Shown one piece after another: positions 1 to 64,000 of a stretch of DNA of 64,000 bases. Source of the stretch: Basidiobolus meristosporus CBS 931.73. Its lineage: Eukaryota > Fungi > Basidiobolomycota. The DNA lies in assembly GCA_002104905.1 (NCBI GenBank), contig MCFE01000014.1, positions 124,001 through 188,000 on the forward strand, written 5' to 3'. The notes beneath the pieces were generated by a model. It saw only the letters and a program-made list of their open reading frames with translations, was not told where the DNA came from and did not search any database. Made by a program: the position numbers and the translations under genes. Positions within the stretch are counted from its first letter, which is position 1. Every line of letters starts with the position of its first letter.

Positions 1-912
1 AATCTCTCTTTTTGAAACACTGGTCTGATGTGTGTCCTTTCCTTTTGCAGTAGTTGCAAAATAGGTTGCTGTTGTCTTTGTAGGTTTTTGGGTACCTCCT
101 TTGTTGGTTATCATTTCTTATAAAAGCATTTTCTTCTTCCTTATTCTGTTAATTGATTTTTTGTTTCTTCTCCTGGCTGCATCTTTGTAGAATAGAATTT
201 TTGTCTCAGATACATTTTCTTGGCAGCTGAACATGACTGGTAGGTGTCTTCTTATGCCCTCCAGGCATTTTTTGCTGTTTTTGCTCTTGAACATTGAGTT
301 AGCAATTGTCTTTAACATTAAGGCAAATGCAGTTAAAGGGACTTTATTCCTTCTTCTGTTACTTGAAGGCTTCCTCTCCCACATTTTTAGGGGGGCATTC
401 TTCTCCCATGACAATATCCCAAAGGCCTCTTTCTTGTAGCAGCATCTTCATTGTCACCTTCCACACTTGGTGGTTAGATCCATCCAACTTTTCAGCAGAG
501 CAAAAAATTCCAGTAATAGCAGTGGCAGACATTGCAGAGAGTGACACCTTGTGGTTCATAACCTGTTGTAAGAGTCTTGGAGATATTGGAAGTGAATGGG
601 AGGACAAGTAGACTATGTGGTTTTCACTTAATGATTTATTGAATGTAAAAGTAGTATTTACACTTTACATGATCTTGGCATAACAAGCATGTATAATAGG
701 CTAAGGAAGGTCCTAAAAGCATGTGTGCAAAGCTTGGGGCTGTTTGGACAACTTTGAGAATTTTCATGTGCTGGGTACCTAGTATTTTGGTGAGAATATT
801 TCAAGTAAATCCCAACAAGGAATTTGGTCAGTATTCTATAGGACTTGAAGGTGATGATCTAAGTGACTAAGTTTGGTGAATATTTAGGTGGAATTACAAA
901 TTCTTTACAACA
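1..912 (-). mobile_element. Ty1/Copia retrotransposon, 5' part (degenerate gag + PBS + 5' LTR 564-912); continues left of window
   Basis: LTR TGTTGTA...TACAACA at 564-912 is homologous to the other LTRs. PBS-like GGTTCATAACC at 553-563. Frameshifted gag matches the copies at 5.9-6.8 kb and 21.9-22.6 kb. Confidence 0.9.
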
Positions 913-1105
913 ATAGTGACCATCCGGAATAGCCCAACAGGCAAGTTTCAGGGCCTTCTATTAGCACCAGAGTCCAGAATTTGACCTTGAATTTCATATA
1001 TGGAAGACTCCTGCACAAAGTATTAAGAAAATTAAGTGCAAATAAGAAGGAAACAGAAAACACTTTAATAAGCAATGACAACCAACAAAGGAGATACCCA
1101 AGACC
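913..1105 (+). pseudogene. Copia gag fragment in opposite orientation
   Basis: The + strand decodes as IVTIRNSPTGKFQG...KLSANKKETENTLISNDNQQRRYPR, matching gag IVTILNSLTDKFQG...SSANKKEEENALISNDNQQRRYPRP of the intact copy. Confidence 0.8.
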
Positions 1106-1331
1106 TTTTATAGAATAGAAGCTTTACAAAGGATCTCCTTGGATAGACTGGGGAAGATAGTCCACAGTACTTGGTATAAATCCTCTTCAATATGACAAAA
1201 GGAAACTCAGTGATAGTGATGGGACTGATAAGATAAGACCATTCAAATGAATCAGTCATAATAAGATTGGTAGGTGATTGTGTAGAGGTGATTTGATTCA
1301 ATATGGCACAATCAGCTTAATTTATCTGGTT
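1106..1331 (-). pseudogene. Older PHIS/Pangu copy, left part: transposase 5' end (ATG 1259) plus promoter
   Basis: MTDSFEWSYLISPITITEFPFVILKRIYTKYCGLSSPVYPRRSFVKLL aligns with the transposase N-terminus at 16536 (MTYSSEWSFLINPITTTGFPFDTLEEIYSKYCGPSTPIYSRRSLVKLL). The upstream DNA is colinear with 16460-16535. Confidence 0.85.
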
Positions 1332-1336
1332 TTCCT

Positions 1337-1686
1337 TGTTGTAGGAGTTTTGGAGATATTGGAAGTGATTGGGAGAACAAGTAGATTATGTGGTTTTCAC
1401 TATATGATTTATTGAATGTAAAAGTAGTATTTATACTTTTATCTGGTCTTGGCATAAAAAGCACATAAAATAGGCTAAGGAAGGTCCCAAGAACATGTGT
1501 GCAAAGTTTGGGGCTGTTTGGACAACTTTGACAATTTTTCATGTTCTGGGTACCTGGTATTTTGGTGAAAATATTCTAAGTAAATCCCAACAAGGAATTT
1601 GGTCAGTATTCTCTAGGATTTGAAGGTAATGATCTAAGTGACTAAGTTAGGTGAATATTTAGGTGGAAATACAAATTTTTACAACA
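1337..1686 (-). repeat. 3' LTR of Copia copy 1
   Basis: TG...CA termini, adjacent to the PPT, 14 mismatches to the partner LTR. Confidence 0.95.
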
Positions 1687-1697
1687 CTCCCACTCAG

Positions 1698-4600
1698 CTA
1701 AATGTTCATACTGACTAGTCCTAATTTTGACCTAAGATATTCAAACTTGTCTCTAGCTAATGGTTTGGTAAATATGTCTGCAATCATTTCATCTGTAGGA
1801 CAGTAAACTAAGCTAACTAAGTTATTCTCTATAGCTTCACGTATGAAATGATGTCTAATATCTATGTGCTTGGTTTTGCATAAAAAGTTGGATTTCTACC
1901 TAATTGTATACATCCTTGATTATCTTGAAATAAAGTAATAGGCATTTTTTGACATAGGCCTAAATCTGTAAACAGCTTTCTTAACCACATTGCTTCTTTT
2001 GTAGCTTCACAGGCTGCCATATACTCTGCCTCTGTGGTGGAAAGTGCTACGGTTGGTTGCTTTCTTGAATTCCATGAAATTGCTCCTTTACAGTAAAGAA
2101 AAGTGTATCCTGTGGTGGATCTTCTGTCTTCTAAATTCCGTCCCCAATCTGCATCAGAGTATCCCACAAGATCTTGTTCTGAGTCCTTATAAGTGTATCT
2201 TAAGCAGATATCAGCAGTTCCTTTCAGGTATCTAAAAATCTGCTCAATTGCTGCAATATGATCAGATCCATAGTTCTGATTATGTTGGCTGACAACTCCC
2301 ACTGAATATGAGATATCTGGACGTGTTCCAAGCATGATATACATCAGACTGCCGATCATAGATTGACAAGGAAAGTTAGGGCTTTCAGATGGCACCAAGC
2401 TCTCTTGATTTGGTTGAGTTTTGACCAAGTTAAGGTTTGTCTCCATTGGGGTAGCTGCCGGTTTACAGTCTTCCATTTGGTACTTCTTTAGTATATCTTG
2501 AATATACTTGGACTGGCTTAGGGTGATTGTATGGGTACTTCTGTCTATGGAGAACTTAATCCCTATGTAGTAACTAAGTTCTCCCAAATCTTGAACTCCT
2601 TAGATAGGCCGGATTTAGTTTCTTCTAATGTTTCTAGGTTATTGGCGGCTATAATAAGATCATCCAGAAATATAGAGCTAATAGAACTGGATTTGCTCTA
2701 TCTGGCTTATAGTATATACTATAGTCAGCATTACTTCTTTTGAAACTCAGAGATTCCAAATAAGAATCTATGTTGCAATTCCAGGCTCTTGGTGATTGTT
2801 TGAGACCATATAGTGACTTTTTAAGCTTGCAGACCAAATGGGGGCTATCTTGGTCAACAAACCCATCAGGCTGGTCCATATACACGTCCTCATCAAGTTC
2901 TCCATTCAAAAATGCAGTTTTTACATCCATTTGATGAATAAAAAACTTATATTTGGCTGCAATAGCCAATGTTAATCTGATGGAATTAAACTTGGCTACC
3001 GGTCCAAAGGTCTCAGTATAGTCAAGTCCTTTTGTTTGAGAGTATCCTTTGGCTACAAGTCTTGCTTTGTATCTTTCAATTATACCATCAGCCTTGTATT
3101 TTGTCTTGAAGACCCATCTGCATCCAATTGATTTTTGGTCAATTGGTAATTTGACTAAGTCCCAAGTTTGATTTTCCATCAGTGCCTGATATTCCTCAGT
3201 CATTGCAGATCTCCAAAACTTTATCTGAGGGCTATTTAGGGCCTCTTTTACAGTCTGGGGTTCATCAATATGGACTGAATAGGCATAGGCTAAGTTAGTA
3301 CCCTCATTGATATAGTAATTTAGGCTATTTCTTGTCCAATTTGATCTCTGGGCATTTGATACTGGAATGATCACTTCTGGGATATTCCTGGGCACTGATT
3401 CTGGCTGAACCATGGTTGTAGAGTCCTCTGGAGTGAAAAAATTCTCATTGTTTTGCTCTGATTCAATCCTGACAATTGGTGGACTTGAGATCAAATTTTT
3501 GTCATCATCTGATGTCATTTTTTGTGAAAATTTTGAATTTTGATCAAACAACACATCCCTGGACTTGATAAGCTTTGTTGCTTTGGTATTGTAGAGTCTG
3601 TATGCCTTACTCTCATTGTAGTAGCCCAAAAATATGCATTTTACACTTTTTGGCTCAAATTTTGACTGATTTCCGGCCAATTTTTTGGCATATGCTGTAC
3701 ACCCAAATATTCTTAGATGTTCTGCACTTGGTCTGTATCCATACCATGCTTCAAATGGAGTAGAATCACAAAGTATTCTGTTATAACTCCTATTTTAAAG
3801 ATATACAGCAGTGGCAACTGATTCCGCCCAAAAATCATAGGATAATTTTTGATCATGGATCATAGATCTTGCCATATCAATTATTGATCTGTTAGCTTGT
3901 TCTGCTACTCCATTTTGCTGTGGGGAGTTGTGGTAATGGAAAGTATTCCATTACTACAATATCTCTAAACCAATATTGCACTCATTTCTTTATTTTGCTT
4001 TTTGCTATCATAACACACAAGTGAAAGATCAAGAATTTCAAACTTTGATGAGCAAATGCTCCAGACCCTGACAAGCAATCCACCCAAGAATATTATGTCA
4101 TACAGAACACATAGTAGCCAACACATGTTTCAAATTACAGCTCATTTGAAGCAGTACTTAAGGAGTAATGACCAAAAGAGTCCAACTATTATATATACTA
4201 TGCCTTATTGCTAGGATTCCTATGGTGACTTTGATTGCGTGTAGCTTTTGAACCAGCCAATCAAATCACGTGAAATTTTCACAGGTGCTGCGCCTATGTC
4301 CAATCTGCGCCACTGCAAATTTTAGCTTTGTATCAAGTGTATTGCTTGCGCAATTGCCCAAAAACTTTGATTCTTCAAAATTTTCATATATATGACTTCC
4401 CCAGCTGAAAAATAAAGAGAGAGCCTCTCTTTCCAGAATCTCCACACTACAATTACAAGTTTAAAGGTTATAAGACTTCCCCTGCATCACTTGCACTGTT
4501 GAGTATTCTGACTTTGATTGGTGCTACATCAGTAAAGAGACTGCAAAGCTCACAAGAATCCAATCTAAGTTCTACAAGAAACTACCACTTTTCTGTTGGA

Positions 4601-6762
4601 AAAGTCCCCTCTAAGAAACCCCGTTACTCTAAAGACACCCCTTTAGACACCCCTTTAGGTCTAAAGACCCCTTTAGTGACTTCTACAACACACCCCTTTA
4701 GGTTAAAGGGGAGTTCAGAATTTCCACATTAGGAAATATTTTCTCAGAAAGGAAAGTGACTTCCAAATAATGAAAATCTATCATAAAAGTAAATAAGCCC
4801 ATTAGTGAACAGAAGGTCAGAACACTGCTGTAGAAGTGATAAACACTGCCTACAGTATATTTTGAGCCCAAGATTGAGGAAATTAGTGAAAGTTATATCT
4901 TCTATTGGTATATCAAACTCCCAATAAACTATTTCAGTATTAGCATACTGGAAGTTGTTGTATATTGTTGATTAGCTTCTACATTGTAGAACAAGCCCCA
5001 AACTAATCACAATACACCACAACAGAGTATGGTACAGTAGTCTCTTGCTGTATCCCATGAATTTTGCAGAAGTGGATGAAGAGTTTTGAGGTATATTCTC
5101 CACCATTGTCAGAGCGTATTTTCTTGATTTTTTCACCAGTTTCTCTCTCCACCATGGCTTGAAACTCCCTGAACTTAGACAGAGCTTCTTCCTTTCTCTC
5201 CATGAAGTAGACCCAGGTGTATCTTGTATAATCATCAATAAAAGTGATTAAATACTTCATCCCGCCTAAGGATAAATTTTGCATTGGTCCACACAGATCT
5301 GAGTGAATTAGATCTAATTTTTTCTTAGTTTTGATTAACCCAGAGCTCTTGAACGGTTGTCTGGCTTGTTTCCCATATATGCAGGCTTCACAGTGCTCCA
5401 AATTAGCTGGGGGATCAATTTTCACTCCAGAAATTAGCTGATCTTTGATCATTTTACGCAAATAATCAAATTTGATGTGTCCAAATCTCCTGTGCCAAAG
5501 CATTGGTGTTTCTTCATTTAAGTTACTTATATTGGCTTCCAGATATGATGGAATATAAGTCAACTTGTATAGATTCTGATCTCTGATGCCCAAAGCAATA
5601 TGGGCACCATTTTGATCAGTGATCCTGCATCCAGAGTTGTCAAAACTGAAACTGAGTCCTTCTGCTGTGGCCTTACTTACAGAGAGTAGGTTCTTGGCTA
5701 TTTCTGTTACATAGAGTACTTCTTCAAAGGTCAGTGTATGGCTTCCTTCACTGCTTCTAGGGTTTACTTGGATAGTTCCTTCTCCCACCGCATCAAGTGT
5801 TCTATTGTCACCCATGAAAACCTTCTTAATTGGAATTTCTGATATTGGGTAAAAAGTTCTTATTGGTGTGTAAAGTGTTGAGAAGCTCCAGAGTCAATAT
5901 ATCATGTCTGAGAATCCTTGTTTGTGGTCATATTTAGTGCAGATATGAATAGTCTATCTTCAGTTGTTGCAGCATTTCCATATTCAGGCTTCTTTTGCTG
6001 ATAATCTCTCTTTTTGAGACACCGGTCTGATGTGTGTCCTTTCCTTTTGCAGTAGTTGCAAAATAGGTTGCTGTTGCCTTTGTAGGTTTTTGGGTACCTC
6101 CTTTGTTGGTTATCATTGCTTATAAAAACATTTTCTTCTTCCTTCTTATTGGCGCTTGATTTTCTTAATTCTTCATCCAGGAGCCTTCCATATACGTAAT
6201 TTAAGGTCAAATCTTCAGTTCTGGACTCTAGGGCTGATACAAGGCCCTGAAACTTGTCTGTCAGGCTATTCAGGATGGTAACTATCACATCCTCATCAGT
6301 AGTTGGTATGCCCACAGATTCCATCTCATCTACCAGCACGGTAATTCTGTTAATTAGATTTTTCATTTCTTCTCCTGGCAGCATCATTGTAGTAAAGAAT
6401 TTTCGTCTCAGATACATTTTCTTAGCAGCTGAACAAGACTGGTAGGTGTCTTCTAGTGCCTTCCAGGCATTCTTTGCCGTTTTTGCTCTTGAGCATTGAA
6501 TTAGCAATTTGTCCTTGACATTAAGGCAAATGCAGTTAAAGGCACTTTGTCCTTTCTTCTGGTACTTTAAGGCATCCTCTCCCACATTTTTAAGAGGGCA
6601 TTCTTCTCCCATGACAATATCTCAAAGGCCTCTTTCTTGTAGCAGCATCTTTATCTTCACCTTCCACACTTAGTAGTTAGATCCATCCAACTTTTCAGCA
6701 GAGGGAAAAATTCCAGTAATAGCAGTAGTAGACATTACAGAGAGTGACAGTTGGGGGCTCAT
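1698..6762 (-). pseudogene. Copia gag-pol polyprotein, disrupted
   Basis: CCHC knuckle (CNYCKRKGHTSDRC), integrase HHCC and D,D35E, RT QMDVKTAFL, RNase H YSDADW. Disrupted by TGG>TGA stops (near 5902 and 6625), frameshifts (near 1875 and 2590-2665) and the 3929-5024 insertion. Confidence 0.92.
3929..5024. mobile_element. 1096-bp solo-LTR-like insertion inside the Copia-1 integrase
   Basis: Absent from the homologous site in copy 2 (GGGGAGTATGG near 20899-20909). TG...CA ends, 4-bp TSD GAGT (3925-3928, 5025-5028), no coding capacity. Confidence 0.8.
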
Positions 6763-6766
6763 AACC
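6755..6766 (-). other. Primer-binding site for the tRNAi-Met anticodon arm (copia/Ty5-type half-tRNA priming)
   Basis: GGTTATGAGCCC directly abuts the LTR and is complementary to GGGCTCATAACC of eukaryotic initiator tRNA-Met. Confidence 0.85.
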
Positions 6767-7116
6767 TGTTGTAAGAGTCTTGGAGATATTGGAAGTGATT
6801 GGGAGAACAAGTAGATTATGTGGTTTTCACTTAATGATTTATTGAATGTAGAAGTAGTATTTATACTTTTACCTGGTCTTGGCATTACAAACACGTAGAA
6901 TAGGTTAAGGAAAGTCCCAAGAACATGTGTGCAAAGTTTGGGGCTGTTTGGACAACTTTGAGAATTTTTCATGTTCTGGGTACCTGGTATTTTGGTGAAA
7001 ATATTCTAAGTAAATCCCAACAAGGAATTTGGTCAGTATTCTCTAGGATTTGAAGGTAATGATCTAAGTGACTAAGTTAGGTGAATATTTAGGTGGAAAT
7101 ACAAATTTTTACAACA
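6767..7116 (-). repeat. 5' LTR of Copia copy 1
   Basis: TG...CA termini, next to the PBS. TATA-like TATAAATA and AATAAA in element sense. Confidence 0.95.
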
Positions 7117-7121
7117 TTCCT

Positions 7122-7975
7122 TGCATTATGATTAATTCTCCACCAATTCCCATGTTTCCCATCTTTATGTTGCAAAAATCATCTGCAAACAATGACTTGG
7201 TAATTTTATTAATGATTCACTCACAAATGTGTAATCAAATAGGAAATATGCAATTGATGTGATCAGATCCATGTCAATGCAATCCAAGATGCATCATAAA
7301 TAAAATATGGCAGCTCAACAATTACATTAGTTTTCATGTATATCTCATGTAAGACTAGATTGATGCCAATATACTACTGTATAAATATCCAAATCTGTGA
7401 ATATGGTCCCCTTACCATCCCCCAGCTCACAAGTGTGGTCTGGACTAGAAAAGTCAACATCAGATCTGTTTGAGTTGTTGCCTAATGATATTAGTGTTGC
7501 CTAAGTGTCTACAATGAGCCTTCATACAGATATTTGGGCACTACTGATTAATCTAATGGCCTGGATACTTCAGAGTGTTGAAAGAGCTGGAACAGTCTTG
7601 TAGGAAGCTGTATCAAGATGCCAGCATATATATGTAAGAAGATATATAACAAGTCAAGTATTGATATCAAGAATAAGTTGTGAGTGAGGGGATTTGATGA
7701 GGAAGCTGCACACAAACAATTCTGTGCACAATCTGCTTAGTACAGCCCAAATGCATCTATTTGTACCTCAACTTTGGGAACTAAGGAGATTTTGAATGAG
7801 TTTTTGCCTTAAATGACTGATGTACTGCATGATGTATTAGTAGTGCTAAGTGGCTTCCAAGTGCAATATACACACAACTCATCAAGGCAAAAGTTCCAAA
7901 GTATTAGACAAGGGTAACTGAATACCTTGAGGAATCAGAAGGTGAGCTTCAAGAGGAAGAATACAGACTGCAGGC
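7122..7975 (+). pseudogene. Older PHIS/Pangu copy, right part: divergent promoter plus decayed accessory ORF
   Basis: Colinear with the reverse complement of about 15555-16455 (e.g. ATGAGCCTTCATACAGATATTTGGGCACTACTGATTAATCTA is identical). CpGs are replaced by TG/CA. Confidence 0.88.
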
Positions 7976-8348
7976 TGTGAGTACTAAATGCAGTACCCAC
8001 TCTTTGCCCAAGAGTTCTCCCCAGAGTCTAACCCAAAGTCCCCCAGTATTCTCCCTATGATTCCCCCATGTCCCCTTCCTCCTATCCCTGCCCTTATCTA
8101 GTTAGAACACTTACCATAACAGGAAGGTGTTCACACCCCTATTTTATAGCACATTGTCTATTATCTAAGCCCCCAAGTGATATATATCTACCCAATTGAA
8201 CCAAGCAAGAGAACAAGGAGATTTGGGACAAACAAACACAAGTCTTTATTACCTTGCTACCTTCTATCAGAAGCTATTCTGAACCAAGTGGTACTGACTT
8301 GACCTACAAGCTCTCCCACTCATCAAGTACAGTCAGTAATAACCCACA
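7976..8348 (+). repeat. Candidate 5' LTR of the Gypsy element
   Basis: Starts TGTGAG exactly where homology to the old Pangu ORF stops and ends CCCACA 4 nt before the PBS. No second copy is available to confirm it. Confidence 0.55.
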
Positions 8349-8352
8349 TATT

Positions 8353-8370
8353 TGGTGCCATCTCTGCGGA
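8353..8370 (+). other. Primer-binding site, tRNA-His
   Basis: TGGTGCCATCTCTGCGGA. The first 12 nt are complementary to the GAGATGGCACCA 3' end of fungal (yeast) tRNA-His, and the remaining bases fit tRNA T-arm grammar (C61, Y60). Confidence 0.75.
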
Positions 8371-8389
8371 AATAAGCACAAGTGAGGTA

Positions 8390-9190
8390 ATGACTACTAC
8401 AATCAAACTAAAAACATACAAGGGAAAGAGAGAGAAAGCCCTTGAGTGGTTTGATAAGTTTGAGAGAGTTGCGGTTGATGCAGGATGGGGCAACAATAAG
8501 AAAGTAAGGGAGTTCACAAGACATATGGACGGGTCAGCATGGGAATGGCATTATGGGTTGGAAGATGCAGTTAAAGACTACTGGGATGCACTAGAAGAAG
8601 CCTACAAGACATGCTTTCTATATGCCAAAGGATACCACTACAAAGCCCTTCTACTGTCCTCACGGAAGAAAAGCAGTGGGAGCTATGAAGCCTACACTGA
8701 ACTGTTCCTCCAACAAGTTCAATGTCTCCCAAAGGACAAAATCGCCAAACAACAACTCATGAGGTATTACATCATGGGCTTAGACAACAAAATAAGACGT
8801 AGGGCATCCAAAGAACAACAGGGATGTAAAACACTGCAAGAGCTGGTCAAATGAGTGCAAGGGGTCATCTTAGCATTAGTCAAATGAGTAAGACAGGTTG
8901 TCTAGCTATAGGGGCTACCCTATAGTGATACAAATGATCAAAGGACAGGGATCCCCTGTAAGAAAGGAAAAAATGCCTTCCCAAAAGACCGTGAGTTAGA
9001 AGAACTATGGCAAAAGGTCCAAGAACTCTCAATCAACAATGTCCAAGAAGTCCCCAAAGAAAGTGATAAACTCTGGGAAGCTGTCTTAGATCTAAAGACC
9101 CAGGTACAAGCCCTGACCCAACAGATGGAACAACCGCAACAACAGTATCTGTGTTATGTGTGTGGAGAAGTAGGTCACCGGGCCCACAAA
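8390..9190 (+). pseudogene. Gypsy gag (retrotrans gag domain + degenerate CCHC knuckle)
   Basis: ALEWFDKFERVA...MDGSAWEWHY...WDALEEAY gag motif. CYVCGEVGHRAH knuckle near 9152-9190. Internal stops. Confidence 0.8.
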
Positions 9191-9191
9191 T

Positions 9192-12100
9192 TTGAAAAAC
9201 AGTACGGATGAGAAGCCATACAAGACACAAAAGAGAAGAAGGCATCAAAAGACAGAGTCTCTTGCAGGAGGCCAACAGGACTCAGTCAATCTAAGCCCTC
9301 TGGTCAGGACAGTCAAAGTGCGGAAGAAGAAGTGTCAACATGATGCTTCTAGAGAGGAGGCAAAGGAACCTGTAGTAGTGGTTCCGTCAAAAGGAAAGAA
9401 CGCGGAATTTGGTGAAGAAGTACGGAATGAGCCTTGGGAAGAAGTGTTAAAATGGACAAAGAACGCTAGCACGTCTTCCCATGGCCTATTCCCCATAATG
9501 AAGGTACTGGAGCAAACCAAGGCAACCCTCCCAATAACCAATTTACTGGGACTTGCCCTGGCTCTAGTCAAGGAACTGATAGAGGGATTGAAGGAGATAA
9601 CAACCCTTCATGTCAACCAGACGGTCCTGCAAAAGCCGAATAAAGGTACATACGTAAAGGTACATATAGAAAATAAGGAGATTCTTGCCCTTATCAACAC
9701 AGGATCCTCTACGTTGATCATGTCACAGTCATTAGCAAAACATCTAAAATTAGACATAGTCCCCAACAACACCATCCCAGTATGGCTAGCAAATGACCAA
9801 CTAGACACAATGGTAGGTGTGGTGCCTAATTGCCCCATCCGGCTAGGCAACTTGATAATACACCAAGATGTTGTGGTTCTACCTGTTGCTGCCAACAACT
9901 TACTCATTGGCAAGAGTTGGTTTATCCAACATAAGATGGATATACTTTACAGTGCATCTGAACTCAGGTGGGATACTGAGAGTATCCCACTGATTCATAT
10001 CACCAAGGAGAGTGAGGCGTGTAGCAACAGTGTGACAATCATAGAAGTAAAACCGTTGCAGTCTCCAATCATCACACAAAAGGTGATAAAAATACCACCC
10101 GCCAGTGAGACGGTGATCTCATTAGAGACACCAATAGCTTATTTGATGAGCGGAAGAATGATAACCGCAGCAAAGGCATCCAAGCAACTGGAAGGAATCT
10201 TGATCCGTAAAGTATGGATACCACTGAAATTTGAAATGCAAAGTCTTAAGTGCTTAGTGGTCAACAACGGGCGACACATGATGACATTGCCTAGAGGAGT
10301 ACCATTGTTAAACCTAGAGGAAGTTGACGGAAACAACCAAGGACTACCTACAAACAAGGAACCAGAAGAACTCCCCAAACTAGATGTGGACCCCGGTCTA
10401 CCGCCTGCATTACAAGACAAGTTCCTAGAAGGAATATGCCTGTTTGCCTGAGTATTCTCTAAGAACCAAATAATTGGTCATATACCTGGGGTATATCACC
10501 AAATCCACCTCACTGACAAATACCCCATCAAGCAAAAAGCCTATAGGAACTTGAAAATTGACACAGACTATATCAAAGAGACAATTGAAACTTTATTGAA
10601 AGACAACATCATTACAGAGAGCCAGTCTCCGTGGGCCTCCCCCATAGAGATAGTCCCAACAAAAGACGGAAAGCAACGCTTTTGCATTGACTACCAAAAA
10701 TTGAACACTGTCACCCAGAAGGATGTGTATCCACTACCGTGAATAGATGACCTGTTGGACAGATTAATCAGAGCTAAATATTTTAGCTCTCTTGACTTAA
10801 TCTCCGGGTATTGGCAAGTAGAAGTAGCCGTGGAAGATTGACCCAAAACCGCTTTTATAACATTGTTTGGATTATACAAATGGAACCGACTACCCTTTGG
10901 CTTGTGCAATGCCCCCGCTACGTTCCAAAGGATGATTGACAAGGTGCTAGGAAATCTATGATGGGAATGCGCTCTTGTGTATCTGGACAACATCACAGTA
11001 TATTCCCCCAATGTAGAAGCACATATACACAACGTGCAACATATCCTAACAGCCCTCCTCAAGAACCAACTCAAACTACATCCAAAGAAGTGCCATTTCC
11101 TGTATACAAAATTGTTGTTCCTGGGCCACAAGATCTTGGCAGATGGAATATACCCATCTACTTCACTCCTGAAAGCCATTCAAGATACACCCGCACCAAA
11201 GGATATTAATGCAGTGTTGGGATTCCTAGGATTAGCTGGCTACTATTGCCGCTTTGTCAAAAACTTTGCAATGATAGCAGCCCCTCTATACAAATTGACG
11301 CAAAAAGGCCAGTGTTTTGTATGGTTGGAGCCTCAAAAGAGAGCATTTGATCAGCTGAAACTTTGCCTGACGTCACCGCCAGTGTTACGTTTTCCCAATT
11401 GGGATGCAAGATTTTTTATTAACTGTGATGGAAGTCTTGCCGGTATAGGCGCTGTACTGGGACAATACCACCAACCCGGCAAATTCCACCCAATTGGTTA
11501 CATGAGCTGTTTGTTAAACAAACACAAACATCACTACCCCGTTACCAAGATAGAATGTCTGGCTGTTGTTTATTCAATTAAACAATTCCACACATACATA
11601 CATGGTTGCCAATTCACAATAGTAACAGACCACAGCACACTGGTCTGGCTGATGAAAACTAAAGACTTTACCAGTCAAGTAGCACATTGGGCCCTCCAAC
11701 TACAAGAATACAACTTCAAAGTAATTCATTGCGCTGGCAAGAAACACCAGGACGCAGACTTCCTCAGTTGCTATCCTGTTTGCCAAGTACGCGTCAGCAA
11801 TGACTACAAAGATGTAATCTGCTTTAAAAGAGGAGGGAAGTATCCCAAACACGTTGTTACAAACAAGCAGAAGAGAGACTTTTGAAAGAAATGGTGCCAG
11901 TACAAAGTACAAGAAAACCAATTATGGTTCCTCCAAGGACAGTTCAGAGTTGAGGTACCCCCAATAACTGCCTGCAAAGAAATCATACAAGAAAGACATA
12001 TGTCATTAGGACATGCTAACCCTCTAATGACATACAAGATGTTAAGAAAGACGTTTTATTGGAAAAAAATGATGACCAATGTTGTGAATACACTATGAAG

Positions 12101-13033
12101 ATGCTCCACCTGCGAAAGATTTAACCAAAGTCAAAAGATAGGGACAACCGCACCAATACTGCTTGACCTACCCTTCTATTGGTTAGGGATTGACTTTGTT
12201 GGGCCCTTTATGAAAACAAAGAGAGGGGAACAATACATAATAATTGCTACCAATTATATCTCAAAATGGGTAGAAGCCCAAGCTGTCCAAAATAAAGACC
12301 AGAAGACAACCGCCCAATTCATTCTAGAACACCTCATCTGCCGGCACGGATATCCTCAGATACTCCTGTCCATCAATGGTGGCTCCTTCCTGAACAACAC
12401 TGTGGCCCACTTGTGCAAAATGATGGGCGTGAAACAGGTCTTCACGGCCGTGTATCACCCGCAGACAACAGATTAACTGAGAGGATGAACCAGATGTGTT
12501 GCCGCATACTAGAGAAGCTCCACTGGGAACTACCCCAATCATGGGCCAAGCTACTCCCACTAACACTCCTAGCAATGCGTATGATACCAAATAAAACAAC
12601 AGGTTTCTCCCTGTACAAAGTTCTGTACAGACAAAGGCCCAAGTGGCGTGAAGAAACTGGATTGACAATGGAAGGTGTCCCCTTGATGACACATAACAAC
12701 TATGTAGAAAGGCTGATACACCGTATTGCCCACCTATACATAAAAGTGTTCAAAAATGTCAACAAGTACCTTCCCCCTCCACCCTAAAATGAGAAACTAA
12801 TGGGGCAAAAGTGGAAACCAGGCAATAAAGTGTGGTACAATCAAACCGTTGCAGGCCTCAAGTTTTGCCCACAATTTACACCCCAATGGATTGGCTCTTG
12901 CACCGTCATTAGCTTGGACCACAGGCCAAAGTACACCATTACCCTGAACAACAAGACAATCAGCAACGTAGTGCCAGCCCATCTGAAACCGTTTCATGAT
13001 GATCCACCAATCATCACTGAAACCAAAGTGTGA
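9192..13033 (+). pseudogene. Gypsy pol (protease, RT, RNase H, integrase with GPY/F-like tail)
   Basis: ALINTGSS (D>N protease site), SPWASPI...RFCIDYQKLN, YLDNI (YxDD decayed), CDGS RNase H, GIDFVGP integrase. Stops PLP*IDDL (10740) and ED*PKT (10839). Confidence 0.88.
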
Positions 13034-13138
13034 TTAAACAATTATCAGGACAAGGATAGAGGAAGACACGGGATACATACAAAGTTTATTAGAGGAGATT
13101 TTAGTCACTATAGGCACAAATGATATGCACAAGGAAGT

Positions 13139-14029
13139 TTGCCCAAAAGGGAGAACAAAAGAATGCATATGGAAAGTGCCAAAGGAAACAGTTCACCCAA
13201 AACTGGCAATACCCTTCCCACCAGTAAGAACCAAGATGATATCAACAACAAAACCAACCTGCAAGTGTTGAGAGATATAGTACAAGCATTACATGTGACA
13301 AGAGCCATCTATGAAGAGTTGTTTGCCGGAGCAGTCACGTTGATACAAGACACAATTAGAGAGGGACGAGACAAGTTACCCATGCTGATACAAAGCATGG
13401 AGATACTACCCAAGAAGACCGTATACCACCTAAGAGGAGGTTCCTTGATCATTAAGGAGAAGGACACCGCACTAATTCCTGTATCCATACTGGACACAGT
13501 CAGACAGAAGACACAAGGAATCAACTGTCGCGCCCTCACAAGACCTCAAGAGCCCCCCTGTTTTGTTGCATACTTGCCATTGATAGGTACCATGGTTGTT
13601 GAGGTATATGCAGACCTGGTACAAGCAGCAAGAGCACCAGAAGTAGAACTCCCAATTGAAAGACTCCTCCAAGAAATTTGCGAACATCTTGAACCGCATT
13701 TCCAAGAAGGAACCATCTTAGAGAAGATACGCAAACAGATTAAATACACCAGCCAGTTAACCCATGCGATCCACCAAGTTGCTGTGTTACAACTATTACA
13801 GTGGTTTACCGTAGGACAACTCAGGAACCAGTACAAAGTCCAACTCCAAGAAGCCAAAGAAACCGCTGCGGACTCTGTAGAAACCATGAGGCAAGTACAA
13901 AAGCGCCTTGATTGCGCCACAGTTTCTACAGAAGAACTACAATATGTCTTGGAAGAAGCAAAAACATGTTACCAACAACGGGTGACTGCCAACCAAGTGT
14001 ACACCCTCTTCAAAAGGCCATGCCAATAA
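13139..14029 (+). CDS. Unknown 296-aa ORF downstream of and in frame with Gypsy integrase
   Basis: Long open frame with a helical/coiled-coil C-terminus and no recognisable family. Separated from IN by two in-frame TGAs (13031, 13121). Confidence 0.5.
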   Translation: MPKRENKRMHMESAKGNSSPKTGNTLPTSKNQDDINNKTNLQVLRDIVQALHVTRAIYEELFAGAVTLIQDTIREGRDKLPMLIQSMEILPKKTVYHLRGGSLIIKEKDTALIPVSILDTVRQKTQGINCRALTRPQEPPCFVAYLPLIGTMVVEVYADLVQAARAPEVELPIERLLQEICEHLEPHFQEGTILEKIRKQIKYTSQLTHAIHQVAVLQLLQWFTVGQLRNQYKVQLQEAKETAADSVETMRQVQKRLDCATVSTEELQYVLEEAKTCYQQRVTANQVYTLFKRPCQ

Positions 14030-14192
14030 GTCGTGTTCCACTTGTGGATGCAGTTACACCTGACCATCTGCAAGTTACTTCTGGAGAACCCCTATGAAAA
14101 ATAACTGTGATGGTCATGTCAAAAGCTGTCACAAAAATTAAATCCCATGACTAAGAGGTATTGGTGCCATTAGGACTAACAATACAAGCACT

Positions 14193-14217
14193 AGACTTGT
14201 TCCATTGTACCGTGCCA
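14193..14217 (+). repeat. Left TIR AGACTTGTTCCATTGTACCGTGCCA
   Basis: Inverted match to 17579-17603. Confidence 0.88.
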
Positions 14218-14934
14218 GGGCGCGCGGCGCGATCCGCGGTTGCAAAGAACAATCGGGCGCAATATTATAGCTACCAGAAGGCAGGATCATTCTTGGACGA
14301 TTTTGCACTATGCGGGACGATCTCGCACACTATGGCACAATCTGACACGATGAGGTTGGCGTGGATGATCGCGCCAACTTGTAATGCTTGCATCACGTGC
14401 GCAATCGGATACCGCTATAATGGCAGGTAAAATCCGGTATTTGGATATGTTTCTTTAATGTAAATGGAAATAAATGTGTATCACACTATAAACTACACTG
14501 ATACTTACCATTTTGGTTACCCTCACTCCAATTGGACGGTATCTCAGTGGTTAATTGGTCCAAAGTATCCTGAAGCTGGCAGCCCCCAATTGGCTCATTG
14601 ACTACTGAAAAAGCTACCTGATTTGCCATCAAATATCCCATTTTGCCCATTGAGCAAGTAAATCCCTGATCCTAGTGATTGGGCAAGGTGTCATAGCCAG
14701 CACGCAAGCGATCGTGTAGGTGCAAAACAGATCCAATAGCTGCACTGGTATTACAGATGACGTATATATATGCAGGGTGTTTATTTATAGGGGTTCTGTC
14801 TCAAATGTGAGACGACCTTGATATTACTTATATCAAAAATTTGATGATCACTGATTTGCAATGGCTCAATTTGGATCGCAAAAAAAAAGGGTTGTTGGGA
14901 TCATTACAAATGTGAGCGATTCAAAGCAATCGCA

Positions 14935-16176
14935 TCATCTTCTCCTGGGTTTTTTTCTCACAGGGATTACTACTGAAGCATTTGGTAGTGACTCACTTTG
15001 CACACCTATACTACTTCCTGGCTGACTATCATCTTGGCTACTTGTATATTCATAGTCAGTATTTTGCCTCCTAGTTGATGAGTGTGATGCTGCAGCTTGG
15101 CCGCGCTGAATTGCTCCAACTGAACCAACTGAACCAACTGAACCGGCCTGTAGTGCCACGCGCTGACACGTTCTTTTACTTGCCAAGGGCTCTGGTGGTT
15201 GAGTCACTTCATGTTGGTCATCATCAGTCAGTTCACCAGAAGTAACTTGCTGATGGTCAGGCAAAACGGCACGCGCAGTCGCGCCTTGACGCGTTGAGAT
15301 GGCCCTTGGCTGAGTTCAATGTGATGCCGCATGTTGACGCGACTTGGTCCGCTCCAATGGACTTGTGTCTAAATGAGCAGTTTGGCAAGTTCTGGTAGTT
15401 TTGCTCTGAAGCGCGCGTGTTGACCCAACGCAGGGCGTTCTGGTAAAGGGTGTTGGCGTGGTCTGGACTGACGTGCGCCGGCGCGCTGTGGTTGCAAGAG
15501 ATGGTAGGGAATCCAGCGAGGCGTGCTGGTGCGATCTCGACGATGTTGCTTGTGGTCTGTATTCTTCCTCCTGAAGCTCACCATCTGATTCCTCAAGGTA
15601 TTCACTTACCCTCTGTCTGATACTTTGGAGCTGTTGCCTGGATGAGTCCTGTGTATATTGCTCTCGGAAGCCACTTAGCTCTACTAATATATCACGTAGT
15701 ACATTAGTCATTTGAGGCAAAAACTCATTCAAAATCTCTTTGGTTCCCAAAGTTGAGGCATGAACAGATGCGTCCGGCCTGTACTGTGCAAATTGCGCGC
15801 AAAATCGTTCCCGCGCGGCTTCCTTGTCAAATCCCCTCACTCTCAGCTCATTCTTGATTTCAATACTTGTCTTGTTATATATCTTTTTACATACATCGGC
15901 TGGCATCTTGATGTAGAACTCATGCCACAGCTTTCTACTCAAATTCTTCCATCTTTGTTGACTCTCTGAGGTATCTAGTTCTGCTAGATTAATCAGTAGT
16001 GCCCAAATATCTGTATGAAGGCTCATCATAGACACTTGGGCCATACTAAAATCATTTGGTGAGAACTCGAACGGATCTGACATCGACTTTTCTGGTCCGG
16101 ACCGCGCTTGTGAGCTGGGGGATGGGTTTTGTCTGGGTTGTACTAAAGATGAGTTGAGGCTTGGTATGGGGACCAT
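14935..16176 (-). CDS. Transposon accessory protein (about 413 aa) split by one in-frame TGA at 15316-15318
   Basis: ORFs 15316-16176 and 14935-15264 share a frame with 17 sense codons between them. Weak Myb/MADF-like QRWKNL motif and basic C-terminus RKKPRRR. Homolog at 7390-7975. Confidence 0.65.
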
Positions 16177-16535
16177 AGCAACGGATTTGGATACTTATAC
16201 AGCAGTATATTGGCATCAACCTGGTCTTATATGAAATATATATGAAAACTAAACTGATTGTTGAATTTTCCATATATTATGCATGATGCATCTTGGATCG
16301 CGTTGACACGGATCAGATCACATCAATCGCAGATTTCCTATTTGATTATAGACCTATGATTAAAGCATCAATAAAAGTACCAAGGCATTGTTTGCGGATG
16401 ATTTTTGCGACATAATGATAGGATACATGGCAATTGATGGAGATTTAACCATAATGTGTTAAAAATCAGATAAATAACGCAGATCGTGCCGAATCGATTC
16501 AAACCGCCTCCATACAATCATCCATCAATTTTAAT

Positions 16536-17420
16536 ATGACTTACTCATCTGAATGGTCTTTTCTCATCAATCCCATCACTACCACTGGATTTCCTTTTGA
16601 CACACTGGAGGAGATCTATTCCAAGTACTGTGGACCATCAACCCCAATCTACTCAAGGAGATCCCTTGTTAAGCTTCTCTGCTATTACAAGAACTATTGC
16701 CCTACAAGGTTTCATCCCACCATCCATGGCAACAAAAGTCCTAGAAGCTTTCATTCCCAGCTGACAGCAATGGAGAACCACCTTGCAGAGGGTATGAATG
16801 ACTTAGAGCAAGCTTGGAATACTAGGTTCAGAAGCTCCAATAGACTTCCATATCCCAGAGTGTTCAGCAACAGGTTCCATATCAGGAGTATTTTGGATAC
16901 CTTCCCAGTGAGGATTAACAGACCTTCTAGAGGGCAGAGGCACTTTTATTCTGGCAAGTACAAGGCACACTGTGTGAAGTTTCAAGCACTGTCTGACATT
17001 GAGGGTAACATCATCTGGTTTAGTGGGCCATTTGCTGGAAGTAGGCATGACAAAGCACCCTGGGTAGAGAATCATCCTGAATTCAGTAGAGGGGAGAAAT
17101 GTATGGCAGACTTGGCCTATATAGGAGAGGATTGTCAGAGATTAGGATGTATTACAGCTTATAGGAAGCCAAGGAATGGTGTGCTTAGCAGGAAGCAGAA
17201 GCTCTACAATGAGATATTTAATCATTTCAGAGTAAGGGTAGAGCACACATTTGGATATCTGAAGAGATTCAGCATATTGGCAGGTAAATACAGAGGAAAG
17301 TCATATATAGGAGAAAACAGCAGAATAGGTAAAATAGTTAAGATACTTATCAATGCACAGTATGTTCATACAAGAAGACATCCACTGAGAGAAATGTGTC
17401 TGGAGCATTATGAAGAGTAA
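16536..17420 (+). CDS. DDE transposase (DDE_Tnp_4 / PIF-Harbinger-like), intact, 294 aa
   Basis: Catalytic-type motifs ILDTFP, FYSGKYKAHCVKFQ, GPFAGSRHD, MADLAY and RVRVEHTFG. No stops. Confidence 0.92.
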   Translation: MTYSSEWSFLINPITTTGFPFDTLEEIYSKYCGPSTPIYSRRSLVKLLCYYKNYCPTRFHPTIHGNKSPRSFHSQLTAMENHLAEGMNDLEQAWNTRFRSSNRLPYPRVFSNRFHIRSILDTFPVRINRPSRGQRHFYSGKYKAHCVKFQALSDIEGNIIWFSGPFAGSRHDKAPWVENHPEFSRGEKCMADLAYIGEDCQRLGCITAYRKPRNGVLSRKQKLYNEIFNHFRVRVEHTFGYLKRFSILAGKYRGKSYIGENSRIGKIVKILINAQYVHTRRHPLREMCLEHYEE

Positions 17421-17499
17421 ATAAAGCAAGGAAAGCACTATTCTGAGCAACATAAGTAAGATTGAGTAAAATTACCAGTAACTGTATCATACCACTGGC

Positions 17500-17603
17500 A
17501 TCATGGTAGAAATTATAGTGCCAGATAGTGCCGTAGAGTGCCAGATCGATCCGGCAATATAAACCGGCTGGCACTATGTGGCACTATCCAACGGAACAAG
17601 TCT
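17500..17603 (-). repeat. Right subterminal AGTGCC/GGCACT repeats and right TIR (17579-17603)
   Basis: Three AGTGCC direct copies, two inverted copies, and the TIR. Confidence 0.75.
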
Positions 17604-18308
17604 ACTATTTAGAAAAATTGCTCCCCAGAATTCTCAAGTTTGAGATTTGCATAGGGATTGGGTAGAAATCCTACAGCTTTATGCCATTTTTCATTCACTG
17701 ATTCCCATATATCCAGGCTTTCAGCCAGCACTGCAAGGTCTAGAACCTCATCTGCCAGTCCTTGCAATAAATCCTGGCAATATTCAGGTGCATTCTCTTG
17801 AGCACTGCTCTTGAAGAAGTAATGCATCCTTTTGCTTTGCCTGTCATTGCCCCAAAACTCCACTGTATGCATAGCAAAAGTCTTTAGAGTTCTTAATGTT
17901 GTTGCTTTGTCTGCCTGTGGGATCTCCACTCTGTCCACAATGGAGGACATGGAGGCAGTGGTAGACAAATTGCCTTTCTCTGCAAGCTCATCCACCCCAC
18001 TGGAGTGTAGCTTATGTGGCAGCACTTCCTACTCTTGAGAAAACAGCTTCTGTCTTGTTGTTAATGCTTCTTAGCTATGATGGGATTCAGCCTGTTGCAT
18101 GCATAAGGCACTAATTGGCAAGAACTGTTGTTCTTTTCTTACGCTTCTCTGTCACTGGCTTGGATAGACTTTTCCCTTTACCTTATCCTTTATCACTGTC
18201 AAGTCAACCACTGCTACATTGTCTGAGTGCTACTTTTACTGAAGTATGCCTTCTTCTTGATAAATGCTGCACTAGTGTATCCATTTGTGCCATCTTGTTG
18301 CTTATTAG

Positions 18309-21300
18309 TGTTGTAAGAGTCTTGGAGATATTGGAAGTGATTTGGAGAACAAGTAGATTATGTGGTTTTCACTTAATGATTTATTGAATGTAAAAGTAGT
18401 ATTTATACTTTTACATGGTCTTGGCATTACAAACACGTAGAATAGGTTAAGGAAGGTCCCAAGAACATGTGTGCAAAGTTTGGGGCTGTTTGGACAACTT
18501 TGAGAATTTTCATGTTCTGGGTACCTGGTATTTTGGTGAAAATATTCTAAGTAAATCCCGACAAGGAATTTGGTCAGTATTCTCTAGGATTTGAAGGTGA
18601 TGATCTAAGTGACTAAGTTAGGTGAATATTTAGGTGGAAAATACGAATTTTTACAACACTCCCACTCAGCTAAATGTTCATACTGACTAGTCCTAATTTT
18701 GACCTAAGATATTCAAACTTGTCTCTAGCTAATGGTTTGGTAAATATGTCTGCAATCATTTCATCTGTAGGACAGTAAACTAAGCTAACTAAGTTATTCT
18801 CTATAGCTTCACGTATGAAATGATGTCTAATATCTATGTGCTTGGTTCTAGCATGAAAAGTTGGATTTCTACCTAATTGTATACATCCTTGATTATCTTG
18901 AAATAAAGTAATAGGCGTTTTTTGACATAGGCCTAAATCTGTAAAGAGCTTTCTTAACCACATTGCTTCTTTTGTAGCTTCACAGGCTGCCATATACTCT
19001 GCCTCTGTAGTAGAAAGTGCTACGGTTGGTTGCTTTCTTGAGTTCCATGAAATGGCTCCTTTACAGTAAAGAAAGGTATATCCTGTGGTGGATCTTCTGT
19101 CTTCTAAATTTCGTCCCCAATCAGCATCAGAGTATCCCACAAGATCCTGTTCTGAATCCTTATAAGTGTATCTTAAGCAGATATCAGCAGTTCCTTTTAG
19201 GTATCTAAAAATCCGCTTAACTGCTGCAATATGATCAGATCCATAATTCTGATTATGTTGGCTGACAACTCCCACTGAATATGAGATATCTGGACGTGTT
19301 CCAAGCATGATATACATCAGACTGCCGACCATAGATTGATAAGGAAAGTCAGGGCTTTCAGATGGCACCAAGCTCTCTTGATTTGGTTGAGTTTTGACCA
19401 AGTTAAGGTTTGTCTCCATTGGGGTAGCTGCCGGTTTGCAGTCTTCCATTTGTACTTCTTTAGTATATCTTGAATATACTTGGATTGGCTTAGGGTAATA
19501 GTCTGGGTACTTCTGTCTATGGAGAACTTAATCCCTAAGTAGTAACTAAGTTCTCCTAGATCGGACATCTTGAACTCCTTAGATAGGCTGGATTTAGTCT
19601 CTTCCAATGTTTCTAGGTTATTGGCGGCTATAATAAGATCATCCACATATAGAGCTAATAGAACTGGATTTGCTCTATCTGGCTTATAGTATATACTATA
19701 GTCAGCATTACTCCTTTTGAAACTCAAAGATTCCAAATAAGAATCTATCTTGCAATTCCAGGCTCTTGGTGATTGTTTGAGACCATATAGTGACTTTTTA
19801 AGCTTGCAGACCAAATGGGGGTTATCTTGGTCAACAAACCCATCAGGCTGGTCCATATACACGTCCTCATCAAGTTCTCCATTCAAAAATGCAGTTTTTA
19901 CATCCATTTGATGAATAAAAAACTTATATTTGGCTGCAATAGCCAATATTAATCTGATGGAATTAAACTTGGCTACCGGTGCAAAGGTCTCAGTATAGTC
20001 AAGTCCTTTTGTTTGAGAGTATCCTTTGGCTACAAGTCTTGCTTTGTATCTTTCAATTGTACCATCAGCCTTGTATTTTGTCTTGAAGACCCATCTGCAT
20101 CCAATTGATTTTTGGTTGATTGGTAATTTGACTAAGTCCCAAGTTTGATTTTCCATCAGTGCCTGATATTCCTCAGTCATTGCAGATCTCCAAAACTTCG
20201 TCTGAGGACTATTTAGGGCCTCTTTTACAGTCTGGGGTTCATCAACATGGACTGAATAGGCATAGGCTAAGTTTGTACCCTCATTGATATAGTAATTTGG
20301 GCTATTTCTTGTCCGATTGGATCTCCGGGCATTTGATACTGGAATGATCACTTCTGGGATATTCCTGGGCACTGATTCTGGCTGAACCACGGTTGTAGAG
20401 TCCTCTGGAGTGAAAAAATTTTCATTGTTTTGCTCTGATTCAATCCTGACAATTGGTGGACTTGAGATCAAATTTTCGTCATCATCTGATGTCATTTTTT
20501 GTGAAAATTTTGAATTTTCATCAAACAACACATCCCTGGACTTGATCAGCTTCTTTGCTTCGGTATTGTAGAGTCTGTATGCCTTACTCTCATTGCAGTA
20601 GCCCAAAAATATGCATTTTACACTTTTTGGCTCAAATTTTGACTGATTTCCGGCCAGTTTTTTGGCATATGCTGTACACCCAAATATTCTTAGATGTTCT
20701 GCACTTGGTCTGTATCCATACCATGCTTCAAATGGAGTAGAATCACGAAGTATTCTGTTATAACTCCTATTTTTAAGATATACAGCAGTGGCAACTGATT
20801 CTGCCCAAAAATCATAGGATAATTTTTGATCATGGATCATAGATCTTGCCATATCAATTATTGATCTGTTAGCTCGTTCTGCTACTCCATTTTGCTGTGG
20901 GGAGTATGGTACAGTAGTCTCTTGCTTTATCCCATGAATTTTGCAGAAGTGGATGAAGAGTTTTGAGGTATATTCTCCACCATTGTCAGAGCGTATTTTC
21001 TTGATTTTTTCACCAGTTTCTCTCTCCACCATGGCTTTGAACTCCCTGAGCTTAGACAGAGCTTCTTCCTTTCTCTCCATGAAGTAGACCCATGTGTATC
21101 TTGTATAATCATCAATAAAAGTGATTAAATACTTCATCCCGCCTAAGGATAAATTTTGCATAGGTCCACACAGATCTGAGTGAATTAGATCTAATTTTTT
21201 CTTAGTTTTGATTAACCCAGAGCTCTTGAACGGTTGTCTGGCTTGTTTCCCATATATGCAGGCTTCACAGTGCTCCAAAATAGCTGGGGGATCAATTTTC

Positions 21301-22994
21301 ACTCCAGAAATTAGCTGATCTTTGATCATTTTACGCAAATAATCAAAATTGATGTGTCCAAATCTCCTGTGCCAAAGCATTGGTGTTTCTTCATTTAAGT
21401 TACTTATATTGGCTTCCAGATATGATGGAATATAAGTCAACTTGTATAGGTTCTGATCTCTGATGCCCGAAGCAATATGGGCACCATTTTGATCAGTGAT
21501 CCTGCATCCAGAATTGTCAAAACTGAAACTGAGTCCTTCTGCTGTGGCCTTGCTTACAGAGAGTAGGTTCTTGGCTATTTCTGGTACATAGAGTACTTCT
21601 TTAAAGGTCAGTGTATGGCTTCCTTCACTGCTTCTAAGGTTTACTTGGATAGTTCCTTCTCCCACTGCATCAAGTGTTCTATCGTCACCCATGAAAACCT
21701 TCTTAATTGGAATTTCTTGATATTGGGTAAAAAGTTCTTTTTGGTGTGTAAAGTGTTGAGAAGCTCCAGAGTCAATATACCACGTCTGAGAATCCTTGTT
21801 TGTGGTCATATTTAGTGCAGATATGAATAGTCTATCTTCAGTTGTTACAGCATTTCCATATTCAGGCTTCTTTTGCTGATAATCTCTCTTTTTGAAACAT
21901 CGGTCTGATGTGTGTCCTTTCCTTTTGCAGTAGTTGCAAAATAGGTTGCTGTTGCCTTTGTAGGGTCTTGGGTACCTCCTTTGTTGGTTATCATTGCTTA
22001 TTAAAGCATTTTCTTCTTCCTTCTTATTGGCGCTTGATTTTCTTAATTCTTCATCCAGGAGCCTTCCATATACGTAATTTAAGGTCAAATCTTCAGTTCT
22101 GGACTCTAGGGCTGATACAAGGCCCTGAAACTCGTCTGTCAGGCTATTCAGGATGGTAACTATCACATCCTCATCAGTAGTTGGTATGCCCACAGATTCC
22201 ATCTCATCTACCAGCAGGGTAATTCTGTTAATTAGATTTTTCATTTCTTCTCCTGGCAGCATCTTTGTAGTAAAGAATTTTCTTCTCAGATACATTTTCT
22301 TGGCAGCTGAACATGACTGGTAGGTGTCTTCTAATGCTTTCCAGGCATTCTTTGCCGTTTTTGCTCTTGAGCATTGAATTAGCAATTTGTCCTTGACATT
22401 AAGGCAAATGCAGTTAAAGGCACTTTGTTCTTTCTTCTGGTACTTCAAGGCTTCCTCTCCCACGTTTTTAGGAGGGCATTCTTCTCCCATGACAATATCC
22501 CAAAGGCCTCTTTCTTGTAGCAGCATCTTCATCTTCACCTTCCACACTTGGTAGTTAGATCCATCCAACTTTTCAGCAGAGGGAAAAATTCCAGTAATAG
22601 CAGTAGTAGACATTGCAGAGAGTGACAGCTCGGGGCTCATAACCTGTTGTAAGAGTCTTGGAGATATTGGAAGTGATTTGGAGAACAAGTAGATTATGTG
22701 GTTTTCACTTAATGATTTATTGAATGTAAAAGTAGTATTTATACTTTTACATGGTCTTGGCATTACAAACACGTAGAATAGGTTAAGGAAGGTCCCAAGA
22801 ACATGTGTGCAAAGTTTGGGGCTGTTTGGACAACTTTGAGAATTTTCATGTTCTGGGTACCTGGTATTTTGGTGAAAATATTCTAAGTAAATCCCGACAA
22901 GGAATTTGGTCAGTATTCTCTAGGATTTGAAGGTGATGATCTAAGTGACTAAGTTAGGTGAATATTTAGGTGGAAAATACGAATTTTTACAACA
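18309..22994 (-). mobile_element. Full-length Ty1/Copia retrotransposon copy 2, very recent
   Basis: 350-bp LTRs 18309-18658 and 22645-22994, apparently identical by eye. TSD ATTAG (18304-18308, 22995-22999). PPT 18659-18666. PBS 22633-22644. Confidence 0.97.
18670..22640 (-). CDS. Copia gag-pol polyprotein with a single 1-nt frameshift near 19451
   Basis: gag, CCHC, protease WYIDSGAS, integrase, RT (YVDD) and RNase H are all intact. TTCCATTTGTAC versus TTCCATTTGGTAC in copy 1. Confidence 0.92.
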
Positions 22995-23343
22995 ATTAGC
23001 ACTCTTCTAGTAAGTTAACATCTCTTTGCCACTTGTTTTGAGCTTTCAGCCTTACTTGTGATGGGCTCCTGAGGAAGCTGCAGGCTCATATCACTTCTAG
23101 GTACTTCTTGATTGGAACTACCCCTTTTGCTTGATAAATATTGCACTGGTGCATCTGTATCTACCTGCTCTTCCCTTATTGGCGCTATTTCAGCTACCTG
23201 ATGTTTCTTTGACACTTATTTAGAGCTTTTGGCCCTGCTTGTAACAGGCTCCTGAGGAAGCAGCTGGCTTTTAGCCATTGCACCCTGGCTCTTCTGCCTC
23301 TGATAGTTTCTGCTATTCTTGAGATGCTTTCTTAGCATTCCAT

Positions 23344-23749
23344 TGAGTATCTTACGTCAAGATTAGGACCAGTCAGTATGAGCATTTAGTTGAGTGGGAG
23401 TGTTGTATTAATTTGTAATCCCACCTAAATATTCACCTAACTTAGCCACTTAGATCATTATCTTCAAATCCTATAGAATACTGACTAAATTCCTTGTTGG
23501 GATTTACTTGGAATATTTTCACCAAAATATCAGGTACCCAGAGCATGAAAATTCTCAAGGTTGACCAAACAGCCCCAAACCTTGCACACATGTTCTTGGA
23601 ACCTTTCTGAGCCTATTCTATGTATTTGTTATGCCAAGACCATGTAAAAGTATAAATACTACTTTTACATTCAGTAGATCATAAAGTGAAAACCACATAA
23701 TCCACTTGTTCTCACAATCACTTCCAATAACTCCAAGACACTTACAACA
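23344..23749 (+). mobile_element. Truncated Copia 3' end (RNase H tail, PPT, LTR 23401-23749)
   Basis: EYLTSRLGPVSMSI*, GAGTGGGAG PPT and a diverged LTR TGTTGTA...TACAACA. Confidence 0.85.
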
Positions 23750-23789
23750 AACATCAGGTAACTGGAACATGATGTTTGTCTAAAGATAA

Positions 23790-24325
23790 GACTAAGTCCT
23801 CATTTAACTTAGTCACTTAGATCATGGTTTATAAATAATACAGGATCTGGGTAGAAACTACTTGTTGGAATTCACCTAAAATACATGAAGTTTCTCAAAG
23901 TTGTCCAAGCAGCCCCATACCTGGTGCACATGCTCTTGGGGCCTTCTTAGACATATTGCAAATGCTTGCTATTCCAATACCATGTAAAGGTATAGATACT
24001 GTTTTACATTCAATAAATCATTAATGAATACTACAAAATATATTAGTTCTCTCAATCACTTCCAATACCTCCAAAGCTCTTATAACAAAAGATGAAGTCA
24101 CATGGCTTGCAACACCTAGAAGCTGTGTGCAGAGTGCTGGGCTGTTAGCATAACTTTGACACTTTACATGTTCCATGTCCCTGATGTTTTTGTGAGAATA
24201 TTTCAAGTGAATCCCAAGAAGGAGTTTCTATCAGCAACCTGTAGTATTTGTAGACTATGGTTCAAGTGACCAAGTTAAGTGAGTGCCTAGTCCTATATTT
24301 AGGTATATATACAATCTAATAACAG
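23790..24325. repeat. Two heavily degenerate Copia LTR relics in opposite orientations
   Basis: Recognisable LTR motifs (ACTTAGTCACTTAGATCAT, CAATAAATCATTAA, TCACTTCCAATA). Boundaries are approximate. Confidence 0.6.
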
Positions 24326-24627
24326 AATACCCATTGTTAAAGAGTGCAAAAAATGAAGAAAATGATTTTGAAGTATAATCTATGACTGGTACAGTTCATA
24401 AACTATCATAGAAGCAATTAAGGTAGCTCATATATTCAGGTACAAGTATAAAGCTTGCAGCCAGTCCAACTGAGGCCTAATGAAAGAATATGACTAAAGA
24501 CCAGCAGAGTTCTAAGCTTCTCTAAATTTACAGCTCCAAGTATCTTAAGCTCTGGCTATTTGGCAGACAGAAGACATACTTTTTAGTAGGAGGCTAGGCT
24601 GAGTAGCATTCAAGTCATACTTGATAA

Positions 24628-24959
24628 TGTTGTAAAAATTTGCAATTTGCACCTAAATATTCACCTAACTTAGTCACTTAGATCATTACCTTTAAATCCT
24701 AGAGAATACTGACCAAATTCCTTGTTGGGATTTACTTAGAATATTTACCCAGAACATGAAAATGCTCATGTTGTCCAAACAGCCCCAAACTTTGCGCACA
24801 TGCTCTTGGGACCTTCCTTAACCTATTCTATGTGTTTGTAATGCCAAGACCATGTAAAAGTATAAATACTACTTTTATATTCAATAAATCATTAAGTGAA
24901 AACCACATAATCTGCTTGTCCGCCAAGTCACTTCCAATATCTCCAAGACTCTTACAACA
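24628..24959 (+). mobile_element. Copia solo LTR
   Basis: TG...CA termini, perfect 5-bp TSD GATAA, no PBS or PPT. Confidence 0.9.
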
Positions 24960-26038
24960 GATAATAAGATACTCACTACTTCTACATTTATTCAGAACTG
25001 TAAAATTGAAGGAAACAAACCAGCTCAATAGAAGTAAAATACCATCAAAATACCACTAGAATATCATATGAATTCCAAGTATGTGATCTTTGGTAGGGTA
25101 GGAATGAATGTGGTAGGCATGGAAATACGGCAACATAGTTAATCAATATCAGTCAGGGAGGAGTTCTTCTTTAACAATTAGGCTAAGTTAGCTTGAGTGG
25201 AGTTTCCACTATATGAATGGAGAAGGGACATTGACTCATTTCATAGCGGACTATCAAATACTTGGCGTATTTGTCTGAACACCTAATACCAATAGCTATA
25301 ACACAGTCTATATGCAATAATTTTTGGTACTGTGAGAAATATAAAATCCAATGGGATTTTCTGCTCAGCATCTACCCCTCAGCCTTGGACAGGATCAAGA
25401 AAAGGAATAGTATAATTGATATGCAAAGTCCGCAGAGTAGTGGTTGGTAGTGATTTCTAGAGACACCTCTAGTAAGAATGAATGGCTGGAATGGCGCAGG
25501 TTATAAGATATGAATTGAGCTCAACCAAGATGCGCATCACCAATAGAGACCAGGTGAATTTGGGGTGCCAGGATAGCTCTCTGGCCTCACTGGGGTCCAT
25601 CATGTCAATCAGCAGGTATAGACAATTGTAAATAGATTAACGATTTGCCAATCAGTTATGCAAAAACCGCAGGCTGCCAATAACCAATGACACTTCCTGG
25701 ATGATGCAACGGGCAATCAACGAAGTGCTTGGGCCCTGATTGCCTTTGGCCCACCCTGACACACCCCCTCACCGGCAGTATTTGCAGTCGAATTTATCCA
25801 CCCAAATTAGGCCAACTACCGTCCAGCCTCTAGCCACACTCCTGGTGAAACCTGACTGCCATGCCGAAAAGGGTTTAATCACTTGTTCCAAAAGCTTCTC
25901 TTGATTGACGCAGACGTCAGGAAAAATTTCTCTGGTTTTCGGGCTTGGTGTGCGGCCCGGATATTAGAATCTATATATTTTTGGCATCTCCCCAGTGAAC
26001 CGTTATTGGCCTCTTCACACTCTTCTTTAGTAACCAAC

Positions 26039-27769
26039 ATGTTCCGTAGTGCTAAAACCGTTCAAACCATTGCCAAATCTCCTCTATCCCGCCCCTCTTC
26101 AGCCCTCCGTTTCTACTCTTCCCACAAAGAGCTCCAATTCGGGATCGAGGGAAGAGCCTCTCTTCTTCGCGGTGTCGAGACACTTGCCAAGGCTGTCGCT
26201 GTCACACTTGGTCCCAAAGGGCGAAACGTTCTGATCGAACAACCCTTTGGCAGTCCTAAGATTACCAAAGATGGTGTGACCGTTGCAAAGAGCATTATCC
26301 TCGAAGACAAATTCGAAAACCTAGGCGCCAAGTTGGTGCAGGATGTTGCCAGCAAAACTAATGATGCCGCTGGTGACGGTACCACCACCGCCACCGTCTT
26401 GACTCGCGCCATTTTCTCGGAAGGAGTCAAAAATGTCGCGGCTGGTTGCAACCCTATGGACCTTCGTCGCGGTGTTCAACTTGCCGTCGATGCGATTGTT
26501 GACTTCTTGAAGAATAACAGCCGCGCCATCACCACCTCCGAGGAGGTGGCCCAGGTTGGCACCATTTCGGCCAACGGAGACAAAGAGATCGGAAACCTGA
26601 TCGCCCAAGCCATGGAAAAGGTCGGCAAAGAAGGAGTCATCACCTGTAAGGAGGGAAAGACTATTGAGGACGAACTCGAGATTACCGAAGGTATGCGCTT
26701 CGACCGTGGTTTCATCTCCCCCTACTTCATCACCGACACCAAGACCCAAAAGGTGGAATTCGAGAAACCTTTGGTGCTCTTGTCGGAGAAAAAGATCTCA
26801 GCCATCCAGGATGTCCTTCCCGCCCTTGAGACCGCTGCCCAGCAGCGTCGCCCTCTCTTGATCGTAGCCGAAGATGTCGACGGCGAGGCTCTTGCTGCTT
26901 GTATTTTGAATAAGCTTCGAGGCCAGATCCAGGTCGCTGCTGTCAAGGCCCCCGGCTTCGGTGATAACCGCAAATCCATCCTTGGCGATCTTGCCACTCT
27001 TACTGGTGGAACCGTATTCTCCGATGAATTGGATATAAAGCTCGAGAAGGCCACCCCTGAGCTGTTCGGTTCTTCAGGATCCATCACCATTACCAAGGAA
27101 GACACCATCATCATGAATGGTGACGGTCCCAAGGAGAGAATCGCCCAACGTTGCGAGCAAATCCGTGCTACCATGAACGAGAGCGGCGTCTCCGAATACG
27201 AGAGAGAGAAATTGCAAGACCGCCTTGCTAAGCTGTCCGGCGGTGTGGCAGTTATCAAAATTGGCGGAGTTTCCGAAGTAGAGGTTGGTGAGAAGAAGGA
27301 TCGGTTCGTCGATGCCCTCAACGCGACTCGTGCCGCTGTCGAGGAAGGTATCGTCCCTGGTGGAGGAACTGCCCTCCTCAAGGCCACCAAGTGCTTGGAC
27401 GCTTTGAAGCCGGCCAACTTCGATCAAAAACTTGGGATCAACATCATTCGTCAGGCCTGCCTTCGTCCCTGCAAGACCATTGTCGAGAATGCCGGCGAGG
27501 AAGGCTCCGTTGTTGTTGGAAAGCTTTTGGAAGAACACGGGAATACCTTCAACATAGGCTACGACGCCGCAGTCGGAGAATTTACCGATATGATCACCAA
27601 GGGTATCCTCGATCCCGTCAAGGTGGTCAGAACTGCCTTGGTGGACGCCTCCGGTGTAGCCTCTCTGTTGACCACATCCGAATGCATGATTGTTGATGCA
27701 CCAGAGAAGGACAAGCCCGCGGCCATGGGAGGTATGGGCGGCATGGGCGGCATGGGCGGGATGATGTAA
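26039..27769 (+). CDS. HSP60: Mitochondrial chaperonin Hsp60 (576 aa, intronless)
   Basis: Presequence MFRSAK..., [18 protein letters not shown] and C-terminal GGM repeats. True start at ATG 26039. Confidence 0.98.
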
Positions 27770-28449
27770 AGCACCCCATTTCCAGGCACTCTGAGAAGGC
27801 CGTGGACTCCATCCCTTGATATATATGTTTTACTTCTATACAACTTTCCTTCTGTGTACACAATAATTCACGCATATCGCGGCGATTCAAGACCGTCAAA
27901 TAAAGTATCCACCATTTCACAAATCCCCTGCCTCAATTGAAGCCATCGTCATCCACGGAGAAATTCCGGATTCGTGACTCATCCCACCCAACCGGACGTA
28001 AATATCCTCTGGAAACGAATTGCTGGCTTGCTTCACCATGCATACTGTTGCATCGGGAGTTTGGAATTTTCTGTGGTCACTCATGGAGGATCCCGGTTGA
28101 ATCCTACTCTAGATGGGCTCCAGTGAAGACAGGAATATTCGTCGTCTTGGTGCGCACTGGATGAAACTCCGTTCTTGGCAGAAATAAGGTTAATTAAGCC
28201 CCGAATAGAAACATGCCAAACCAAAATCCGATCATTAAAATAAGAAACGTCAACCCTCGTATGCAGTGACCGCTTCATTAATCCATTTATGGGAACCGTG
28301 AATTGATGCTCAATCTGGCCAAATGGAAGGACAATCGATGCCTCGAGATTCCAATAAATATCTTATTCCATACTTCTTCTGACCATATTCGCCATTATTC
28401 AACCAACAACCCACTTTGTTCTCTTCATTGACTGCCCACACCTCTCATC

Positions 28450-30535
28450 ATGTCCAAGTATATGGCAAAAGGTGCACTCCGCACAGTGTATGTTCCCCCA
28501 AAGCTCGATGCCCCTTTGTGCTTGCTAACCCTACTTTCAGTAAAAATATGACACGAGGCTATTCAGAAATCCAAGCGAAAGTTCGTGAAGCTACCTCCAA
28601 CGATCCTTGGGGTCCCTCAGGAAGTCAGATGAGCGAGATCGCTCGTGCCACATTTGACCCGTAAGTACCAGGATGGCGGTTTATTTTTCTACTCGTTGTA
28701 ACAGCTCAGCGTAGTTAATCAACTGCCTTGACCTACACAGAGTATCTCTTCGAAAGAAGACCTAGACGTTCAACTGTATTTACCACCTTCCCATCATTGT
28801 AGTCACTATTTCCAAGAGATTATGGACATGATTGATAAGCGTCTAAACGACAAGGGGAAAAACTGGCGCCATGTATTTAAGGTTTGGATAAATCCACAGG
28901 CCTCCCATTGGGTAGATCGATAATTAATCGGAAGGTGCTTAGGCCTTGACTCTGCTAGATTATTGCCTTCACTCAGGCTCACAAAACGTGGTCGCATACG
29001 CAAGGGACAATTTCTACATAGTGAAAACCCTAAAAGAGTTCCAGTACATTGACGAACACGGCAAAGACCAAGGACTCAATGGTATGTGGGCTGTCATCAA
29101 AGAATCCTACTACCGTGGACCGACATTTTTTTCGTCATCTGTAGTTAGACAAAAGGCCAAGGACATTATAGCATTACTATCCGACGAAAGTCGGCTCAGA
29201 GAAGAAAGAAGCAACCGCTCCACTATGCAGAACCGTATGGACGGTGGGTCAAATAGCGATCTTTCCAGATACGGACCCTATCCATCTCGCAATTCGAACC
29301 AGGACCTAAGCGGACTTGACCAGGCTGAAGATCGGGACCTGCAGCTTGCCATTGAAGAAAGTAAAAGATCAGCAGCTGAGCATGAGATGCGACTTAAATC
29401 GAGGTATGAGTTATCGTTGCTTTACGAGACCCAAGGCAGTGATGGTAATGTCTCTTTCTCCAGCGACGAGGATATTCAGAGAGCTATCGAGTTAAGCAAG
29501 AAAGAGGCCTTCGCCCAGAGTAATCATAATGCAGCAGAAACCAACGAGCTAATCATGCTGAATGACATACCCGCAGTACAGAACAATATGTATACACGCT
29601 CCTGTCATACATGGATGAGACATTGCACTGACCGCACTTCTCTTCGCTAGAAATACCTATCAACCTCAGCAACAATTCGATGTATTCGGAAACCCCGATC
29701 ACTATTCTGGAGCAAACAATGACTTGTTTGACCCATTTACCCCGCTCCAGAATAATAACAGTTATGGTATGAGCAATGGCTATGACTCAATAGGAAATGG
29801 GGGCTATACGGGACAGATTACGAGCAACCCAAATAATCCGTTTGGAACACCGAAACACTCCACTCAGCCTTTCAATGATGCAGTATTTCAACCACAGCCA
29901 CCAGCATTTGCTCCAAGCAATGATATATCTGGAAACATCATGTAAGCCTCTTAGTTAATGGGTGAAACGATAGTATCAGTACTAAATTTTCTTTCGACCT
30001 AGTGGATCAGCACCCAGCTTTGGATATGACCAATATCAACCACAACACAACCCTAACCCCAACCCCTTCTATCAACACTCCGCACCAGCCATGGACAACA
30101 ACGACCCATTTAATTTCGCACATGGGCCAAGCTCAGACGTAAGATTAAAGAAACATCATCTATGTGGCATTGACTCTGACCTGGTTGAATTTTCAATAGG
30201 ACGCATTTGGGGGTGGTCAACAGCAAATACCACCAAACAACTCCTTGATTGAAATTGAGCCCCATGCAGCTTCCAGTGCTGGCTTTGGCCAAACTGTCAG
30301 CAAAAACCCTTTTCTGTCGACTGGAACTCATGGGTCAAGTCAATCTAAGCCGTCACTCAACGATATAATGAAGCAGCAACAACAGCAGTCGTCCGCATTT
30401 CAGACTCAGTTCGGGATGAACGGAAACAACCCAATGGGAGGTCACAACTTTGGCTCGGAATTCAACCAGCCCTTCCGCCAACAACAATCGTTTACTGCAG
30501 GCGTAGGCGGCAACAACAACCCATTTGGATTCTGA
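28450..30535 (+). CDS. ENT1: Epsin (ENTH domain, two UIMs, NPF motifs), multi-exon
   Basis: Spliced MSKYMAKGALRTVKNMTRGYSEIQAKVREATSNDPWG...KNWRHVFKALTLLDY. UIMs DLQLAIEESK and DIQRAIELSK. Ends NNPFGF. GT-AG introns such as 28488-28540 and 28661-28802. Confidence 0.93.
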
Positions 30536-31933
30536 ATCGCTTCACCAAGTGGCCAGTGAAATGACTGGCAAGCACCTGAGAAATCCCCCTGTAATGATCG
30601 GTTGGTTTAATGCATTTCGAAGCTAGGTCTTCGTTTCTATCTTTAGTTAGTATCTCTGAGCAGCCAACAAAGGAGATGATTCTGTACACACAAGAAAACA
30701 AGGCATCCCATTTCATCATATCAAATATGTACTTTCCCTCATCCGCAGTTATAATTCTAATAACATTCATATTGTTCCGTATACCGAAGCACCAGTGATT
30801 TGTATGATCTCAAAGCCCATTTGTACTGATTGAGCCATTCTCATGGGAATCTGGGAATTGGCCTAGTTCAGCGACAGCTAGTGAAATCTCCACCTCAATT
30901 AAGGGGACATCTCCATTACATATGAGAAGTGGCTTTGGCGGAATAAGGATGGATTAAAAAGGAAAGATTCATAGGTTGAGGTGAATCTATTGGAAGGGCA
31001 ACAAGCTAAGATGCAACCACCTCAAATATAGATCCAAGTGGACCCTGGGTCAATTAACCCGAATCCCCAGACCCTGTTTCAGCCTCAGGGTGGACGTGAT
31101 AAATCCAACCAGCAATAAAATTCCCAAAGGGTAAGGAAAGCTGCTCGAGTTTTTTGGTTGGTCAGCTGAAATCGAGCCTCTCCATAGCCTACAGATGGCT
31201 GCTCGCGGCTGGGAAGGAAAAGGTTGGAGTATGTTCTTGCCGCAATCTCAGACTGCTGCTGGAGTGCACAGTGACGTAGCATGATATTTTCTTCACCTAA
31301 AAAACGCTAGCTGTTCGTAGCACCCAATCACATACCTTCCCCTGGATCTGATAATACGATCAGACTGCGGCCCTGGGTTAAGGCGGATTCAGGTCGGTGC
31401 GATCAAAGCTGAAGGTCATTGGAAACAGGCTGGCATCACAGCTTTGTCATTAGTGAACAACTGGGTTATCAAATCATCAGATATCCGCACACACCCCGCA
31501 TCGTCGGCAGGCATAAGCTACTCCCAATCCATATGCTTGCACTCGTTGACGTATCCACCGTATCCGCAAGGAGGATGCTCCCGGGTGTCCTAAAGCGTCA
31601 TATTAGTAATATGTGCTCATCGTCCATCGACTGAACTCGGACCTGCAAGCACAGCGCTACCTTGTCCAACGTTGGGGGGATTCACTCATTCGCAGCCGAG
31701 CTGCTGATGGATATCTGATCTATGGGGGCCCATATTTGTTAGTAATCTGATGTTTCACATATCGACTAAATAGTACATCATGGTATTGGGATGATTCATA
31801 GCAGCCATGATGAGCCATAACAAGCCAGTCGTGTGAAGGGAAAAGGATAAATCCATTCATCAAATTACCCCAAGATTTTCACCAATATAAGCTACACCGC
31901 CCGCCGAATTCCTCTTGACCTGATAACTCCACA

Positions 31934-32899
31934 ATGTCATTTATACGTAGACCAGTGCTATACTCAGCTCTTCGTTCCAACCTTACCTCCAGGCTCCTAC
32001 GCCCAGCCCCTCGACAACCCCTGTTCACCCCCATTTTGTGCTCACCAAACCTTCTGGAAAGGAAGTATGGTACTTGCTCTTCAACCCCCCATTCCTTGGA
32101 GCTAGGGAAAAGCTGCTGGCGCTGTAAAGAGGACCTAAGAAGTAGTGAGGTTTTCTGCCACAATTCTACCTGTGGCACCATTCAGCCGATACCCACCTCG
32201 GTGACCTTTTTTGATGTCCTGGTTGGGTATGTGTTTGTTGTATCTCAACTTTGGTGTTTGGATCTAGCTAATTCGAAATTTTCTAGTGAGGAAGTGTTTG
32301 ATGTCAATATCGCACAGCTCAAGAAGAAGTATCTGAGCTTGCAGCAACAGGTGCATCCTGATAGTTACACGCGCAAACCTCAAGTGGGTATACCCTTCTC
32401 AACGACGTTCCACCGGTCTTACTAAACACCCTTCCCTCTTATAGAAGGAGTTTGAGTGCGCACAAGTGCAATCAGCCTGGTTAAATAGAGCTTATCACAC
32501 CTTAAGAGATCCGCTTCATCGCGCACAGTACTTGGTTAGCACTTACCGCAACACGTCCATGTTAGTCAGGGTGCTAAATTTCATCTATCTTCTATCTAGC
32601 TGGAACTTCGTGGAGTTCAAGTTGAGGAATCCGAATCATTAGATGACCCGGAGTTACTAATGGAGGTGCTGGAGGTGCGAGAGGAGCTTGAAGACGCCCA
32701 AACTGAATCGGAGGTGGACGATATCAGACTTGCAAATGAATCTAAATTGAAGGAGTCTATTCAGGAGCTATCGCTCGCCTTCAAGGAGAATGATTTGGAA
32801 AGAGCAAAGCAACTTTCCATCCAGCTCCAGTATTGGGTTAACATCAAGAAGGCCACCCAGGAGTGGTCGCCTAACAAGCAAGCCTATGTCAGCCACTAA
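31934..32899 (+). CDS. JAC1: Mitochondrial Fe-S cluster co-chaperone Jac1/HSC20, multi-exon
   Basis: Presequence, CWRC...CHNSTC, J-domain HPD (QVHPD), AWLNRAYHTLRDPLHRAQY and HSCB C-terminal LMEVLEVRE. Confidence 0.92.
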
Positions 32900-33516
32900 A
32901 TTTGGCAGTTCTACCCAAGTCTTGCATCTAGAGACGCCGCATCCGAGAGTTATCATTTCTAAACATTTTCCATTCACATAAGAGATCCCATTTACAGCAC
33001 TGCTCCACATTTTCTTTAGTTTCCCGCGTCTGCATTGCTTTGAAACATATTGTAATTAATTTATCACTGGCAACTTCGAAGTAGATTTCTTAGAAACCCT
33101 TGCATTCCCCTAATTCTCACGATACGCCAATTCTTTGCAAACAATCGGTAATCAAACTGAACCGAGTTTTTTTTGGATGTCCTCCCTCCATTACTCAGTG
33201 ATCAGCACTACATGTTCGACTCACCGATTGCTCTGACTATTGGTGATCGGAATGTTTATCATTGTACCACTTGCCACATCCCTTCCCGACATGGTGAAAG
33301 GAATCCCCATTAAATTTGACTATCCACACTTGCATATCTACTTGAATGACGGTGCTCCACTCTGTGGAGTAAAAATGGCTCCAGAGACAAACAACCTGTC
33401 CACCATCGTGACTTGAAAGGAATATATTCTTTAATAAAATATTTTAAGGGCGATGGTGAAATCCTAGGATTTTGGGAACATTAGGGGCAGCATGGCAAAC
33501 GACGTGGATGAGAGGA

Positions 33517-33929
33517 TTACTTCTCCTCAGTGAGCTCTAGTTGATCGTTGTAACCGTGCTTCTTGAGATCTTTCCAGGTCTCCTCGGGCTCCGAGAGGGT
33601 TTGTAAGTGATACATTTGGTAGAAACCTTTCTTCGTTAAATGGCCGTCGTCGTTGATGTCGAAGTTGTCTTTGATCTCTTCTATTGTATCTTCGTCAAAC
33701 TGGGAGTGGGAATAGGGAGCATGGATTAGTCAGGGAACGGGCGAACGGAAGCAACAGAGAAACAACTTACAGGTTCGCCATTGGTGGCGGAGGAAAAGGC
33801 CTCCAACTCTTTCTCATTGAGGGCGCCATCTTTGTCCTCATCGAAGCGCTCGAAAATCTCGTACAAGGCCTTCTCGAGCAGAGGGTGGAGGGTGTCCTCT
33901 TCTTCGTCAAATAGGTTCAGTTTTGTCAT
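33517..33929 (-). CDS. Small EF-hand protein (113 aa, intron 33700-33770)
   Basis: EF loop DEDKDGALNEKE, second loop DINDDGHLTKKG. Clean GT-AG intron with CTAAT branch point. Confidence 0.8.
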
Positions 33930-34949
33930 CGGTGGTTTCAGTGACAACAATTGTGTGATATCCCAACCTACATTAAAACCTCTTAAATCCTTGGATCTTT
34001 TTTTTTCTTTTCTACCATCTTGATGTGGTGGATACATAATCAAGCTTGCTAGATGATTGGTTGTGGTCTAAAGACTGAGGATTTAAAGTTAATTAAATCC
34101 TTCCATCGTTAAACAAGAAAGTTGCTTAAATTTGGGTGGGTGCAATATCCAGTTGTCACCACACCAGGCACTATCCTTTTATGATAAACCAGTATCAAAC
34201 CTGCGTCAATAGTGTCTGCAACGAGCCTAATAAATATCTAGATCTCCAATCTGAGGATCATCCTCCGACTCGATTGGTGTTGAAAGACTGCTCTTCATTT
34301 ATCGAGGAGACATTGACGATCTGAACAAAGAAAAGCTGTACGACCTTCTCTTTATCGATTAAATTAATGCATTGAAATGGGATCGTATCAGGCCAATCAA
34401 TGCAAATAGTGAAGCGACCAGCATCAAGGCAACATGGATTTCATCCAATTTACCGCTGACTTGCGGTTCTTTGAACACCGTAGCGAATCAACAAGAGTTT
34501 CCATCAATAGCAATTCTCAAATTAACCTCATACTTGTATTAGTTACGAATCGGCTTGATTGGAAGACCAACAGCAATGAATCAATTATGGTAAATTGATG
34601 TATTATCGTCTTTGGACTTGGAAGTGGGATGGGAATTATTCAAGAAATTCTAGAGGAGGGAAGGATTCGTATGTAATGTTCAAATGAATCCTTTTTTTCT
34701 CTAAAGAAATATATGCATTAGTACAGTAGTTGGAATCGTGATATCTTGATATCACCCTGGATTTCACACAACGTCAGGCCACCAAAATTTCTGACTTGCT
34801 TACATCAAAGTGGAGTATTGTCTTTGTATTGCCTGAGTCGTCATTCTCTCCGTTCGCTTGATTTCTTACCACCGTAAGTACCTCCAGTGTTTTATTCGAG
34901 CGTTGAATAGTGTCTTAGACAACTTTAGTGGATATATACAGAGACGAAA

Positions 34950-37900
34950 ATGAATTGGGCTCCTCGCCAAGAAGACCTACTTCAGCTGTTGCAGCTATTG
35001 AAGGATTCCATTTCTTCCAATAATGAAGTTCAAACCATGGTGCAACAGGTAATGGTCCACATCATCTGAAACCCCACAAGTCTGACAAAACAGCGCTTGT
35101 TTTTGGCTCTGCTAAGCCTCCACTGTGGCGCTGTTTTCCCGGGGTTCAACATGGTCTATTTTACTGTGGCTGACATATCTCTCAACAGAAACTTGACTCC
35201 TTCAACAAGATACCAGATTACAACAACTATCTTATTTACATCTTGACTCAGATGCCACAGGAGGAGGCCTCTATTCGTGCTATTGCGGGTCTTTTACTCA
35301 AGAATAATGTTCGCATGTATTTCCTGGAAATCACCCCCCAAGTCTTGGAATACGTCAAGGCTCTATCTCTGCAGGCTATTGGTGACCCTGACCATATGGT
35401 CAGAGGTACCATCGGTACTATTATCACCACTATAGTCTCCCGTGGCGGCCTTTCCGCATGGCCACAGGTGTTGCAAAGGTTGATGGAGCTTCTTGATCAT
35501 CCCGACAGTAATGTAGTCGAGGTAAGTTCCATGGGGTTTCTTTTTTTACATCTTACATACCAACCACTAGACTCTGACAACATTGAACATAGGGCGCGTT
35601 CGGTGCGCTGCAAAAGATCTGTGAGGATTCTCCCCGTGAGCTAGACCAAGACATCAACGGAAGTCGTCCTTTAGATTACATGATTCCCAAGTTCATTAGT
35701 TATTTCGATTCTCCCGAGCTAAGAATCCGCGTTTACGCACTCTCCTGCATCAATCAGTTTATCCTGATGCGTTCTCAATCTCTATTCACTCATATTGACA
35801 TCTTCGTGGCTGCACTTTTCAAGAGAGCGACCGACCATGCTCCCGAAGTGCGCAAGAATGTTTGCCAAGCGCTGGTCATGCTCCTAGAGGCTCGTCCGGA
35901 CAAGCTTCTTCCGGAACTACCAAATCTTGTGGAGTACATGCTTTACTCCACGCAAGACGATGACGAGAATGTTTCTTTAGAAGCTTGCGAGTTCTGGCTA
36001 GCATTTGCCGAACAGGATGAGCTTCACGATCACCTACGCCCATATCTTCCCAAGGTCATCCCAGTCTTACTGAAGGGCATGGTTTACAGTGAAATGGATA
36101 TCATGGCACTGGGCGGTGATGAAGATGATGCCAACGTTCCGGATAACGAGCAAGACATCAAGCCCCGCCACCACCGTGCCAAAACTCACGAGTTTGAGCA
36201 TACTGATCCTCAAAATCCACCTACCACCAACCATGAGGTTGATGATGAATCTGATGATGAGGATTGGGATGAGGACGAAGATGATATTTATTCTGAATGG
36301 AATCTCCGTAAATGCTCTGCTGCGGCTTTAGATGTCCTATCAACCGTCTACGGCAATGAGATGCTAGATACCCTTCTTCCTTTACTCAAGGAGCAGCTAT
36401 TCAACGCAGAGTGGAAGCACAAGGAGTGCGGTATCCTGGCTCTAGGTGCTATTGGCGAAGGGTGTATGTCTGGTATTGAGCCACATCTTCCGGATTTGGT
36501 TCCATTCCTTCTTCAGAGTCTGAACGACCCTAAGCCTCTTATCCGGTCCATCACTTGCTGGACTTTAGGAAGATATGCCAAATGGTGTATTTTTCCTCCA
36601 CAGCCTGAGGCTCGCTCGAAGTATTTCGAGCCCCTGTTAGAGGGATTGCTTCGGATGGTCCTTGATAACAACAAGCGAGTTCAGGAGGCTGGTTGCAGTG
36701 CATTTGCTACCTTGGAGGAAGAGGCTGGTGAGGAGCTTATCCCTTATCTTGAGCCTATCCTTCGAAACCTCGTGTTTGCGTTCCAAAAATATCAACAAAA
36801 GAATCTGTTGATTCTGTATGATGCCATTGGTACTCTTGCTGATTCCGTTGGTAATGCACTAAACAAGAAAGAGTTTATTGACGTCTTAATGCCTCCGTTG
36901 ATCGAGAGATGGCAATCCGTTAGTGACGATGATAGAGACCTCTTCCCTCTACTTGAATGCTTATCATCCGTAGCAGCCGCCTTGGAGTCCGGATTTGCTC
37001 CATTTGCCCAGCCTGTATACCAGCGCTGTGTTCACCTGGTTAACAACACTCTCATGCAAACTCAAATATACCAACAAAATCCATCCATGGAATCGCCTGA
37101 TAAGGATTTCATGATTGTCGCCTTGGATCTACTAAGTGGCTTGGTTCAAGGTTTAAACACCAGCGTCGAAAGTCTAGTTGCCAGTAGCAACCCACCACTG
37201 TTGCCGTTGTTGGGTGTTTGCATGCAGGATACCTCTGCTGAAGTGAGACAATCGGCCTATGCGCTACTTGGCGATCTGGCCATTTCTTGTTTTGCCCACC
37301 TGAAGCCACATTTGGGACAACTTATGCCAGAGTTGATATGCCAGATCGACCCGCAGTCAGAGCATATTAGCGTCTGCAACAATGCTGCCTGGGCGGCTGG
37401 TGAGATTGGTCTGCAGTGTGGTGCTGAAATGCAGCCCTATGTCAACCCTCTACTAGAGCGACTTTTCCCGCTCATAAACAACGAGCACACACCCCGCACT
37501 TTACTGGAGAATGCCGCTATTACGATCGGTCGTCTTAGTTTGGTCTGTCCAGAAATCATTGCGCCACATCTGGAGATGTTTCTAGAGCACTGGTAAGTCC
37601 ACGCAATGATCCGCATGTTTCCTTGGCCAACTTCGTAACTGACAGAACCTTTAGGTGTAAGGCATTGCGTGGGATTCGTGATAACTCCGAGAAAGACTCT
37701 GCGTTCCGTGGGGTGTGTACCATAATCCAAACCAACCCCAATGGCGCAGCCAAGGTAAACCTAGAGGCATACTCTGGACACGAGTCAGCCACGCATTAAA
37801 CTGAATCCTCTATTCTACTATATAGAGTTTTGTTTACTTCTGTGATGCTGCTACCAACTGGAATTCACCTTCCCAGGAGCTGAATGAAATGTTTAGAAAG

Positions 37901-38066
37901 GTGAGCCACATTCCTTGTAATGTATCCGTTCCATACGGGTTCCCACTTATATTTCTTGTAGATTTTTATGGGATTCAAGCAAATGATTGGTCCAAACTGG
38001 GACAACTACGTTTCCACATTCCCGCCCACCATCAGACAGAAACTTCAAGAGAGATACGGCGTTTAA
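34950..38066 (+). CDS. KAP104: Transportin / karyopherin beta-2, multi-exon
   Basis: [16 protein letters not shown] repeats, acidic H8 loop then [22 protein letters not shown]. Ends LQERYGV. Confidence 0.95.
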
Positions 38067-38605
38067 GGGGATTTAATCACCATCGCATCATGCTCTGTGT
38101 TACTCATATCATTCATACATCCCTTTAGTTTTATTCTTTCCTAATAATTACGTTCCACTATATTTCTCGATCAGAGCTGTTCATCCTTTTCCCTTTCCCC
38201 TTCCCCTTTGCCCTATCCCCAACTTAATCCAAGAGTCCGAAAGATGGATGTACGTATCGAGAAACAATGGTTTTATGTTCACATCAAATAATCAATCGGT
38301 TGGTCTGGATAATTCATCCCTTCTCTTGTACACTGACGAGAACACCGTTTGCGAATCCTCTCAAATGAATATGCCCACATATCCCTTATGGTATCCGGGA
38401 CCAACGACCCGGAAATTTATGGTGTCTATATTACGCCTATAAATCACTGTATCAAGGATGTGTTGACGGCCATCTGGATGGGCAACAGGTCATTTTATTG
38501 CTGGCTGGTGGTTTTGAAGAGTGAAACGGGTGTGGAGGAGATGAAAAAGAAAACCGATCCAAGTGAGATTTTTACACTTGGCAGAAGCTTATGTGAATGG
38601 ACACT

Positions 38606-40041
38606 CTAGAAACGCTTGGCGTTCCGTTGATTCTTTTGGTAAACATAGTAGATCAATCCACCGACAGTTAGGATAGCGGCCAGCTTCCAGAAGAATCCGA
38701 TGGATTCACTTTCGTGGCGGACTGGTTGAGGTGTGCTAGGTTGGTAGGTGTCCTGAAGAGAAAAACCAAGTTGAATATAAAGAAAGAGCGAAAATTTAGG
38801 TGACCGTTGCACTCACTTTTCTCTTAATGGAGTGTGAGCTGATGCTAATGATCTCATGGGAATCTATGGTGGAGGAAGGCATCAGTACCAGAAGGAAGTG
38901 ATTCTGCGGCTAGGTCAACGTTACCCGATATCTCTCCAGTATGAGCACTGAAGCCAAGATAAACAATGCTTGGCAGAATTGCGTTGTCAATAGTAAAGCA
39001 GTCGGTCCATTTTCCTTCCGTCTCAGATTGAAGTTGAACCTACATGGGGGAGTCAGAAGAGGATTCGGGATGGGATCCACATATAACCAGCAACCCTACC
39101 TGTACGTATTGTCCCTTAGAATAGCTGACACGGGCTTTGGTTGGGAAATCTTTTCCACGGAAATCAGCCTGTCAGATGGAGCTGTAAGCGTGCATGAACG
39201 GGCATATTTCGCATTATGATCACATGGTTCTCGAACCTCACAACCACCACGTCTGGTAGGCTCGCCATCTTGGTCCACATCGTAGGAGGTTTTTCCATCA
39301 CCAATCATAGCACTGACGTAGGGGAAAGAATACTGGGGGAACAAAACGATCAGACTTGAAGCTAACGTGTTATCGGTATGGAGAATCTTAACTTACAGGA
39401 TGCTTGGCGTTGGCATAGGTATCAAAGAAGACACCCAATCCTTCGAATCTATCTACGCTACCGAACACAGGCCCTGAAATAAAGATGTGAACGGCTGTCG
39501 TTTGATTCATGAAGAATACGCCGCCATACCAGTTTGAGGGTCATTGGTGGTTGCCCAGAAAGCAAAGCCATCCCCGAAGATATTGGTACCATGACCGTCT
39601 ACCTTGAACTCGAACTCTACTTCCCAGGAATTGGTAGGTAGAGCCTACAATAGAATTAATCCGACTATGAGTGAAAACATTCGCCATCGCGTGGAGGTAG
39701 AGGGAATGGGATTCAACTGACATGCTTACTCCACAGCCAACCCGCTCTACTAGGGAGATCAGCGGTCAGCTGAACACCCTTGTAAGTGTTCACGACGGTG
39801 TCTCCACCGAACTCGAAATGGTTCGAGCGCATTTCTTCATCTGTTCGTTTATGAGCAAATCCAGGTAAGTATTCATCATCAAGCCGGCTAAAGACAATGC
39901 TCACACTTTACCTATGTAAGGCATATGCAAGGAGAGGGAGGGTAGATACAGCTTGTCTTCCTCGGCAGCAGAGGCCTTGGAAGCAAGCAGCAAGCTGGTA
40001 GCAAGTGTAAACACGCAAGTGAAGAGTCGTTTACTGTGCAT
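38606..40041 (-). CDS. L-type (legume-like) lectin, VIP36/LMAN2/Emp46-47 family, multi-exon
   Basis: Signal peptide, WEVEFEFKV, GDGFAFW, single TM helix (FFWKLAAILTVGGLIYYVY) and C-terminal KRF. Confidence 0.88.
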
Positions 40042-41279
40042 TTTGAACTGAAGAACTATATCCAGTAGACCAGTGACAATAACAAGGAACCGTTACTTAT
40101 ATGTTCATTGACAATGCTAGAGCTTGGTAATGGTCGAATCCGCTGGTACAAAATGATTGGTTGATTCTCGAGAAATATCGAGCCAACCTACGGAAATCTG
40201 AAACCCAAATGAGTACTCACCACTGATGAGCATAGACCTCGTACCAACACAATTTAATTGCAAAAAAAAAGTTATTCCAATTTTATGTGATGTTTGCCTC
40301 GAGCGGGTGCCTCGGGCCAATAGGTTTACTCTAGCCAAATTGTGCATCAGTCTTGTCCTTGTACTTATGTCATCGAATATTACCAAGTCTGCTGGCTGAG
40401 GAATGCACTGAATTGCAAGCCTCTGAGTGCTTCAGACGGTATGGATGAGGAAGAAACAGTAGCTTAGCAGCTGAGGTGGATGCTCTATTGTGAAGAAGGG
40501 TTCCCTAGGCCTACCTGTTTGACTACTCTTCGACGAACGGGTGCGATTTGCGGTCGTCAAATATCACACGGTGGGCGCGGGGTAAAGACGCATCATTAGC
40601 GAAAGATCCACACAGGCCCATACACTAATGCTCTTAAGGAAGTCGCTGATACCCCGTGCTGGGAGACAGTCTAGATGTACATGTAGCTTTTGGGAGGCGA
40701 GCCTGGGTCTCGCATCCTAGGTAGGCGATTCTTTTTCCCAAGACCATATATCTATCCATTTTCTTATGCAACTCTGTTTAAGTCAACTGGTCCACCGAGT
40801 TTGTCACACTCACCAATACCGATTTCCTTTCCATAATGCATATCACGAAGCAGCTAGTGAAGTAATCTCGGCGGTTGCCATATCTGGCATCAAACTCATC
40901 TCACAGCCATTTCGTACCAAATTCAGGTGTTGAACTGAGTACTGCAAGCAGTCCCTACTTGCCCAACCTGCCCTTCACACAGCTTCGTGTTGAGGCAAAA
41001 GCATGCACACAGGACGGGTAGAACTAACGGCAGTATACATTCCTATCCAGTTGAAATTAGCGATATGCTCCTCGTTTAATCTCCACTTCAACATGAATGA
41101 ATGTCAATGTCCCATCTGCCCAAAACAATACAGCTGCAGTGACAACAACGCTTGACAAGATTGGGTGGAGGGTTCACAAGGGGGAGGGATTCTATTTTAC
41201 TCAATACTAGCATTGCTCCGCTGACAACTCAACCAAGGCAACGATAATCTTAGGCCGACCTCTATTGTACGTTCTCCCA

Positions 41280-42657
41280 TCATGCTAGACGAGCCAAGTT
41301 TTCCCTCTCCACTATACAAGGGGAATCCACATAGCCTAGCAACTCTGGGAATTGGGAGCTTTTGCATCCCTTGATAATATTAATCTCCACGCTGGAGTAG
41401 TTCACCAGCCCCTTGGCTAAAGTGATGGACTCCACCGTCCCGTCCGGTCCAACCTCTTCATACACAACATTGACCGCTTGGCTGGCATTGAAGTAACCAT
41501 CCACTCGCACAATCCCCGCTGCAAACAGGCTACTCTTGTGTCGAGTGAGCGCCAATTTGGCCCCATGGTCCACCACGATGGAGCCGGCGTTGTGAAGCCC
41601 GTGTAAAATCCACCATTTCCTATCCAGCATTGGGTCGTGTTTGGCCACGAAGCGTGTATGCAGTGGCGGATTACCAGTCCCTCCGTTTTGCAGGCTATCG
41701 ATGATCTCGAACACTCTTTCCGGCCGGGATCCGCGAGTGATGATGGTGGTGACACCGGCCGCGGTGGCTAGCTCGGCCGCGACAAGTTTGGTCACCATCC
41801 CCCCTGTCCCTAAGGCACTTCCGGGGGTAGTGACGGTGATTTCCTCCTTGAGCTTACTGATGTCGTCGACCACTTGAACAGCGCGAGCGGCAGGGTTTGT
41901 GCGTGGATTGTCCGTGTACAGACAGTCGACGTCGGTCAGAAGAAAGAGGTAGTCCGCGTGGATGATCCCAGCAGTAATGGCGCTAAGTGTGTCGTTATCT
42001 CCGAATCGGATCTCAGCCACACTGACGGTGTCGTTCTCGTTCACGATAGGAATGACGTTCATGTTGAAGAGCTCCTCAAAGGTGTTCCGCGCGTTCAGGT
42101 ATCTGCTTCTCTGAGAGGAAAACATATCAATGGTGGATCGAGGCACGTGGTCAACCAGCAAAGAGCCCGTACCTGAGCCAAGTCATTTTTGGTAAGGAGG
42201 ATCTGAGCGATGGGTTGGTTGAATTGTCCGAACAGGTTGTCATACAGACTCATCAACCTTCCTTGGCCAACTGCAGCGATAGCCTAGGCGCAACGGGCAG
42301 ATAAGTAAAGGGAAACCTGGGTACAAGTCAATGCCATAGGCGTACCTGCTTTTTGGCCAACTCCGAGGGTTTGGAAGCGATGTCAAGCCGCCTCAAGCCG
42401 ACACCCACTGCGCCGCTGGTAACCAGGACAACACGGTGGCCCATTTTTTGCAATTTGATGATGGTCTCCACCATGCTGGATAGTGTGGCCAACAAAGGAA
42501 AGTGGGTGACCTCGTCACAGATGGAGGACGTTCCCAGTTTGAGTACGATGGTGTACCCTCGGGCTCTGCCGTGTCTAGCACTGTTCGTCAAGGTCATGTT
42601 TTGGTTCGAAGATAGAGAAGACAAGCCCTGCTCCTGTTGCTGTTGCTGTTGTTCCAT
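41280..42657 (-). CDS. PRO1: Glutamate 5-kinase with PUA domain (2 introns)
   Basis: [42 protein letters not shown] and a PUA domain. N-terminal poly-Q. Confidence 0.95.
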
Positions 42658-42830
42658 CGCTTGTCTTCGTCTTTAAAGAGGCAAGAGAAAGGTGGGGAGA
42701 CGATGCGATTCAAGAAAAAAACCGGATAAATGAATAAGTATTAGTCATGAGTTGGAATTTATAGTACTGCTGTTTTCTCCAGTGCCAACTGACCTTTGAT
42801 AACACTCCCGGTTGTGATCCAAATTCAGAG

Positions 42831-42837
42831 TGACTCA
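42831..42837. promoter_or_regulatory. Candidate Gcn4/CpcA element TGACTCA upstream of PRO1
   Basis: Exact consensus about 175 bp upstream of the ATG of an amino-acid biosynthesis gene. Short motif, so chance is possible. Confidence 0.4.
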
Positions 42838-43159
42838 TGGGTCTGGGATGCACTCTCATCGAGTTACACCAATAAATCGAGATGGTCTTGGAAGTGAGTG
42901 AATAAATCTAATCGCCCCCAACAGGGCTCTGCCGCGGTATCGTGGCATGGGCCACACTGATAATCATCATGGGTGAGCCAGGAAACTCATCCAGCTCAAC
43001 GAGGTGATGCCGGGACGGGTGGGGCTCATGTGTAATTTATTGAGTATGCAACGGTTAATTCAAAGTAAATATACAATTTCAACATAACTGAAAATCCAAT
43101 GGTCGATACGGATACATGTCAGGACAAATGGAGGGGGAAGGGAGGGAAGTGGAAAGCGG

Positions 43160-46100
43160 CTATTCAGGACGTCTCTTGTCGAGGAGGGTTTGTACTAGAG
43201 GCACGAGTGTTTGTTCGGAGTGCTCGATATTCTCCAGTATTTGGAGGAGCTTCTCACCGAGCGAATTGACCAAGGGGACCAACACAACCCGTACAGTGGG
43301 GAATGGATCTGCGTTAAGGGAGCGTAACTTCAGCAATCTATCCCGATTTTGAATGAAGGTTTCCACGAACTGATGAAGAACCTTCAGGATCGTATTGACC
43401 GCAAGCGGTTCTTGAATGGAGGTAACGTGGGTGGGTAACGTGCGAGAAAGCTTCCACAAGCATTTCTGTACAAGATCGAAAAATTTAAAGGAATCCAAAT
43501 GCTGGTAAGGTGCCCAAGCGACCGGGTCAGCCTCTTTAGCCATCTGATGGGTGGCAAGCGTGTACATATCGAACAGAACCTCGAACAGATGCTCAGGATG
43601 GGCGTTTTCCAAGAGTTTCATGATCACCACGTTGAGCGAGCGTTCCAGCGGCTGTGGGTTCAAGGGGTCGGAGCTTTTGGGAAGTGTATCCACAACAAGC
43701 AATATCAGCACGTAATCGAATAGTTTACGAAGGGTTGCTGGGCTGATTACCCGGACCAGTTCTTTGCGAGCAAGAATACGTGCATTGATGGTCATGATGT
43801 TCTTTGAGCGTTTGAGCCATCCGGGATTCTGCATTGCTTCAGGCTCGACCTTGAGCTTACTTAGTAAGGCTGAAATCAATGTGTTGACCACAGGAAGCAG
43901 CGCCATTTTGTCGTCACTAAGGCAGTGCGAGACCTGTTTGATGGCGATGGCGAGGCGGTCATCTTCATCGCTGCACATTACGGCATCTACAAGCCCTTGA
44001 ACATCAACCTTGGCAGGCTGAGGGATTCCTGCGTCTTGTGAGTGGTCAGCATTGTCCGGCTTGTTGGATATGGTGAGTGACGTGAACGCTTTAGACAGTA
44101 GCTCTGGAGAGTTCTTTCCGCTAGGATTGGAGCTGAACGATTCTGGGGAATCAACCCGATCAGACGATACTGAGGAGGCGGTTGAGCTACTGGAGTAAAT
44201 ACTCGGTGCTTGATGTGGCTTTGGAAGGGTATTGGTGGTGGTAACCGACTTTACAGACGACAGAGATTCATTGGAGGTGCGGTTGGCAAACCTACTGAGA
44301 GGTAGAGTTCGTGCAAGCATGGGGTGTCGTTGCATTGGCCCTTGTCCATTGGCTCCGGTGGCATCGTAGGAAGGTGGCTTGCTGCGCTTTAAGCGCTCTT
44401 CGAGCATGGTTTGCTCTTTGTTGGAGAGTTGGCCAGTGTATTTTAAAACCGACTCGCCGACGATGTTTTGCGTCTCCACAATAGTGTTCAATGCAGCATT
44501 GCGCACCAGCGAATCCTTATCACTGATAAATGATGCGATCACGGGTAGGTTCTTGGCTGGATTGCAGACGGACAAGCCATTTCGGCGGATCAGAACGCCA
44601 ATCTCTTCCAAGCAATCGGCCCTCGTCCTGGAGCTCTTTGACTTCAGTCCATGATCGACTATTAGAGTGAAAATCTTACTGGCCGGATAGATTCGGCAAA
44701 ACTTCTTGAGAATCTCCCGAGAACGAGCACGGAGAACATCGTTGTTGTAGCCCAGCTTTCCGATGAATATTGGAAGGAAGGCCGACGCCTCGTAATCTGT
44801 GAAGCAGTAAGTCTGCTGATCCATTAGTGCAATGAAGTGTTCTAGAAAATCCGTGCATTTAAGCAAGATGCTAGTGTTTGTGTCGAATAGCCTCAATGAC
44901 ACGTATTTCAATAGAATATCCGAATTGTTGATAAACCGGGAATCCATCTCCTCCTTGCTCATTTGGTATTTTGCTCCCGAGAACTCTTTGTTCACAATGC
45001 ACTCATCAAGAAGGTTTAATGCGTCGAGTATCCCCTTACTAGCATTGATGCCTGTGGAGAACATCAGTTGATGAATTCCAGGGCTGAGATGCGGCTTCAT
45101 TTGTTCCGAGAGCATGTCGATGTGTTCTTGACGCGGCGTCTCAAACACCCATTTACTTGGCCCTTTGTCTTTGTCTCCACGCAGAGATTTGGCTCTAGGA
45201 TCGTTAGTAGTAAGAGGGGTTTCCTGATCAAAAGCGATGGGAAGGCTTTTCTTCGTTTCAACACGTCTAGGTGTCCCCTTACTGCTGGGTGCGGAAGTTA
45301 TGGGCGAATCCTTTGGTGTGGCTCCTAGACGAGCTGCTTGTGGCCTGGTAATGGATTCGCTAGAGTTTACTCTAGAAACACTCGCTCTTTCCGAAATAGG
45401 GGGACGGACACTAAGCTCCCGCTTTCTTTCCACAGGTGCCTGGCTAGATATAGCGGCACTGGAAGTTGGCCGTGGCTTGGCAGTCGGGGCGGTATTCGTG
45501 CGCAAGCTTGAATTTGTTTGTTTGCTCATCTCGTTCGAACCACCTTTGTTGAGGCTTTCGATGATAGGTAGAATGGTTTGACGTGAAGCACCAGGGAGAT
45601 CGGAGACTTTGTCTTTGACAAGAGTGTATCCACCATTTCGGATCACATACTCTATAAGAGTGGTTGCGCTCTTACGGATCTCCGAATTCCTGTCCTGTAG
45701 ACATTGAAGTGTAGGCCGCACCAGGGAGCTAAGCTCTAACTGATTGGATTCGGAATCCTTCTCGAAACAAGTTTCCAGCTTTTCGTTGAGCCAGCAAGTG
45801 AGGTCCTTCCGTAACGTAGGCGAATCCTGTACCAAGCTGTTGGCGATCACCGGAATCAAGAGGTTGAGGTTACAAACTTCGGACACTGAATCCAGTGTCT
45901 TTAAGGCGCTTTGACGAGTTTGGACTTTGCTATCAGCCAGACACATCAATATTTGAGACAACACTATGCGCGACTGCTTTTCAAACGGCTTGCCCATGGC
46001 CACAGCTATCGTACCACATATATCAAGCGCAAGGGACTGGATGATCTTGTTACTATCCAAGATTCGATCTTTCATGGTGTTTAACAAGTCTCCCACTTGT

Positions 46101-49100
46101 GGCTTGATTCTCTTGTTGGCAGCCTCTAAGATGCCTTGAACTTGATCTAGAGATTCCTTGCGGACTTTCCAGTTGGAGTCTCTCATGTCTTTCAGGATTT
46201 TACTGCTTATTTGAGAGCTGATATCAACGCGAGGAATAGCATCGTCAAGCACATCTTGCATCGATACCTCCTTGCCTCCATTACCGCCGGATGGCTTAAC
46301 CCCCTTGGTTGGCTCTGGTGGCTTCTGATCAGCCACTTTAGCAAACTCAGCGTCAACAGTACTCAACAAACTTGGGCTAAGGTCTTGCACTAGTGATCGG
46401 ATCTGTGGGCCAATATACGTGCTTAAGAGACCAAGAAGAGTAACTGAGTTGGTTCTTACAGCAGCATTCGAGCTTCCCAGCATGACCTTCAGGAATTCAA
46501 TAAGCTCACGGACGTTCAACGATGCAACCCCAAAATCCTGGATTGTAGCATTGATCCATCCAAGGCATTCAGAATGAACTTTGGGAGATTTGGCCTTCTT
46601 CCACGACTCGTACGCTTGATGCAAGACAAATTGCAGCGAAAACTGCTCCGCGATACTTGTCAAACAATCTCCTGAAGGCTTTCTCAGCTTGATGTCACCC
46701 AGTTTCTCGGCTAGTCCAGGGACGACAAGTGCCCCACATCCTCTACTGAAAGTAGAAGACTTTTCGCACAGCACCTGTATAACCCCGTACATTTTCGAAG
46801 ATACCTGGAAGTTCGTCTCCTTCCAGCCAGGTTTCTTAGCTAAAGCCCGAATGACCAATTCAGACTCAATGGCACTGTTATTTGGATTTTCCAAGAAAGT
46901 GGTAAGAGTCTCCATCGAAGCAAGTCGGTTTTTCCAATTGGAATCAGAAAATCCAGCGTACACTTCTGAAGGGATAATCTCCATAGCCTTCTCTTCGAAA
47001 TCCTCGCTAGTATACTTAAATCGGATCGGCTCCTCGGCCTTGGGAGCGGCAGATGGTTTTGCAGGGGCGGCAGCAGGCTTCCGAGCTGGAAGGGCCGAGG
47101 TGGTCTTTGGCTTAACAACACTCTTGGAAGGAACGCGCTTAACTGGAGGTTTGCTGACTGGCTTCGGCTTCATAACAGGCTCAGAAGAAGTTACAGCACG
47201 AGATGGCTCTTTCATCAATCTTTTGGCAGCCGGTGGCTTGGAAGGAGCTTGTCCTCCACTAGAGTTGCTCTTGGGAGGAATGGCGGAAGGCAGGGGCTTC
47301 TTTGCTTTAACCTCCGCTTTTTCATAGAACTCGCGAATCTTGCCTTCCTTAATTTTGTCTACCTTCTCCAAGTAAGTTATCATAGCTCTTTCGCCGACAA
47401 CCTTCATCATGGTTCCTAAAAGCTCTGCCGCCGCCTCGCGGACACTCGTATCACTGTCATCCAAGCACTTTAGCGCCGAATCGACGATCCAGTTGACGTC
47501 GGATTTACTCGGCAGATACTTCGTCTCCTTGACACAACGAGTCAACCATTTGTTGGTCTCGGCCTTAATTTGAGGATTTTTGTGCGCAAGCGCAGTTATC
47601 GACTCCTCCATGATATCGCTAAAAGAAATCTATACTTGGGTTAGTCCATGGTTGTGCAAGTGATGATGATTCAAAGCTTATACACTACCACAATGAAGAC
47701 TGAGTCCAGACAATTACGCAAGGCCTCGACAAAGTTCGCCTTCTTCTCCTTAAGCTTTTCCAGAAGTGGATTCAACACCTAAACAATTCACTATGGGTGT
47801 TACTTATCTCGTAGCACTGAGGTGTAATGGTTTGGGCAACTTACCAACTCACTGTATTGAGAGAATTCTTGTCTAAGCCCAATTGCCAGTGCTTCGATGC
47901 ATTGTGTTGCCAGTGTTCCTACCATGATGTTGACATCGCCAATACGCTTTTTGAAAATTTGTTAACCAATAATACGCATAATGGTTTAGTATCAGCAGGC
48001 AGCTTACTTTCGCCAAAGCACTGACGAGTTCTCGATAGTCGCCAGGAGAAATCTTGGGGACACGAACAACCAAGATAAATGACTCCAATGCTTCCTTCCT
48101 ATCTTTCCACTTTGAAGATTCGAGGTTGGTGTAGAAGTCACTAGGTATCTTGGAGAGAACATCGATAGGATCTGCCAAAGAGAAGGCATCGATTTCGGGC
48201 TCTTCGACATCCATTGGTTGGTCTCCCTCTCCATTCTGGCCATCTAGAGATATTAGCGGTTAGTGCAAGTGTTTGTGACGCTATACAAAGATCAGGCGAA
48301 CCTAATATATCCAGGTTTCCTTTTTGCTCTGAACGAAGAAGCCTCGCGGGGGTAGGTTTCTCTTTTGGCAACTGTTCAAACGCCTCATTCAATTCTTTAA
48401 TCTAATGATACCAGATAATGAGAGTTAAGTGGGATATCCGGCTGATACCAATATGAACACCATACCTGTACAGGTTTGAGCTCGGCTAAGCAGGGATGAA
48501 GTGCGTCACCAAGCCATTTGTATAACTCGACTGCCAATTGAGTGCCCTAAATAAGATAACATCGAGTTAGCAGACTGCTATTCTCCGAGTAATTGTCCTC
48601 ATTTGCATACCTCAGCTCTAACATTCTTGTCTGTATGAGCAAATGCCTTTGGCAGCGCTTTAAGAATAGGTTTGGGGTTTACGCTTTTGCAACCAAACGA
48701 TCTAGTTGCAAGGAAATATGGTGAGTGATCTTTGCTCTAAACCGAGATGGCCATGTTTGCTTACCTGACGATCTCCTTAAGTGCTAGGATCGCTGTAGCG
48801 ACCAGCTTCGGAAGTTTGTGATTAAGTGCATTCACGAGTTGTTCCTGAACATTCGTCCGAACGAAAAAGTTAGTTGGAAGCTCTTATTAGTGATCTAACT
48901 CTAATGAAAAAGATAATTACATTGACGGTTTCGCCCGAGCCAATTTCAACCAGCAGTAACAAAATATCTACGGCCTTGCTCTTGGTTCCCGCACGAGAGC
49001 TACTGAGGCCCTTTTCTATAACTGCGGATATAATGTCGTCATGACTGCTATTTCGATAAGAATTGTAGTTTAGTGCGAAGAAATTAGTGGAAAGGTAAGA

Positions 49101-49430
49101 AATCAGCTAAGCGATATTTACCAGGTGAAGTTCTGACCGTTTTGGAAATAAATTACAATGGCAGTGAGGCCTGCTTCTTGAGCAGCCATATTAGCATCCA
49201 ATGCTGCCTTACTCAAGAAGTGTGTGAATTGGTTATATTCTGACACATCCTCCGGGTCGCATGTTTTGTAATGCTTCGTCAAGTCTTCGTAACCATTCAA
49301 TCTGGCCTTCCAAGACTAAAAAAGGATCGGGTTGGTTACAACTCGAGATTGAACATACCCTAACTGAGCATACCTTGTGGGTGAGTTTTTCTTCTAGTGG
49401 TAGAGCGGTGAAATCGTCTTCAGTCGACAT
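43160..49430 (-). CDS. STU2: XMAP215/ch-TOG/Stu2 microtubule polymerase, multi-exon with a 4.45-kb last exon
   Basis: MSTEDDFTALPLEEKLTHK..., repeated TOG HEAT-A W motifs (SKWKDRKEALE, SNWKNRLASME, SNWKVRKESLD), KETNFQV and LKEKK. Confidence 0.93.
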
Positions 49431-50606
49431 TCTGTGTAGGTTTCACTGTGAGGTTCTTGGGTTCAAATTTCTCTACGAAGGAGAGCGAGCTATCGGTGTA
49501 GGAAGTGAAAGCACTAGTATGATATACTACGAGAAATTGTAGATAATTACAAAATATTGCCAAGACGATAAAGGAAGTGAGTTCAAAGGGTCAAACAACG
49601 TCAAATATCTTCTCAGACTTGGAATAAGATAAGGATTCAAAAAGTCGGGGGAATTATGAACGTAGAGAAGACCAGATGACGGAACAAACCCAAGCTGGCA
49701 GTAGATGATAGAGCTATTCCAAGACGAGGTGGCTGGCTATTTAATCAAAACTACGCTGGACCAATCTTCTTCTTGATGCCCTTGCTGAGTTCAGTTGTTT
49801 TTGTTTTGCAAAGATTTGTTTGTTTTAAGGCTCTCGGTCATTTAATTGGTTAACTTGATCCTAGTGGCCAAACCCAAGTCTAGCCTATGCTTATTGTTAT
49901 CACAATGATTGTCACATATGAGTATACGGATCGTTTGGAGCGCCCAATGATAACCCAATAATCTGATCCCTTGATAAATTGTAAAAATATTCAAAAAAAC
50001 ACTGCTGTTGAATCGGCTCCTAGCGTACGAGATGCGTTTATAGATGGCAAACATATTTGTATGCCTACCTCAACTCTCTACAGTACTTGGGCAGTGTCCA
50101 GCAGACAGTTTCTACTCCCGTAAAAAAGAGCTTTGGAACTATGTAGCTTCTGGGTTTGGCGTCGTGTTGTGATGCCTAGAGAAAAATTGAGCTAAATGCA
50201 CCAACTACATATCTATACCCGCAGCTAAAGAGTTGACGATGCTTACAATTTCATTTTTTCGCACTCCAAATCATCTAACGAATGACCACGCGATCGACGT
50301 GACTTTCCCGAGGATATCACAATGGCCCGGTAACTCCAATCAAGGGAAATTGTTGTGTGGGTGCGTTACCTTCAAACTCTTGATTGCATTGTAATTTTAA
50401 CACAACTCAGTAGTCATATGTACCATTCTAACAATGAGGAAATTTCCGAGCGTAAAATTATCGGCGATAAAAATTTCCTATAGTTTTGTTGTGGCAATTT
50501 CACTAGTTAAGCATGATATCTGTTCCCACAGAATACTAAACTGTTCTCTCCCCTCTTTACCTTCATCAACACACTCCATTCCAAATTTAACTTCTGTGCC
50601 GCTGTG

Positions 50607-51266
50607 ATGTCTTCCGAACTTTCAGGTTCCACATCGATGGACTCCCTTTGGTCCTTGACTGGTGATTTTGACCTTAAAAATTCCCACAACCTAGCTGTGG
50701 CAAAATCAGTCAGTGAGAAGATGCTGGAAATCCAAAACAAACTTGAGGCCTTAAGTAAACCAGGTGAAAAATGCCTTTCATGATCTTATTTCCGCCGGCC
50801 AATACTAACCCATAGCCCTATAGTTGACCTCAATACCGAGGTTGATCCTACCCCCGAACTGAATACGCTGAAGGCGGAGTTGGAGCAGTTGAAAAAGGAA
50901 AATCAAACACTAATATTGCGCAACCAGCAGCTTACCAAAGAAAATCAAGAGATCGTAAGCCTGCTCAAAGAGCACGAGAAAACGTTGGATTTTGTTATGA
51001 GTAAATTTCGGTCACAGACTTTACAAACAAAAGAAGAGATTCAGACTGTTCATCAACAGTACAATACTTTGTTAGAACAGGAGAGAAGTCGCAACACTGA
51101 CATGGAGAAAGAAAATATCCACCTCAAAAACCAATTGGTAAAGCTGACTGAGGCTGTTAGAATCGCGGTCCGGGGTGATGACCTAGAAAATGAAGTCATC
51201 ATTGAGCAACTTCAAACCGAAAACCAGGCTTTGAGAGAGATGCTTGAGATTTCTGTTACAAAGTAG
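50607..51266 (+). CDS. SIKE/FGFR1OP2-like coiled-coil protein (STRIPAK subunit candidate), one intron
   Basis: ENQEIVSLLKEHEKTLDFVMSKFRSQ resembles the SIKE-family EN..L...LEEHQ.ALELIMSKYR.Q. C-terminal LQTENQALREML. Confidence 0.65.
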
Positions 51267-51962
51267 CTTTTTTATCCGCCTCTTTCACCCTTTCTTCTTC
51301 ATTTGGGCGATAGCTAAATCCGTCGACTCTAAGGAACAAGTCATTTTTTCATGTCACCTATTTCGCCAGAAATGTACATACAGCAAACCCACTCCTATGG
51401 CCATGTTCTAACTTTAGCCATAGAGAAATACCGACGGTGGCTATTGGAAGCGTTTACTTTTACCTGATGACATACATAAATAAATTCGATTAATCTCTCT
51501 CCAGCCTACCACCCTGCACACTGTCGGTCATGACTAAAGTCTGGTAATTAGTGGCCTGACAAGCTATTAGCAACGAAAAACACAACAGCAATTAGCCCAG
51601 ATGAAGTCATATGCTTGTAACTATAGCCATATATGCACAGGCATATCTTGTTGAAATTGACTTATCAGATTCGATAGATTAAATGCAATTTCCTTATCTT
51701 GATCCCCACACATGCCCAAGTATGGAGACCTGATTTTTCCGTTTGTATGCACCATATTTCGAGTCATTCCATATTTGACCTTAACTGGGGAAATCAGATA
51801 TGCAGACACGACTTGATGGCTTTAGATCATAAAGCAGTTAAAATCAAATGGTTTTAGACAGGAAAAAAAACTGATTATCCAATCAATACCACCTCTTGAT
51901 ATAAGTCGTTTGCTGGGAGCAGCTAGGGGTGTTTGTCTTTTCTACAGCGGCCTTATTGCATA

Positions 51963-53741
51963 ATGTCTGGTCAGGATACTGAGTCTCGTAAGCGCGTCCG
52001 TACCGCCGCACCGGTCGTGGACTGCTTCTATCCAAACTTGCTGTCCCAGGAAAACTCTCAACGACTTGCCAAGGAGTACGCGGAATCCAAGCCTTACTTG
52101 TATTGTAAAATCGACAAGTTAATTGACGAGGAGCTGTTAAGAAAGGTTCGAGAGGAGATTCTCACCAAGCTCCATTTCACAGTGAAGGAGACTGACATCT
52201 ACAAGGTAATTTGAATGTGGCAGTTTCGTTGCGGTAAGCCAACTTACGAGAAACAAACATCTTCCAGGTATGCCAAACTGGTGACTTGGCCAACCTCGAT
52301 GGCCTTCCTGCTCACGAGCTAGCTCAGCTGTCCTCCTTGCATCAGCTTCGTAACGCCATTTACTCCGAGGAATTCCGTAAATTCATATCGGACGTAACTG
52401 GATGTGGCCCATTATCCAGCTCGAAAACTGACCTGAGCACAAACATCTATCGAAACGGCTCCCATCTTCTCAACCACGATGACGTTATTGGGACTAGACG
52501 TGTCTCCTACATTTTGTACTTAACTGACCCCGATGAACCTTGGAAGCCAGAAGATGGTGGTGCCCTAGAATTGTATCCTGTGTTGGAGAAAGGAACACCT
52601 GCCGTTAGTCCAACTGTTTCTATTCCGCCTCAGTGGAATCAAATGGTATTCTTTACTGTCCAACCAGGCCATTCATTTCATTCCGTCGAAGAGGTAGTCG
52701 TTGACAAGCCAAGGTTGAGCGTTTCTGGTTGGTTCCATATTCCTCAAGAAGGGGAGGAGGGTTACCAAGCGGAAAAACAAGAAGGAGAGGCGCCATCCTC
52801 GTTACAACAGTTACAGGTTAGCATTGTGAATTCAGGGTAGCTTTCCATCCACATACTAACATAACTCATACTTTTCTCATTAGGAAACTGCCGATGCATT
52901 AAATCCATTCAAGCAATACACCGAAGAAGTTGGACCGGAGGCTTTAGACGGGCTATTAGAGGAGGATATTTCTGTGCTCTCAAAATGGTTGAATGTCAAA
53001 TACTTGGACATTAACATTCTTCGACAAGTCTCCGAAAAATTTGTCGAGGAATCATCCATTCAACTGGTTGACTTTCTGAATGAGGCGTTTGCCAAGGAGC
53101 TGCTACAGGCCACCTTGGAGGCCGATACGCAAGACGAGCTCACCTTGCCCAAAATTCCCAAACATGGAACTGGTGAGCGTGGGAAATGGAAGGTTATGGG
53201 TCCTGCTCACAAGCACCGTTTCCTAGCGATTGATTCCTCTCTGCCCGAAGATGGTGATAAAGCTACCGAGTACATGGACCAGCTTCAAGCTTCCCTTTTC
53301 TCGTCAGCAGCATTCAGACGTTGGTTGGCTTTGGTCACACAGTTAACCGTTAAAGGATACCGTGGATACGCACGTCGCATGCGTCCAGGCCTGGATTACA
53401 CATTAGCAACCGCAGACACATGCCGTTCGATTTTAGATGCCACTCTCTGTCTCGCTACCACACCCGACTCTCGTGCGGTGGACTTGTGGGAGGGCGATGA
53501 AGTAGGTGGTTACGAGTGCTATATGGCGCAGGATGCTGACGAAGACCCAGCAGTATATAAATCGGCCGCGCCAGATGAAGATGGCGCTTTGCTGACAATC
53601 TCAGCTGGATGTAATGTACTGAGCTTGGTCCTGAGAGATGAGGAAGTGATGAAATTCACGAAGTACATCAGTAGCCTAGCACCTGGATCACGATGGGACG
53701 TTGCATTTGAGTATGAGCTCCCTGCCGAAGAATGCGACTAA
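51963..53741 (+). CDS. TPA1: uS12 prolyl hydroxylase Tpa1/OGFOD1 (2 introns)
   Basis: [16 protein letters not shown] (HxD), FHSVEEV, RLSVSGW and an Ofd1 C-terminal domain. Confidence 0.93.
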
Positions 53742-54324
53742 TCTTCGACATCAATCTTCACTGTTTATAAATAGGGATCTCATCGTAGTCTACATAGATC
53801 TAAACATATTACAGACATTGCAATTGTACCCAACCCTAGGCAGTAATAAATTGGGGACTATCACAATCTCATTTGCACCATGATTCTCAGCGTAATGAGT
53901 GTTCGAATGGAGCTGTTTGCCAAGGCGGAACACTGACCATTTCGATGGGGTCGGCATCATCAGGATATATGGGGTGACCTCAGCAACCAATCTGGGGGCT
54001 GAGGGTCTGGGGGACTGTCTATGGAGGGCATTCGTTGCGCCTGAGAGGAGGACTTGATTTTGGGTGCTGCGGATCGGAGTAGACGATATTCCAGAGGTTT
54101 AAGCAAGCCCGGTTAAGTTAATCCAATCTAAAAACCGAATCGAGCATTGATGGGGATGGTAGCTTCACAAATTCTGGGGAAATTAGCGAATGCAAGGGGT
54201 GTGTGCAGACTTGAAATATGTGAGGTTTGGAATCTCTGAAGGATTTACGTTATTGGTGCACCTGCTGATTGTCTTCTTTTATCTGCTCTTCAGTATTCAG
54301 AACTCTTTGTACCTGTAGTTTACC

Positions 54325-55014
54325 ATGAACTTCCTTACCAGAACCACCAGAGTGATCAGACCTGCTCGTTTCGGTATGCATTTTGTTTCTTTTTCTTTCT
54401 GAGGATGGGGATCAGCTTGCTCTGGCTTTCATCCTCTCCCTAGATCGTTACCGAAGCAAACCTCCCGCATCTTCAACTTGTGGACTAACCTACAGATATT
54501 ATCCATACAGCCCTCCGTAGCTATGCTACCGACGCCCCCGCCGTTAACGACAAGCTCGTGTTAAATTTCGTTCTTCCTCATCAAGTATAATTCCCGCATA
54601 TAGCTTCACCACGACCTCTGGCTCAACCGCCTTTTTCTGTAGGTTCTCTTCAAGAAGACCACCGTTCAACAAGTCAACCTTGCCTCCACCTCTGGTGACA
54701 TGGGTATCTTGGCCAACCACGTCCCCTCAATTGAGCAACTTCGTCCCGGAATTGTCGAGGTCATCACCGAGCAAAACACTCAGAAATGGTTCGTTAGTGG
54801 AGGCTTCGCCGTTGTTAACCCTGATTCTACTCTTAACATCAACGCGGTCGAGGCTTTCCCCTTGGAGGAGTTCAGCCCTGAGGCCGTTAAGGAAGGCCTT
54901 GATAGAGCCAACCAAGTCTTGGGCTCCAACGCTTCCGAGCAGGAGAAGGTTGTTGCCAAGATTGAACAGGAAGTCTTTGAGGCTCTTCAGTCAGCAGTTG
55001 GAAAGTCTGCTTAA
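54325..55014 (+). CDS. ATP16: Mitochondrial F1-ATPase delta subunit, multi-exon
   Basis: Presequence, LNFVLPHQ, SGDMGILANHVPSIEQLRPG and FVSGGFA. Confidence 0.95.
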
Positions 55015-55237
55015 ACAAAGAATAACGAGCATGCTCATGTTGTGATCCCATTATTCTTTCATTAAAATCTCAAACCTCATTCTTACACTTTCATCGCCTT
55101 TTGAATTTGCATCCAAACGGAATGTCTTCAATTGAACTAATAAAGATTTCCACCAATCCACCGAAATCATGTACGAAACTGGAAGTTTATTGCGCTGGGA
55201 CATAGCAGTTGAATACTTATATACATGGTCACATCGC

Positions 55238-56240
55238 TCACGAATCCCGATTGATTTTCCTGTAAACTAAGGCAGCCAATACTGTGGTAAAGAGAATGAT
55301 AAGAATATCGAATGTTGCGGTAGAGAGCGTCCTACGTCTATGATGCACGGGAGGCTGTGGGTTGCCAGCACTGCTGGGCCTCGGCTGCGCTGCTACTGCT
55401 GCTGCGGAGGCAGGCAGAGTAGTAGTGGGAGTGTTGGCTACGGTGGCATTCACGTCTTCTTTGTGAGCAGTCATGGGCGGTTGTCTACCGGCAGACACCC
55501 CTTCAGAGTTTGAAAGTGGAGAGGTGCTGTTGTCTTGGGATTTTGCGGCTTGAGCTTGCTTTATCTGATCAGCAGATTGCACAGAGAAGTTCAGCTTTGC
55601 CAACTCCTCTTTAGCTTTTCTATCGTTATTGCTTTGGCTTGTAGAGCCACTTTCATTTTTGTCTTTTTCTTGCAATACTTCTTTCATCTTGCAGCCGCAG
55701 ATCTCACACTCCCAATTTGCAGATTTTTTGGCGATTATTCTTCTGTCTTCGTCGGAACAATCCAAAGCACCAATGGCCCCTTCACCGTGGGTAGGCATGA
55801 AGCTTATTAACGCCAATAGTGCTAATCTGATGCCCCAGACCGGTTGCCAGAATTCAGGGTGATATCCAGTTATGCTTAGGCAAATTTTCTTGTTTACTTC
55901 AAAACGGCCATTGGGGGTGAGGAGCATAATATTTGGTGGCTTGAAGGGGTATTCGAAAGGCAAGAGGAGTCGCCCGTGATATCTCCCTCCTTCGAAAGGT
56001 GTACCAGCAGGGCCGCGTAAAGTAAAATGCCAGTCAAATATGTTTGAATCTAATGGGGCAGCTGTAAATTCGGCGGAAGGGTCTTTTTCAAGTTCAGCCA
56101 GCTCACGCATTATGCGCTTTACCGCTACAAAATAAAAGGTGGAGATAAAAAACTGGCTACTTGTGTGAAACTCCACCAGATGGTCGCTTACCTGGACTTT
56201 TTCTGCTGTAATGAGAAGCAATTTGGGAGGGATCTGACAT
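55238..56240 (-). CDS. UBC6: ER tail-anchored ubiquitin-conjugating enzyme Ubc6/UBE2J (one intron)
   Basis: AVKRIMREL, PNGRFEVNKKICLSITGYHPE and a C-terminal TM helix. ATG at 56240. Confidence 0.93.
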
Positions 56241-58371
56241 GATGCTCAGTTGTTACTTCCAAGTAGCAAAAGTCAAACAAGAGCGGAAAAGTTGAAAAGT
56301 CACACTGAACATTTACCGAGATTAAATAATTAGCCTTGTATTAAGCAATGAATAATGCGAGCTCCATCACGCTCAGGTGACCACCTCATGTAGTAAGGAG
56401 TTGTTAAATATCAGTGGCTATTATCCATTGGTTACATGAGGGTTTCATTTGGAACATCCTTGCCAAATATATGCATTTCGCTTGCAACCATTGTATTTCA
56501 AAAATTCAGGGAAATTAGTTGCTTAGAATAACATTCCTTGGTTATATTGAAGTATGATGTGAACTTCTATGCTTACTGGTACAATTACTGATGTGATTCT
56601 TTTCATAGAAGTTCCATTCACATGCCATATTCGCAACACATGCGCACCAAATAAACGAGATGGGTTGATTAGGCTGCCTTGCATCCTGTCAGCAAACTCA
56701 ATTCTCGTTCCGATCATGGATTGAATTTGAATGCTATTAGTTACTATCAAGCATCTCTATCCTATCTGCATCCATATTAAGAATTCAAGAAGTGTATCAG
56801 TACGAACCTGGTATTCTTTTAAGCCTTCATATAAGATAATGCTTAATATACTGTTAATACGCCTAGCGCCAAAGTCAAAGCGTTTTGCTCATAGTGAAAA
56901 ATCACCAAGGACATACTATGCTTTGGTGCTTAATCTGGAATGTTTTCTTATTTGAGTTCTTAGAAGGGCCAAGTGTTGTTACTTGATAGTATATTGAGTA
57001 GCATATATACACTAAGTAGGGCTATGTATGCAATATCCATCATAAGCATAGGTAGAAATGCTGCTTGGTTGATAAAGTCTGTTTGGCACCCAGACAATTC
57101 ATAAAAATCTTGCTTGATTTTTTTATGGTATCCATACCTTTTCAATATGGTCTTGTAACGGTATTTCACCCCATGCGCAACCAAAAATTTCGTATTTCTC
57201 ACAACTTCTCGGAAAGCTAGTAGCGGGACTTCTTACTGTGCTAATGAATGGTGTATATAATAGCCGATACACGGTATTGTGCTTAAGTTTGGTCCTTAAT
57301 CCTCATTCTTGAAAAGTTCAAAGTTCAATGCAAGTTCGCATCTTGATGATGTCAATCAAAATTTTCTGATAGAGATGACTAGGCATGGATATTGAGTGCC
57401 ACAACCATTAGCTTAGAGATTTCAATGGTATGAGCATTCACTTGGCTAACTGCTGGCAGTGGAAACTTAGGTGATTTGGAGTATGTAGAAGAAAGTATGG
57501 TTTTTCAATTATCAATGCATTGAACTAAAATAAAGAACTTATACTTCTGAGAGCTCTGTCAATATCATGATAGGAATAACTGGAAGAAGACCCCAGGAAG
57601 TTTGGCGTCTTTTAAAATATCGATATCTTCCAGTAGTTTCACTATTTCCAGGAGTTGGTAAATGCCATACTTTACTGATTATCAAATGAATGCCATTTAC
57701 TTGGGATTGACCAAGTACCACATCTTAGATATACAAATGGTGAGTGTTGACCTAATAATTTGCAAGAATATAGACTAACTCCTAAAAACTATTGAAATTT
57801 CCATTTAATCCAAATGACTTGAGACGTAGAAGCCAAGCTGACAAAGTAATTACACTACAGAATTAATTTGCCAGGAGTTTATCAAAACTGACTTATGAAT
57901 AAGCATTCTTCATATCTTTATGCTATACGCTGTTTTTAGGCGAAAAGCGGGCTGCTACAGGTATTTATTCTGCCTATACACCGAGGGTGATATTGGTGAC
58001 CTCCTCAATCGTTTGAAAGGTTTCTCGGACTCTCAAAATATCATCAACTAGCAGTGACCTATTGATATCTCTGGGTGGTCCTCATAACTCAAATAGTCAA
58101 CCTTTTGAGAATGCTGATCATATAACAGGGGCAAGGAGTGAACTGATGGAATCCCAGAGACATCTACCTAGAGGTCGGCCTCTTCAGATGGACTCAAGTA
58201 TGGAGTCGACGTCCAGTGGAACAACTAACAGGTGTACATTAGCTCTAATACTGCAGATTATGGGTAGCTTTTTTAATCTCCTAGCAAGGAATTCGAAGAA
58301 CATATCAAGATAAACCACCAAATTTAAGTGTCTTTCTACATCAAGTAGTAAGATATTTATTGCCTAGACCG

Positions 58372-58914
58372 CTAACGCGTAAACAAGTTGAATACATCGC
58401 AAATCTCTTGAAGTCTCTTTGGACCATCTGGCAGGATTGGGAATTTCTTACGGAACTCCTTCGCTGGCGGACATTCTAGACATGTACTATATATCGCTGT
58501 CACTTTCGGATTACAAAGACATTTCTGAATCCTAGATGCCTCAAATTTTATCGGCGCCTTAAAAATATGAACGCAGTTGGGAAGAATTGTCTTCATGCAT
58601 TGCACACATTGCGGAGAGGTGAATACTCGTGTAAGTGTGTTTGGCGGAAGGTCTGATACTCTTGGACCAAGACTGCCTGCTACTGTTGCGAGTCCTCTTC
58701 CTACCCCAAGGCCAACGGTTCCAAGCGTCCGTCCAAGACCTCGCCCAACCCCGCCGCCAACGGTCCTGAAAGTCTGTCCAATACCAAGGCCGATATTGTT
58801 CCCCAATTTCGTGAAAGAACGATTGAGACCATCAAAGATGCCGGGGCTGGGCTCAGGATAGGCGTGGCAGAATCCAACAAGCAAGAATAGAAATGCGTAT
58901 CTTAGTAACAACAT
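58372..58914 (-). CDS. Small secreted cationic protein A (180 aa): Gly-rich repeats + 8-Cys domain
   Basis: Signal peptide MLLLRYAFLFLLVGFCHA, intronless, paralogous to 59359-59853. Confidence 0.82.
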   Translation of the reverse strand: MLLLRYAFLFLLVGFCHAYPEPSPGIFDGLNRSFTKLGNNIGLGIGQTFRTVGGGVGRGLGRTLGTVGLGVGRGLATVAGSLGPRVSDLPPNTLTRVFTSPQCVQCMKTILPNCVHIFKAPIKFEASRIQKCLCNPKVTAIYSTCLECPPAKEFRKKFPILPDGPKRLQEICDVFNLFTR

Positions 58915-59358
58915 GCCCTTTGAAGATTCTATCCCAGCAAAATGTGGATTCTGAACTTGATCTAGAGCGAAGTAGCGGCATATAACTGATAGAGGAGTGT
59001 CACAATCATGCTGTATCTATCACATTGTATTGAATAAGTTTCAGTAATGCGCATGTACAATACCTGCAGAATGGATCGGTGGACGGTAAGCCACGGATAT
59101 GGATGGCGGATTTGTGGATGTATCAGACGGATGAGCTGATGACAAGCTGACATTTAATACGCTTACAAAACCAATGAACGGCTTACAGTATCTCTCGCTG
59201 GTTGATGCGCAACCAGTTACAATCTCGTTTAAAAAGTAGCTTTAAGGCTAGAGTCTTCCACACACTGGCTTTTTGTACGACAATTAGCTGCAACACATTA
59301 TGTAGAACGCATGGATTTCATGATTTATTGTCTGTAGATACCGGCATACAAATCCACT

Positions 59359-59853
59359 TCAAACAATTGTTCCTAATACATCACATATGTTTTTGACCAC
59401 CAGAGTACTGCGAGGTGTATACTCTGACTTCATCAGAACATCTCTGACGTATTTGCATTTAAAGCATGAATCCAGTCTAGAGTATACTGATGGGTTGCAG
59501 AAACTCCGATGGACTTTCTTTAAAGCCTTGAGATCTGGAGGGTTCTTCTTCATGTCGATACCCTTGAAAGTTTGGGACATGGTGCGAAACTGTGAGGTAA
59601 ATAACGCAACACACGGTCCACAGGATGGTAGAGCACCAATCGCTTTAAACGTAAAGCCAACTCCTTTTGTGACACCAGTGAGAGTTCGTCCGAGTCCTCT
59701 GCCAAGCCCCTGGATAGATCGTCCAAGGCCCCGGCTTGCACTTTGTAAAGAGTGCCCCAAATCGGTAAAAACATTCGGGTCTGGCCCGGGATTTGGGGAA
59801 GCAAAACAACAACTGATGAATAGAAGCGTAATGGCCTGTCTAAGCAGCATCAT
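59359..59853 (-). CDS. Small secreted cationic protein B (164 aa): Gly-rich repeats + 6-Cys domain
   Basis: Signal peptide MMLLRQAITLLFISCCFA from ATG 59853. Shares GRGLGRTL, CNP, CxxC and ICDV with protein A. Confidence 0.82.
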   Translation of the reverse strand: MMLLRQAITLLFISCCFASPNPGPDPNVFTDLGHSLQSASRGLGRSIQGLGRGLGRTLTGVTKGVGFTFKAIGALPSCGPCVALFTSQFRTMSQTFKGIDMKKNPPDLKALKKVHRSFCNPSVYSRLDSCFKCKYVRDVLMKSEYTPRSTLVVKNICDVLGTIV

Positions 59854-60985
59854 GATCCCGTACTCAGCGATTAAGGTCCAACAATGGTATTTATCAGAGC
59901 CTGGAAAGTGACACAGCCACAGTGAGTTGACTCCAGCAACCGGAGACATTTAAAAACGTGTCCAGCCATGAAATTAACTGCTCTATCAATATCATAGGTA
60001 ATTGACTAGGGCAGCTTCAAACATAACTTCAGGCACCGTTTTACTATGACCCAGGCCAATAGAACCTGGATCAGATGAAACGCGCATAGAGCATCGCCCC
60101 TCCATCTGAAGGACATCGATTGTATCAAATCGTAGCTAGCAGATATGAGGCATCGGATCATGGTCCATATAATTTTCCATTGGTACATGAGTTATAGCGC
60201 AGTGAACGCACAACAAAATACTCAGCTGAACAAGGAGTCACTGGCGACAGTGTTATGTTGCATTGTGTGGACAGCCAACGATACTGGTATTATGCGCCAA
60301 ACCTATTCTCTCTCCTGATCGGTAAACCCAGATTTAGTCACGCGCTAGATTAGAGATCCATCAGGTTTGAAATTAGCTTCAAATATGTAGGTATTTGAGT
60401 TAGCACAATTGGTCAGAAACATTTACTTCCCACTATACACTCTCTTACCTGCGCACATGAATCAACTTTTACTTTTAGGTATTTAGGATCTATTCTTGCT
60501 AGCAAAGACTCCAATACATGTAATATCTACAGATATCACCATATAACACTATCACAGGACTTATTGAAAGTTCATTGCAAGCTTAAGAGAGTAGTGATAA
60601 ATGTCATCTAATGAAACATGTACAGTGGAGAGTACGTATGCTGGCTTTGATAGCCTTTGATTGAACATCATAAACATAGTCTTGTCATGACTGTAAGTAC
60701 TTCCCATATTACCCCTGAATGTTATCAGGGAATCTGATCCCCTTACCACTCGTACCCTTTTTAGGGTGAACAAAAACCAGTAAATAGTGTTTGGTCACAC
60801 ACAGAGAATAATGATTACATTATGTGTAGCGATTAGTGTGGATAGTGCCCTACTGAGAATATCCCAGCAAAATTTCGGTAAATACAGTGCAGTTTGGAGT
60901 TGATTTCGTAGTAACTATTCAAATACAATTCACTAATCTCCTTGCAGAGTAAAATCTTGTAAGTTTTATATTTATACCCAATTAT

Positions 60986-61315
60986 TGTTGTAAAAATTCG
61001 TAATTCCACCCAAGTATTCACCTAACTTAGTCACTCGGATCATTACCTAAAAATCCTAGAGAATTCTGACCAAATTCCCTATCGGGATTTACTTGGAATA
61101 TTACCCAGAACATAAAATATCTCAAAGTTGTCCAAACAACCCCAAACTTTACACACATGTTCTTGGGGCCTTCCTAAACATATTCTACGTGTTTTTTTGC
61201 CAAGGCCTTGTAAAAATAAAAATACCGCTTATTCATTCAATAAATCATCAAGTGAAAACCAAATAATCTACTTGTTCTCCCAATCACTTCCAATATCTCC
61301 AAAACTCTTATAACA
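60986..61315 (+). mobile_element. Copia solo LTR (diverged)
   Basis: TGTTGTA...TATAACA, same family as the LTRs at 1-25 kb. Imperfect TSD ATTAT/GTTAT. Confidence 0.85.
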
Positions 61316-61334
61316 GTTATTACATTGACTTGTC

Positions 61335-61625
61335 ACCTAGATAATAGCCTTGAGCCTTAATAGCTCCTGCCCAAGTTCCTTGTTGGGACTAAGAATATTT
61401 GCACCAAAACGTTGGTACCCAGAACATGAGAGTTCTCAAAGTTGCCCAAAAGCCACCAAACTATCAACACATGTTCCTAAGATCTTCCTCAGTACTTGGG
61501 ACCTTCCTAAACACATTATACGCACTTTTCTGCCTAGACTATATCAAAGTATAAATACCACCTTTACATTCAGCATGTCATTAAGTGAAAACCAGGTAAG
61601 CCACCTCTACACCCAGTCACTTTGG
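61335..61625 (+). repeat. Degenerate Copia LTR relic
   Basis: LTR motifs GGTACCCAGAACATG, AAAGTATAAATAC and TCATTAAGTGAAAACC. Ends uncertain. Confidence 0.65.
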
Positions 61626-63209
61626 AAAAGAACACCAGCAAAAAATCAGATGAATTCCAAGTTTGAGATTCTTTATAGGGTATAATTACAATAGCAGGCT
61701 ATATAAACTGGGTTTTTTCACTACTGAATGAATTAGCCAACCCCCACCCAGCCAATCACAAGCATTAGTGCTACTAGTGACTCCAATCAGCAACGTGATG
61801 GGAAATAATGGAGGGAGGCTTACGAATACCTCCGTATAAATACCCACAATACTACTCGCACCTCTTGACCACGATATACCAATTGTGCCCAATGTTTACG
61901 CATCATGAATACTGAGCTTCTGTGTTTGGGCAGCTCAGCAAGAAAATAGCCTTGGCTGCCATGGCTCACCACGCAAGAGATTCATGATTGATCTAATAAC
62001 TTGCCTATCTTGCTAGCTGGAGATGATGAATCTATGGAGTATGTATGCGCCCAAGCCAATTATTTTAATTTGGTGGATCTGAATTTTGAGTTGCTGGAGA
62101 TTCTGGCCAGTGCTGAGGATATACGTTGCTGACTTGAAAGCAACACTAGGCCTCCAGTGATCATACTCACTAGGGCTCCTGTTGAACGCGAACCCACTGG
62201 AACATTTTTGTGCAGGGTGTTAGGAGGGAGATTGTAAATGTGTTTAAACCAACTATTTTTGAGAATTTTTATTATGGCTTCTGAGTTGCAATTGGTCCCT
62301 GCCAGTATTGTGGCCGGCACCTTCACCGGCACCTTGAATGGTTGTTGGGCTTTACCTGACGAGGAATTGACATGCTGGGTAATTGAATGGAACACAGGAG
62401 TAATGCACACTTCCTATACTTCACGAGCTCATATTTTGTCTGAAATTGCCAGCTATGAGAGGGCTTAAGTTGTTAGTACAAGGCCAAAGCTGGTAGTAGA
62501 GGTCATATTGGTAGCGGAGTCTGAATATGTAAGGGAACCAGAAAAGAGGGGTTCCTGGGTGTAAAGAGGCCAAATATTTTCTCGCAATACGGTGAGTTGG
62601 CACTCTAACCTGTAATGCACATATTTCATACTAGACACCAAACACCCTCTATTGAGCCATCCAAAATCATGCATAACCACACAATATCTCCGTAATGTAT
62701 GGCATTGATTAATAAGGCTGTAGGGAAGTAGTAGCAGAAACGGTTGATACCTTCGTAGAATAATTCTTGGTATATTAACCATAGCCAATACATGACTAAC
62801 AACCCGAAATCCACGCCATCGGAATGATCCCTGAGAACAATTGCCGTACAACAATAAAGCGAGGAATGTTTCGCTGCCAGAGATCGAGGTAGGTGTGTCT
62901 AGTCGTACCTATTTACTACGGCAGCTGCTTCAAAGCATCACCGGCTCAATGCAACCATTATGGCTTATACTACCTACGAAACTCTGAAAACAGCAGGCTA
63001 TGTACACGTCTATGACCATTGATAGACGTATGTATGTATCCCACGAGTTGTAATAGAAAAAGCTGAGAGGTTGTTTTTATTTTCACCAAGTTAGCTATGG
63101 AAGATCATCTCTGCTGGAATACGTATCTTGGTAGCATCTTGATTCACAGTTATCACACAAAAGACGCTCGAGTAAACAGCAAGCTTGCTACTGAAAAATC
63201 GGAGACAAC

Positions 63210-64000
63210 TCACTCGTCCTTGAAATTCTTCTCGACAGCAATCTCCCCACATTTCACGATAGTGATAGTGTCTGTGGGCCTGTTGGCTAGTGATTCGCTT
63301 AGTAACCACCAATAACATCAGAAGGCACACTGGAACTAACCTGAGACTGGAGTGTTTTCAATTTCGCGAACGACACTCATCCCTTGTAAGACTTCTCCAA
63401 ACACTACATAAAGTTTTAAGATGATTGGGTTTGAACACGCTGGAACAACACTCCAGCTCGATGAGAGGTACTTACCTACATGTTGGCCATCAAGCCAATG
63501 TGTTGGCTCAGCGGTAATGAAAAACTGTAGATAAGGATTAGGTTAAGTTCCAAAGGCTTATACGTGCATAGAAAAAGAACTCATTACTTGGGATCCGTTT
63601 GTGTCTGGTCCAGCGTTAGCCATACTCAGTAACCCTTTTACATTTGAAAAACAAGGTGGTTGGCCACAATGCGAATTGCTAGACGAACTTGGGCATGTTT
63701 ACCAGCTTTTGAATGTTCCAACTCAAAGCTCTCATCCTTGAAAGACTTCCCGTAAATAGATTTTCCACCTGTTCCATCGCCGTTAGTGAAATCACCACCC
63801 TGGATCATGAAGCCCTTGATAACTCTGTGGAATTTGCTGTCTTTATATCCATAGCCGTTCTCCCCTGTTGCTAACGTCACAAAATTCTTTACGGTCTTTG
63901 GAACCACGTTTCCATACAACCCAAACACTATTCTGCCTAGTTTTGTGTCCCCTTTGGTCACATCAAAATAAACTTTGTTGGTTACTCTAGGATCTGCCTG
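63210..64000 (-). CDS. CPR5: Cyclophilin B-like peptidyl-prolyl isomerase, 5' end outside window, multi-exon
   Basis: [59 protein letters not shown]. Apparent end NFKDE*. Confidence 0.85.

Follow-up and report, generated by a model that had tools for sequence, protein, structure and literature searches.

Two adjacent genes of Basidiobolus meristosporus CBS 931.73 and one gene of Basidiobolus ranarum probably constitute a real family of secreted proteins, which, as far as a very large protein search reaches, has so far been found only in the genus Basidiobolus. All three members share one layout, in which a signal-like peptide is followed by a run of X-Pro dipeptides, a Gly/Arg-rich amphipathic region, and a basic Cys domain. 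The family is new: it consists of one “hypothetical protein” record and two unannotated genes, and it corresponds to no Pfam family. Its kind is familiar, namely, a small, secreted, Cys-containing, lineage-specific fungal protein, here combined with a cationic amphipathic module. At present, the family is an orphan whose design is suggestive, and our tentative reading of that design, which we regard as possible rather than probable, is that of a genus-restricted secreted protein of the defense type that would act on membranes or surfaces.

Genes A and B

The window (the whole stretch of DNA analyzed, 64,000 nt from B. meristosporus, a fungus of frog and lizard guts) contains both genes on its minus strand. 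Gene A (58372..58914) is a single-exon open reading frame (ORF) of 180 codons plus a stop codon, with a predicted mature product of 162 amino acids (aa), eight Cys residues, and a pI of 9.7; gene B (59359..59853) is a single-exon ORF of 164 codons plus a stop codon, with a predicted mature product of 146 aa, six Cys residues, and a pI of 9.9. The two are adjacent and co-oriented, separated by 444 bp, and each mature protein carries a net charge of about +12. An earlier, sequence-only reading of this DNA had described adjacent, co-oriented, intronless paralogs encoding cationic proteins, and its coordinates prove exact to the base. BLASTP aligns A with B at 27% identity (E value of 1e-16), and their arrangement has the look of a simple tandem duplication.

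All three stop codons in the family, including that of the B. ranarum gene, are followed by an AATAAA hexamer resembling a poly(A) signal; on the minus strand of the window, these hexamers lie at 58356..58361 (10 nt past the stop codon of A) and at 59324..59329 (29 nt past that of B). TATA-like hexamers, possible promoter elements, are found 71 nt (A) and 40 nt (B) ahead of the start codons. The ORF of B could also be read from an ATG 32 codons ahead of this start, at 59949; similarity of B to both A and the B. ranarum protein sets in at the methionine chosen in the sequence-only reading, and the earlier ATG lies upstream of the TATA-like element of B. B is overlapped by an antisense ORF of 174 codons, which we set aside because no antisense ORF of similar length lies opposite either A or the B. 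ranarum gene.

Several observations bear on whether A and B are functional genes. Different codons are used at 34 of the 42 identical residues in the A/B alignment, and dS is saturated, indicating that the similarity of the two proteins has been maintained at the protein level. Across all pairs, dN ranges from 0.6 to 0.75, and the saturation of dS means that a dN/dS ratio is not obtainable. When codon usage is scored against four housekeeping ORFs of the window (which themselves score 0.13 to 0.58 bits per codon), the A and B frames are the highest scoring of the six frames, albeit by a small margin, with scores of 0.01 and 0.06 bits per codon.

The two ORFs might instead be unexpressed or decaying relics of a once-functional pair that have stayed open by chance. 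On contig MCFE01000014.1 of the reference genome (GCA_002104905.1), A and B correspond to 182372-182914 and 183359-183853; a compared locus of this contig is 100% identical to window 33160-59430 over 26,271 bases, and no gene is called at A, which occupies positions 517-1059 of that locus, where gene calls begin only at 3191. This absence of annotation for A would suit silent ORFs, as would the weak codon-usage scores of both A and B and their location within a 7-kb low-GC stretch devoid of other genes and beside degenerate repeats. Arguing against silence, two ORFs of 164 to 180 codons are still open after dS has become saturated; different codons encode the residues that are invariant (six Cys residues, the prolines, and those of the GRGLGRTL core); and each ORF retains an intact start codon, stop position, and AATAAA signal. 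We thus consider it improbable that A and B are silent. Their products are also missing from public records: an exact look-up in a public collection of 15 billion proteins returned neither A nor B, and neither surfaced in protein searches, such that both are unannotated in public protein sets. Weak or conditional expression may be a cause of the missing annotation and records.

A single relative in Basidiobolus ranarum

An HMMER profile built from A and B and searched against 1.84 billion cluster representatives (threshold of E ≤ 0.001) recovers exactly one relative (E value of 6.1e-25), a 198-aa protein of B. ranarum (KAK9764266.1, hypothetical protein K7432_008365; hereafter P0001) whose gene has one exon and lies on a contig of 13.8 kb (JASJQH010000460.1). 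A word-index search with A returned nothing, a three-sequence profile returned P0001 only, and a scan of JGI metagenome contigs yielded 353 pattern matches, none of which was confirmed. The sequence-only reading had proposed BLASTP and HMM searches for family distribution, and what these reveal is one further member in a congeneric species.

P0001 reproduces the layout of A and B: an 18-residue signal-like peptide (ending S-F-A) precedes the X-Pro run HP-NP-DP, a 12-residue unit based on GLGRTL that is repeated four times in tandem, and an eight-Cys domain ending VCDLIE. Invariant in all three proteins are A18, P20, P22, P24, F27, and the G-R-G-L-G-R-T-L-G core, together with P-x-C-x-x-C, C-x-P-x-V, the second C-x-x-C, and a C-D near the C-terminal end.

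This distribution bears on the suggestion, made in the sequence-only reading, that A and B form a two-component membrane-permeabilizing system. An obligate pore former whose halves act only together would be in keeping with two adjacent, co-oriented genes only 444 bp apart and with paralogs that have diverged to 27% identity, so that their roles could have split. However, P0001 has no paralog on its own contig, which extends 9.5 kb upstream and 3.6 kb downstream of its gene, and is the only family member among annotated B. ranarum proteins. Only copia retroelement fragments are common to the window and this contig; the pair is thus not conserved, and no synteny is visible. Moreover, both paralogs keep the full architecture and neither is specialized. 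This comparison does not support the two-component proposal, and we regard an obligate pair as very improbable.

Signal-like peptide and X-Pro run

The first 18 residues of A (58861..58914, minus strand; ending C-H-A) and of B (59800..59853, minus strand; ending C-F-A) are hydrophobic and have the makeup of a secretion signal, with a basic n-region and with small amino acids in positions −3 and −1; the hydrophobic core of A comprises 10 residues, and the B peptide aligns residue for residue with those of A and P0001. Signal peptides and the cleavage site were assigned solely from the n/h/c arrangement together with the −3,−1 rule; this layout is conserved, and the 18-aa secretion-type N terminus recognized in the sequence-only reading stands as a prediction.

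Directly after the predicted cleavage site, A carries the X-Pro run YP-EP-SP (residues 19-24; 58843..58860, minus strand), and B, by sequence and alignment, carries SP-NP-GP-DP (residues 19-26; 59776..59799, minus strand). The prolines of these runs, which had likewise been pointed out beforehand, are conserved across the family: A18, P20, P22, and P24 are the same in all three members, whereas the X residues vary. Fixed prolines combined with variable X residues form the signature of a substrate, which points to trimming by a dipeptidyl aminopeptidase. As in precursors that are processed in this manner, the X-Pro dipeptides of A, B, and P0001 are uninterrupted and in register with the predicted signal-peptidase site after Ala18.

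Promelittin and cecropin provide precedents for this arrangement, each having an X-Pro pro-piece after the signal peptide that is trimmed off. Within the fungi, PMC10095220 (citing Matoba and Ogrydziak 1989) describes the loss of X-Ala and X-Pro dipeptides that follow the presequence of the Yarrowia alkaline protease. [quoted passage not shown] In those two precursors, the runs are mixed X-Ala/X-Pro or Glu-Ala and are situated ahead of a Kex2 site and a long pro-region, whereas in A, B, and P0001, three or four X-Pro pairs lead straight into the mature protein, and their processing is only predicted.

Gly/Arg-rich amphipathic region

In A, the Gly/Arg-rich region spans residues 25-85 (58660..58842, minus strand; 19 Gly and 6 Arg), and in B, it spans residues 27-76 (59626..59775, minus strand). 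Both contain the identical octapeptide GRGLGRTL, at residues 57-64 of A and 51-58 of B. The hydrophobic moment of the region peaks at 0.505 at 96 degrees in A (z of 5.4) and at 0.520 at 100 degrees in B (z of 5.2), values that none of 2,000 composition-preserving shuffles per region reaches for either protein; the best 18-residue stretch of B attains a moment of 0.79. In P0001, the whole-region moment is 0.263 at 96 degrees (z of 3.1), a value reached by 6 of its 2,000 shuffles. On a helical wheel, all three proteins place an Ile/Leu/Val/Phe face opposite an Arg/Gln/Thr face, with most glycines on both flanks. The amphipathic repeat with a GRGLGRTL core that the sequence-only reading had noted is therefore borne out, and its predicted design is that of a long cationic amphipathic helix or an array of helices joined by hinges.

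Two qualifications apply to this design. The AlphaFold pLDDT is 33 to 46 across the Gly/Arg region of A. In P0001, the 12-residue repeat has its best angle at 93 degrees over the repeat core, which makes a single long straight amphipathic helix unlikely in this protein and suggests short helices broken at GG. The naming of the region as a glycine zipper, also due to the sequence-only reading, holds only in part: the strict motif ([GAS]xxxGxxxG) occurs three times in A and in neither B nor P0001, a looser motif (GxxxGxxx[GST]) is present in all three proteins (five, three, and one occurrences in A, B, and P0001, respectively), and neither A nor B matches any Pfam Gly-zipper family.

Linear cationic host-defense peptides of the bombinin, magainin, plasticin, and melittin type are animal peptides of about 20 to 35 residues that are cut from precursors. 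The Gly/Arg region is like them in being positively charged and glycine rich with an alpha-helical amphipathic periodicity, and unlike them in its length (50 to 60 residues), its use of Arg for Lys, the lack of a cleavage site after it, and its fusion to a predicted folded Cys domain. No sequence homology to this class of peptides was found. Of the hallmarks of linear antimicrobial peptides, the family displays the periodicity of a cationic amphipathic helix, and it has no conserved cleavage site for the release of a short free peptide.

These differences weigh on a further suggestion of the sequence-only reading, that the proteins are precursors from which one or more Gly-rich cationic peptides are released, the Cys domain being their carrier or pro-domain. 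The composition of the Gly/Arg region, which we take to resemble that of bombinin- or plasticin-type peptides, speaks for release. So does the X-Pro run, a feature that PMC10095220 associates with processed peptide precursors. Release would nevertheless call for a cut between the two parts, and neither a Kex2-type dibasic site nor any other conserved cleavage motif separates the Gly/Arg region from the Cys domain in A, B, or P0001: dibasic pairs occur only inside the Cys domain or, in P0001, near the N terminus, and the junction sequences vary from member to member rather than being conserved. The idea of released peptides with a carrier domain is accordingly not supported, and we judge it to have a low probability.

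The Cys domain

The C-terminal part of each protein is a basic Cys domain, as the sequence-only reading had described, with the ICDV ending that it reported for both A and B. In A, this domain comprises residues 95-180 (58375..58632, minus strand), contains eight Cys residues and five predicted helices, and ends in ICDV plus six residues; in B, it comprises residues 77-164 (59362..59625, minus strand) and contains six Cys residues, with ICDV near the C terminus. The Cys pattern reads PxCxxC, C, CxC, CxxC, C, with no CC pair. The third and fourth Cys residues of A and P0001 are both absent from B, which has a 10-residue insertion between their positions; their joint absence would be expected if these two residues form a disulfide.

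Although an AlphaFold model of full-length A from a two-sequence alignment was too poor to use (pLDDT of 50.8), a model of the C-domain on its own, from a three-sequence alignment, reaches a pLDDT of 76.5 and shows five helices. Foldseek matched this model to nothing in the PDB at E ≤ 1e-3 (the best rows are cytochrome b562 fusions, with E values of >1), and the best score in an exhaustive VIA-align search (Z of 5.1, to unrelated membrane-protein helices) is under the level that the tool calls common for helical models. Searches of the ESM Atlas by features and by structure with A and P0001 gave no usable match (TM < 0.4), and a C-domain profile run against all PDB sequences gave nothing below an E value of 1.5. 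No Pfam family was found by hmmscan up to an E value of 10, whether A, B, and P0001 were queried whole or as their C-domains alone, and the sole NCBIfam row, a glutaredoxin-like entry for B, is far short of its cut-off (E value of 0.063) and is most likely drawn by the CxxC. The sequence-only reading, which recognized no named family, agrees with the Pfam, NCBIfam, and PDB-sequence searches, and the predicted folded domain of A and B has no recognizable relatives.

Among known families, we take CFEM proteins to be the nearest by Cys pattern and saposin-like proteins to be the nearest by their first four Cys residues. (i) CFEM domains (PF05730) resemble the domain of A in being fungal, extracellular, and all-helical (by prediction for A), with about 70 to 80 residues, eight Cys residues without a CC pair, a central CxC, and a PxCxxC-like start. 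They differ in that the Cys spacings of A are outside CFEM ranges and B has only six Cys residues. Membership is rejected for A, B, and P0001, which have no Pfam match to this family up to an E value of 10; CFEM structures, which share the helical-basket fold of Csa2, are also absent from the fold-search matches listed for the C-domain model (pLDDT of 76.5), which does not in itself prove a difference in fold.

(ii) Saposin-like proteins (NK-lysin, amoebapore, and granulysin) share with the C-domain a small size of about 80 residues, a basic makeup, a CxxC start, and, as predicted for the C-domain, an all-helical structure locked by disulfides. By analogy, these features suggest that the C-domain may interact with lipids or membranes. 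Membership is again rejected: there is no Pfam match to SapB_1 or SapB_2 and no saposin fold among the matches, and the order of Cys residues differs after the fourth.

(iii) Hydrophobins are defined by eight Cys residues that include two CC pairs. The mature forms of A, B, and P0001 have no CC pair and no Pfam hydrophobin match, and this assignment too is rejected.

Possible functions

We infer for A and B a path of secretion, aminopeptidase trimming, disulfide formation, and membrane action that would serve an ecological role. The protein would enter the endoplasmic reticulum cotranslationally, and its signal peptide would be cut after Ala18. The X-Pro pairs would then probably be trimmed stepwise by a Golgi or extracellular dipeptidyl aminopeptidase of the Ste13/DPP-IV type, or else they would shield the N terminus, and disulfides would form in the helical domain. 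What is released would be an intact, two-part cationic protein, in which a Gly/Arg stretch of 50 to 60 residues is tethered to a basic, disulfide-stapled domain of five helices. On an anionic membrane or surface, the Gly/Arg stretch may fold into amphipathic helices that present Leu, Val, and Ile on one face, Arg on another, and glycines along the flanks. Each paralog would act by itself, and its role would be defense against, or competition with, microbes in gut contents, dung, and soil by binding and disturbing their envelopes.

Species of Basidiobolus inhabit vertebrate guts, soil, and decaying matter, according to 10.1101/2025.03.31.646025, and because the fungus shares guts, dung, and soil with dense communities of microbes, defense or competition is the most economical reading. 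Against it stand the marginally positive codon usage of A and B (0.01 and 0.06, versus 0.13 to 0.58 bits per codon), the failure of A to be called as a gene, and the absence of both from the protein collection. In addition, 146 to 180 mature residues and a folded domain are not what is expected of a classical, short, linear antimicrobial peptide; the P0001 repeat is a 12-mer at 93 degrees; the strict glycine zipper is not conserved; the Gly/Arg region is modeled at a pLDDT of 33 to 46; and the cationic amphipathic design would also fit adhesion or wall binding. A fuller version of the defense reading holds that the family is a new class of Basidiobolus-only defense protein, in which an aminopeptidase-trimmed helix array is tethered to a new disulfide-stapled fold and the whole protein permeabilizes the envelopes of competing gut microbes; this more specific claim we think rather unlikely.

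Adhesion or wall binding would make A and B extracellular structural, surface-coating, or adhesive proteins of the fungus, situated on the hyphal wall, the ballistic conidium, or the sticky capilliconidium, where the cationic Gly part would bind anionic wall polymers or substrates. The high Gly content and strong positive charge are consistent with such a role, as is the want of a conserved processing site, by which the protein would stay whole. The proteins nonetheless have no Ser/Thr-rich stalk, no GPI-type hydrophobic C terminus, and no wall-anchoring repeats, their C termini being short and polar, and their repeat region is short (50 to 60 residues) and amphipathic rather than fiber-like. 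A clear match to a structural cell-wall family, which the sequence-only reading had named as evidence that would count against its own proposal, did not emerge: neither hydrophobins, CFEM proteins, nor other wall families are matched. On balance, a surface or adhesive role seems somewhat unlikely to us.

Basidiobolus is also host associated and occasionally pathogenic (PMC9391592), and A and B, as small, predicted-secreted, Cys-containing, lineage-restricted proteins, have the usual profile of effector candidates. They could, in that case, be directed at the gut epithelium or immune cells of an amphibian, a reptile, or, in opportunistic infection, a mammal. The proteins contain no host-targeting motif and show no similarity to known effectors, the family is not expanded (one to two copies are seen), and the sequence offers no hint of a target in the host, all of which render a host-directed effector improbable. 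Literature on antimicrobial peptides and Basidiobolus yielded papers on host peptides only and none on this family.

Returning to defense, if these proteins are made and are active on membranes, they would represent a defense-protein design that no other sequenced organism has been seen to share, and one that comes from a gut-dwelling fungus of an early-diverging lineage.

Annotation and genomic neighborhood

Irrespective of function, small genes for predicted secreted proteins go unrecorded in the reference annotation of B. meristosporus, and surveys of the secretome of the genus (e.g., PMC9391592) may undercount them. An exact look-up of a neighboring 1,483-aa ORF also returned no record; its first 600 residues match a protein of B. 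meristosporus CBS 931.73 at 100% identity. The neighbors of A and B in the window include copia-type retroelements, a TOG/XMAP215 protein (1,483 codons), TCP-1, importin-beta, and a UBC6-like E2.

Annotation and surroundings of the paralogous genes

Genes A and B (window 58372-59853, i.e., MCFE01000014.1:182372-183853) encode predicted secreted cationic Gly/Arg-rich, Cys-domain proteins. Neither gene is called in the public B. meristosporus CBS 931.73 annotation, whereas their B. ranarum homolog is annotated. Secretome surveys may thus undercount small secreted genes of Basidiobolus. An antisense open reading frame (ORF) of 174 codons (59387-59911, forward strand) covers gene B almost entirely. 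Because no ORF of comparable length lies opposite either gene A or the B. ranarum gene, this frame is probably a by-product of the codon composition of gene B.

Other than A and B, a stretch of ~7 kb (56222-63600), bounded by the UBC6-like gene on one side and a fragment of a cyclophilin gene (63638-63961) on the other, is devoid of convincing coding sequences, and its GC content (0.37 to 0.44) is lower than that of the housekeeping block to its left. Upstream of gene B, this gene-poor region of low GC content contains two copies of a degenerate direct repeat (61102-61289 and 61416-61622; ~75% identity, 314 to 333 bp apart), and a YPEH..SQSCP peptide recurs in short ORFs spanning the repeat.

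Gene duplicates and retroelements

The TOG/XMAP215 family has at least three paralogous members in B. meristosporus, which are 100%, 58%, and 51% identical to the copy in the window (43160-48214, reverse strand), and at least two in B. ranarum, numbers consistent with extensive gene or genome duplication in Basidiobolus. The window also contains a near-complete copia-type polyprotein ORF of 1,151 aa (19317-22772, reverse strand) with gag, protease, integrase, and reverse transcriptase (RT), a second, broken copia RT copy (1862-3680, reverse strand), and a gag–aspartyl-protease ORF (9192-10451, forward strand). Related copia fragments likewise flank the B. ranarum homolog (positions 4500-6100 of its locus, L001).
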